DNA of 62,617 nt, the filler included, from Reclinomonas americana ATCC 50394 (Eukaryota), in assembly GCA_048213135.1 (NCBI GenBank). It is 5 parts of 2 records of this genome, joined end to end, with 100 filler letters (N's around TTAATTAATTAA, not from the genome) between each part and the next. Parts side by side here need not be neighbours in the genome. Positions count along the whole stretch, not along the records: positions 1 to 10,629 come from PS015083.1; positions 10,730 to 12,531 come from PS015083.1; positions 12,632 to 43,915 come from PS015083.1; 2 more parts are not named here. One strand, written 5' to 3'. This document shows positions 1 to 62,617 of this stretch, piece after piece; position 1 is the first letter of the stretch, and each line of letters begins with the position of its first letter. Made by a program: the position numbers and the translations under genes. The notes under the pieces were generated by a model. That model saw only the letters and a list, made by a program, of their open reading frames with translations, ran no database searches and was not told the origin of the DNA.

Positions 1-3000
1 ACCACCAATCTCGTGATTGGTACTCTGTCGACTACCGATGCCAACTCTGGCCAGTCGTTCACGTACACGATTGTGGGTGGTGCCGATGCGGCGCTGTTCA
101 ACATCTCTGGTGCACAATTGCGCATCACGACAGCGGGACAGAATGGAACTGGCTTGGTGGTGATTGTGCGGTCGACAGACAACGGCAGTGGATCGCTGTT
201 CTTCGACAAGACGTTTACGATCAACGAGGGTCCGTGTTCCTACTTGGCAAAGTCTTCATTCCTCAACTGTTTCTCACTTTGTTGCCTCTTCTCGCTGTCC
301 AGTGAATGTCGCACCAACGGACATTGCTCTGTCGGCGACGACGTACACGCCGCCGACCACCACTAATCTTGTGATCGGCAATCTGTCCACGACGGATGCG
401 AACTCGGCGCAGTCGTTCACATACACGATTGTTGGCGGAGCGAATGCGGCCATGTTCAACATCTCTGGCGCGCAGCTGCGGTTCACCTCAGCCGGGCAGT
501 CAGGCAGTGGATTGGTGGTGATTGTGCGATCGACGGACAACGGCAGTGGATCGCTGTTCTTCGACAAGACGTTTACGATCAACGAGGGTCTGTGTCCCTA
601 CTTGGCAACGTCTCCATTCCTCAGCTGTTTCTCACTTCTTTGCCTTCTCCCATCGATCAGTGAATGTCGCACCAACGGACATTGCACTGTCAGCGACGAC
701 GTACACGCCGCCAACTACTGCCAATCTCGTGATTGGCAGTCTGACGACAACCGATGCCAACTCGGCTCAGACGTTCACGTACACGATTGTTGGTGGAGCG
801 AACGCGGCTTTGTTCAACATCTCTGGTGCACAATTGCGCATCACGACAGCCGGGCAGAATGGATCTGGCTTGGTGGTGATTGTGCGATCGACGGATAGCG
901 GTGCATCACCTCTGTTCTTCGACAAGACATTTACGATCAACGAAGGTCTGCTCTCTAGTTTGTTGCCTCTTGCTGACTGCTTCTAACTTCCCTTCTTCTT
1001 TTTCTGTTCAGCGAATGTTGCACCGACGGACATTGCGCTGTCGGCGACCACATTCACACCACCGACCACCGCCAACGTCGTCGTGGGCACTTTGTCCACC
1101 ACAGATGCCAACTCGGCTCAGATATTCACGTACACAATTGTGGGTGGAGCGAATGCGGCCATGTTCAACATCTCTGGCTCGCAACTGCGCATCACGACAG
1201 CTGGTATCAGCGGTAGTGGGTATCAAGTGACTGTGCGATCGACGGACAATGGTGCGTCCCCGTTGTTCTTCGACAAGACGTTCACCATCGACGAAGGTAT
1301 AAGAGCAGTTCTGCGATCGCATTGATTGCAATAATTGACTCAATGAGTGCTTCATCGCCCGCAGTCAATGTTGCACCGACGGACATCGCTCTGTCGGCAA
1401 CGACGTACACGCCGCCAACCACTGCAAACCTCGTGGTGGGCACACTGTCCACAACAGATGCCAACTCGGGCCAGTCATTTACGTACACGGTTGTGGGTGG
1501 AGCCGATGCGGCTATGTTCAACATCTCTGGCGCGCAGCTGCGCATCACAGCCGCCGGACAGAATGGAACTGGCTTGGTGGTGATTGTGCGGTCGACTGAC
1601 AACGGTGCATCGCCGCTATTCTTCGACAAGACATTCACAGTCAGCGAAGGTATTGTTATGTTGTCAAGTCTACAACTACTTCAGTAGTGCTGAGTTCTGT
1701 GGGCAGTGAATGTCGCCCCCACCGGCATCACGCTGTCGATGCCTGCATACACGCCACCGTCCACAGCCAATGTGGTTGTTGGTTCGCTGTCAACGACGGA
1801 CGCGAATTCGTGCCAGACGTACACATACACGATTGTGGGCGGAGCCAATGCGGCCTTGTTCAACATCTCTGGTGACCAGCTGCGCATCACTGCTGCCGGA
1901 CAGACGGGCAGCGGACTGGTGGTTATTGTGCGCACCGCCGACAGTGGCAGTGGGTCGCTGTTCTTTGACAAGACATTCACGATCGATGAAGGTACGGCAA
2001 TTGTTGTCACGCATTGCTGTTTTTCTGTTGTGTCAACAAAGCTGCAATTATGTCTTTGCTGCGCAGTCAATGCTCCACCGACCGACATTGCACTGTCGGC
2101 GACGACGTACACGCCGCCAACCACTGCCAACCTCGTGATTGGCAGTCTGACGACAACCGATGCCAACTCGGGCCAATCGTTCACGTACACAATCGTGGGC
2201 GGAGCGAATGCGGCCATGTTTAACATCTCTGGTGCACAATTGCGCATCACGACGGCCGGTCAGAATGGAACTGGCTTGGTGGTGATTGTGCGATCGACTG
2301 ACAACGGCAGTGGATCGCTGTTCTTTGATAAGACATTCACAATCAACGAAGGTCTGCTCTCTAGTTTGTTGCCTCTTGCTGACTGCTTCTAACTTCCCTT
2401 CTTCTTTTTTTGTTCAGCGAATGTTACACCGACTGACATTGCGCTGTCGGCGACGACGTATACGCCGCCGACCACTGCCAACCTTGTTGTCGGCACTCTG
2501 TCGACCACCGATGCCAACTCGGCTCAGACGTACACGTACACTGTTATTGGCGGAGCCGACGCGGCCATGTTCAACGTCTCTGGCGCGCAGCTGCGCATCA
2601 CGACAGCGGGGCAGAATGGAACTGGCTTGGTTGTGATTGTGCGGACGACTGACAGTGGCAGTGGATCGCTATTCTTCGACAAAACATTCACAATCAACGA
2701 AGGTACGTGCTTGGACGTTTTGTCGTGTATCTGCTTGGGCACTCATTGGTTTGCAATTGCAGCCAATATCGCGCCCACGGACATCATGCTGTCGATGCTG
2801 GCATACACGCCGCCATCCACAGCCAACATGGTTGTTGGCTCGCTTTCGACCACCGATGCCAACTCGTGCCAGACGTACACGTACTCAATTGTGGGTGGAG
2901 CGAATGCGGCCGTGTTCAACGTCTCTGGCAACCAGCTGCGCATCACTGCGGCAGGGCAGACGGGCAGTGGACTGGTGGTTATCGTTCGCACCACCGACAG

Positions 3001-6000
3001 TGGCAGCGGGTCGCTGTTTTTTGACAAGACGTTCACGATCGATGAAGGTACGGCAACAAAATTTCATTGGGTTGTTGCGTTCGGCGACTTATGAAGCGTT
3101 GCGAATGACCCACAGCCAACGTCCCTCCATCTGATATTGCACTGTCGGCGACGACGTACACGCCGCCGACTATCGCCAACCTCGTGGTCGGCACACTGTC
3201 CACCACAGACGGCAACTCGGCGCAGACATTTACATACTCGGTTGTGGGCGGAGCGAATGCGGCCATGTTCAACATCTCTGGCGCGCAGCTGCGCATCACG
3301 ACGGCCGGGCAGAATGGAACGGGCTTGGTGGTGATTGTGCGATCGACTGACAGCGGCAGTGGATCGCTGTTCTTCGACAAGTCATTCACGATCAATGAGG
3401 GTCTGTCTGTTTTCTTTTCTCATGCTGGTTGATGTTCTCACTTTCTTGCCTATTTTATCGTTCAGTGAATGCTGCTCCCACGGACATTGCTCTGTCGGCG
3501 ACGACATACACACCACCGACCACCGCCAACCTTGTTGTTGGCAGTCTGTCGACAACAGACGCCAACTCGGCTCAGACGTTCACGTACACGATTGTTGGTG
3601 GAGCGAATGCGGCCATGTTCAACATCTCTGGCGCGCAACTGCGCATCACAACTGCTGGTCAGAATGGAACAGGGCTGGTGGTGATAGTGCGGTCGACGGA
3701 CAGTGGCAGTGGATCACTGTTCTTCGACAAGACGTTTACGATCAACGAGGGTCTGTGTCCCTACTTGGCAGCGTCTCCATTCCTCAGCTGTTTCTAACTT
3801 TGCCTTCTTCCATCGATCAGTGAATGTTGCACCGACCGACATTGCACTCTCGGCGACGACGTACACGCCGCCAACCACTGCCAATCTCGTGGTAGGCAAT
3901 CTGTCGACAACAGACGCCAACTCGGCTCAGACGTTCACGTACACGATTGTGGGTGGAGCGAATGCGGCAATGTTCAACATCTCGGGCGCGCAGCTACGCA
4001 TCACGACAGCGGGACAGAATGGAACTGGCTTGGTGGTGATTGTGCGATCGACTGACAGTGGCAGTGGATCGCTGTTCTTCGACAAGACATTCACGATCAA
4101 CGAAGGTTTGTCTGTGCTCCTATATGGCAAGTTCTCCATTTCTCAGCTGTTTCTCACTTCCTTGCCTCTTCCCGCTGTCCAGTTAATGTCGCACCGACCG
4201 ACATTGCGCTGTCGTCGACGACGTACACGCCACCGACCACCGCCAATCTCGTGATTGGCAATCTGTCGACAACAGACGCCAACTCGGTGCAGTCGTTCAC
4301 ATACACGATTGTTGGCGGAGCGAATGCGGCCATGTTCAACATCTCTGGCGCGCAGCTGCGGTTCACCTCAGCCGGGCAGTCAGGCAGTGGATTGGTGGTG
4401 ATTGTGCGATCGACGGACAACGGCGTCGGATCTTTGTTCTTCGACAAAACATTTACGGTCGACGAAGGTCTTTTGAATGACGTTGCACATGCTTGTTCGT
4501 GCTTGTTGGTCTCATGCGTTGTTTGGCAGTGAATGTGGCGCCGACGGACATTGCGCTGTCGGCGACGACGTACACACCGCCAACCACTGCCAATGTCGTT
4601 GTCGGTAGTCTGTCCACGACAGACGCCAACCCGGGCCAGTCGTTCACGTACACGATTGTTGGTGGAGCGAATGCTTCCATGTTCAACATCTCGGGTGCCC
4701 AGCTGCGCATCACGACAGCCGGTCAGAATGGAACTGGCTTGGTGGTGATTGTGCGATCGACAGATAATGGTGCATCACCTCTGTTCTTCGACAAGACATT
4801 TACGATCAACGAAGGTTCGTATTATCTTGAAGCAGCGTGTTCTCAGATGCGGTTTCTCATTCGCCCGGTTTCTTTTGTTCAGTGAATGTCGCACCGACGG
4901 ACATTGCACTGTCGGCGACGACGTACACACCACCAACCACTGCCAACCTCGTGATTGGTAGCCTGTCAACGACCGATGCCAACACGGCGCAGACATTCAC
5001 GTACTCGATTGTGGGCGGAGCGAATGCGGCCATGTTCAACATCTCTGGCGCGCAACTGCGCATCGCAACAGCGGGTGTCATCGGTGATGGGTATCAAGTG
5101 ACCGTGCGATCGACTGACAGCGGCAGTGGATCGCTGTTCTTCGACAAGACATTCACAGTCAACGAAGGTGTGTTGCCACAAGCAATCTGCAAGTGACTTT
5201 ACTCATCATATGTCTCACGTACGTGTCGTGTGCAGTGAACCTTGCGCCGACGGACGTTGTGCTTTCGTCGGTGACGTATGCGCCGCCGACCACTGCCAAT
5301 GTCGTGGTGGGCACTCTGTCAACCACGGATGGCAATTCGTGTCAGACTTACACGTACACGATTGTGGGTGGAGCGAATGCGGCCATGTTCAACATATCTG
5401 GCGCGCAGCTGCGCATCACAGCAGCCGGTCAGAATGGAACTGGCTTGGTGGTGATTGTGCGATCAACCGACAGCGGCAGTGGATCGCTGTTCTTCGACAA
5501 GACGTTCACAGTCTACGAAGGTGCGTACTTGTAGACCATGGTTGTGTTCTTACGCTTGTCCGCTCATCGACACACGATTGCAGCCAATGTCACGCCCACG
5601 GACATCGCGATATCGATTGCGGCGTACACGTTGCCGACGACTGCCAACATGGTTGTGGGAAACCTGTCGACGACTGATGCCAATTCATGTCAGACGTACA
5701 CGTACACGATTGTGGGCGGAGCCAATGCGGCCTTGTTCAATATCTCTGGCGACCAGCTGCGCATCACTGCGGCCGGACAGACGGGCAGCGGACTGGTGGT
5801 TATTGTGCGCACCACCGACAGTGGCAGTGGGTCGTTGTTCTTTGACAAGACCCTTGTCATTGACGAAGGTACGGCAATTGGTGTCACGCTTTGTTGTTTC
5901 TGTTGCGTCAGCAAAGCTTACACCGCTCTTGACGATGAGTAGTCAATCTTCCTCCGACGGACATCGCACTGTCAGCGACGACGTATGCGCCACCGACCAT

Positions 6001-9000
6001 TGCCAATGTCGTGGTGGGCACTCTGTCGACGACTGATGCCAATTCGGCGCAGACATTCACGTACACGATTGTGGGTGGAGCCAATGCGGCCATGTTCAAC
6101 ATCTCTGGCGCTCAGCTGCGCATCACGACAGCCGGGCAGAACGGAACGGGGCTGGTGGTAATTGTGCGAGCGACAGACAATGGCGCATCACCTCTGTTCT
6201 TCGACAAGACATTTACGATCAACGAAGGTTCGTATTATCTTGAAGCAGCGTGTTCTCACATGTGGTTTCTCTATTCACTCGTTTTCCTTTGTTCAGTCAA
6301 TGTTGCGCCGACGGACATCGCACTGTCGGCGACGACGTACACACCGCCGACCACCGCCAACCTCGTGATTGGTAACCTGTCTACAACCGATGCCAACACG
6401 GCTCAGACGTTCACGTACACGATTGTGGGTGGAGCGAATGCGGCCATGTTCAACGTCTCGGGTGCCCAGCTGCGCATCACGATAGCTGGGCAGAATGGAA
6501 CCGGCCTGGTTGTGATTGTGCGATCGACAGACAACGGTGCATCGCCATTGTTCTTCGACAAGACATTCACGATCAACGAAGGTCAGTCGCCGTTTGCTTC
6601 ACACATTACCTGCCGTTCTTACCCAGTCACCTTCTTCTATCGTGCAGTGAATGTGGCGCCGACGGACATTGCGCTGACATCGATGACGTATGCACCACCG
6701 TCAACAGCCAGCGTTGTCGTCGGATCGCTCTCGACAACCGATGCCAACTCGTGTCAGACGTACACGTACACGATTGTGGGCGGGGCGAATGCTGCTTTGT
6801 TCAACGTCTCTGGCGACCAGCTGCGCATTACTGCAGCCGGACAGACAGGCAATGGGCTTGTGGTTATTGTGCGCACCACCGACAGTGGCAGCGGGTCGCT
6901 GTTCTTTGATAAGACGCTTGTTATTGATGAAGGTACGGCCAGGGTAGTCTCACGAGTTGTCACACCGTTCGAAGAGGCCTCATCGTTTGTCGTACATTTG
7001 TAGCCAACGTTCCCCCAACGGACATTGCGCTGTCGTCGACGACATACACGCCACCGACCACTGCCAATGTCGTGGTCGGCGCTCTGTCGACAACCGATGC
7101 CAACTCGGCTCAGACGTACACGTACACGATTGTGGGCGGCGCGAACGCGGCCATGTTCAACATCTCGGGTGCCCAGCTGCGCATCACAACAGCTGGGCAG
7201 AATGGAACTGGCTTGGTGGTGATCGTGCGATCGAGTGACAGTGGCAGTGGATCACTGTACTTCGACAAGACATTCACAATCAACGAGGGTCTGTCTGTGC
7301 TCCCAGATGGCGAGTTCTTCATTCCACCTGATGTTCTCACTCTTTTGCCTTCTTCCATCGATCAGTGAATGTTGCACCGACGGACATTGCTCTGTCGGCG
7401 ACGACGTACACACCGCCTACCACCGCCAATCTCGTGATTGGCAATCTGTCGACAACCGATGCCAACTCAGCACAGACATTCACATACACGATTGTGGGCG
7501 GCGCGAACGCGGCCATGTTCAACATCTCGGGCGCGCAGCTGCGCATTACGACAGGCGGTCAGAATGGAACCGGCTTGGTGGTGATTGTGCGATCGACAGA
7601 CAACGGCAGTGGATCGCTGTTCTTCGACAAGACATTCACGATCAGCGAAGGTTTGTCTGTGCTCCTATATGGCAAGTTCTCCATACCACCTGATGTTCTC
7701 ACTCCCTTTCCTTCTTACATCGATCAGTGAATGTTGCACCGACGGATATTGCGCTGTCATCGACGACGTACACGCCACCAACCACTGCCAATCTCGTGGT
7801 AGGCAATCTCTCCACGACGGACGCCAATTCGGCGCAGACATTCACATACACTATCGTTGGTGGGGCGAATGCGGCAATGTTCAACATCTTGGGCGCCCAG
7901 CTGCGCATCACGACAGCCGGTCAGAATGGAACTGGCTTGGTGGTGATTGTGCGATCGACAGATAATGGCGCATCACCTCTGTTCTTCGACAAGACATTCA
8001 CGATTAACGAAGGTTCGTACTGTCTTGGAGCTGCGCATTCTCAGATGTGCTTTCTCATTCGCCCGTTTTCATGTGTTCAGTGAATGTCGCACCGACTGAC
8101 ATTGCACTGTCGGCGACGACGTACACGCCGCCAACCACTGCCAATCTCGTGATTGGCAGTCTGACGACAACCGATGCCAACTCGGCTCAGACGTACACGT
8201 ACACGATTGTGGGTGGTGCCGATGCGGCGCTGTTCAACATCTCTGGCACACAGCTGCGCATCACAACAGCCGGCCAGAATGGAACTGGGTTGGTGGTGAT
8301 TGTGCGGACGACTGACAGTGGCAGTGGATCACTGTTCTTCGAGAAGACATTCACAATCAACGAAGGTCTGCGGCGTCATGGATCTCGTTGTTCTCGCTTT
8401 CTTCACTCACTGTTTCGTTCTTCCTTGTTGACCAGTCAACGTTGCACCAACTGATGTTGTGCTCTCGGCTGTGACGTACTTGCCGCCGACGACTGCCAAC
8501 CTTGTTGTGGGAGATCTATCAACGGCGGATGCCAACTCGTGTCAAGCATTCACATACACGATTGTGGGCGGAGCGAATGCGGCCATGTTCAACATCTCTG
8601 GCACGCAGCTGCGCATCACGACAGCCGGTCAGAATGGAACTGGCTTGGTGGTGATTGTGCGATCAACCGACAACGGCAGTGGATCGCTGTTCTTCGAGAA
8701 GACATTCACGATCAACGAAGGTGTGTGCTGCTGTAGATCTGTGTTGTGCATGTGTCTGGTCACTCATCGACTACCATTACAGCCAATGTCATGCCCACGG
8801 ATATCACGTTGTCGGCAACACAGTACGCGTTGCCGGCCACCGCAAATATGGTTGTTGGTGTGCTATCGACAACGGACGCGAACTCGTGTCAGACGTACAC
8901 GTACTCGATTGTGGGCGGGGCGAATGCTGCCTTGTTCAACATCTCTGGCGACCAGCTGCGCATCACTGCGGCTGGGCAGACGGGCAGCGGACTGGTGGTT

Positions 9001-12000
9001 ATTGTGCGCACCACCGACAGTGGCAGTGGGTCGCTGTTCTTTGACAAGACGCTTATCATTGACGAAGGTACGACCAAGATAGTTTTGATTGAGTTGTTGT
9101 TGCGTTTGGCGACTTATGAAGCGTTGCGAATGACGCATAGCCAACGTCCCTCCGTCGGATATTGCACTGTCGTCGACGACGTACACGCCGCCGACCACTG
9201 CCAATGTCGTGGTGGGCACTCTGTCCACAACAGACGGCAACTCGGCGCAGACATTCACATACTCGGTTGTGGGCGGAGCGAATGCGGCGATGTTCAACAT
9301 CTCTGGCGCGCAGCTTCGCATCACAACTGCTGGGCAGAATGGAACCGGCTTGGCGGTGATTGTGCGATCGACGGACAGCGGTGCATCACCTCTGTTCTTC
9401 GACAAGACATTCACGATCAACGAAGGTATGTTTTTGTGTTCTCTTTTTTCCTGCTGACACGGTTCTTATGCGGCGCATTGTAGTGAATGTTGCACCGACG
9501 GACATTGCACTGTCGGCGACGACATATACACCACCGACCACCGCCAATCTTGTGATTGGTAGCCTGTCAACGACGGATGCCAACTCGGCGCAGACGTTCA
9601 CGTACACGATTGTGGGCGGAGCGAATGCGGCCACGTTCAACATCTCTGGTGCCCAGCTGCGCATCACAACTGCTGGGCAGAATGGAACTGGTTTGGTGGT
9701 GATTGTGCGGACGACAGACAGCGGCAGTGGATCGCTGTTCTTTGACAAGACATTCACGATCAACGAAGGTCAGTTGCTTGTTTTTGTTATTCGCGTGTAT
9801 GCTTCTCTAATGATAACACATCTCCTGTAGTGAATGTTGCGCCGACGGACATTGCGATTTCGTCTGTGACGTACTTGCCGCCGACCACGGCCAATGTGGC
9901 CGTCGGTTCGCTTTCCACCGTGGACGCGAATTCGTGTCAGACGTACACGTACACGATTGTGGGCGGAGCGAATGCAGCCATGTTCAACATCTCTGGCGCC
10001 CAGCTGCGCATCACAACAGCCGGACAGAATGGAACTGGCTTGGCGGTGATTGTGCGATCGACGGACAGCGGCAGTGGATCACTGTTCTTTGACAAGACCT
10101 TCACGATCAACGAAGGTGTGTTTGATTACTCTTTTTAGTGTTTTGTATGATTACGCCGTAATCCCCGTTTCGATGTTTCTGCATTGTAGGAAATGTTTCG
10201 CCGTCGGATATTGCTCTGTCGGCGACGGCGTACACGCCTCCGACCACGGCCAATGTCGTGGTGGGCACTCTGTCAACGACCGATGCCAATTCGGCTCAGA
10301 CGTTCACGTACACGATTGTGGGTGGAGCAAATGCGGCCATGTTCAACATCTCTGGCGCTCAGCTGCGCATCACGACGGCTGGACAAAATGGAACCGGTCT
10401 GCTTGTAATTGTGCGATCGACAGACAATGGTGCATCACCTCTGTTCTTCGACAAGACATTTACGATCAACGAGGGTTCGTATTATCTCGGAGCTGCGTGT
10501 TCTCATCTGTGATTTCTCATTCGCTCGTTTTTTCTCGTTCAGCGAATGTTGCTCCGACGGACATTGCACTGTCGGTGACGACATACACGCCGCCAACCAC
10601 TGCCAACCTCGTGATTGGTAACCTGTCGANNNNNNNNNNNNNNNNNNNNNNNNNNNNNNNNNNNNNNNNNNNNTTAATTAATTAANNNNNNNNNNNNNNN
10701 NNNNNNNNNNNNNNNNNNNNNNNNNNNNNCTTCCTACTTACCGATCTATGGTTCAGTGAATGTCGCGCCGACGAACGTTGCCTTGTCGGCCACGACATAT
10801 ACGCCACCGAGCAGCAGCAACATGGTCGTCGGCACACTTTCGACCACAGACGTGAACTCGAACGAGTCGTTTTCGTACACGATCGTTGGCGGTGTGAACG
10901 CAGGCATGTTCAATGTCGTGGCCAACCAGTTGCGCATCACATTGGGCGGACAGAATGGCACTGGCCTGGTGGTCATTGTGCGGTCATCCGATCATGGATC
11001 GTTGTTCTTCGACAAGACGTTTACCATCAACGAGGGTTTGTGTGTGCTTTCGTTTGCGTTGACAATTATTTATCTCTTTCGTGACCTCCGACAATTGTCG
11101 CTTCCCACCAGTCAATCTGGCGCCGGCAGATATCACATTGTCGAATAACATGTTTGCAACACCGTCGCTGGCGAATGTGGTTGTCGGCACACTTGGTGCT
11201 GTCGACGCCAACAGTGGGCAGGTGTTCACCTATACAGTTGTTGGTGGGACAGACGGCAATCTGTTCAACATTGCTGGCTCGCAACTCCGTGTGACGAATG
11301 CCGGAGTCAGCGGTAGCGCGCTGTCGGTAATCGTTCGGGCGACAGATAATGGCGCAGGGACGTTGACGCTGGACAAGACATTTTCGATCAACGATGGTTT
11401 GTGCGATTCTTGTTGCAGAAGCGCCGTGGTCACACGCTTACGCATGCATGTTCTGTTCACGCACTGAACAGCTGGCACGGCGGTGGACGTCACATTGTCC
11501 AGTGCAACTTACATGCCGCCGTCGACCGCCAATCTTGTGGTTGGCACACTGGCGGTCGTGGGTGGCGCGAATGGACGGACGTACACGTTCTCCGTTGTCG
11601 GCGGCATCAACAGCAACTTGTTCAACATTTCTGCAGCACAGCTGCGAATCAGCAGTGCCGGCATCAATGGAACCGGCCTGCAGGTGGTGGTTCGTGCGGC
11701 CGTCAACGGAATGGCATCGTTGTATTATGACAAGTCGTTTATTATCAACGAAGGTGTGTAGCATGTGTGTACTGCTTGCTTTCTTGTTTCTCATGTCCAT
11801 GCCAGCCAACGCGGTGCCGACGGACATTATGTTGTCGAGCGACACGTATGTTCCGCCGGCGGCGATGAATGCGGTGATCGGGACGCTGAGTATGGTGGAC
11901 GCCAACTGCTGTCAGACGCCAAACTTCAGCGTGGTTGGCGGAGCAGACTTTGACAAGTTTGGAATCGCGGACAATCTGCTGGTCGCTCGTGTGGCTGGCG

Positions 12001-15000
12001 GATTGAGGGGGTCGAATTTGGAGGTGACGGTGCAAGTGAATGACGGCTACAGCGTGTTCCAGAAGACGTTCTACATCAACGAAGGTTTGGTGACTGACAG
12101 AAAAACGAAACAAGTGAGCCCTCACCAATGTGCGCTCACCTTTATGCTGTAGATGCGATTCCCGCGTCGAGCATCGCGATATCTGCCAGCACATTCTCGC
12201 CTGGCGCCACTCTCAACAGTGTGGTGGCGACGCTGTCGCCAGTTGGTGTCAACTGCTGTCAGTCGTACACGTACTCGATTGTGGGTGGGCCTTCCGCCGG
12301 CAATTTCGTGGTCGTTGGCAACGAATTGCGATCGAATGTGGCGGCGCTGACGGGCGATAGCCAGACCGTGACGATTCGTATCGATGACGGTACAGGCAAT
12401 ACGTACGATCAGACGATTGTGCTGAACGAAGGTGCGTTGTAATGCGAGTGCATTTCTTTTGCACGGGTTGAATATGTGCTGATGTTGTGTGCTGTGTGTA
12501 CACAGCCAACACGCCGCCAACGGCCATTTCANNNNNNNNNNNNNNNNNNNNNNNNNNNNNNNNNNNNNNNNNNNNTTAATTAATTAANNNNNNNNNNNNN
12601 NNNNNNNNNNNNNNNNNNNNNNNNNNNNNNNGTAGTGCCGCAACCGCCGACGGACATTTCTCTGACGTCGCTCACGTATGTGCCGCCGACGGCTACGACG
12701 GATTCCGTCGTTGGCGTGTTGAGCGGGACGGATTCCAACCCAACCGATTCGCTGACATTCTCAATCGTGCCTGGTGGCAACGCGGCGCAATTCTCGATCG
12801 TGAATGGAAATCAGCTGGTGTTGCACGGTGCCAATCAAGCCGGCAACGCACTGTCTGTGACGGTGCGTGTGACGGACGGCAATGGCAACACATTTGACAA
12901 GACGTTTACGGTCAACGAGGGTGAGTTATGGGGATGTATGGGTGGATGTGTTGTTGTTGTGGAAGGATTGGCTGACGTGTATTTACTTTTGTCAGCGAAC
13001 GTGCCGCCGAGTAATGTCAGTTGCAGTGCCGCGACATTCACACCGCCTGTTGCTGCGGGTACTGCAATCTGCACGCTGTCGACAACAGATGCTAATTGCT
13101 GCCAGTCGTTTACGTACTCCATCACGGGTGGAAGCGACAGCTCCAAGTTTGCCATTGTTGGCAATCAGCTGGTGGCAAGCGCTGCCGTTGGTGGTGTGTC
13201 GGGCAACGGACTGCAGGTGACCGTCACTGCCAATGACGGGAATGGCGGGTCTGTATCGAAGACGCTTGCATTCAGCGAGAGTTGCGTCGCTGCACGCTGA
13301 CCGTTGTCGCTGCACGCTACTCGTGAACTCATAAGGTGCGGTTAACTTGAACACTAGGGAACGTGCCGCCGACGGACATCCAGTTGACAAGCGCGACGTA
13401 TACCTCGCCAACAACCGCTGCGAATACGGTGGTGGGCGCGCTGAGTGCGACTGACGCAAACTCGGGTGATTCTGTGACGTACTCGATTGTGCCGGACCCG
13501 AATTCGCCTGCAGTGTTTGGCATCGTGGGATCCCAGTTGGTGCTGCTTTCTGCCGGACAAGTGGGCTCGAATCTGAGTGTGACGGTCCGCGCAACGGACA
13601 GCAGCGGAGCCACACTCGATAAAACGTTCACTATCCACGACGGTGTGTGTGTGTGTGTGTGCATGTGTGCCTGTGGCGATGACAAAGAGAGTTCCTCATT
13701 CTGATTCCCTATGTGTTTTATTTCGCTCTCGCAGCTCCGTCAGCTCCAACAGACATTAGCCTGTCGAGCACAACGTACACAGTGCCGACGGTGTCCGCCA
13801 ACACTGTGGTGGGCGTGCTGACGACGGCAGACGTCAACACGCAAGAGACATTCACCTATGCGATTGTGGGTGGAGCCGATGCTGCGGCCTTTGATATTGT
13901 TGGCGGCAATCTTGTATTGCGGTCGGCAGGCGCGTCGGGCACTGGCTTGCAGGTCAACGTGCAAGTGACGGATTCGAATGGATTGCAGTACACCAAGAGC
14001 TTTGTGATCAACCAAGGTAAGCGTGAGGTCGGTGCCAGGACAGGGCGACGAGCCAACGCGTCCTCACTCCTGTGGCCCCATTGTGCGCAGCAAACTCACC
14101 TCCGACATGGATCAATCTGACGAGCACGAGTTACACGACACCGACTGCCTCACCAAATGTCGTGGTGGGGACATTGAGTGCTGTGGACGGTAATTGCTGC
14201 CAGACGTACACGTATACGATTACGGGAGGCGCACAGCAAGCGCTCTTCAACATTTCCGGGTCACAACTGCGGCTGAATGCAGCCGGCCAGACGGGAAACA
14301 ACCTCGAAGTTGAGGTGCAGGTGGACGACGGCAACGGAGGCACGTATCGGCAGACGTTCTTGCTCTCTGAAGGTGAGAGTATCCGTGCGCATGTTCACGA
14401 CAATGCGACAGCGTGTTGCCTTCATGCTCACACCGAGGTGTGCCGTCGTCTTGTGCACAGGCAACGGCAACGCGACCGATATTCTTCTGTCAAACATCCA
14501 ATACACGCCGCCGACGGCCACACCAGGTNNNNNNNNNNNNNNNNNNNNNNNNNNNNNNNNNNNNNNNNNNNNNNNNNNNNNNNNNNNNNNNNNNNNNNNN
14601 NNNNNNNNNNNNNNNNNNNNNNNNNNNNNNNNNNNNNNNNNNNNNNNNNNNNNNNNNNNNNNNNNNNNNNNNNNNNNNNNNNNNNNNNNNNNNNNNNNNN
14701 NNNNNNNNNNNNNNNNNNNNNNNNNNNNNNNNNNNNNNNNNNNNNNNNNNNNNNNNNNNNNNNNNNNNNNNNNNNNNNNNNNNNNNNNNNNNNNNNNNNN
14801 NNNNNNNNNNNNNNNNNNNNNNNNNNNNNNNNNNNNNNNNNNNNNNNNNNNNNNCCTTGCACGTACAGGGAATGTGGCGCCGACTGCCGTGAGCTTGTCG
14901 GCGTCCACGTACACTCCTCCGACTGGTGCAGCGCACGCCGTCATTGGCACTCTGTCAACCACAGATGCAAACACGGGCGACTCGTTCACGTACCAGATCG

Positions 15001-16464
15001 TGGGTGGAGTGGACAGTGCGCTGTTTGAGATTGCCGGCTCGCAGCTGCGGTTCGTGGCGGCCGGTCAGCGCGGCAGCAACTTGAAGGTTGCAGTGCAGTC
15101 TACAGATGCTGGTGGCGCCAAATATGCACAACTGTTTACGATCAGTGGCGGTGAGCTTGGTTTTGCGTGCTGTAGCGAATGAGCTCATGTTCAGCTTACA
15201 TGTGTTGTTTCCCTGCTCGCGTGCATCCCGCTGTCCATTGCAGCGACTCTCGCTCCGACGGACATTACGCTGTCGGCGGCGCAATATGTGCCAGCGACCG
15301 GACTTAGCAACGTGGTCATAGGCGTGCTGTCAGCAACGGACGTCAATGCACAGGACGCCTTCACGTTTTCGATTTCCGGTGGTCCCGATGGCGCACTGTT
15401 TGACATTGTTGGATCCAGTCTGGTGCTTCGCAACCCACAACTCGCGGGCGATAACCTGCAAGTGACTGTGCGAGTTGCAGACAGCTCGGGCAATGCATTC
15501 TTCAAGACGCTGACTGTCAATCAAGGTACGTGTTTCTGTAATGCGTGTTCGTGCGCGGCTGTACCTTTTGTCTCATGTGCCTTCGCCTGCTTTGCAGCCA
15601 ATGTGGCTCCGACGGATATTTTGCTGTCTTCGACACGATACGCACCACCCCTCGCCACGGGGTCGACTATTGGCCTGCTGAGCTCTGTGGACGACAATTG
15701 TTGCCAATCGTTTGTGTACTCGGTTGTCGGTGGCGCCGACCAGGCCAAGTTTGCGATTGTCGGCAACGAGTTGCGGTCAGCCGTGGCCGGCTTGACGGGC
15801 AACAATCTGCAAGTGCAAATCCAGACAAACGATCAGCATGGTGGCACGCTGACAAAGACATTCACTATCAACGAAGGTGTGTGGGGGGTGCGCGCGTGAT
15901 GCTTTTCGGTTGCAAGTGTAGCTTAAGGCCACGTGTGACGCAGCCAATGTGGCGCCGACCAACATCTCGCTTTCGGCCAGCACATACACGGCACCGACGG
16001 GCGCGGCGAATGTGGTGGTCGGAACGCTGTCTGTCACCGACGCGAACACTGGAGACTCGCACGTGCTGAGCTTGGTGGGTGGTACGGACATGGGCCTGTT
16101 CAACATTTCGGGGACATCGCTGCGCATCAGTGCGGCCGGTCAGCGGGGATCTAGTCTGCGAGTGATTGTGCGTGCACAAGACAGCGGCGGCGCGACAGTG
16201 GACAAGTTGTTTACGATTGTGGACAGTTGCGCTGGCGTAGACGTGGGTGAGGGTGGTGGGTTGTCGATGCGCTTACTGTGTGTTTCCCTGTTGAATCCAA
16301 CAGCACCGACGGCTCCGACGGACATCACCATCACGGGACTAACGTACCTGCCGCCGACCGCCACAGGCAATGTGATGATTGGGTCGCTGGTGGCAGTGGA
16401 CAGTAACTCGACGGACTCGTATGTGTTCTCTGTGCCGCCCATGTCGCCAGTGGACATTGTCGGT
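1..16464 (+). repeat. Tandem array of cadherin-like domain exons (43 complete + 5 partial), period about 345-365 bp
   Basis: Exons are 279-285 nt (e.g. 303-587, 661-945, 1012-1296 ... 15944-16225) and encode VNVAPTDIALSATTYTPPTTANLVVGxLSTTDANSAQTFTYTIVGGANAAMFNISGAQLRITTAGQNGTGLVVIVRSTDNGSGSLFFDKTFTINE. They are separated mostly by 57-80 nt (up to about 93 nt) phase-1 GT-AG introns. Confidence 0.95.
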
Positions 16465-19400
16465 NNNNNNNNNNNNNNNNNNNNNNNNNNNNNNNNNNNN
16501 NNNNNNNNNNNNNNNNNNNNNNNNNNNNNNNNNNNNNNNNNNNNNNNNNNNNNNNNNNNNNNNNNNNNNNNNNNNNNNNNNNNNNNNNNNNNNNNNNNNN
16601 NNNNNNNNNNNNNNNNNNNNNNNNNNNNNNNNNNNNNNNNNNNNNNNNNNNNNNNNNNNNNNNNNNNNNNNNNNNNNNNNNNNNNNNNNNNNNNNNNNNN
16701 NNNNNNNNNNNNNNNNNNNNNNNNNNNNNNNNNNNNNNNNNNNNNNNNNNNNNNNNNNNNNNNNNNNNNNNNNNNNNNNNNNNNNNNNNNNNNNNNNNNN
16801 NNNNNNNNNNNNNNNNNNNNNNNNNNNNNNNNNNNNNNNNNNNNNNNNNNNNNNNNNNNNNNNNNNNNNNNNNNNNNNNNNNNNNNNNNNNNNNNNNNNN
16901 NNNNNNNNNNNNNNNNNNNNNNNNNNNNNNNNNNNNNNNNNNNNNNNNNNNNNNNNNNNNNNNNNNNNNNNNNNNNNNNNNNNNNNNNNNNNNNNNNNNN
17001 NNNNNNNNNNNNNNNNNNNNNNNNNNNNNNNNNNNNNNNNNNNNNNNNNNNNNNNNNNNNNNNNNNNNNNNNNNNNNNNNNNNNNNNNNNNNNNNNNNNN
17101 NNNNNNNNNNNNNNNNNNNNNNNNNNNNNNNNNNNNNNNNNNNNNNNNNNNNNNNNNNNNNNNNNNNNNNNNNNNNNNNNNNNNNNNNNNNNNNNNNNNG
17201 CTTGCGCTGCCGTCGGCGAATGTGGAAGACATGGCTGCCATTCAGTGCACACTGGAGCCTGTGATCAACTCGATTGCGCATCGCACGGTAGCCAGCCTGG
17301 TCAGTATTTCTTTCGATGGAGGCAGGTAGAGAGAAGCATCTGTCACTGACCTACGATGATGGGACTTGCTGAGCGCAGACGGGCAAGCAAGGGGCCGTGG
17401 AAGTGGATACACCATCGTTCACGTTGCGAGCGCAGAAGCTGGATCCGTCGGTGACGTCGACGACAAGTGGCGTGTACTCGGGTGAGAAGAGAGCACTCCT
17501 ATGTCTCTAATGTGTGTGTGGAGGCTGACTTCAGGACACGTACACGTGCATGTAGTCACTGTGGAGTCGTTGGCGTACTTGAACAGCACGAGCGCGCTCA
17601 GCACTCCGCTTGTGATGCTACCACATGGTATTACCAAGCGATACGCCGGTGCGTGCTAGGCGTGAAACGCATGAGAGTGTGACGTCATTGTGCTGACACC
17701 AATCGCACGTGATATAGGAACGGAGGACCTGTTTTATGCGCTCGTCGAGGTATGCAGCCGCCCTTGTGTGTGCAGCTTCCTTGACGATAATATCCTAACG
17801 TGTGCGTGCTTCGGGGTATCATCAAGGTGGGTTTCAAGGGTGCGCCGATCGTCAACGCCACCAATGACTATGGCAGGCAATCGGCACCTGTAAAGGTGTA
17901 CGCGTTCAGCATCCAGGTGATCCTGTCGCCACTCGATTTGTGCTGCTTCGCATTTCTTACTGTCTCTTTCGTGCCTGTTCACAACCGAGTAGAGTTATCG
18001 ATCGGCTGTGGGTGTGCAAGATGAGCCGGAGCCCATGGTGCTTATTGTCCCCGAGTGGCAAACCACTGTACGCAAGTACAACTCGACACTGTCCAACATC
18101 GCCATGTGCATGATGCAGAACTGCTCGCAGTCAGGTGTGATGCGTACTGTGCGCTTGTATGACCAATGAGCAACGCAGTTTCTCATGCATTTTGCCCTTG
18201 ACGGATGACAGTTGCAAGCGAGTACATTTTCAATGTCACGACCAAGGATCCGACGGTGCTGGAGGTGCCNNNNNNNNNNNNNNNNNNNNGAATACCTGGA
18301 TTCCGCTGTGTGTGGCACGCGACGTGTGCAAAGCCGGGAACCGAGTGAGTGCCAGCGGACTGAGTACATATCTACTGGTGGACCCGATTGCTCGAGGAGA
18401 AAAGCCACATGTTTGTCGTTGGTTGTGTGCCATCACAAGCGATGCCGTTCGATGGCTCACCTGCGCCTGTGTTTTTTTCTTCCCTATCTGTCGATGCAGG
18501 TGTCTGGCGTGTACTGTGCAACAACTCACCTTACTGATTTTGTTTCGTCCCTGCTCGTTAGCGAAGATTCCTCACTTTTTGTCCGTTCTGCTCACGATTA
18601 TTTGGCGCACGTGTAGACTCTGGACCTGTCCATCGTGCCGGGCTTCAACTTCTTCGCTGGTGGTGCAACCTTTATTGGAGTGGGCAGTCGGCTGGGCCTC
18701 TTCCTCAGCCCCACTTTCATTCTTCTGAGCACGTACTTTGCACTTGCTGTGGCGGCGTGCATTGTTGTGTGGAGACTTGATCGTGCAACAGATAACGAGG
18801 TGCGTACTGGAACCACATCGTGGTGAGAGTACGTTTGAGCATCTGCTGACTGGAATACATGTCGTCACCACAGCAACGTGTGCTGCAGCAGACGCGCCTG
18901 ACGAATATCCTCCGCCTTGCTGACGTGACGGCACAGCAAGTTGCCGCTGCAGAGTTGATGAAGGGATTGCACGAAGGAGCGCCGGACGCGTGCAGTCCGA
19001 AGTTGGAGGAGCGTGCAATGCGCCACAAGCGAGGATGGCTCAATGTGAAGAGAGGACTGGAGGTGGTCCGAGCCCTTCATGGCCAGGGCAGTGTAGCTTC
19101 CAGCGCTCAACAGGAGGAGGCATACGATCCTGTGTTGCCAGTCAAGCCCACTGGCAATCCATCGCGACGTTCGTATTTGCCACCACTTGTTCGTGCAACT
19201 GCAGAGGTAGATCAGCTTTGTTCGCATCATGCGTGAGAGACGGTTTTACTGATGCTACGTGTTTGTTGGGCACAGCAGCCAGTCGTTGATTCGAATCACG
19301 GACAGCGTACTGCCCCAAGCGACGACTTGCGTGAGGAAGGACCACTGTTCCTTCCCGGACAGACATCCGAGAGTGTGGATAACTCGGTTCTTCACTTTGA

Positions 19401-22400
19401 GGACCACTGGCGCTCTCATCGTCCTCGCCCAGCTGCTGTTCCGCTTCCTCAGCACCCTGTTTGGTCAACACCACGTCTCGGCGACGATGATAGAGGAGGG
19501 GCTGCTGGTGACGGTGCGGATACCCAAGCTCTTGCCGAGGGGTCTATGGTTCCAAACACTCGTGTCACGGAGGACATGCCATGTGCGCCGGAGGCGCCGA
19601 GCGTGCCAGGCCCGTCTGCTGTGCCTCTTCATCGACGGCGGCGGGAGAGATTCGGCCTTGGTCGCCGCCGTCGCTCGCTTTCGCTGGGTCACGAGATTCT
19701 GTCTGCGGTGCGGCCAACAGTCGCAGTCCTCCACTTTGTCCAACGTGACTGACGTGCTACCTGCAGAAAAATCCTGCTATCCAGCTATCTGAACGTGCTG
19801 TTAGTCCTGGTGCCGCGTCTAGTTCTGGTTGGAGCAGAGGTTCGGGACGATGGCATGATGTCATTCCGCTGGCTTCACTGGCCACAACTCCGGCTTCAGC
19901 ATCTACGCGAAACGTTGGGGATATCCCTGTTGCCGACAGCGAGAACCAGCACCGTCCGGGTGCCGCTCTCCGTCGCTTCCAGGCACTCGTCCGGTTGATC
20001 ATCGCCATTCGCCGCACTCGATCGCTGCGTGAGCGTGTGCTGGATCGCCTCTCGTCAATGTGGCGTAATCATCTGTGGATATCGGCCGCCGTCGAACGCG
20101 GCCGTTCGTCGCGTGTGCGCCGGCTGGACAAGGTGTTGGTGAGTAAGAACAAATGAGTGGTTGTTCTGTGAATGTGTGAGCCAACTCCCCGCTTGCCACA
20201 GTTGCTCTGGGTGTACGTGGTCTGCGCTTGCTGCGTCAACGCAGCCGTGGCGACCTCGTCAACAGGAAGCATGTTGCTGACGTTGATGCAAGTTCTTAAT
20301 GTGGCCGTCATTGGTACGTTTGGTGTTCCTCTGTTTCCAGAATGCAGACCTGATCATGACAGGATATTGTTCTCCTTGGTTACTATGTAGGCGCTGTTGT
20401 TGCCTTCCCTTTGATAGTCGTCATTGGAGTCATTTTCCATCTGACTCCCCGTCGATCCGGATCTGCTGCGTTGGATGCGGAACACTTTGGTTGCGTTCTC
20501 GGGTGTGGGTTAGTGGAAATCAACCGCACCAGATGACCTCACGTTGCTGCGCAATTGGACGTATGCACACAGAGTCGGTGCTCCTCACGCAAACGAAGGC
20601 GTTGGCCGTGGACAACCAGGCTCCCGTGTCACGAGTCATTGATGTGTCCGAGCTGTCTCCGTCAGGGAGCGGTGGCGGCGGTGGGGTGAGTGAGTTGTGT
20701 TGCGGCGCAGCATCCTGATATATGTCAGCTCACCGTGCTGCTTTTATTNNNNNNNNNNNNNNNNNNNNNNNNNNNNNNNNNNNNNNNNNNNNNNNNNNNN
20801 NNNNNNNNNNNNNNNNNNNNNNNNNNNNNNNNNNNNNNNNNNNNNNNNNNNNNNNNNNNNNNNNNNNNNNNNNNNNNNNNNNNNNNNNNNNNNNNNNNNN
20901 NNNNNNNNNNNNNNNNNNNNNNNNNNNNNNNNNNNNNNNNNNNNNNNNNNNNNACGGAGAACTTGAGCTGTGCGAGCGGAAAGAGGATTGATTGTAGGAT
21001 GAGAGTGTCGACAGCCAGACTCAGGAAAAGAAAGTGGTTATGAAGAACAGGCTGAGAAGAGGAGAAGAACAAACAGTGGGTCTGAAATTGTGTTGGCCAA
21101 AGAGAGAGGGCGATTGTGAGCGAATGAGCGAGACGCAAGATGCCGAAGAAGTGTTGCGGGCCAGAGACGCAGTAGAGGAAGGAAGGGGTGTGCGCATGTG
21201 TCCGAAAGTGTGGAGAGCCAGAGCCGTGCGTGGGGTGTTCCTATCGCGGATAGCGGAAAGAGGAGTGATTGTAGGATGAAGGAAGAGTGTCGACAGTCAG
21301 AGAGTGGTCGTGAAGGACAGGCTGCTGCGTTGGGAATGTGTTCGAGGCAGCCAATGCTGGGAAGAGATTTTCTGTGTGTATACTCAACCGGGTTCTGTCG
21401 CATTGCAGCCCGCCGCCCACGTGTACAAGCCCGTCAAAGAGGTGCATCTGCAGCATGTTGCGGTCGGCCATGACACGGTCCTGGGATTCGGCGTGGGACT
21501 GCATGTTGTGCGAGCAGTGGAGGGCGTGTCGGCGTATGCTGCAGTTGCGCACCCGTCAAAAGAGCTTGCTGCGCGTGTGTGCGTGGACGACGTGTGAGCT
21601 TACAGTCGTCGATTCTACTCGTTTGTCGCAGCCCGTACTCGGCATGCAGGCGTCTCCATCGCTGGTCGTGCTTGATCGCGTGCTCTTTGTCAACTGCGCC
21701 AAGACAGTTGAGACTGATCCGACGCTGAGCGACGCGAATGCAACATCAGCCGTGTCTGTGGAGCGACGCGGCGGCACCACCGAGAGCACCCTCTTGCTTC
21801 CACACGGCGCAGCATACGGAAAGGAAATTGTGGCGCAAGTGGAAGGCGGCAACGCTGCCGGCTCGTCCATTGCGCAGCTGTGGCGTCGTGCTCTGCGGCG
21901 CAATTTGCCGTTCGCTTTCAAGATTGCTGGTCGCCTTATGTGTGTCATTTTGGCCGTGGCCATGTCGGTGGCCACCGTGACTACCATCACCAAATTCCGC
22001 ACTCAAGAGGAGGACATGGCGGTGGTGAGTATTTCATGTGGGCGCGAGAGTGGAAGGAGAGGGAGAGGGAGAAGGAGAGGGAGAGAAAGGAGAGGGAACT
22101 CCTCTCTTGCTCTCAAAGTCTCATGCTGCCAATCTATCTCTCTTCTGTGCAAGCGAAAGACAAGGAGATAGAGCGAGAGAAGCAATGCGACTGACTCACT
22201 GCCGTGCCCTTCTATCCGTAGACTACGTCGTCTCTGTTGAGCGATGTGCTTCATGCACTGGTGCTCGAGCCGGTGTGGTTGATATTGTTGCAAGTGGCGG
22301 CGTGGATGTTGTGGAAGTGGAGATCGTGGCAGCGTCAGAAGAAGCAGCAGGACAGTCAGACACAGCCGCAAGGACTGGAGCCGACACAAACTGAGCAGGT

Positions 22401-22533
22401 GCAACCTGCTGCAGCTGGGGAGGAGCAGGAAGCTGCCGCACGCAGGCAACAAATACAAGAGCAGCATGAACAGGAGAGGCTGCAGCGGCGCCAGCAGGCG
22501 CTGGATCGGTTCCGCACAGGTGTCGTTGCGTGA
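1..22533 (+). CDS. Giant multi-exon cadherin-repeat / GAIN-GPS / polycystin-1-like 5-TM receptor; 5' end outside the window, more than 5000 aa visible
   Basis: 48 cadherin-like exons (1-16464) are followed by phase-consistent GT-AG exons: 17200-17299, 17379-17481, 17556-17648, 17718-17749, 17827-17916, 17993-18134, 18212-18264, 18291-18410, 18500-18541 (VSGVYCATTHLTDF), 18617-18799 (TM1 ..CIVVWRLDRATD), 18874-19206, 19276-19707, 19767-20138 (NHLWISAAVERGRSSRVRRLDKVL), 20202-20313, 20391-20489 (GAVVAFPLIVVIGVIFHLTPRR), 20573-20685, 21409-21576, 21632-22024 (LPFAFKIAGRLMCVILAVAMSV), 22222-22533 (HALVLEPVWLILLQ..stop). Continuity across N-gaps is inferred. Confidence 0.8.
18515..18541 (+). other. 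GPS (GAIN-domain) autoproteolysis motif C-A-T-T-H-L|T-D-F
   Basis: Matches the CxxxHL|TxF consensus of polycystin-1 and adhesion GPCRs, and lies about 35 aa before a hydrophobic TM helix. Confidence 0.85.
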
Positions 22534-23153
22534 ATGAAGGAGAAGGACAAGATGTGAGCGGGGGAGAAAGGGGAAGGGAGAAAGAGCACAGCAGGAAATG
22601 GAGGCAGGCGGGGGAGAGAACAGAGGCTGCAAAACAATTTAATGGGCGAGAAACATCAGGTGAAGAACGAGAGGCTACGAGTAACAGGCTGGGAAAAATA
22701 AAAACCAACGGACGAAGTCGACAACACATGGGCGAGAAAGGATTGACCGTGGCAAACCCACAGGCAACAGGTCAGCNNNNNNNNNNNNNNNNNNNNNNNN
22801 NNNNNNNNNNNNNNNNNNNNNNNNNNNNNNNNNNNNNNNNNNNNNNNNNNNNNNNNNNNNNNNNNNNNNNNNNNNNNNNNNNNNNNNNNNNNNNNNNNNN
22901 NNNNNNNNNNNNNNNNNNNNNNNNNNNNNNNNNNNNNNNNNNNNNNNNNNNNNNNNNNNNNNNNNNNNNNNNNNNNNNNNNNNNNNNNNNNNNNNNNNNN
23001 NNNNNNNNNNNNNNNNNNNNNNNNNNNNNNNNNNNNNNNNNNNNNNNNNNNNNNNNNNNNNNAAAGAGATCGAAAAAAAAGCAAGAGCGAGAGAGGCCTA
23101 TCGCACTCTCTCTAATACAGAAAAATCCATCGAGGCAAGTTGCCATTTTCTTC

Positions 23154-24960
23154 TCACCAACAATGGCTGGGATTAGCGAGACACCGGTGCATCACAACCT
23201 CGGCGTCCTCGACGATGAAGCAGCGCAGCACCAACTCTGGCAGGCACCGCGAATACAATGCCTCCTCTNNNNNNNNNNNNNNNNNNNNNNNNNNNNNNNN
23301 NNNNNNNNNNNNNNNNNNNNNNNNNNNNNNNNNNNNNNNNNNNNNNNNNNNNNNNNNNNNNNNNNNNNNNNNNNNNNNNNNNNNNNNNNNNNNNNNNNNN
23401 NNNNNNNNNNNNNNNNNNNNNNNNNNNNNNNNNNNNNNNNNNNNNNNNNNNNNNNNNNNNNNNNNNNNNNNNNNNNNNNNNNNNNNNNNNNNNNNNNNNN
23501 NNNNNNNNNNNNNNNNNNNNNNNNNNNNNNNNNNNNNNNNNNNNNNNNNNNNNNNNNNNNNNNNNNNNNNNNNNNNNNNNNNNNNNNNNNNNNNNNNNNN
23601 NNNNNNNNNNNNNNNNNNNNNNNNNNNNNNNNNNNNNNNNNNNNNNNNNNNNNNNNNNNNNNNNNNNNNNNNNNNNNNNNNNNNNNNNNNNNNNNNNNNN
23701 NNNNNNNNNNNNNNNNNNNNNNNNNNNNNNNNNNNNNNNNNNNNNNNNNNNNNNNNNNNNNNNNNNNNNNNNNNNNNNNNNNNNNNNNNNNNNNNNNNNN
23801 NNNNNNNNNNNNNNNNNNNNNNNNNNNNNNNNNNNNNNNNNNNNNNNNNNNNNNNNNNNNNNNNNNNNNNNNNNNNNNNNNNNNNNNNNNNNNNNNNNNN
23901 NNNNNNNNNNNNNNNNNNNNNNNNNNNNNNNNNNNNNNNNNNNNNNNNNNNNNNNNNNNNNNNNNNNNNNNNNNNNNNNNNNNNNNGTGCTCTCCTGCAT
24001 CCGCTGGACAGCCTGCATGGCCGAGCGCGCGGTGGCGAGCTCGGAGTGAGCAAGGCCGCTTGGCGTCGGCCACACTCGTATCGTCTTGTCGTGGCCACCG
24101 GCACTCACAATGTGCCGACCGTCGGGGGTGATGGCGACGGACCACACCCAATGCGTGTGCCCATCCATCCGTCGCACTTGCTCTCCACTCGCCAACGACC
24201 ACACTCGCACAGTCTTGTCCTCACTCCCACTCACAGCGTGTTGCCCGTCGGGAGTGACGGCGACACACAAGACAACGGCAGTGTGCCCCACCAACCGGCG
24301 CATCTCTTCCCCACTCGGCAGTGACCACACACGAATGGTCTCGTCCAGACCCCCACTCACGATGCACTGACCATCGGGANNNNNNNNNNNNNNNNNNNNN
24401 NNNNNNNNNNNNNNNNNNNNNNNNNNNNNNNNNNNNNNNNNNNNNNNNNNNNNNNNNNNNNNNNNNACTAGCCAGTGACCACACCCGCACTGTCGCGTCC
24501 CCACCACCGCTCACAATGTGCTGACCATCAGGGGTGACGGCGATAGACTGCACAGCTCCAGTGTGTCCCACCAGCCGCCGCACTTCCTCCTCCGTCGCCA
24601 TTGACCACACTCGGATTGTCTCGTCTCGGCTCCCGCTCACGAAGTGCTGACCATCGGGAGTCACCGCAACAGAGCGCACCAAATTCGTGTGCCCCTTTGA
24701 CCACCACACTTCCTCGCCCTCCGCCACAGACCACACCCGCACTGCCGCTGCGCGTCCCCGCCTCCGCTCACAATGTGTGCACCGTCGGGAGCAACGGCGA
24801 CACACCACACTCCGTCGGTGTGCCGCTCCCATCGACGCACTCGTGCTCCACCCGCCAGCGGCCACACACGCACTGTGTTGTCATTACTCCCGCTCACAAC
24901 GTGCTGATTGCTGGGTGCGACAGCGACGCACCACACCGGGAATGTGTGTCCCTCCAGAAC
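23154..24960 (-). CDS. WD40-repeat protein (about 7 blades) with a conserved C-terminal tail; apparent frameshift near 24750 (pseudogene or assembly error); first exon not resolved
   Basis: Repeats of GHTxxVxxVAVTPDGQHxVSGxxDxTVRVW follow an acceptor ctctccag at 24961. After a gap the tail reads EEALYSRCLPELVLRCFIVEDAEVV..W*. The frame shifts at GAC GCG CAGCG GCA GTG CGG. Confidence 0.8.
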
Positions 24961-27188
24961 CTGGAGAGGGGAGAAGGGGGAGTTGGAGGCNNNNNNNNNN
25001 NNNNNNNNNNAAAGAGAAGAGGTGCACAGATTCATCCGACGGATCATCGTCGATCTCAACTTCGTGTGCGTGCGTGCGTGCGTGCTTGCGTGTGTGTATG
25101 CTTGGTGCATGATGAAGTGAGAGAGTGTGTATGCGTGCATGATGAAGTGAGAGAGAGTGCGTGTGTTGTGTTGTTCCGATGTCATCCTGTGCTGTGCGCA
25201 CGTGTAGACAAGGCTGTCTCTCTGCAGCCTCACACTCGAGCGAGTCCATTGGTGAGCGACCGCCATCAGCACACAAGGTGCTGAGCCTTACATCGAGTCA
25301 TGATTCGGATCATCACACAATGCAACATGCTGCGTTTTGCGCATGCACTGCAAGAAGAACTGCATCGTGGATCTGTGGTGGCCCCTCGCAGACGGCGCAC
25401 TGCANNNNNNNNNNNNNNNNNNNNAACACGACCAGTCAATACATGCACCGCGTGTACATGTATACACGTTCACAAGTGGTGATCGTTCAGTTGGTCACCA
25501 TTATTGGCGTAAAGTTCGCTGCCGTATGCACTGGTTGCATCCTTGCGGGATCTCTCACCCTCACGTGGTACGGAGGCTGAACCAGTGCGAGACAGAAGGG
25601 ATTTCAGAACCCGGCAACACGGCAACAGACGACGCACGAAATTCTGTCTCAGACAACCCGGCACAAAAGGAGATGCTTGCCAACAGCACGCTTGCCAACA
25701 ACGTTGGCCCCAGCACCAGCACTGTCTCCGCGACGCTGCCGACATCAACATCAATCCATGTCCATGGCATTGAAACGAGGGAGCACCATGGCACCTCAAA
25801 TGCCGAGAGGAACACAAGCAACTGATGCTTCCACAGACTACTCTCCGTTCACAGCGCTGGCCAGCATGCCTGCAAGATAGTACAGCGGCCAGCAACCAGT
25901 AATGCAACCGGCATCAGGTTCGCTGAGCGGAGACAACCCAGACGTCCAGACGCGCGTGACCAGGATATCCGTATTGATTGTGAGGCGTGCGCCCACTGAC
26001 AGTCTCAACAGCAGCAACGGGCATCGCCGAATGGCAGCAGGGTCACATCCATCACAGACTCTCTCGAACACCGGCCCAGCAGTGGTGACCACACAGAGAC
26101 TGGTCCACAACAGGTTCTGCATGCTGAGTCAGGTGCCACAGCAAGCTAATGCTCCACCTCCACCTTGTGCATGCAAGAGAGCAACACAGTGACAGGTACG
26201 TGANNNNNNNNNNNNNNNNNNNNNNNNNNNNNNNNNNNNNNNNNNNNNNNNNNNNNNNNNNNNNNNNNNNNNNNNNNNNNNNNNNNNNNNNNNNNNNNNN
26301 NNNNNNNNNNNNNNNNNNNNNNNNNNNNNNNNNNNNNNNNNNNNNNNNNNNNNNNNNNNNNNNNNNNNNNNNNNNNNNNNNNNNNNNNNNNNNNNNNNNN
26401 NNNNNNNNNNNNNNNNNNNNNNNNNNNNNNNNNNNNNNNNNNNNNNNNNNNNNNNNNNNNNNNNNNNNNNNNNNNNNNNNNNNNNNNNNNNNNNNNNNNN
26501 NNNNNNNNNNNNNNNNNNNNNNNNNNNNNNNNNNNNNNNNNNNNNNNNNNNNNNNNNNNNNNNNNNNNNNNNNNNNNNNNNNNNNNNNNNNNNNNNNNNN
26601 NNNNNNNNNNNNNNNNNNNNNNNNNNNNNNNNNNNNNNNNNNNNNNNNNNNNNNNNNNNNNNNNNNNNNNNNNNNNNNNNNNNNNNNNNNNNNNNNNNNN
26701 NNNNNNNNNNNNNNNNNNNNNNNNNNNNNNNNNNNNNNNNNNNNNNNNNNNNNNNNNNNNNNNNNNNNNNNNNNNNNNNNNNNNNNNNNNNNNNNNNNNN
26801 NNNNNNNNNNNNNNNNNNNNNNNNNNNNNNNNNNNNNNNNNNNNNNNNNNNNNNNNNNNNNNNNNNNNNNNNNNNNNNNNNNNNNNNNNNNNNNNNNNNN
26901 NNNNNNNNNNNCGCGTATTGCAGTCGTATGTTGCTGCTCTTCGAGTTGCGGGGAGTTTGTTGCAGTTGCGGCCAGTGTGCATGCGCGCGAGTAGTCGAAT
27001 TTGGCGTGTTTGTGCTGCAGTGGGGGACGCCGGATTTCGTTCTTGCAAAATTCTTATCTGGTGAGCAATTACCACTCAACCCCGTGTCGTTTCATCCAGT
27101 CACCCACTCACTTGTGCGTCTCCCTCGCCTTTATATACTGTTCAGCCACAGGTGGCCGTCGCGTGGTTTTGCTGCACGCACAAGCCAC

Positions 27189-30100
27189 ATGTTCTTGTCC
27201 GATGCCGTGAATCGGTGTGCACATGGAGGTGAGCGAAGTGTGGTCGCGCGGCATGCATCACGCGCTTGTTGCACCGCTCCTCATCATTCTTTCTCTTCGC
27301 CTCGCTCACTCACAGCAGTTGGCGGCAACTGCCCGGCAGTTGGTGGTGGCTGTGGACGCCGGCGGCGGAGATGGCGCGCCCCCGCCCTGCCCTCGGCAGC
27401 CGTTCTGACGTTGCTGGTGATCTGGATGGGCCTCGTTGCCGTTGTGATGGCCACCACGGAAAACGTGGTGCGCACGTGTGTTTGCAGTTTATGTGCTGCA
27501 ACGTATGTTGACACTCTCGTGCCTTTGCCAGAAGGAGGAAGGAGCCGGTGTGGAGTTCGTGACTGCTCACGCAGCGCCCGTTTATGTGGATGGAGCGGTG
27601 AGGCAAACTTGCTTCAGTTAATTACCGTTCTTGTGAATGTCGGCCTCCCGCACTCACGAGTGCGTCGCAATGTGCAGGCAAGACGCGCTTCTGTGGCTCC
27701 GCGCACAGGTTTGTGGACACCCGCGCCACACGGCGATGGCAAAATTGTCGTCCGTGTCTCCGATGACTTACGTGTTGTGTGCACTGGCGCAGAAGCCGAG
27801 TACGTACGGCATGATCAGCAATCGTCGCCGGAGCCATTGCGGTCCTCATCGTTGGACGCCGCAGCGGCATCGCCATTTTGCTCCACTCTCCTCAACCTTG
27901 CTGGTTACGTGTGCCACTTTGTGTCATGCGCTTCCATCTATTCATGTTTTCTCACGTGCGGTATACGCGAAGCACAGGCAGCCCTATGGCGCCGCCGGTA
28001 GATGGATTTAGTGGCGACGACCTGCGCGACTTGTCGTGGGTGTTGGAGCACTGCAGCGACGGCGCCGCTGTCTCCGGCACCAGTGTCGCGTATGCATCTG
28101 GGTGGCTCACTGATGCTGCCCTTGGTACCACGTTTCTGCCGCCGCTGGCTCACGTCTCCAGCTCGCGATTGTCTCGCCAGTTGCGCATGAGCATCGACCC
28201 CGGCAGCGGCACCATTGTGGAGGCCACCATTGGCGTGCAGTTCGAGGTTACTGTCAGTGGCACGATTGGCTCCTCCACTGTCTCTGACATGATCATCGGC
28301 GGCGAGTACCACAAGACGCTTGCCGCTTCCACTGCTCTGCCCATCGAGGCAGGTCCGTGGATCGCGGTTCCGTGGACTGGACGAGCGACCTGTACCGCTG
28401 CCTGCGTGCCGGTCACAGTGGCCGATGTCGACCTCTTTGACGGCAGTGCGGCGCTCGTGATGGCCAACGCCTCCGCGCCGTCTCCGTCGTCACCGCTACT
28501 GTCGCAAGCACAGTTCGTTCAAGATAGATTCGGCAGTGGCACCACGCGGCTCGGACCGCTGGACGTGCTGGCCAATGGGGCGCCGGCCGCCAGCATTCGC
28601 GCCACTATGTTGCGCGGCTCGCTCCTGCCCTCGCCACTCCTTTCCGATCCCGGCGATGGCACTGTGCTGCTTGCCTCGCTGGTCAGCCAGGCCGGCGAGC
28701 AGACGGAGGAGGGCCTTGTGGTGCAGGCGGCAGTCGATTGCGCCGCCGGTGCGTGCCCCATGTCGCAGCGCGCCTTCCTGGAGCAGCAGTTTGCACGCGA
28801 CGTCACGCGTTCAGCGTCCCCCGCTCCTCTGTGCAGCGAGCCGTCGCTGGTGCTCGACTCGCTGCGCAGCCGACTCAGCGTCGTCTACTTTGTTTCATCC
28901 GCCACCATCCGCCCCCGCGCCTTGTCGTCGGCCACACACGCCACGTTTTCGTGTGGCGAGGCGGCGGGTGGGCCCGGGTACTTTGCGGCCGAGTTTACGG
29001 TGCAGGGCAGCTCCGACTTTGCCACGTGGCCCACGTCACTCTTCATGTCGGTCAACGACACCACGGCAGGCACGGTGATGTCGAAACTGCAGCCGCTGGA
29101 GGCTTTTGCGTTTGTGCGCGGTCGTGTCATGGATACGAACGGCACCGCGTATACGATGCTGCCGAACGACATGTTTTCGAGTGCGCGCGGTGGCGCATTG
29201 GTTCCCGATGTGGCGTGGTCTGGTGGTGGGCCGCAGCAAGCAGAGCTGGCGTTTGTGCAAGACATTGTTGCCCAGGCGGCGGCGCTGACCACTCGCAACG
29301 GCATACCGCTTCTCGACGCAGCAGTTGGTATGTTGTTGTTGTTCGTCGTGTCGGTGCTCTTCTCGTTTCACACGCGCTCCGCACACTCATCTCTCATTCA
29401 TTTGATTCGTTCGTTCCTTTCCACCCTCCCTCTCCCCCCGCAATCGTACTCACTTTTTTTTGCTTGTTCCCCTCTTTCCACGATTACAGGATCCGCATTG
29501 TTTTCACCATCGGCAATCCCTGGTCTCGTTCAACGCTACCTGCCCTGGGCCGTCCATCCGTCTCGCCTGCTCTTCCTGCACTGGTGGACGGCGCAAGTCG
29601 CAAACGGTGCGCTGTTGCTGCTGCCGACCGCCGGTGGTGATGAGATTACCATTTCGGTCAACTATGCTGTTGCGACGACCGTGGCTGCGAGTGACGGATT
29701 GATTGGCCAGCTCAACGGTGGCATCACTGTGCTTGGCACGGCGGCGATGCTGAAGTGGCAGGCGCTGGTACGTGAGCTGGTTCTGGAGATTCCGCAAGTG
29801 GCGAGTGACTCCCAACTGGTGGAGCACTCCTTTGTCGGCCATCTGAGCACGTCACTGCGTGTGTCAGGCCTGGCGCCTGTCAGCGCACGGGCCGCGGTAC
29901 AGGTCGACGGCAACGTATTGCAGACGAGCGGCGTCAGTAGCCTGCTGGTATCGTTCTCATCGCCACGCTCGCTGTTCGCCTCATGTCGCGCCACATACGA
30001 CTGGCGGTACCCCGTTGTGCTGGCCAAGGGAGACTTGGTGGTCACCGCAGCGCGCCTCAATCCTCTGCTGTCGGCTCAAATCACGCGACCGCGCAACCTG

Positions 30101-30498
30101 GACTTTGTTGCGCTCTCCACTGGCGGTTCGATGATTGTTGACGTGCCGATTATTCGGGCCCAGTTGTTTGCCGGTCCACTCGGCGAGCTCGCCACGCAGT
30201 TGGCCGACTTTGACGCCGTGAACGGCGACTCGGCGCCACTTGATGTGGAGTTTGATCGCATTACGCCCACCGTAGACTGGGTGGCCCTGGTGCAGCAGCT
30301 GCAATCCGTTGCGCAGCAGGCACCAGCCGACACCTCTCCTCTGGCGCTGTGCAGTATGCTTTCGTCGGCAACCGCATCCGTGATCCCCGCTGGCTCGTTG
30401 TCGGGCTCGCTTGTCGGTACCTTCCAATTCGACGGCGGCACATCGTTGACCGGCCGTGCGGCACTTCGACACCAGTACTGGATGGACTTGACTGCCGG
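27189..30498 (+). CDS. Large hypothetical secreted/membrane-targeted protein (more than 900 aa visible, 3' end lost in a gap)
   Basis: Basic plus hydrophobic leader RRRRRWRAPALPSAAVLTLLVIWMGLVAVVMA. Short GT-AG exons lead into long open exons at about 27979-29327 and 29490-30498, separated by a pyrimidine-rich in-frame intron at 29328-29489. No recognisable domain; the start codon is tentative. Confidence 0.7.
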
Positions 30499-30518
30499 NN
30501 NNNNNNNNNNNNNNNNNN

Positions 30519-30616
<98 letters not shown>

Positions 30617-30622
30617 GAGAGA
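30519..30622. repeat. Compound (CA)n(GA)n microsatellite
   Basis: Directly visible beside an N-gap. Confidence 0.95.
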
Positions 30623-30689
30623 GGTACAGGGCTTCACTGTGACTGATGATCACACTCAAAGTCTGTGATTCTGCAGAGACTGATTGCAT

Positions 30690-30729
<40 letters not shown>

Positions 30730-30792
30730 CACTGCGACTCCTTCTCTCTCTCTCTCACTCTCACTCACTCCCACTCTCTTTGTGTGTCACAG

Positions 30793-32642
30793 ACTGCAGG
30801 CGCGGTCTTCGCCTCCAAAACGTAAGTACCCCTCACCTTATCTCTCGCCTACACACACACACACACTCTTCCTCACCTTTCCCCTCACTCTGTCAGTGTT
30901 CGTGCCGGCGATCACACATATCGAATGAACATTTGGGTAAGTGCATTTCTTCCTTCTCATCGCCTTCTCCTGTCACTCACTCACTTCCTCGTGTGCAGGA
31001 TACTGGAGGAGAAGGTCTCTCTCCACATTGTGCTCACTCACTTTTTTTGCGTTGTTGTCTGTGCCTCACCTCTTTCCGTCGTGCAGCACAATACGCCGAG
31101 CTGGCGTCGATGTACTGCAGGGAGGCTCGTTATGCCATTATTCTGTATGGTGAGGTCGATGGTCTTGGTTCACTCCCCTGCCTCTTTTGTTTCCTCTCGC
31201 CTCTCTTGTTCTCATCGCCCTATCATACTCGTTCCCTGTCCTCGCTTTCTTTCCTTCTATCCTTCTTACGAGCCCTGCTCCCCTTCTCTATCTTCCTCTT
31301 TTGTTCCTTGTTCTCATCGCCCTATCATACTCCTTCCCTGTCCTCGTTTGCTTTCCTTCTTTCCTTCTTACGAACCCTGCTCCCCTTCTCTATCTTCTCT
31401 TTTGTTTCCTTTGTCCTGCCTTGTTCTCATCGCCCTCTCATACTCCTTCCCTGTCCATCGTTTGCTTTCCTTCTTTCCTTCTTACGAGCCCTGCTCCCCT
31501 TCTCTATCTTCCTCTTTTGCTTCCTTCTCCTCCGTTGTTCTCATCGCCCTCTTGTGTCCACCTTTCCTGTCCTCGTTTGCTTTCCTTCTTTCCTTCTAAC
31601 GCTCTCTGCTTACCTTTTCTTCCTTTCTCCTTTCTTGTTCGTTTGCTTTCATTCTTTCGTTTGAATGCTCCCTGCTCCCTTTCTCTCCCGTTCTTCTCTG
31701 TGCCTCTACCACCCTCATCTCTCTCTTCCTCTGAGTCTCCCTGCCCCCTCTCTACTCTCCTGTCCCTTTCTGCCCTTTCTCTCCTGTTTCTGCTGCTGCT
31801 CTCTCTCTCCTCGCCTTTCTTTTTTGTTGCCATACTCATCATTCCAGTCGTGTCCTCTCTCCTCCTTCGTTCTCTCTCTCTTTTTTCTTTCTCTTCAGTG
31901 TCCTCTCTTCGCTCTCTTCACTTGTTCCTTCTCTTTCTCTTTAAGAGTCTTTCGCCGCTCTCCATTGACCTCTTGAGCTTTCCATTTCCACTCCTCCTTC
32001 ATACACTTTGTATGTTTCTCCCTCTCTCTTTCTTCTCTCTCTCTTTTCCGTTTCCCCTTTCCCTTTCCCTTTCCCTTCCCCTTCCCTCATCCCTTCTCCT
32101 CTCGCAGATCTCACCAGCCGCCAATCCTTCGACCGCGTCCGCTTCTGGGCCGAACAAATGGGCGTCGTGAACACACCAGGCTCGTACCGCCTCTTCCTGC
32201 TGGCCAACAAGAACGATCTGGAGAGTCAGCGACAGGTGTCTCGCGAGGAGGGCGAGACCATGGCGCGAGCGATTGGCGCCAATGTGTTTCTCGAAGGCAG
32301 TGCCTTTACGGGCGACAATGTCGAGGTGCGACCTGACACTCCCCCTTTCCCGTCCTTCTTTCTCAGTCCCGCCTCTGACCTTTCTGGCACTTGCAGCGGC
32401 TACTTCGCAACATTGCCGACATGGAGCGCGACAATCCACCGACCGCCGACCAGAAGAAACGCAAGTCGAGGGAGGAGTTGTTTGTGGTGGACGGTGGCAA
32501 GTTGAAACGGCGCGGTTCCATGGCTGCGTCGCCGACGGCGTCGGGAGCCGGCAGCAGCGGCAAGGGCTCTGGCCGCGGGGCCTCCGGTGGTTCAGGTGCA
32601 TCGGGCGAAGGCGGCAGAGGCCGATGTTGTACAGTGTTGTAG
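30793..32642 (+). CDS. Rab-family small GTPase, Rab5/Rab24-like, divergent; P-loop exon(s) not visible
   Basis: Exons 30793-30821, 30897-30936, 30999-31014, 31087-31149, 32108-32325 and 32397-32642 give TAGAVFASKTVRAGDHTYRMNIWDTGGEAQYAELASMYCREARYAIILYDLTSRQSFDRVRFW..LANKNDL..EGSAFTGDNVE..GRCCTVL*. Confidence 0.88.
31205..31600. repeat. About 100-120 bp pyrimidine-rich tandem repeat (about 3.5 copies) in a Rab intron
   Basis: Recurring ttgttctcatcgccct(a/c)tcatact..ccttcttacga(g/a)ccctgctccccttctctatctt. Confidence 0.85.
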
Positions 32643-32704
32643 GTAAACAGCATCATTCATTTATTTCGATAACGGCGAGCATTGCCACCCGTTCAATCTT
32701 CCCT

Positions 32705-34059
32705 TCAGTACACGTCTTCGTCGCCGTCGGTATCATGGCCGCCGTCGCCGCCCCCACCAGCCAACGACGAGGGCGATAATGAGCAGGCCGTTGCACTTCC
32801 ATTGTCATCGTCATCGTCGTCGGGCACATTCCAAGTCGCTGTGTCCTCCGCCAGCAGGCCGTGTTGGTGCGCGGCGAGCACAAGCGATTCGATCTCCGAG
32901 ATTTGGTCGGCCGTGTAATCGCCCGCTGACGTCCCACCGCAGCAATCCAATTGTATGTCCTCCGATGCTTCACTGCCGAGAGAGGCCGAGGGAGGGGCCA
33001 GCAGGCCGATTTCACAGCCGGGTGCAGGCTTCAGCACGAGCAGGTCGTACGCGTCGTCTGTTTTCAATAAAGAGCGGTGAGTATATGGCTGTGGTGGTGG
33101 TGGTGGAGCGCGTAATGCTCTCTGCGCACTCACCACTTGCGGCCTTGGTGTAGCCGAGCTTCACCGGAAACCCACATCTTGCGGCCCTCTTCTCCACCGA
33201 CTTGAGATTGTCTTCCGACAGCAGTGACAACCGGAACGGAGGCACCGTCCCCCGAATAACACCTTCGGTGGACGTGGGTCCGTATAGCACGATGCGAGTC
33301 GTCGCATGCTCCACCCCCGGACACCGCAGCACCGCCACGGCATCGCTCGTGTTTTTGTACTCGACTTGCGTGTCGAACATGTCGGCCCAGTTGTCTGCGT
33401 ACAGAGAGACTGTGAACAACGCGGGCGGCTTTTTCTGCGCCCAAGAACATCTCGCTCACCAATCGCCTGTTCGAGACACGGAACGTTGATGCACACGGCG
33501 GCAAGAGGATCTCCCTTGCTACCGCCCGGGTTGCCGGAGGAGTCGGTGACGAGAATCTCCACATCGTCGGGCGTACGAATGAGCAATGCCGCTGCATCTG
33601 TCAAGCCCGTAGCTACTGCTCCCTTTGCAGTCGCCGTCGCAGTCATCCACTCCGGCAGGCCGGTGAGTGACTTGTCGATCCGCGATGTCAGCACACTGGC
33701 AAACGCCTCATCGGAACACACGACCAGGTACGACAGGTCGTTGCCGGCAATGCTCGGCAGATCCTCCTGATAGTACAACTCCAACACCACATCCAACGGA
33801 TGCGGCTTGGCACAGAATCCCAGCACTGTCTTTGACCACGGATGCAGAGTGTGTCGCAGTCGCCGGTCCATCTGCGTGTCACAAAGTGAGACAAAGTGCC
33901 GTGCATATGTTATCGTGAATGCCACCACGCCACGCAACAGTGACTCTTGTGTATCGCTGGTGGCCGAGCAGATTCATGGCCAGGATGTTNNNNNNNNNNN
34001 NNNNNNNNNCTCTCCTCTCTCTCTCTCCTCTTCTCTCTCTCTTCTTCTCTCTCTCCCTC

Positions 34060-34096
<37 letters not shown>

Positions 34097-34572
34097 TTCT
34101 TCCTTCCTCTCCTCCCTTATTCCTCTGTCATTCTCTCCATTCTTCACCTTGTCCTTCTCCCCTCTCTTTCCCTCTCATCTCTCTTCCTTCCTCCTTCACC
34201 CTCCACCCTTCACTGTCACTGTTTCGAACTCGAACTTACCGGCATCGCTCACAGGCAGAGTCAGCTGCACAGGTCGACACATGCGCATTCCCGTCGCCAC
34301 CTGTCCCGCCTCTGCTCTTCTCTGTGCACTCGCCGCCGCAGCTGCCGCTGTTCCGCGCCACAACTGCGCATTGGCCTCGTCTTCGTCGTCTTCCTCCACA
34401 GCGCAGTTGTCGGCGGCTGTTGCACGCGCCAGTGATGATGATGACGCACTCTGTGTCACACACACACGCGCGCGCACATACACACACACACACATAGAGA
34501 GAGAGAGAATGAGTCCAAGCGCCTTTACAGTCTGTGCCTCACGCAGTCGCGCACTTCAGCTGATGCCAGCAT
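32705..34572 (-). CDS. Glyoxalase domain-containing protein 4 (GLOD4)-like, VOC fold, divergent
   Basis: Spliced reading MLASAEVRDC|..RPVQLTLPVSDA|gap|NILAMNLLGHQRYTR|MDRRLRHTLHPWSKTVLGFCAKPHPLDVVLELYY..GNDLSYLVV..IRTPDDVEILV..DPLAAVCINVPCLEQ. This parallels the GLOD4 motifs WSKTMVGF..ELTYNY..GNDF..DPVLKVTLAVSDL. Acidic tail ends DGDEDVY*. Confidence 0.7.
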
Positions 34573-34718
34573 GGCAGTGGGAGAGGAAGAGATGTGTTGT
34601 CTCGCACAACGCGTGAAAATTGATTACTTCAACGGACGCGATCAGTTGCCTTTTTTGGAGGGTGTGTTTTCATTCAGAAACTTTACACGAGGTGCTGGCA
34701 GATTGTTCCTTCTCTCAC

Positions 34719-37700
34719 TCACTGCTCACTCGACTCCTCGTTCAACTCGTCGCTGGCGACGTAGTTGTCGTCACTGCAGCCCCACGGCGGGCAGCTGCCG
34801 ACCTTGTGAGTGCAATACGTGCCGGTGTATCCCGATGTGCATGTGCTGTGTCGAGGAAAGCAAAACACAGTGTGAGTAGGCGAGTGCGGTGGGGTGACGA
34901 AAGACAGTGAAGCATGCACACCATTTGGCACGTCCGTTGCTCATTGAGCACGTTCCAAACTCGCCGCAGTTACATGTGTCGCACGAGTAGTTCGGCGGCT
35001 GGTCGCACTTGGGACCCGTGTAGCCGTCGCGGCAGATGCTGCAATGCAGGTGTCACAGTGAGCTACACTCACACCGACGAGTGTGCGCAAGAGGCAATCC
35101 ATGCAAACCATTTGGCCACGTTGCTGAGCACCGAGCACACGCCGTACGTTCCACAGTTGACGTTGGTGCATGTGGTGGGCGGCTTCTCGCAGTTGGTGCC
35201 AGTGTAGCCACCGGTGCATTGGCTGCAATTACAACACCATCATAGTCAGCATTGGATCATGCACAGCGTAGAACCGCGCCACTCTCACCATTGGCCCTGG
35301 TTGTTCACGACCACGCACGAGCCGTTGGAGCCACAGTTCTTGTTGTAGCACGGGCTCGGCGGCACGTCGCATTTGTCACCAGTGTAGCCGGAGGTGCACA
35401 CGCTGTTCATGGACGACTGAGAGTGAGATACTAACACAGGTCGTAGACTGTGTAGAGCCGTTCAACATGGGGACACACCATTTGGCTTTTCCGTTCACCA
35501 AGTTGCAGGTGCCATAGCTGCCGCAGTTGTAATTCAGACACAGATTCGGCGGAACGTCGCAATTGTTTCCAGAATAGTTGTTCAAGCACACACTGCATTG
35601 TGCGTGACACTTGTAAGCCACGACGACAGCCAGTGAACGAGCAAAACATTTATAACAAACCACTTTGGCTGGTTGTTGACAATTTCGCACTTGCCGTTGA
35701 TTCCACAGTTGACGTTCGAGCAGGTGGTGGGCGGAACCGTGCAGCGATCGCCGGTGTAACCGCTGGTGCAGACACTGCAAGCAACGAGGGTGAGGAACAA
35801 ATGTCGCTCATTTCAAAACATGCTATACTTNNNNNNNNNNNNNNNNNNNNTACGGTTCATGCCAGGTCGTCAACAACCAGGCCAAGTGGTGAGCGCCAAG
35901 TTGCACATGCAGTCACACTGTCTGCATCTCACCCTTCTTTGATTGCAGCATCTGCACCAACGGCTACACCGGTGACAAGTGCACTGTGCCACCGAACCCT
36001 TGCGACACTTGCGATTGTGGCAAGTACGGCTCGTGCCAGGTCGTCAACAACCAGGCCAAGTGGTGAGTGCCNNNNNNNNNNNNNNNNNNNNNNNNNNNNN
36101 NNNNNNNNNNNNNNNNNNNNNNNNNNNNNCTGGCCACAGTTGTAGTTGTAGCACGGACCCGGCGGCACAGTGCAGTTGTCGCCAGTGTAACCGCCAGTGC
36201 AGATGCTACAATCAAGAGAGGGTGAGGAACAAATCTGCTATTTCGCGCTCTCACTTTGCCAACATACCACTTGGCCTGGTTGTTCACAACCTGACACGAG
36301 CCGTACTGGCCGCAGTTGTAGTTGTAGCACGGGCCCGGCGGTGTGGTGCACTTGTCGCCAGTGTAGCCACCAGTGCAGATGCTATGATCAGAAGAGGGTG
36401 AGAAACAGCAACTACTCGTCGAGCACTCACACTCAGCACTAACCACTTGGCCTGGTTGTTGACGACCTGGCATGAACCGTACTGGCCGCAGTTGTAGTTG
36501 TAGCACGGACCCGGTGGCACAGTGCAGTTGTCGCCAGTGTAACCGCCAGTGCAGATGCTACAATCAAGAGTGGGTGAGAAACTAATCTGCCATTCCGCGC
36601 TTCGACTTGAGTACACACCACTTGGCCTGGTTGTTGACAACCTGGCACGAGCCGTACTGGCCACAGTTGTAGTTGTAGCACGGACCCGGCGGCACAGTGC
36701 AGTTGTCGCCAGTGTAACCGCCAGTGCAGATGCTACAATCAAGAGAGGGTGAGGAACAAATCTGCTATTTCGCGCACTCACTTTGCCACATACCACTTGG
36801 CCTGGTTGTTCACAACCTGACACGAGCCATACTGGCCACAGTTGTAGTTGTAGCACGGGCCAGGCGGTGTGGTGCACTTGTCACCAGTGTAGCCGCCAGT
36901 GCAGATGCTGCACTCAGGAGAGGGTGAGATACAGACAGCGTGACTGCATGTGCAAGTCGGCACTCACCACTTGGCCTGGTTGTTCACAACCTGGCATGAA
37001 CCGTACTGGCCGCAGTTGTAGTTGTAGCATGGTCCCGGAGGCACAGTGCAGTTATCGCCAGTGTAGCCGCCAGTGCAGATACTGCGATCATAGGAGAGTG
37101 AGAAACAAATATGCTATTTCGCGCTCTCACATAGCACACATACCACTTGGCCTGATTGTTCACAACCTGGCATGAGCCGTACTGGCCACAGTTGTAGTTG
37201 TAGCACGGACCCGGAGGCACGTCGCACTTGTCGCCAGTGTAACCGCCAGTGCAGATGCTGTGATCAGAAGAGGGTGAGCAACAAATCCGCCAATCCGCAC
37301 TCACAAAACTTGGCACTCACCACTTGGCCTGGTTGTTCACAACTTGGCATGAACCGTACTGGCCGCAGTTGTAGTTGTAGCACGAGCCCGGCGGTGTGGT
37401 GCACTTGTCGCCAGTGTAGCCACCAGTGCAGATGCTATGATCAGAAGAGGGTGAGGAACAGGCACCACATTCCATAACCTGACTCGGAACTCACCACTTG
37501 GCCTGGTTGTTGACGACCTGGCACGAGCCGTACTGGCCACAGTTGTAGTTGTAGCACGGACCCGGTGGCACAGTGCAGTTGTCACCAGTATAACCACCAG
37601 TGCAGATGCTGTGGTCAGGGATGGGTGAGGAACAGGCACTCGCATTTCACAACCTGACTCGGAACTCACCACTTGGCCTGGTTGTTGACGACCTGGCATG

Positions 37701-39611
37701 AGCCGTACTGGCCACAGTTGTAGTTGTAGCACGGACCAGGAGGCACAGTGCAGTTGTCACCAGTGTAGCCACCAGTGCAGATGCTGTGGTCAGAGATGGG
37801 TGAGGAACAGGCACTCTCATTCCGCTCTCACAGACTTGGCACTCACCACTTGGCCTGGTTGTTCACAACCTGGCATGAACCGTACTGGCCGCAGTTGTAG
37901 TTGTAGCACGGACCAGGAGGCACAGTGCAGTTGTCGCCAGTGTAACCGCCAGTGCAGATGCTGCGATCATAGGAGAGTGAGAAACAAATCTGCTATTTCG
38001 AGCTTTCACATTGCACACATACCACTTGGCCTGGTTGTTCACAACCTGGCATGAACCGTACTGGCCGCAGTTGTAGTTGTAGCACGGGCCAGGCGGTGTG
38101 GTGCACTTGTCACCAGTGTAGCCGNNNNNNNNNNNNNNNNNNNNNNNNNNNNNNNNNNNNNNNNNNNNNNNNNNNNNNNNNNNNNNNNNNNNNNNNNNNN
38201 NNNNNNNNNNNNNNNNNNNNNNNNNNNNNNNNNNNNNNNNNNNNNNNNNNNNNNNNNNNNNNNNNNNNNNNNNNNNNNNNNNNNNNNNNNNNNNNNNNNN
38301 NNNNNNNNNNNNNNNNNNNNNNNNNNNNNNNNNNNNNNNNNNNNNNNNNNNNNNNNNNNNNNNNNNNNNNNNNNNNNNNNNNNNNNNNNNNNNNNNNNNN
38401 NNNNNNNNNNNNNNNNNNNNNNNNNNNNNNNNNNNNNNNNNNNNNNNNNNNNNNNNNNNNNNNNNNNNNNNNNNNNNNNNNNNNNNNNNNNNNNNNNNNN
38501 NNNNNNNNNNNNNNNNNNNNNNNNNNNNNNNNNNNNNNNNNNNNNNNTCCGTACTGGCCACAGTTGTAGTTAAAGCACGGACCCGGCGGCACGGTACACC
38601 TATCACCAGTGTAGCCGCCAGTGCAGATGCTGCACTCAGGAGAGGGTGAGAAACAGCAACTACTCGTGGAGCACTCACAGTCAGCACTAACCACTTGGCC
38701 TGATTGTTGACAACCTGGCACGAGCCGTACTGGCCACAGTCACAGCTGTTGCAAGGATTCGGCGGCACAGTGCAGTAGTCGCCAGAGTAGCCTCCGTTGC
38801 AAACGCTGCGATGAACGACGTCAGTGAGCGAAAGTGTGCGACTGCAACAGCGGTTTGTGTATAGTCTTACCACTTGGGCTGGTTGTATGAGTCCAGAGTG
38901 CACGTTCCGTAGGCACCGCAGTTGATGTTGCACTGATTCGGCGGCACATGGCACCAGGTCCCAGAGTAGCCATTGGAGCACGCACTGTGTCCGACAAACT
39001 CAAATCAGCATGCAGATATGGGGGCAAAAATCAAGCAATAAGAAACATGGACGCACCACTTGCCGACGCCGTTGTCAATGACACAGCTTCCATTACGTCC
39101 GCACACGACAAAGGCACACGGGGGGAAGGGCGGCAGCGCTGTTGAATCGTTGATGATGAGTCACAAGAGGGCGAACGGCAATGTTCAATCCAGGGACGCA
39201 ACAGTTGATCAGCGGCGGGAGGTCAGTCAAACCGAATCCAGGATCGTGGTGAACAATGTCGTCGCATGCTGCATGGCAGAGAGACCAATAAGAAATGAGC
39301 ACCATGATAGAACAGCGAGCGCCTGGGTATATGGAAAAACTCACGAATTTCGCACTTGGGTCCCGAGTACCCGTCTGTGCACACACTGCGAAGGCAAATG
39401 TAGTCAGACTCGATCCGGAAAAGTAACTACATAAGAGATAGAAAGCAATTAGCGTACCACTTTGGCTGATTGTTTTCAATCACGCATGAACCATAGTGAC
39501 CGCAGTCGTAGCCATTGCATGAGTTAGGCGGGTTCTGGCAGTTGGTGCCAGTGTAGCCATTCGTGCAGGTGCTGTACAGAGGAACGTGGTGAGACACGGC
39601 TGGCAGAAGAG

Positions 39612-39689
<78 letters not shown>

Positions 39690-42600
39690 GACGTACGTAC
39701 GGTACGGTTACGGTACGGTTACGGTACGGTACGGNNNNNNNNNNNNNNNNNNNNNNNNNNNNNNNNNNNNNNNNNNNNNNNNNNNNNNNNNNNNNNNNNN
39801 NNNNNNNNNNNNNNNNNNNNNNNNNNNNNNNNNNNNNNNNNNNNNNNNNNNNNNNNNNNNNNNNNNNNNNNNNNNNNNNNNNNNNNNNNNNNNNNNNNNN
39901 NNNNNNNNNNNNNNNNNNNNNNNNNNNNNNNNNNNNNNNNNNNNNNNNNNNNNNNNNNNNNNNNNNNNNNNNNNNNNNNNNNNNNNNNNNNNNNNNNNNN
40001 NNNNNNNNNNNNNNNNNNNNNNNNNNNNNNNNNNNNNNNNNNNNNNNNNNNNNNNNNNNNNNNNNNNNNNNNNNNNNNNNNNNNNNNNNNNNNNNNNNNN
40101 NNNNNNNNNNNNNNNNNNNNNNNNNNNNNNNNNNNNNNNNNNNNNNNNNNNNNNNNNNNNNNNNNNNNNNNNNNNNNNNNNNNNNNNNNNNNNNNNNNNN
40201 NNNNNNNNNNNNNNNNNNNNNNNNNNNNNNNNNNNNNNNNNNNNNNNNNNNNNNNNNNNNNNNNNNNNNNNNNNNNNNNNNNNNNNNNNNNNNNNNNNNN
40301 NNNNNNNNNNNNNNNNNNNNNNNNNNNNNNNNNNNNNNNNNNNNNNNNNNNNNNNNNNNNNNNNNNNNNNNNNNNNNNNNNNNNNNNNNNNNNNNNNNNN
40401 NNNNNNNNNNNNNNNNNNNNNNNNNNNNNNNNNNNNNNNNNNNNNNNNNNNNNNNNNNNNNNNNNNNNNNNNNNNNNNNNNNNNNNNNNNNNNNNNNNNN
40501 NNNNNNNNNNNNNNNNNNNNNNNNNNNNNNNNNNNNNNNNNNNNNNNNNNNNNNNNNNNNNNNNNNNNNNNNNNNNNNNNNNNNNNNNNNNNNNNNNNNN
40601 NNNNNNNNNNNNNNAGTCTGGCAGTAGGTGCCAGTGTAACCGTTGGTGCAGGTGCTGCATGCACACACGCAGATGAGACTCGGCTGCGTGTCGAACGAGG
40701 TCAACAGCAAATGGGTACAGACCACTTGGCCTGGTTGTTCGAGTCGACGCTGCAGGTGCCGTACTTGCCGCAGTCACAGTTATTGCACGGGTTCGGCGGT
40801 GTCTGGCAATTGGTGCCGGTGTAGCCATTGGTGCAGGTGCTGCGTACACGTGTGATGAAACGTGGCTGGATATTGGACGAGTTCGAGAAAAGATAAAGCT
40901 CACCACTTGGGCTGGTTGTACGAATCGAGAGCGCAAGTTCCGTTGCTGCCGCAGTTGTAGTTCTGGCAGGGATTCGGCGGCGGAGGAGGGTTCTGGCAGT
41001 TGGTGCCAGTGTATCCACCAGAACACACACTGGACGGCGAGAAATCAGGTCACCGCCGATCGCACTTGGAATCTCAATAGCACTCACCACTTGGGCAAGT
41101 TGTTTTCGACCACGCATGCACCGTAGGCACCGCAGCTGTAGTTCTGGCATGGACCAGTCGGCGGGGTGAGACAGTTGGGACCAGTGTATCCGTTGCGGCA
41201 AGAGCTGAACAAAGCAGTGAGAATGCGACCTTGATCATAGCAGACAGCACCGTCGAGCTTCAAACCACTTCGGCAGGTTGTTCTCAACCACACACGAGCC
41301 GTTGTCGCCGCACAGGTATCCCTTGCACACGTCAGTGGGGGGCGGTGGCTGTGGCGGATTCTGGCAGTTCGTACCGGTGTATCCGTTGTTGCACACGCTG
41401 TAGCACCAACTCGTTAGGCGACGGCGAGTCACAACCGCTAGCCAGAGAGATGAAGTACTCACCACTTGGGTTGATTGTTATCTACAACACACGAGCCGTA
41501 CGAGCCGCAGCTGTAGTTCTGGCAGGGGTTGCCAGCCGGCGGCGTGAGGCAGTTGGGACCAGTGTAGCCGTTGCGGCATGAGCTGAGAGCAGATTTTGAG
41601 CACAAAAAAAAAAACAAGCTCTCCATCATACATGTGTGATTGGACATACCACTTCGGCAGGTTGTTCTCCACAACGCAGGATCCATTGTCGCCACACAGG
41701 TATCCCTTGCACACCTCAGTGGGTGGCGGCAGTGGTGGCGGCGTCTGGCAGTAATCGCCAGTGTATCCGTCGGTGCACACGCTGCGTCACACACTTCCGT
41801 GAGAAAACAACGTGACAGCAAGCGAGAGATATCAATCGCAAAACATACCATTTGGCTTGGTTGCTGTCAATTACGCACTTGCCGTAGGCGCCGCAGCTCA
41901 CATTCTGGCACAGATTGGTCGACGGCGGTGTCAGGCAGTTGGGACCCGTGTAGCCGCCGGTGCATGAACTGCAGGCAGGCGACTACATATCAGAATCAAG
42001 GCGACAAATGAGAAAATAGGGAAGCAGCAAGTCGTACCAGCGCGGCAGGCCATTGTCGACAACGCAGGTGCCGTTGCCGCACAGGTAGTTGGTGCAAGGG
42101 CTGGGGCTGCCCGGAGGAGTCAAGCAGTTCGGTCCAGTGTAGCCGTTGGTGCATGAGCTGTGGCATGACGGGGTTGAGTGTCAACCACACAGCATCTCCA
42201 AGCTGGGTTGCAGGCAACGAGCTCACCACTTGGGCAGGTTGTTCTCCAGCACGCACGATCCGTTCGCACCGCAAGAGTAGTTGTCGCACGGGTTCTGCGG
42301 TGGCGGCGGTGGCGGTGGCGGTGTCTGGCAATTGGTGCCAGTGTATCCATTGCGACATGAGCTGTGAAGAAGCAGGGTGAGGGAGAAGGAGAGAGAATGA
42401 GAGAAGAGGAGAGACTCACCAGTTGGCATTGCTGTAGCCAATGTTGAGGCAGGTTCCCTGGTTGTTGCAGTCGGCGTCGCAAGTGCACACCGGGTAGTTC
42501 GTGGCATCCACAAACTCGGCGTCGGCATCATTGAGCGACAGGTCTACCGTGCACAACACCAAAGCAGGTAAGCATTAGACAAAAACGGGAGAGGATGATG

Positions 42601-42744
42601 AATGGATACAGACAGAATGTTTTTCATGTGAGATGTGAGAGAGGAGCAACAGACAAGAAAAAACACACACTCACCCTGGGCACTGACAGTGACGACCAGT
42701 GCCAGCAGCATCAAGGCTGCAAGCAGTAGAGCAGTCACTCGCAT
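34719..42744 (-). CDS. Secreted multi-EGF-repeat protein (more than 30 EGF modules, no TM segment)
   Basis: Signal peptide MRVTALLLAALMLLALVVTVSAQ at 42744-42675. Repeated 114-135 nt exons encode C-x4-C-x5-C-x8-C-x-C-x8-C, e.g. PCYNYNCGQYGSCQVVNNQAKCICTGGYTGDNC. The last exon ends CPPWGCSDDNYVASDELNEESSEQ* at 34719. Confidence 0.9.
35851..36071 (+). other. EGF exon fragments in opposite orientation between two N-gaps (probably a mis-oriented contig)
   Basis: The + strand reads YGSCQVVNNQAK TG|gt..ag|C ICTNGYTGDKCTVPPNPCDTCDCGKYGSCQVVNNQAK, while all flanking EGF exons are on the - strand. Confidence 0.85.
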
Positions 42745-43283
42745 CTCTCGCGCGTGTGGTGGTCACAGTGAGAGAGAGAAGAGAGGAGAGAGCGAGAGAG
42801 AGTTTGAGGAGTGGAAAGGGCGCAGTAAAACGACACTCACGCGGTTCAGACGACACGCGGGTGTGAGTAGAGCGAGAAAGAGAGGGGAGTCGGATGCTTT
42901 GCAGCGACGAGAGGGACGGTGTGCGCTCTCAAACACCACAAAAAAATGACTGTGAACGAGAATCGCAGATATGACCGTTGAATAACGGCTAGCTGCCTTG
43001 CGCGCTTTTTTTTTCGCGCTTGCTCGCTCGCGATCACTTCCCCCCCCCCCCCCCAACGGCGCGTGCCCTTCGCGCGCGCGCGCATGGAAAGGTGGGGAAT
43101 TTTGGCTATCAAGTACAACCACGAGAGTGCTGAGCGGTGGCGAACAGTGCGCTGTCAAAGATGAGTGCGCGGCCGCGGACGAAACGGGTCATATCAGTCG
43201 CATGAGGCCCTGGCTGGAGGTCCAGCCAGCAAAGAGTGCAAGCAGTACATAATAGACCCTTGACCTTGACACTACAGTCTGTT

Positions 43284-43915
<632 letters not shown>

Positions 43916-44719
43916 NNNNNNNNNNNNNNNNNNNNNNNNNNNNNNNNNNNNNNNNNNNNTTAATTAATTAANNNNNNNNNNNNNNNNNNNNNNNNNNNNN
44001 NNNNNNNNNNNNNNNAGGAGGAGGAGGAGGAGGAGGGAAACAATGGACTCTCCATCACCCTGCATCAGAACACGTGGAGAGCAGATGAGAAGCTCAACAA
44101 AGGCAAAGAGTGATCGCACAGCTGCGGCCGCATGAAGCACACACAAGAGAACACAGCAACGAAATTGCAACTGCACTCCCACACCACCATCATTGGCGCG
44201 CAGCATCACAACATGCAAGCAATTGTGATGCTCAACATAGTCACATAAAGACAGACTGAGAGGGAGGGCGCACGACTGCGGCCACATGAAGAGAACCGAG
44301 TACATAGTAACACAACTGAGAGAGGAGAAGGACGGAGGAAGGAGTGTGCTTTCCATCATATCGTCCATCAACATCACACGAAGAAGGCAGACGTGAAGCT
44401 CAACACAGTCAAACGCACGCACACACACACACACACATGCACACACACACGCAGAGAGAGAGAGAGAGAGAGACAGACAGAGAGTACGAAGAGCTGTAGT
44501 CGCAAAGAGTTCAGCATCACGTGTGCAACAAGCACAAGGAAGAGAAGTGGAAAAATAAGACAACAGCGAGTGCTGCGAGCGGATGGGAGGAGGAAGGGTG
44601 GGCGAGATTAAGCGGACGCCCCCATTCCCCCCACCCCCAACCTATCCCTCCTCTCTTCCCTCTCCTTCTCCCTCTCCTTCTCCCTCCCTCCCTCCCTCCN
44701 NNNNNNNNNNNNNNNNNNN

Positions 44720-52492
<7,773 letters not shown>

Positions 52493-52571
52493 CTGCACAA
52501 AGGAGAGAAGAGAGTGAGAGACAAGAGTGAGAGGGAGAGAAGAGTGTGTGTTGTGTGTGCGTGGAGAGAGA

Positions 52572-52645
<74 letters not shown>

Positions 52646-52941
52646 TAGTAGTTAGTTACGTTACGTTCGTTCGTTCGTTCGTTCGTTCGTTCGTTCGTCC
52701 GTACGGTTACGGTACGTACGTACGTACGTACGTACGTACGTNNNNNNNNNNNNNNNNNNNNNNNNNNNNNNNNNNNNNNNNNNNNTTAATTAATTAANNN
52801 NNNNNNNNNNNNNNNNNNNNNNNNNNNNNNNNNNNNNNNNNCCGAACGGCGGGACGTGTACGGTTACGAGCAGGGTGATTCTACTCTCCCACCACGCCTC
52901 CACTCCTTCGTCCCTCCTCGCATCACCTCGTGAGCATGTGT

Positions 52942-52993
<52 letters not shown>

Positions 52994-53327
52994 CGCACAC
53001 ACACTCACCGTCACATATCTCGCTCACGCATGCCCTCACTTGCCCACTTTCTGCCTGTCTCCCTCTTCTCCTCCCCCCTTCCCCCTCCCCTCCCTTCCCT
53101 CCCCCCTTCTCCGTCAATTTCCCCTTCCACACCTATTGCCTCCTTCCTCGCCGCCCACTCCGCCTCACCCTCCACCTGCCGCCTCTCACTCTGCTCCAAG
53201 CTCGTCGCCGACGACCCCCGTCGCAACGCCGCATACGGTCCCACAAACGACTGCATCTCTCTATCTCCCTTGCTCACACAACACCACAAAAGTAACGGTC
53301 ACTCAGTTAAGTCTCACTTTTCGTTCG

Positions 53328-54404
53328 ATGCATTCTGCGATCCGCCAGCACCTCGCCGACGTGGCCTGCTCCCTGGCAGTGACACCCAACGGGCGTTACA
53401 CACTCACTGGCAGCGCAGACAAGTGCGTGCGCGTGTGGTGCACGCGCAGTGGCCAGCTCGTCCACCAACTCCGCGGTCACTCCGACACAGTGCATGCACT
53501 GGCGGTCTCGCGCACTGGACGCCATCTCGTCTCAGGCAGTGGGCTCACCGACTGCTCTGTGCGTGTGTGGTCACTGAAGTCGTTCACGCAGGTGCATGAG
53601 GCCATGCAGAAGCACACCAATGCGGTGGTGGTGGTCGATGTGTCGCCCGACTGTGAGTTTGCTGTCAGTGGAGGCTACGATGGGACGGTGTGTGTGTGGA
53701 GCATGGCCTCGGGGCAGCTGCTGCATTGTGTGACTGGTCCGTGGGATGCTGTGCGAGCGGCGGCGGTCAGTGCCGACAGTCGGTGTGTGCTGATTGGGGG
53801 CTTTGATTGCGTGGTGCATGTGTGGTCGATGGCCACGCAGCAAGTGGTCAAGCAGTGTCGCGCGCATCGTGACTGGGTGTCGGCACTGGCGGTGATGGAG
53901 AGGCAGCGTGCGGTGATCTCCACGAGCATCAGGGGCGAGCTGTTGGTGTGGTTCATGGATGGTGACGAGAAGGAGGAAGGGGACGCTGTGCGTACAGTGA
54001 GCACTCACAGTGATGAGCCTGTGTGGTCGCTGGCCCTGTCACCCGACGAGCGACACGTGGTGACGGGCGCGCGCGATGGCATCGTTTACGTGTGGAGCAC
54101 TGCGGCGAGTGATGGCTCCACAGTGCCAGTGGCGGCGCTGCGTGGACACGATGGGCCAGTGTATGATGTGACGTTCTCGGCTGACGGCTTGCACGTGCTG
54201 AGTATTGGTGAGGATAAAACGGTGCGAGAGTGGTCGACTCCACGTGGACTGGCGACGCGGGAGGTGGCCGATGCTGTGGTGGCGTGGGAGTCCGTCCGTG
54301 CAGAGGCGGGAGGGGAGGAGGAGCGGTGTCTGGTGGAGATGGTTCTGCGGTGTTTCATCGTGGAGGACGCGAGGGTAGTGGAGTGGAGGGCTGAGGGGTG
54401 GTGA
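53328..54404 (+). CDS. Intronless 7-blade WD40 protein with a conserved C-terminal tail (paralog of 23154-24960)
   Basis: MHSAIRQHLADVACSLAVTPNGRYTLTGSADKCVRVW..GHSDTVHALAVS..GHDGPVYDVTFSADGLHVLSIGEDKTVREWSTPRGLATREVADA..RCLVEMVLRCFIVEDARVVEW*. Confidence 0.9.
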   Translation: MHSAIRQHLADVACSLAVTPNGRYTLTGSADKCVRVWCTRSGQLVHQLRGHSDTVHALAVSRTGRHLVSGSGLTDCSVRVWSLKSFTQVHEAMQKHTNAVVVVDVSPDCEFAVSGGYDGTVCVWSMASGQLLHCVTGPWDAVRAAAVSADSRCVLIGGFDCVVHVWSMATQQVVKQCRAHRDWVSALAVMERQRAVISTSIRGELLVWFMDGDEKEEGDAVRTVSTHSDEPVWSLALSPDERHVVTGARDGIVYVWSTAASDGSTVPVAALRGHDGPVYDVTFSADGLHVLSIGEDKTVREWSTPRGLATREVADAVVAWESVRAEAGGEEERCLVEMVLRCFIVEDARVVEWRAEGW

Positions 54405-55159
54405 GAAGGGGGGGCGGATGGGGGACGGCGGAAGATAATGAGATGCACGTCTTTCTCTCTCACACTGAGAACGTGAGTTTGTTTGTGCATCGTTGCTGCC
54501 TCTCGCTGTTTGCTTGTGTGAGGTGTTCTCCAGTTTTCGCACTTTGCTTGTCAATGAGTTGCATCTGCTCGGTGACTTGCGCCTGTGACCGATCAGCGCG
54601 TCCTTCTTCCAAGAAGCATTCTCTCTCACAGGTTGGGTGATCGTGTGTCGATTTCTGGCTCTCTCACTTTGTCTGGCAGTGTGTTGTTCATCATTTGGCA
54701 CCTGAAACGCATTCTCTCTCTCTCTCTCTCTGTCACACACACTGGTTTCCTCAGCTGTCGTACTTTGCGTGTTGCCTCTGTCGATATCTTCGTGTTATAG
54801 CTCTGTGTGACATTCTGTGTCCGCGTGTGTGCCTCTTCGACACTTGAGAGTTAATGAACGGACAGTTCCTTGTGCTTCCTCTCCTTCGTCCGTATTTCAT
54901 CCTCCAGTGATTTTACCTTGCTACTTATTTTCATCAGCTATTCTGTTTTACACACTCTGCACTACAACAACTACTGCGACTAGCTCCGTAAAGGCGGCAG
55001 CGGCGAGGCTCTCGAAGGATCTGCGCCTCCTGCTTGCATGGTCGCGGCAGCTGCTGGTCCCATGTCGGGTCGGATAATGTTGGTGGGCGGTAATGTGGCG
55101 TGACTGGCACTGTTCACGGCCGCCAGCAGCATTTCCCTTCGTTCTCGTGCCCCTCTGCG

Positions 55160-58100
55160 GTCAACAGCTGTCAGAACAAGAATGCCCACTCGACCTCCTC
55201 CCTCTCCCTATTACGCACCTTGCACTGACGCTCTCCCAGTTCGCCGCCATCTCCAGCGAGTCGGCCTCGCTGCTCATCTCCGAACCGCGCGGCGAGTTTG
55301 GCTCGTCGGAATTCGGCACCAGTCGTCGGTCCATCAGGTAACTGCTGCCGGGTTCGCTGGCAATGAGACGGTGCATGTCGAACTGTGGAACAGTCTCCAG
55401 CCACGAGGAGATGGCACGATTGCGCGCCCGTGTGTTCAGTGGCGTGGGGTGCGCGGCCGTCAGTTGCTCGGCAGTCAGCGGTCCCGGCTGTGGCAGCGAC
55501 AGTGGTGGCGGTGGTGGGTACGTCAGTGAGTGCTGGTGCGCCGGCGGCAAATGCCCCCCTCCCACTTGTGGTGGCGGACTGCCGCGGCCGGCGCGAGTGG
55601 GCGAGCCGGGAATGAGTGGTGCAGCAGAGGGCCGCCGCCGAGCGCCGGCTAATGAGGTCGACTTGTCGGCGACTTGCACGGGCACCAGCGAGACGCGACG
55701 CTTGGGCGAGGTGGCGCGTGGTAATGATATGGGATTGTCCTCGCCGCCGGCCAGTGGCTGCGGCGTGTTGCGCGGTGGGTAGTAAAACGGCGACTGCTGC
55801 TGTGGTGGTTGCTGGGCGGCAAAGAGGGCGGATTGCTGCTGCTGCGGTGGGTTGGCTGCTCCGGAAGACTGGTGCCTTGGCTGCTGTTGCTGTTGCTGTT
55901 GTTTGTGTTGTTGCTGCTGCTGGTACTGTTGGTAATTGTTCGACGCCGCTGCAGGTGGTAGTGAGGGCGACTGTTGTTGCGGTAATGGCCGTATGTTTGA
56001 TTGATTGGCCTTTTGCGGCAGCGACGCTGGTACTGGTGGCGGTGAGGGTGAAGGTGATGGTAACGGCGACGGCGAGTGCGACATGGAGAGCGACTGCTGG
56101 TGGTGGTGGTGGTGCGCCGCGGTGGTGGCCATCGTGGCGGGTGGGGCGGTGCGGGCGAGTGGTTCTGGCGTGGAGCGGTTCTGTGACAGAGGGGGAGGTG
56201 AGGGAAGGGAGGCGAGGAAAGGGGGAAGAGAGGGGGAAGAGAGGGGGAAGGGAGGGGGAGGGTAGGAGAAGAGCGAAGGGGAGGAAAGGGAAGAAAAGGA
56301 GAGTAGGGGAGTGAGAAAGGGAGGGTGCAATGAGAAAAGGGAGAGAGCAGATGCAAGAGAAGGAAGTGGGAGAACAGAGGAAAAGGCGAGGAGAGCGGAG
56401 AAAAGCAGGTGAGGATCCGAAAACGGGAGGGGAGAAGTGGGAGAAGCGACGAAATAGAGGATAGCGAGGGGAGGAGAAGACATGTACAAACAAAAAAGAA
56501 AATACGAGAAGAGAGGAACGAGTCGAATCCTTGTTTGTGAGAGACAGTGAATGTGAGAATGGTTGAGGGGGATATGCGAAGGAGATCTGCAGATCTGCGG
56601 TATGCAAAACCAGCATCGAGTTGCCATTCTTTCTCTCTCCACCTATCTGCAACGACCCACAATCTGTTGCAGCTTGCAGTATCTTGACTCCTCCTATTCT
56701 CCTCTTACGCAGAGGCACTTTTCATAAGCCATGATTCGTGCTCTCTCTCACTCTCCTTCTCTCTTTCTTTCTGCCCTTACAGTGGAACATGCGCCGAGCT
56801 ACGCTTCTTTCTCTCTTCCGCTGTTCTTTCGCCTTCTCTCTTTCTTTTTCTCTGAATCCTTCTCGCATGATTTCATGCACACGTCACACCCGCCACAACA
56901 TCCCTGTCAACTTCTGCTTCCTTCTCTCTCTCTGTCCACTCGCACCCCTTTCTCTTCCTCAATCTCTCGCAGAGTGCAGACGACACACACACTCTCCTTT
57001 CTTCTTCTCATTCCTGCGTTCTTTCATTCTGTCTCTCTTTCATGCTGTATCTCCATTCTCTCTCTCTCTCTTCTCTCTCCATCTCTCTCTCTCTCAACAT
57101 TACAGCTCTTCTCTCTCTCTCTCTCTCGCAGTCACGCAAAGACGCACACATGCAACAGGATCCCAGTCCTCGTCTCTTTCGCCATCTTTCTCTTCTCCCT
57201 TCCATCTCTCTTTTCTCTCTATCTGTTCGCCTCACAGCTCTTTCCCGTCTTCTCCACCTCTCGCAGATTTCACACGCGCACGCAATGCTCCTCTTCACGT
57301 CGACCTGCTATCCCTCTTCTCTCTCTGTCTCTTGGTAACATCACACGCACACACAGACACCACCCTCTCCTTTTCCCCTTCTCCTTCTCCTCTCCTTCTC
57401 CCTTTCTCCCCCAGTCTCCCCATTCCGAACTTACCGGAGCGGGCAAACTGGATGCCACCGCCACCACCTCCTTCGCCGCGCCCTTCTCCTTGTCCGTCGC
57501 GTGTCTCCACTGAATCAGCGGCGGCGGGGAGCTGTCCCGCATCAGCGTCGGCACCGACGGTCGCTGCCGCACGCCACTACTCGAACCCGGCTGCTGCTGC
57601 TGCTGCTGTTTCTGCTGCTGCTGTTGCTGCAAGTACTGCGGCACCGGCGCCGTCTTCTTCGTGTGCGGATAGTGATGCTGTCGCGCGGCCTCCACCAGCG
57701 CCGACAACAACGCATCCTTGCGCTGCTTCATCAACATCTCAATGCCGGCCGTGGCACTGCCCACACCACGACGCGAGGCCGACGAGACCGCAGGCGGCGA
57801 CGACGATCGCGCTCTGTACGCCACATGCGGCTCCACGCCCAGCCCGTTCGCGATCTTTCCCCTTGCACCGCGCGAGGGAGGCATCGGCCGCGGTCCCTCA
57901 TCACTCGAGTCCTCCACTCCCACATGCTGCTGCTGCTGCTGTGAACCTGCGCGTGGCTGTTTGATCGGAGAGGGTGTTCGCATCGGTTTCATCACACCGC
58001 CTCCGCTGCCCGTGAACACTGGTCGCTCAGGGAACAGGTCCGTATGCGCATGCTGTGCCTGATAGAACTGTTGCTGTTGCTGTTGTTGAGTGGCATCCTC

Positions 58101-58389
58101 ACGCGGATGGTGCGTCAGACGATGATAGACGACCAGAGGCGCGCCTCCTCCATTGTTGCTCGGAGACACACTGCGCGAGCGGGCAGCAGCGGCCGCAGTG
58201 GCAGTGGAGCCGCCACTGGCACGCAGCTGCGCAATGTCACTGAGACGAGAGGCGCCTGTGTGTGTGAGGGAGAGAGAGAGAGTGAGTGACGCACAAGGCA
58301 CGCGTCTCACTCTGTCGTCCAACTCCTTACCACGATGGGCGGCCACTGCCGGCACGCTGTCGGTCGCGCGCGAAGAGGCCGACAGCATG
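55160..58389 (-). CDS. Hypothetical low-complexity Gln/Pro/Ser-rich (disordered) protein
   Basis: GC-rich open exons at about 58389-58311, 58255-57435 (donor gtaagt) and 56180-55225 (acceptor ctgtcacag), with poly-Q and poly-H tracts. The start and the 3' end are uncertain. Confidence 0.6.
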
Positions 58390-59923
58390 TGAAGAGACTG
58401 AGACTGTGCTTGTGCTCTCTTGTTGCTGAGTGTGTGTGTGCGTGTGCGCTGTTCAGCGGCTAAACGAAGGCGATCAAAAACGGTCTGCGAGGCGGTGGGT
58501 GATGGGCGGTGGTGATGGGTGTCACATCGTGGTGGTTGAGAAAAAGGGAACGGCGGTTCACCGCGGAAGGAGAAGGGGAGCGGAGGTGGAGGGAGGAGGC
58601 GGTAGGGAGAGGAGCAGTGTGAGTGAGAGTGAGAGTGAGAGTGTGTGAGTGTGTGAGTGTGTGTGCAGAAACACCAGTTTTGCCGGCACATTGATTGCAA
58701 TCGCAATCACTCAGCGGTGCCAGTGCTGGCTCCAGCACGCACGCATAGATGCAAGCCTCGGAGGGGTCTGAACACGACTGTGACGAAGCTGGTCCGAGGA
58801 AAGAGAGGTGGGCAGTTTTCGATATCGATATACTGTACTGTATCTCTGGATACTCGTTCTCGGGCCTCCACAACTGAAATACCTCACCATCACACACCGC
58901 GTTGCTTTTCCACCACTTCCCGATGTGTCTCACCGTGCCCCACTGGCGCTGCAGTGCTGCAGTCGCCGAGAGCGCGCGAGTTCATCAGTTTTTTAGTTTT
59001 GTAGTTTCGATATCGATATCTCGGAAAAAGGAACACTCATCGTTGGTGTGCTCTCTCTGTGGCACCCACACCATTGCACAGTGCGCTTGCCTCCCCACCA
59101 AATCTCACCACTTCCCACCAGCGCTGCATTTGCAGCCGTCGCGTGCACGTGAGAGAAATCATCAACTTAAGCTTCAATGTCTCGAAAAACTAATTCTCTC
59201 TCTCTGGTGTTACCTTCTCTGACACCCACACCACTGTACACTGCGCCCACTTCATCCCACCACCAGGCGACGTTCAGAGTGTCCGTCGTCACGTCTCATT
59301 NNNNNNNNNNNNNNNNNNNNNNNNNNNNNNNNNNNNNNNNNNNNNNNNNNNNNNNNNNNNNNNNNNNNNNNNNNNNNNNNNNNNNNNNNNNNNNNNNNNN
59401 NNNNNNNNNNNNNNNNNNNNNNNNNNNNNNNNNNNNNNNNNNNNNNNNNNNNNNNNNNNNNNNNNNNNNNNNNNNNNNNNNNNNNNNNNNNNNNNNNNNN
59501 NNNNNNNNNNNNNNNNNNNNNNNNNNNNNNNNNNNNNNNNNNNNNNNNNNNNNNNNNNNNNNNNNNNNNNNNNNNNNNNNNNNNNNNNNNNNNNNNNNNN
59601 NNNNNNNNNNNNNNNNNNNNNNNNNNNNNNNNNNNNNNNNNNNNNNNNNNNNNNNNNNNNNNNNNNNNNNNNNNNNNNNNNNNNNNNNNNNNNNNNNNNN
59701 NNNNNNNNNNNNNNNNNNNNNNNNNNNNNNNNNNNNNNNNNNNNNNNNNNNNNNNNNNNNNNNNNNNNNNNNNNNNNNNNNNNNNNNNNNNNNNNNNNNN
59801 NNNNNNNNNNNNNNNNNNNNNNNNNNNNNNNNNNNNNNNCCTCGCCTCTCACACTCACTCTCTCTCTCTCTTCCCTCTCTCTCTCTCTGCCCCACTCACT
59901 GTCTCTCTCTCTCTCTCTCACAG

Positions 59924-61576
59924 GCTGGGGATGTGGTTATCGCACAGTGCAAGCGCTGCTGAGTCAGGTGTTGGTGCATGAAGAGGAAGAAGGGGACGGG
60001 GAGGATGCTGGGCGATGCGCGATACAGAGCATTGCTTGCATGATTGATCGGATGAATGAGCTGCGAGTGGAGGAGGGCAGTGAGCCGGTGTGCTGGGGGC
60101 ATTGGGGTGAGTAGAGGGAGGGAGAGGGAGGGCGAGGGGAGGGAGGGCAAGGGGAAGGAGAGAGTCCTGTCGCCCGAGTTGTCTCACTTGACAGTCGCTG
60201 TCTCCCTTCGGAGAAAGTCTCAGCTGAGAGAGTGAGAAGAACCAAGTGTAGATCAAGAAAACGACATCAAGCAAAGGAGAGAAAGAGACTGATAGATGAG
60301 GAACAAGGGGAAGAGGTTGACAAGAGATAGTGGCGAGGAAAGACCGCTGGAGATCGGTGGTCACTCAGGATGGCGCGCAGACTCAGCTAGGAAGCAGCGG
60401 GGATGCAAGAATCGCAAGGGAAACGCGAGAGAGAGAGGAATTGCAGCCTGTGTGAGAGACAGTGAACCAGAGAGAGGGAAAGGGGACAGGAAGGGAGAGA
60501 GACGGAGGAGCGAAAGAGGAATGGAGAGAGAGAGAGACATTGAGAAACAGCAATACAGGGAGACAAAGTGACAAGAAGACAGACGAAGTGAGACAGAACG
60601 AGCGAAATAGAATTAGAGACACACACACACATACACACCCACACACAGCGAGAGAGAAGCAAAAGAAAGGGACTTGGAGAGAGGAGGAACAGAGGAAACG
60701 AGAGACACACTCACACTGAGAAACAGAAAAACAGAGAAAGAAAGGCCAGGCTGTGAAAGAGAAGAGAGCTCTCTCTCCCTTCGTCTTCCCTCTCCTACCC
60801 CATTCCCCCCTTCTTCCCCTTCCTTCACCAGCCTCCCTCGACCACCTCACCACCTTCCTCGCCAACTCCACCCCCTCGCTCCGCCTCCTCCGCACCCTCC
60901 ATGTGCGCGACTGGTCCTCCCGCCGTCAAGTCTGCGAGGCCCTGGCAGAACACTTTGCCGTGCACGGTATGGCTGCTTGACCACTTCTTGCCTTGTTGTT
61001 CTCGCGTTATTATGTTTGTGTGTGTATCATCGTGTTTTTCTGTTCTCTTTCATTTCCCGTTTTTCTCGTCCATCTTCCGTCTTCCCCCCTTCCCCACTGT
61101 CCCACGCGTCTCTTCTCTCTTTTTCTCACTTCCCTTTCTTCCCCGACGTCCCCCCTTCAATCACCCTTCCCTCATCCCTCACCCCCGTCCTCTCTTCCCG
61201 CTTTCCCCCCTTTTCCCTCACCCCCTTCGCCCTTCGCCCTTCCCCTTCTTTCCCCCTTCCCCCTCACCCCTTTCCCTATTCCCCCACAGGCCTCCTGGCC
61301 CTGGCCATCGGCGGCGGCCTCGTGGTCGGCATTGGCGGCTCCCGCTGGACCGACAAGTGGGAACTGTTTGTGGTCGACCCGCACGGTCGCGGCTCCGACG
61401 AGGACACGCACGCGCTGTGTGGCATGGGAAACGGCGGGGTGGGGTGGCTGGACGAGAGCGCCTTCTTTTTCGACAAGGTGGACGACGAGGTGAAGGCGAT
61501 GATGTCGGAGGAGGAGCTGCTGGAGGCGCTCGGCTGGTGCTTCATATTACTTGGCGAGGGTGAGGCGGAGAGGTGA
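59924..61576 (+). CDS. Ufm1-specific protease-like (peptidase family C78, UFSP type); 5' part in or before the gap
   Basis: Exons 59924-60106 (GWGCGYRTVQALLSQ, catalytic Cys), 60832-60966 (..EALAEHFAVHG) and 61290-61576 (LAIGGGLVVGI..LFVVDPH..GVGW, catalytic DPH). Confidence 0.85.
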
Positions 61577-61600
61577 ACACATTGTCTGCATAGTTTTTTA

Positions 61601-62431
61601 TTAGATGCTGGGAAGCGCCTGCAGCGCGTCGGTGAGTCTGGTGGGACACGCGGCCGCGGCCAGAGGAAGCAGCACGGCGGCGTCGCACGCTGCATATGAG
61701 GCCTGCCAGCACCCATGTTAGCAGAGAAAGAGAAAGATATGCAAAAAAACAGGAGGCAAACAAAACCTGCGCGGCACTCAGCGGCCACCGGCCCCAGTTC
61801 GACACCTGCACGCTCTTGATCTTGAAGAGCGTCAGTCCGAGATACTGCGGCACCAGCTTCTTGAGCGCCGCTCTCGCGCTGCCCGTCGACACCACAGTCA
61901 GTTCTCTCTCTGCCTCCAGAGGGCCTGAACACAAGAAAGGACTCACCGTGTACCGTGCTCCTCGCCCTCCTCCCGCTGCACGTCAAACGCACCATTCAGC
62001 TGCGCGCCAAAGCGATCCGAGAGCTCCGAGGAGTCGGTGTTGGAGAAGACGAGCTTGAGAATGGCCGGCGAGGCGAGCAACTCGACAGTGGCCGGCGGCA
62101 GCACCGACATGTCAATGACCTGCGCGACGCACGCCGACGACTCGGTGGCCAGCTGCAGCACTGCCAGCTGATTGCGCTCGCCGACGCGCCACGAGGGCTT
62201 GCTCTCCGTATCCATGCCCACCGCGCGCACTCCCTTGTCGAGCACTTCGCGGCGCACCCATTCGTCCAGCTCCTCCGGCCGGCGCGTGACCAGCAGTGCG
62301 TGCGTGTCGGCGATTGTGTAGTCGGGCAGTCGCGGTTGCTGCTCGACATTGGCAGCTGCCGCACTCTCGGCCGGCGGTTGCTGCGCCCGGCGCGCTCGCG
62401 GGGGGTTGGGCTTGACCGGTTTGTGCTTGTC
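61601..62431 (-). CDS. WRN/EXD-like DnaQ (DEDDy) 3'-5' exonuclease; 5' exon(s) beyond the visible sequence
   Basis: ExoI AVGMDTESKPSW..LAVLQLAT..LLASPAILKL; LKKLVPQYLGLTLFK..QVSNWGRWPLSAAQ|ASYAACDA (ExoIII); stop TAA at 61601. Confidence 0.88.
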
Positions 62432-62617
62432 CTGGGGAGCACAAGTGGAAGGGGTGAGGAGGGGAGGGAGAAGGGGAAAAAGGGGAAGGGGAAGGGGAAG
62501 GGGAGGAGGAGGAGGAGGAGGAAGGAGAGAGGGAGGGAAGGGAGAGGAGGAGGAGGAGGAGGAGAGGAGGAGGAGAGAGGAGAAGGAGAGGAGGAGGAGG
62601 AGGAGGGAGGAGGAAGG

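Follow-up and report, generated by a model that had tools for sequence, protein, structure and literature searches.

Overall architecture

The stretch of Reclinomonas americana DNA that was analysed (the window, 62,617 nucleotides) probably carries one very large gene on the + strand, with its 5' end beyond the window, that encodes at least 48 cadherin-fold domains, a GPS-like site and a five-pass membrane anchor. The array and its splicing, the cadherin fold of its units, the motif, and five hydrophobic helices with basic cytosolic flanks are demonstrated below. In the predicted protein, the ectodomain would consist of tandem, bacterial-like cadherin-fold domains that are poor in calcium motifs, each encoded by one symmetric phase-1 exon. 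A beta-rich juxtamembrane region would then close in a GPS-like C-x3-HLT-x-F, followed by five TM helices with two long cytosolic loops among them and, at the end, a helical tail rich in Q/E. The features, with the evidence for each, are as follows.

1..16464, + strand: array of cadherin-like units, 48 copies (HMM, partial starts, splice check, alignment, AF2/Foldseek, identity matrix)
10630..10729, no strand: artificial join N44-TTAATTAATTAA-N44 inside the array (sequence of the spacer)
16465..17199, no strand: 735-N gap separating the array from the juxtamembrane exons (open + frames at either edge)
17201..18344, + strand: beta-rich extracellular juxtamembrane region, a GAIN-like candidate (manual GT-AG splicing, stop-free translation)
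17201-17299, 17379-17481, 17535-17648, 17718-17749, 17827-17916, 17993-18134, 18212-18269 and, after a 20-N gap, 18291-18344, + strand: juxtamembrane exons
18500..18556 (or ending at 18580), + strand: exon of the GPS-like motif C-A-T-T-H-L-T-D-F (Cys codon 18515, HLT 18527-18535)
18617..18799, + strand: TM1 exon, helix at about 18692-18772, ending WRLDRATDNE (hydropathy)
18874..20138, + strand: long cytosolic loop, comprising exon 18874-19208, the stretch 19209-19766 and exon 19767-20138 with HLWISAAVERGRSSRVRRLDKVL (H codon 20070)
20202..20508, + strand: TM2 exon 20202-20313 and TM3 exon 20391-20508, with a 77-nt phase-1 intron between them
20509..21408, + strand: second long loop or intron, with no unique model (205-N gap at 20749-20953)
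21409..22024, + strand: loop exon 21409-21591 and TM4 exon 21632-22024 (LPFAFKIAGRLMCVIL...) (splicing, hydropathy)
22222..22533, + strand: last exon, with TM5 (LEPVWLILLQVAAWMLW), a basic stop-transfer stretch, the Q/E-rich tail and TGA at 22531-22533

The same window holds an IFT122 gene, which implies that the organism makes cilia or flagella; the gene described here would belong to a flagellated or ciliated eukaryote.

A spliced array of at least 48 units

Each unit spans 95 aa and corresponds to one 285-nt exon. In a six-frame translation of the window, an HMM derived from the units gives 46 matches, all on the + strand within 1-16434, and zero matches elsewhere in that translation. Two more unit starts, both truncated by gaps (near 12505-12531 and 14455-14528), bring the total to 48, in agreement with the count of at least 48 cadherin-like repeats in the preliminary description. 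The first unit is truncated by the window start, so the gene extends further upstream, and the last one is truncated by the 735-N gap. Specifically, all 42 gap-free pairs of neighbouring units (29/29 in another check) can be joined across a phase-1 GT-AG intron of 52-101 nt with no stop, in line with the phase-consistent splicing claimed earlier.

The 5' units share 67-91% of their DNA sequence (mean 80%, identity matrix), and from 10756 onward the units diverge, showing 37-57% protein identity to the unit at 6296-6580. Because of the 67-91% identity, the units are distinguishable copies; assembly collapse, which we considered as the source of the array, is ruled out by differences of 9-33% in DNA. 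A second copy of the N44-TTAATTAATTAA-N44 spacer lies at 12532-12631, and with these artificial spacers between them, the adjacency of the three array pieces depends on the assembler's scaffolding.

The units adopt a cadherin fold of the bacterial kind

An AF2 model of one unit, computed with 28 window units as the alignment, has a pLDDT of 95.1 and seven strands, and all matches listed at ranks 1-50 of a Foldseek search of the PDB come from ectodomains of the cadherin superfamily (TMq 0.56-0.75, best E 1.1e-3). Model and matches together display the seven-strand Greek-key EC fold of the cadherin superfamily. Additionally, a profile of the units searched against PDB sequences finds protocadherin-15 or cadherin-23 in 9 of 9 matches (best E 0.0088). 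The sequence relatives of the unit, 68 long proteins at E<=1e-3, are mostly bacterial; bacterial relatives show 27-39% identity over three units, with E down to 1.7e-295 for repeat-rich proteins, and metazoan matches are more distant (26-29%). The huge cadherin-like ectodomain of the preliminary description is thus borne out by fold, PDB profile matches and PF00028-bearing relatives. The Pfam check proposed there gave a divided answer: PF00028 is carried by 67 of the 68 relatives, yet on the units themselves it stays below the gathering score (22.9 vs 28.8 bits for a three-unit stretch), scoring 16.4 and 13.0 bits on diverged units. An NCBIfam scan of six units gave no match.

The calcium motifs LDRE and DxND are not found in the 28-unit consensus. 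By our placement against the cadherin motifs, the LDRE position would read ...TxAGQxGxGL... and the inter-domain joint would lie between ...FTINE and xNVAPTD; only D32, N34 and D79 are near-invariant. One paper, in the part available to us, defines "true" cadherins by LDRE and DxND(N) calcium motifs (PMC2926784). Judged from their sequence, the units are cadherin-like domains of the bacterial kind and fall outside that definition of a "true" cadherin.

Probable continuity between the array and the membrane anchor

The cadherin array lies on the same strand and the same scaffold piece as the HLT motif and the five TM helices. On its left side, the intervening 735-N gap interrupts a unit near residue 52; on its right side, an open reading frame resumes in frame 2, which scores best for coding. 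We regard it as very unlikely that two genes are present, namely a cadherin-array gene ending in the gap and a separate GPS-like five-pass gene starting there. The gap does conceal the junction of array and anchor, and the window scaffold is patchy (28 runs of N, including four artificial joins). However, + frames are open at both gap edges, and, if the gap is as long as stated, it leaves about 500 nt for the remainder of the unit, the end of one gene, and the promoter and signal-peptide exon of the next; the cadherin array would then also have no membrane anchor in the window.

A GPS-like site precedes the first helix

The stretch of at least 240 residues ahead of HLT is rich in beta structure and has Cys and Trp close to the site, and an exon-by-exon scan of the juxtamembrane exons (17201..18344) gives no Pfam match. 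Among 125,230 six-frame residues, the pattern C-x3-HL[ST]-x-F has a single occurrence, located just upstream of TM1, and the shorter HL[ST]xF has 3. The site, about 35-45 residues before TM1, contains the H-L-T/S triad of GAIN/GPS sequences. Position -4 of HLT is Cys, and position -2 is Thr instead of the Cys of the canonical CxCxHLT; further upstream, W-x3-C-x5-C is followed by a 20-N gap. GAIN domains combine CxCxHLT, two disulphides to upstream Cys residues and a conserved Trp, according to the available part of PMC3321182, and with Thr in place of the second Cys one of these two disulphides could not form as usual. The interval from the HLT exon to the TM1 exon contains an in-frame TAG (18614-18616) that must be spliced out, which requires an unusually short intron of 36 or 60 nt ending at 18616. 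The exon-by-exon scan finds no match to Pfam PF01825 (GPS), but the motif is split over an intron, two frames and the 20-N gap. Of the GAIN/GPS claim made earlier, the HLT motif before TM1 stands and is unique when combined with its Cys; a full GAIN domain, a fold of roughly 320 residues, gains no support from these scans.

The site could also be a chance match in an uncleaved cadherin-like adhesin that has no GAIN domain and sits on a lineage-specific multi-pass anchor. The negative Pfam GPS scan and the incomplete CxC would fit such a protein, as would the stalk TDFVSSLL, whose agreement with the consensus TxFAVLM (available part of PMC12716839) is limited to T, F and some hydrophobic positions; conservation lends no support to the site either, homologues not being found among representatives or in long-protein searches. 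We consider this alternative unlikely, in that the motif with its Cys at -4 falls, in its sole occurrence, exactly at the place expected of a GPS, behind a beta-rich region with Cys and Trp nearby.

The anchor has five helices and two putative long loops

After splicing, the C-terminal segments contain no stop and show five peaks of hydropathy, and the positive-inside rule fits the flanks of every helix. In particular, basic flanks are RGRSSRVRRLDK before TM2, HLTPRR after TM3, WRRALRR before TM4 and WKWRSWQRQKK after TM5, whereas the links joining TM2 to TM3 and TM4 to TM5 are neutral and acidic, respectively. The predicted topology places the N-terminus outside and the C-terminus inside, with two putative long cytosolic loops. 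Within the first, 19209-19766 admits 1187 stop-free splice paths and no unique model, and codon-usage coding scores settled no frame for it; a 28-nt direct repeat, spaced 277 nt, occurs within 20509..21408. All the strings that the preliminary description listed are present after splicing (HLTDF, VVWRLDRATD, HLWISAAVERGRSSRVRR...VNA, VAVIGAVVAFPLIVVIGVIF, LPFAFKIAGRLMCVIL and LEPVWLILL), of which VAVIGAVVAFPLIVVIGVIF depends on the splice joining 20313 to 20391.

A 7TM adhesion GPCR was rejected on account of the five peaks, two loops of more than 150 residues and no 7TM family match; two further helices could hide only in 20509-21408.

Relationship of the anchor to polycystin-1

Pfam GPS, PLAT, REJ and PKD_channel have no match in any exon or loop frame scanned. 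Specifically, PLAT (PF01477) is not found in exons 18874-19208 and 19767-20138 or in three stop-free frame pieces within 19237-19789, and REJ (PF02010) and PKD repeats (PF00801) are not found in the scanned pieces, the ectodomain lying partly in gaps and upstream of the window. The TRP-like channel half (PF08016, TM6-11) is absent, with the frame closing at TGA 22531-22533 after TM5, and because the downstream neighbour is a WD40 gene on the opposite strand, no channel domain follows. A phmmer search of five C-terminal pieces against all PDB sequences, a set that presumably includes the PKD1 membrane structure, finds no polycystin chain at E<=10, and a HMMER search of 1.84 billion representatives with the 19767-20312 read-through finds no relative; the single representatives match, a Cys-rich repeat protein, covers only a low-complexity part and was judged spurious. 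Homologue searches found none for exon 19767-20138 (proteins of 218-2000 aa) or for the TM4 exon searched within a long read-through (3214-10227 aa), and the TM4 exon gave 446 pattern matches in metagenome contigs, 0 of them confirmed. The protein Atlas returned no usable match for two exons.

The preliminary description had also pointed to six human PKD1 strings, picked post hoc, and we scored these by ungapped BLOSUM62 comparison at 946 positions of the spliced C-terminus (917 residues plus X spacers). The best match falls at the proposed site for three of the six. Shuffled motifs equalled the observed score in 63, 864, 328, 22, 1587 and 1045 of 2000 trials each, so that two motifs (63/2000 and 22/2000) are nominally better than shuffles and the other four no better. 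Taken as a set, the strings do not clearly resemble human PKD1 beyond chance, and the claimed TM1-5 homology gains no support from Pfam, PDB phmmer or representatives and little from the motifs. At the level of sequence, polycystin-1 homology of the anchor appears unsupported by these tests and also unrefuted.

It is conceivable, if somewhat unlikely, that the anchor is a true polycystin-1/REJ N-terminal module (GAIN/GPS, TM1, TM2-5) fused to the cadherin array, its PLAT and TRP-like channel half lost or never present. The GPS-like site directly ahead of TM1, the five helices and the helical Q/E-rich tail speak for this, as do the motif placements (three of six best at the proposed site, two of six nominally beating shuffles). 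The long-short-long-short loop pattern is one that we take to match PKD1, as the helices and tail presumably do. An organism that builds cilia or flagella, as the IFT122 gene implies, also fits. In the available part of PMC3321182, reports of GAIN domains are confined to adhesion GPCRs and PKD1-like proteins, and the layout here is not 7TM; members of the PKD1/REJ family have 1-11 TM segments and often miss PLAT, according to the available text of PMC1934368. Against true homology stand the negative Pfam scans of exons and loop frames, the phmmer comparison with the PDB, the search of representatives, and the four shuffle-level motifs in a set chosen entirely post hoc.

Proposed mechanism

Taken together, we favour a single protein that would act as a surface adhesion molecule or tether, holding a long ectodomain on a multi-pass anchor; the anchor may be a lineage-specific module whose topology resembles the first five PKD1/REJ helices. 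If HLT is a working GAIN/GPS site, cleavage would yield two fragments that stay attached, and tension on the ectodomain could then uncover the stalk (TDFVSSLL) for contact with the helix bundle, in the manner of adhesion GPCRs and polycystin-1. Points against this explanation are an anchor with no relatives in any search, no Pfam GPS match, Thr in place of the second Cys of CxCxHLT, the short intron at TAG, two loops with no unique model and artificial spacers in the array.

Comparison with known systems

A cadherin array combined with a GPS site is known from the animal 7-pass cadherins. Like CELSR/Flamingo, the protein has cadherin repeats, then a GPS-type site, then a multi-pass domain, an adhesive ectodomain thereby being coupled to a helix bundle, probably by the same logic. 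In CELSR, 9 cadherin repeats are combined with EGF, laminin G and HormR domains, and the membrane domain is a short-looped family-B 7TM, whereas here there are at least 48 repeats, no other recognisable domain, five helices and two long cytosolic loops. With polycystin-1/REJ it shares the GPS-like site before TM1, an N-out multi-pass layout in which TM1 is followed by a long cytosolic loop, and a helical tail rich in Q/E, but it has a cadherin-like ectodomain and no PKD repeats, REJ, PLAT, PKD_channel or detectable sequence similarity.

The closest sequence relatives of the units are giant bacterial cadherin-domain adhesins (PF00028 with PF17803, PF17963 and others), which have the N-x-A-P-T-D type of inter-domain joint and, according to the available part of PMC2926784, likewise lack LDRE and DxND. 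Unlike the protein described here, with its phase-1 exon per unit and five-pass anchor, those adhesins are secreted or outer-surface prokaryotic proteins encoded without introns. Fat, Dachsous, cadherin-23 and protocadherin-15 resemble it in fold, giving the best structural and profile matches, and in their very long tandem arrays, but are single-pass proteins with calcium-binding linkers. Long metazoan cadherins have up to 34 repeats. Cadherin-domain proteins outside animals also include those of oomycetes and choanoflagellates, which differ in having 2-17 EC domains with LDRE and DxND, and for which the available part of PMC2926784 makes no mention of a GPS or multi-pass anchor. A literature search found, in the parts of papers available, no description of cadherin repeats on a polycystin-type anchor.

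Significance

Since the units are nearest to bacterial adhesin repeats and each occupies its own phase-1 exon, the array clearly exemplifies how a bacterial-type domain can be amplified in a eukaryote in the style of exon shuffling. GPS/GAIN sites being reported solely from adhesion GPCRs and PKD1-like proteins (available part of PMC3321182), at least 48 cadherin-fold domains with a GPS-like site and a five-pass anchor would represent a third wiring between a long adhesive ectodomain and a helix bundle. Should the anchor be PKD1-like, the protein would offer a natural "receptor half only" polycystin for study. In its fullest form, which we hold to be unlikely, it would be the N-terminal module of a polycystin-1-type protein (GAIN/GPS, TM1, TM2-5 and a coiled tail) standing on its own, with neither PLAT nor the channel half, and bearing a record-length bacterial-type cadherin array in a flagellated protist. 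If true, cadherin-plus-GPS receptors would have arisen more than once, and the PKD1 "receptor" half would be an independent evolutionary module that has been fused to different ectodomains and, in animals, joined to a TRP channel.

Tandem array of one-exon cadherin-like units

In three-frame translation of the plus strand, a 95-residue cadherin-like unit recurs over and over. In six-frame translation of the window, an HMM built from 35 units yields 46 matches, all on the plus strand between positions 1 and 16434, which together with two unit starts cut by gaps (approximately 12505 and 14455) gives the 48 repeats counted in the preliminary description. The gene extends upstream of the window because the window edge cuts the first unit. 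Each unit corresponds to one exon of 285 nt. The introns at the 5′ junctions are GT-AG introns of 57–77 nt, in phase 1 at 29 of 29, and a wider check shows that a stop-free phase-1 GT-AG join is possible in 42 of 42 neighbouring unit pairs with no gap between them.

DNA identity among the first 28 full units ranges from 67 to 91% (mean 80%), and units in 302–10114 (plus strand) often find their best partners at lags such as 9, 11, 13 and 17 units. Because of this identity range and these lags, the array consists of copies that can be told apart and that show a higher-order pattern, ruling out a collapsed assembly as its source. From 10756 on, the units diverge toward the membrane, with 37–57% protein identity to the unit at 6296–6580. 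A Cys-containing subtype (NSCQTYTY, donor GTACGG) is located at 1706, 2762, 5583, 6647 and 8782.

The window is draft eukaryotic scaffold with 28 N runs in 62,617 bases, four of which are artificial joins:

10630–10729, N44-TTAATTAATTAA-N44 spacer
12532–12631, N44-TTAATTAATTAA-N44 spacer
43916–44015, N44-TTAATTAATTAA-N44 spacer
52742–52841, N44-TTAATTAATTAA-N44 spacer

These spacers carry stops in all frames and mark contig joins made by the assembler; contig adjacency across them has no sequence support.

Predicted fold and sequence type of the unit

Pfam Cadherin matches the units below threshold (22.9 bits against a cut-off of 28.8), as do Big_9 and He_PIG, and NCBIfam gives no match on them. 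A profile of 28 units searched against PDB sequences (E ≤ 1) returns nine matches, all nine to protocadherin-15 or cadherin-23 (best E 0.0088). With the same 28 units as alignment, AlphaFold2 predicts a seven-strand sandwich (pLDDT 95.1), for which the Foldseek matches listed from PDB (ranks 1–50) are cadherin-superfamily ectodomains throughout, with TMq of 0.56–0.75 and a best E of 1.1e-3, slightly over the tool's 0.001 line. A three-unit query finds 68 relatives at E ≤ 1e-3 among proteins of 3214–10227 residues, 67 of which carry PF00028. The named relatives are mostly bacterial (27–39% identity), apart from three animal proteins that resemble Fat or cadherin-23 (26–29% identity). LDRE and DxND, the motifs that in PMC2926784 set "true" cadherins apart from bacterial cadherin-like domains, are absent from the unit consensus, and only D32, N34 and D79 are near-invariant in the 28-unit alignment. 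Taken together, the profile, structure prediction, relatives and missing motifs indicate that the unit has a cadherin fold, as modelled, of a bacterial-like, calcium-motif-poor sequence type. The ectodomain length of over 200 nm proposed earlier presupposes stiff linkers, which the unit motifs do not guarantee.

Membrane-proximal region and five-helix anchor

Past the 735-N gap (16465–17199) that follows the last unit, exons were spliced by hand from the sequence, and the pieces translate stop-free. They encode 212 beta-rich residues, followed by a 20-N gap, W-x3-C-x5-C and, via a 155-nt intron, C-A-T-T-H-L-T-D-F. Next come a stalk, TM1 with WRLDRATD at its end, a long loop, HLWISAAVERGRSSRVRR, TM2, TM3, a second long loop, TM4, TM5, a basic stretch and a Q/E-rich tail ending at TGA 22531–22533. 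We consider a single gene spanning the 735-N gap probable.

Hydropathy of the spliced C-terminal part shows exactly five helices, with cytosolic flanks all basic, a neutral TM2–TM3 link and an acidic TM4–TM5 link, which fits a five-pass protein with N-out/C-in topology. The six-frame translation of the window (125,230 residues) contains C-x3-HL[ST]-x-F a single time, at the HLT site (codons 18527–18535), where half of the CxCxHLT canon is kept, with Thr at −2. According to PMC3321182, adhesion GPCRs and PKD1-like proteins are the only reported carriers of GAIN domains, which are present in ciliates and Dictyostelium. The balance leans modestly toward a real GAIN/GPS site here.

The gene model is weak at three places. 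It requires a 36- or 60-nt intron at the in-frame TAG 18614–18616. Additionally, 19209–19766 permits 1187 stop-free splice paths, among which codon scores do not choose, and the TM3–TM4 stretch (20509–21408) includes a 205-N gap. Between TM3 and TM4 lies a 28-nt direct repeat (20975–21002 and 21252–21279; 96% identity, spacing 277 nt). The next gene downstream is convergent:

23986–24990, minus strand, gene with WD40 repeats (two ORF pieces match PF00400, at E 6.7e-30 and 2.7e-20)

This gene therefore bounds the 3′ end of the cadherin gene and, lying on the other strand, means that no channel domain follows TM5.

Relationship to polycystin-1

The membrane part had been likened to polycystin-1, a likeness that none of the tests run supports. 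None of 16 exon pieces and eight loop-frame pieces has a Pfam match to GPS, PLAT, REJ or PKD_channel, and PF01825, PF08016, PF01477 and PF02010 are listed for none of the 68 relatives of the three-unit query. A PKD1 membrane structure is present in PDB; when five C-terminal pieces were searched with phmmer against every PDB chain sequence (E ≤ 10), just an aldolase and LRR repebodies came up. A full HMMER search of the HLWIS-TM2 piece against 1.84 billion representatives finds one protein, aligned to the low-complexity part only, and word-indexed protein searches, a metagenome scan and an Atlas search for relatives of the C-terminal module find nothing. When the six human strings quoted in the preliminary description, picked post hoc, were scanned over the spliced C-terminus, three of the six were best placed at the sites proposed for them; shuffled motifs reached the observed score in 63, 864, 328, 22, 1587 and 1045 of 2000 trials, respectively, so that the strings argue only weakly for kinship.

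On the other hand, two points favour homology to the PKD1 N-terminal module. One is the topology, namely a GPS-like site before TM1, long-short-long-short loops and a helical tail. The other is the loose layout of the PKD1/REJ family: according to PMC1934368, sea urchin REJ proteins have 1–11 TM segments, PLAT in only half and a coiled-coil end in many. We regard this homology as rather doubtful. Among known architectures, the animal 7-pass cadherins and the PKD1/REJ family come closest; a cadherin array on a GPS-plus-non-7TM anchor was found neither in the literature searched nor among the 68 relatives.

Other features of the window

Cys-rich modules on the minus strand at 34774–36880 (C-x-x-P-P-x-x-C-x-x-x-N-C-G-x-x-G-x-C...W), apparently one per exon, match only EGF_Teneurin, faintly (E 0.021), and suggest a second gene for a surface protein made of repeat exons. 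An 895-codon stop-free plus-strand frame (27815–30499), in a 62% G+C stretch and with no Pfam match, may be a gene or a chance open frame. CT/GA and CA/TG microsatellite-like tracts (30650–32200, 34010–34600, 49430–50370, 52440–53300 and 56700–57500), which translate as SLSLSL, THTHTH or RERERE, occupy much intergenic space.

Proposed function

We propose that the protein most likely acts as a surface adhesin or tether, its five helices anchoring the long ectodomain. An active HLT site would mean that the protein is cleaved and that both fragments remain together; a pull on the array could then bare the stalk to the helix bundle, and the signal might be relayed onward via the cytosolic loops and tail. 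The window also contains an IFT122 gene:

50489–51187, minus strand, IFT122 ORF piece (first beta-propeller, PF23381, E 2.2e-40)

The organism thus has intraflagellar transport and builds cilia or flagella, which are a possible place of action of the cadherin-array protein.

Follow-up and report, generated by a model that had tools for sequence, protein, structure and literature searches.

Which kind of receptor is anchored in the membrane by the sequence at positions 18617–22533 of a 62,617-nt window of DNA from Reclinomonas americana ATCC 50394 (assembly GCA_048213135.1)? The window, meaning the whole stretch that was analysed, consists of five parts of two records joined with 100 filler letters, and adjoining parts may not be genomic neighbours; positions 12,632–43,915 come from PS015083.1. 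The original prediction described a channel-less polycystin encoded by one open reading frame at 18617–22533. No single ORF crosses this region, which instead contains about ten GT–AG exons at the 3′ end of a larger gene, and the features that had been described appear only once these exons are spliced. The gene begins 5′ of the window start, and its upstream end lies outside the window. The region probably encodes the C-terminal membrane fragment of a giant adhesion or mechanosensing receptor of the GAIN/GPS type, whose anchor is lineage-specific. The receptor comprises at least 46 cadherin repeats, a short region with a GPS-type H-L/T motif, at least five helices in an N-out/C-in arrangement and a polar tail of 72 aa (Table 1).

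Table 1. Positions of the receptor features, gaps and neighbouring gene in the window
Feature	Position	Strand	Basis or remark
Tandem array of 46 cadherin-fold units, each in its own exon	1–16437	+	Local HMM from repeat alignment A2
Assembly gap, 735 N	16465–17199		Between last cadherin repeat and pre-membrane region; hides start of presumed GAIN-like region
Eight short pre-membrane exons, ~250 aa visible, presumed GAIN-like	17200–18541	+	Exon joins, open frame
Gap, 20 N	18270–18289		Within pre-membrane region
GPS-like cleavage motif C-x3-H-L-T-x-F	18515–18541	+	Ends a 42-nt exon; 28 residues ahead of helix 1
Exons, anchor model part 1	18617–18799, 18874–19206, 19276–19707, 19767–20138, 20202–20313	+	GT–AG model
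Exons, anchor model part 2	20391–20489, 20573–20685, 21409–~21576, ~21632–22024, 22222–22533	+	GT–AG model
Stalk (after cleavage site) and helix 1 exon	18617–18799	+	Kyte–Doolittle (KD) peak 2.36; acceptor 4.0, donor 6.4
Loop 1 exons (n = 3)	18874–19206, 19276–19707, 19767–20138	+	Cytoplasmic loop of 387 aa, basic and low in hydrophobicity
Helix 2 and helix 3 exons	20202–20313, 20391–20489	+	KD 2.4 and 3.0; flank charges
Loop 3 start exon	20573–20685	+	Alternative donor at 20690
Atypically long intron, 723 nt	20686–21408	+	Between helix 3 and helix 4; holds 205-N gap
Probable loop 3 exon, 3′ end uncertain	21409–21576	+	Frame continuing 20685; acceptor 6.4
Conserved cytoplasmic segment and helix 4 exon	21632–22024	+	KD 2.18; collinear match to relative P0004
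Last exon: helix 5, tail, stop TGA 22531–22533	22222–22533	+	KD 1.94; modelled helices
WD40-repeat gene, convergent with receptor 3′ end	23986–24990	−	Pfam WD40, three minus-strand pieces

Gene model and 3′ end

When spliced, the exon model of 18617–22533 encodes 838 aa, and its sole stop codon is the terminal one. The donors accepted in the model score between −2.1 and 6.4, and the introns measured other than the 723-nt intron (n = 46) span 57–155 nt. The 5′ edge of the helix 4 exon is uncertain and may lie at 21606, 21632 or 21650. An intron at 21592–21649 was rejected because the relative P0004 aligns upstream of 21650, and a join from 21575 to 21605 was rejected as it would require an intron of 31 nt.

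The 723-nt intron contains two direct-repeat copies ~277 nt apart, as well as an assembly gap of 205 N (20749–20953) with a capacity of up to ~68 codons. Because this gap falls between helix 3 and helix 4, the five helices of the model are a minimum. The 20 nt that precede the gap are 75% pyrimidine, include a branch-like CTCAC and lie 43–63 nt from the donor. They resemble the end of a normal-sized intron, and additional exons, even two more helices, are therefore possible. Beyond the gap, positions 20954–21408 contain stop codons in every frame and score negatively for coding. Positions 21409–21591 have a codon score of +8.1 in the frame that continues from 20685, compared with −3.4 and −19.9 in the other two frames.

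The receptor gene most likely ends at 22533. Coding scores are negative downstream of the last exon. A donor-like site at 22520 (score 3.6) lies 11 nt 5′ of the stop; splicing from it to 23120 gains 18 residues before a stop, and three other candidate acceptors reach gaps after 4–15 residues, and all four were rejected. Further downstream lies the convergent WD40-repeat gene, whose three minus-strand pieces match Pfam WD40 with E-values of 6.7e-30, 2.7e-20 and 4.6e-21. None of 198 ORF pieces of at least 90 aa, taken from both strands between 22.5 and 62.6 kb, matched PKD_channel in a survey that shorter exons or gap-hidden sequence would escape.

Cadherin ectodomain and GPS-like motif

The ectodomain repeats are cadherin domains by fold and by sequence homology, and not PKD repeats. 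The repeat unit is ~94 aa long and recurs with a period of ~355 nt, its exons being separated by phase 1–1 introns of 57–77 nt; the count of 46 units includes three that the window start or gaps truncate. An AlphaFold model of the repeat (pLDDT 87.4) has seven strands, and all 45 of the matches listed in a Foldseek search with this model are cadherin-superfamily chains, with TM-scores of up to 0.73 and a best E-value of 1.4e-3, which lies above the tool's line of 0.001. At the sequence level, PF00028 is present in 14 of the 16 listed relatives of the repeat, one of which, P0007, carries nine Cadherin stretches (E 5.6e-88) and also a Cadherin_CELSR2_9th match. The Pfam Cadherin model itself matched one of the four window repeats scanned at E ≤ 10, with an E-value of 0.082 at best, and PF00801 (PKD repeat) matched none of these four. 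A metagenome scan with one repeat gave 469 pattern matches, of which none was confirmed. By eye, the exon ends show a partial likeness to the calcium-binding linker motifs between EC domains.

The 94-aa repeat is thus a sequence and fold homologue of the repeats of bacterial and animal cadherin-repeat proteins (PF00028). The receptor differs from the 16 listed relatives in its GPS-like motif: GPS, like PLAT, REJ and PKD_channel, is absent from the precomputed Pfam lists of all 16.

A GAIN-5TM sensor had been proposed, and a GPS-type motif lies ahead of the first helix. The pattern C.{1,4}HL[ST].F has a single match in the six-frame translation of the window, which is the motif at 18515. Residues following its threonine keep the spacing T-x-F-x-L-x-L; PMC12716839 quotes a tethered-agonist consensus of TxFAVLM. 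The usual C-x-C spacing ahead of H-L-T is not kept, and the Pfam GPS model had no match at E ≤ 10 on the short 38-aa exon piece that holds the motif. The pre-membrane exon pieces tested (17200–18613) gave no Pfam match; PF02010 (REJ) was among the families without a match on these pieces, where ~250 aa are visible after the 735-N gap and a hidden part is possible. According to PMC3321182, a GAIN domain always lies immediately ahead of the first helix. The paper describes GAIN/GPS-type motifs directly before the first helix in proteins of Dictyostelium, Tetrahymena and Monosiga, an arrangement shared by the receptor described here; the text consulted states neither the number of helices nor the ectodomain composition of those proteins, and documents no cadherin array combined with a five-helix anchor.

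The membrane anchor

Five transmembrane helices and a cytoplasmic C-terminal tail had been predicted, and the spliced model agrees with both, with five as the minimum given the gap. Hydropathy analysis of the 838-aa spliced model (Kyte–Doolittle, 19-residue window) gives five peaks of 1.94–3.0, and elsewhere weak peaks of 1.2–1.6. Lysine and arginine residues in the 15-residue helix flanks number 20 on the predicted cytoplasmic sides versus 3 on the outer sides, consistent with an N-out/C-in topology.

Loop 1, which links helices 1 and 2, contains 12.9% Arg, 10.9% Ala, 9.6% Leu, 9.3% Ser and 8.0% Pro. Residues P, R, S, G, Q, E, K and A make up 60% of it, and its hydrophobic fraction is 0.13–0.33 over most of its length. 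The original prediction of a long, Arg-rich loop is confirmed, with 387 aa in place of the ~350 aa proposed and with only moderate richness in Pro and Ser. As also predicted, no PLAT domain was detected between helix 1 and helix 2: scanned exon by exon, the three loop 1 exons had no match to PF01477, or to any other Pfam family, at E ≤ 10. Helices 2 and 3 are joined by an outer loop of 6 residues. The cytoplasmic loop 3, between helix 3 and helix 4, spans ~200 aa and contains two weak hydropathy peaks of 1.26–1.35.

The end sequence is as originally quoted, and the tail after helix 5, put at ~75 aa, measures 72 aa; it contains 26% Gln, 12.5% Arg and 11% Glu. A single-sequence AlphaFold model of the last exon predicts helices at residues 4–46 and 68–102, the latter being a tail helix of 35 residues, with block pLDDT values of 76–90. 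In no register are more than 25% of the heptad a/d positions of the tail occupied by L, I, V, M or F. The helical part of the proposed coiled-coil tail is therefore predicted, the heptad fit is poor, and the coiled-coil call is weak.

Of the anchor exons, that of helix 4 has one collinear relative, P0004, a 145-aa ORF found by phmmer among 1.84 billion representative proteins (31% identity over 135 columns, E 2e-17). The exon is thus conserved in one other organism, which means that this part of the receptor is under selection. The phmmer search returned six proteins at E ≤ 0.001, none of them a member of the PKD1 family; the five other than P0004 were set aside as unrelated repetitive proteins, each matching in 7–10 short stretches. 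A word-based protein search with the helix 4 exon found nothing among proteins of 241–2000 aa, and one with alignment A1 at near lengths returned P0004 only. A metagenome scan with A1 yielded 208 pattern matches, of which none was confirmed. Three exon pieces searched against PDB sequences gave chance-level matches only (best E 0.17), with no polycystin chain among them.

Family assignment and meaning

No test places the anchor in the adhesion GPCR family or in the polycystin-1 family. The layout of cadherin repeats, GAIN domain and seven helices is that of Flamingo/CELSR receptors, with which the receptor shares its cadherin repeats, a GPS-type motif, the T-x-F-x-L-x-L stalk and a multi-pass anchor, and the repeat relative P0007 has its CELSR2-type match. 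The anchor could accordingly be an adhesion-GPCR-like seven-helix domain with two helices missing from view, either in an exon hidden by the 205-N gap, which follows what looks like a normal intron 3′ end, or in the two weak segments of loop 3; an even number of additional helices would preserve the charge-based topology. This reading is unlikely. The 7tm_2 model (PF00002) is unmatched at E ≤ 10 on every helix-bearing exon, and HormR, EGF and laminin-G, unlike in adhesion GPCRs, are also without a Pfam match in the scanned exon pieces. The weak loop 3 segments are charged and fall below the usual cut-off of 1.6, and in P0004 one of the two is conserved, including a D-R pair. Adhesion GPCRs have seven helices, whereas five strong hydrophobic segments are seen here, and a first intracellular loop of 387 aa would be unusual for class-B receptors. 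Furthermore, a long intron after the gap would be needed in any case, given the stops and negative coding scores of 20954–21408. Another reading is that two genes have been joined, or the sequence misassembled: the receptor would end after helix 3, with its stop at 20716–20718, and helices 4 and 5 with the tail would form a separate two-helix protein. The 723-nt ‘intron’ with its gap and repeats is far longer than the 46 others, the sequence after 20954 is purine-rich like that past the final stop, an in-frame ATG occurs at 21644, and P0004, the sole relative, is an ORF of its own whose initial M falls close to the same point. Set against this are the coding signal of 21409–21591, confined to the frame that continues from 20685 and preceded by the strongest acceptor of the region, with no Met; the phase compatibility of both exon junctions; and the charge bias, by which loop 3 starts and ends in the cytoplasm, as it should in a single chain. 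P0004, moreover, was called as an ORF on a contig of 1449 nt, and the residues at its start correspond in the alignment to intron sequence here. A division into two genes, or a misassembly, is improbable.

The name polycystin finds no support here. A GPS motif occurs in adhesion GPCRs as well and by itself does not define a polycystin, and the ectodomain carries cadherin repeats instead of PKD repeats. REJ, PKD, PLAT, PKD_channel and Polycystin_dom had no match in the 20, 12 and 8 exon translations scanned, and PF08016 and PF20519 were found on no exon piece; the polycystin-1 family (PKD1/REJ, SpREJ), by contrast, has REJ, PKD repeats, PLAT, a TOP/polycystin domain and six TRP-like helices. 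The related claim of a multi-pass anchor that lacks the channel half does stand, with five hydropathy peaks, a stop at 22531–22533 and no PKD_channel match in exon or downstream pieces. The five helices might nevertheless correspond to TM1–TM5 of the PKD1 family, making the protein a channel-less or pre-fusion relative of polycystin-1, with a tail helix that recruits a PKD2-type channel encoded by another gene. Shared with polycystin-1 are a large repeat-rich ectodomain, the GPS-type H-L-T directly before helix 1, a large cytoplasmic first loop and a cytoplasmic tail helix, the last being predicted from the model. That the organism is ciliated or flagellated is shown by an IFT122 gene within the window, in keeping with this reading and with that of a GAIN/GPS-type receptor alike. 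The loop pattern, long–short–long–short with both long loops cytoplasmic, resembles what we take to be the topology of human PKD1. The number of helices after the GPS matches TM1–TM5 of the PKD1-family N-terminal domain as given in PMC8357825. In PMC1934368, sea-urchin PKD1-family members without a channel have 0, 1, 2 or 6 TM segments, and PLAT is found in only 5 of 10 SpREJ proteins, so members with 0–6 TM segments and members without PLAT exist. Opposed to this correspondence are the family-domain scans, the cadherin identity of the repeats, the poor heptad pattern of the tail and the absence of any PKD1-like protein among the six phmmer matches and of any PDB relative of the three exon pieces, whether a polycystin chain or another; the exon pieces searched showed no sequence similarity to the family, and no PKD2 gene was found inside the window among the 198 downstream ORF pieces. 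A channel-less polycystin-1 relative is thus highly unlikely. There is only a slim chance that the anchor is a true homologue of the PKD1 N-terminal domain (GAIN and TM1–TM5), placed on a cadherin array and acting on a separate PKD2-type channel, perhaps in the flagellum.

As a GAIN/GPS-type receptor with an anchor of its own lineage, the protein may operate as follows. The pre-membrane region would fold as a GAIN domain and cut itself at H-L/T, and the cadherin chain would remain non-covalently bound after cleavage. A pull on this chain, through adhesion or flow, could then expose or move the tethered stalk, and the helix bundle would relay the signal to partners bound at the large basic loops and at the tail; Pfam scans of the exon pieces found no partner, G-protein motif or enzymatic domain. 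The anchor has no pore-forming half and would act much as the membrane fragment left by cleavage does in an adhesion GPCR or in polycystin-1. The logic probably shared with adhesion GPCRs would be that adhesion or force acts on an ectodomain that has been cleaved and is still held non-covalently.

The case is a lead, resting on gapped draft sequence. If the anchor is related to the five-helix domain of PKD1, the assembly of polycystin-1 from sensor and channel halves would become directly testable, and, were it a homologue, the sensor half of polycystin-1 would exist free-standing in a flagellated protist, before or without fusion to a channel. PMC3321182 documents self-cleaving GAIN/GPS modules on two anchors, those of the seven-helix adhesion GPCRs and of the PKD1 family; PMC12716839 reports GAIN with 7TM in holozoans only, and GAIN elsewhere in other genes. 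A cadherin array with a cleavage-type motif and an anchor of about five helices would be a third GAIN/GPS arrangement, and the combination of cadherin repeats with a cleavable tether would not be limited to the Flamingo/CELSR receptors of animals.

The cadherin repeat array

Within the window, the receptor gene starts with an array of 94-residue repeats, in which each unit is encoded by one exon and bounded by phase 1-1 introns of 57–77 nt (32 introns measured). Three of the 46 units are incomplete, lying at the window start or running into gaps. As the repeat exons run from position 1 and the first is cut by the window start, the gene begins upstream of the window. One unit, modelled on the basis of 18 aligned rows of window repeats, folded into seven strands at a pLDDT of 87.4. 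All 45 rows listed by a Foldseek search of this model against the PDB were cadherin-superfamily chains, with TM-scores of up to 0.73 and a best E-value of 1.4e-3, slightly over the tool's 0.001 line. A word-based protein search recovered 16 repeat relatives; PF00028 was present in 14 of them, and GPS, PLAT, REJ and PKD_channel in none. The best relative, P0007, carries nine Cadherin stretches and is presumably bacterial, judging from its N-terminal motif. The Pfam Cadherin model scored in one of four window repeats scanned (E 0.082 at best). The 94-residue repeats are cadherin domains.

Approximately 30 of the 46 repeat exons encode almost the same protein sequence, and only a few recurring types are found among their introns, a pattern pointing to concerted evolution or recent tandem amplification of blocks of several exons. 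The final ~15 repeats are more divergent.

Exon structure and membrane anchor

No single ORF spans 18617–22533, and the finding is therefore a spliced gene, in a draft eukaryotic assembly with 28 N runs in the window. An exon model based on three-frame translations, codon scores and splice matrices that had been trained on introns of this gene yields 838 residues for this interval with one stop, which is terminal. The intron 20686–21408 measures 723 nt, compared with 57–155 nt in 46 other introns. Its direct repeat is purine-rich and resembles sequence past the gene's stop codon; repeat expansion could have caused both the length of this intron and its gap. Past the gap, stops occur in every frame and coding scores are negative. 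Pyrimidines make up 75 % of the last 20 nt ahead of the gap, which also contain a branch-like motif, as in a normal intron end, so that a concealed exon of up to ~68 codons is possible and the helix count of five is a minimum. The segment 21409–21591 has a codon score of +8.1 in the frame continuing 20685 (other frames, -3.4 and -19.9), and its acceptor, at 6.4, is the region's best. It may be joined to the helix-4 exon by a 55-nt intron (21577–21631), by longer introns from 21442 or 21478, or across a sequencing frameshift; every variant retains the downstream frame and five strong helices.

Table. Features of the window and their coordinates
Feature	Position	Strand	Remarks
46 units of 94-aa repeat	1–16437	+	local HMM from repeat alignment A2
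Eight short exons	17200–18541	+	after 735-N gap, up to GPS-like motif
C-x3-H-L-T-x-F motif	18515–18541	+	
Assembly gap, 205 N			within intron 20686–21408
Direct repeat, two copies ~277 nt apart	20975–21058 and 21252–21328		inside long intron 20686–21408, near assembly gap
Helix-4 exon	21632–22024		5′ edge 21606, 21632 or 21650
WD40 gene	from 23986	-	
Long open frames, 362 aa and 895 aa	26913–30499	+	895-aa frame at 27815–30499
Ras-family GTPase	31969–32502	+	Pfam
Methyltransf_4 (tRNA methyltransferase-like) gene	43400–43913	-	Pfam
IFT122 gene, multi-exon	44915–51187	-	Pfam: two beta-propellers, TPR domain, zinc ribbon
Second WD40 protein	52842–54401	+	Pfam
Peptidase_C78 fragment	59842–60111	+	Pfam

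The helices, loops and tail of the original prediction are present, as a gene model on gapped draft sequence. Five hydropathy peaks (1.94–3.0) are separated by loops of 387, 6, ~201 and 20 residues and followed by a 72-residue tail. Lys and Arg in the helix flanks number 20 on the predicted inside versus 3 outside, which fits an N-out/C-in topology that places the two long loops in the cytoplasm. Loop 1 is 12.9 % Arg (57 K+R versus 43 D+E), and its hydrophobic fraction is low along most of its length. In agreement with the original prediction, PLAT matched none of its three exons, scanned one by one at E ≤ 10, and neither did any further Pfam family. A basic amphipathic run at 19940–20138 (+), at the loop's end just ahead of helix 2, resembles IQ-like or calmodulin-binding motifs by eye; a comparable basic stretch ahead of helix 4 is kept in P0004, to which the helix-4 exon aligns collinearly.

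The tail, which had been described as a coiled coil, has a Gln content of 26 %. A single-sequence model of the last exon predicted helices at residues 4–46 and 68–102. L/I/V/M/F occupy at most 25 % of a/d positions in any heptad register. The tail is thus predicted to be helical, and is not demonstrably a coiled coil.

Relatives, 3′ end and neighbouring genes

Among 1.84 billion representatives, phmmer matched the helix-4 exon to six proteins at E ≤ 0.001. Five were rejected as unrelated repetitive proteins with 7–10 short matching stretches; no polycystin or GPCR domain occurs in them. The remaining one, P0004, is a 145-residue ORF on a 1449-nt Logan contig and its cluster's sole member. It aligns collinearly (31 % identity, 135 columns, E 2e-17) across a cytoplasmic segment and the basic stretch ahead of helix 4, which argues that conservation of this part extends to at least one further organism; the family is rare. 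The P0004 residues just upstream of the alignment read as a pyrimidine tract followed by CAG, in frame with candidate acceptor 21631 of the window, hinting at a conserved intron position. Metagenome scans and further protein searches for relatives added nothing, and three exon pieces compared by sequence with the PDB gave chance-level rows only.

Downstream of 22533, every frame has a negative coding score. The ~1.45 kb up to the WD40 gene, 1004 nt of it N, offers little space for the six helices and large outer domain of a channel half. PKD_channel matched none of 198 ORF pieces of at least 90 residues on both strands of 22.5–62.6 kb, a scan that would miss short exons. A short alternative end is possible: a donor-like site at 22520 (score 3.6), joined to 23120, adds 18 residues before a stop, and three further acceptor candidates lead into gaps.

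The IFT122 gene indicates that the organism makes cilia or flagella. The long open frames lie in a stretch of 63 % G+C and have no Pfam match. A pattern of 44 N, 12 bases and 44 N occurs four times (10630–10729, 12532–12631, 43916–44015 and 52742–52841) and has the look of an artefact of assembly or masking.

Comparison with known receptor families

The C-x3-H-L-T-x-F pattern occurs once in the window's six-frame translation, 28 residues ahead of the first helix. GAIN domains are described as always lying directly ahead of the first helix (PMC3321182), and residues past the motif's Thr retain a T-x-F-x-L-x-L spacing, the tethered-agonist consensus being given as TxFAVLM (PMC12716839). The putative GPS/GAIN assignment is a motif-level call, because the Pfam GPS model gave no score on the 38-residue piece holding the motif, the customary C-x-C spacing is absent, a 20-N gap breaks the preceding exon and the region is spread over many exons.

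PKD1-family proteins are described with 11 helices, TM1–TM5 forming an N-terminal domain and TM6–TM11 the TRP-like part (PMC8357825); among sea-urchin SpREJ proteins, members with 0, 1, 2 and 6 helices are reported, with PLAT in five of ten (PMC1934368). The receptor has in common with this family only a GPS-type motif, the helix number of five and the loop pattern, whereas searches did not recover those of its defining domains that could be tested. The name polycystin is consequently not upheld, and the proposed partnership with PKD2 is not supported. Adhesion GPCRs likewise have a GPS-type motif, but the receptor is without their seven-helix domain; a cadherin array is shared with Flamingo/CELSR.

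According to PMC12716839, the GAIN-7TM module is confined to holozoans and GAIN occurs elsewhere in other genes, a distribution with which a GAIN-type motif on a different anchor agrees. Similar architectures may be listed in the supplements of PMC3321182 and PMC12716839. The protein is best read as a putative receptor for adhesion or force sensing, in which cadherin repeats and a GPS precede a lineage-specific anchor with a minimum of five helices.
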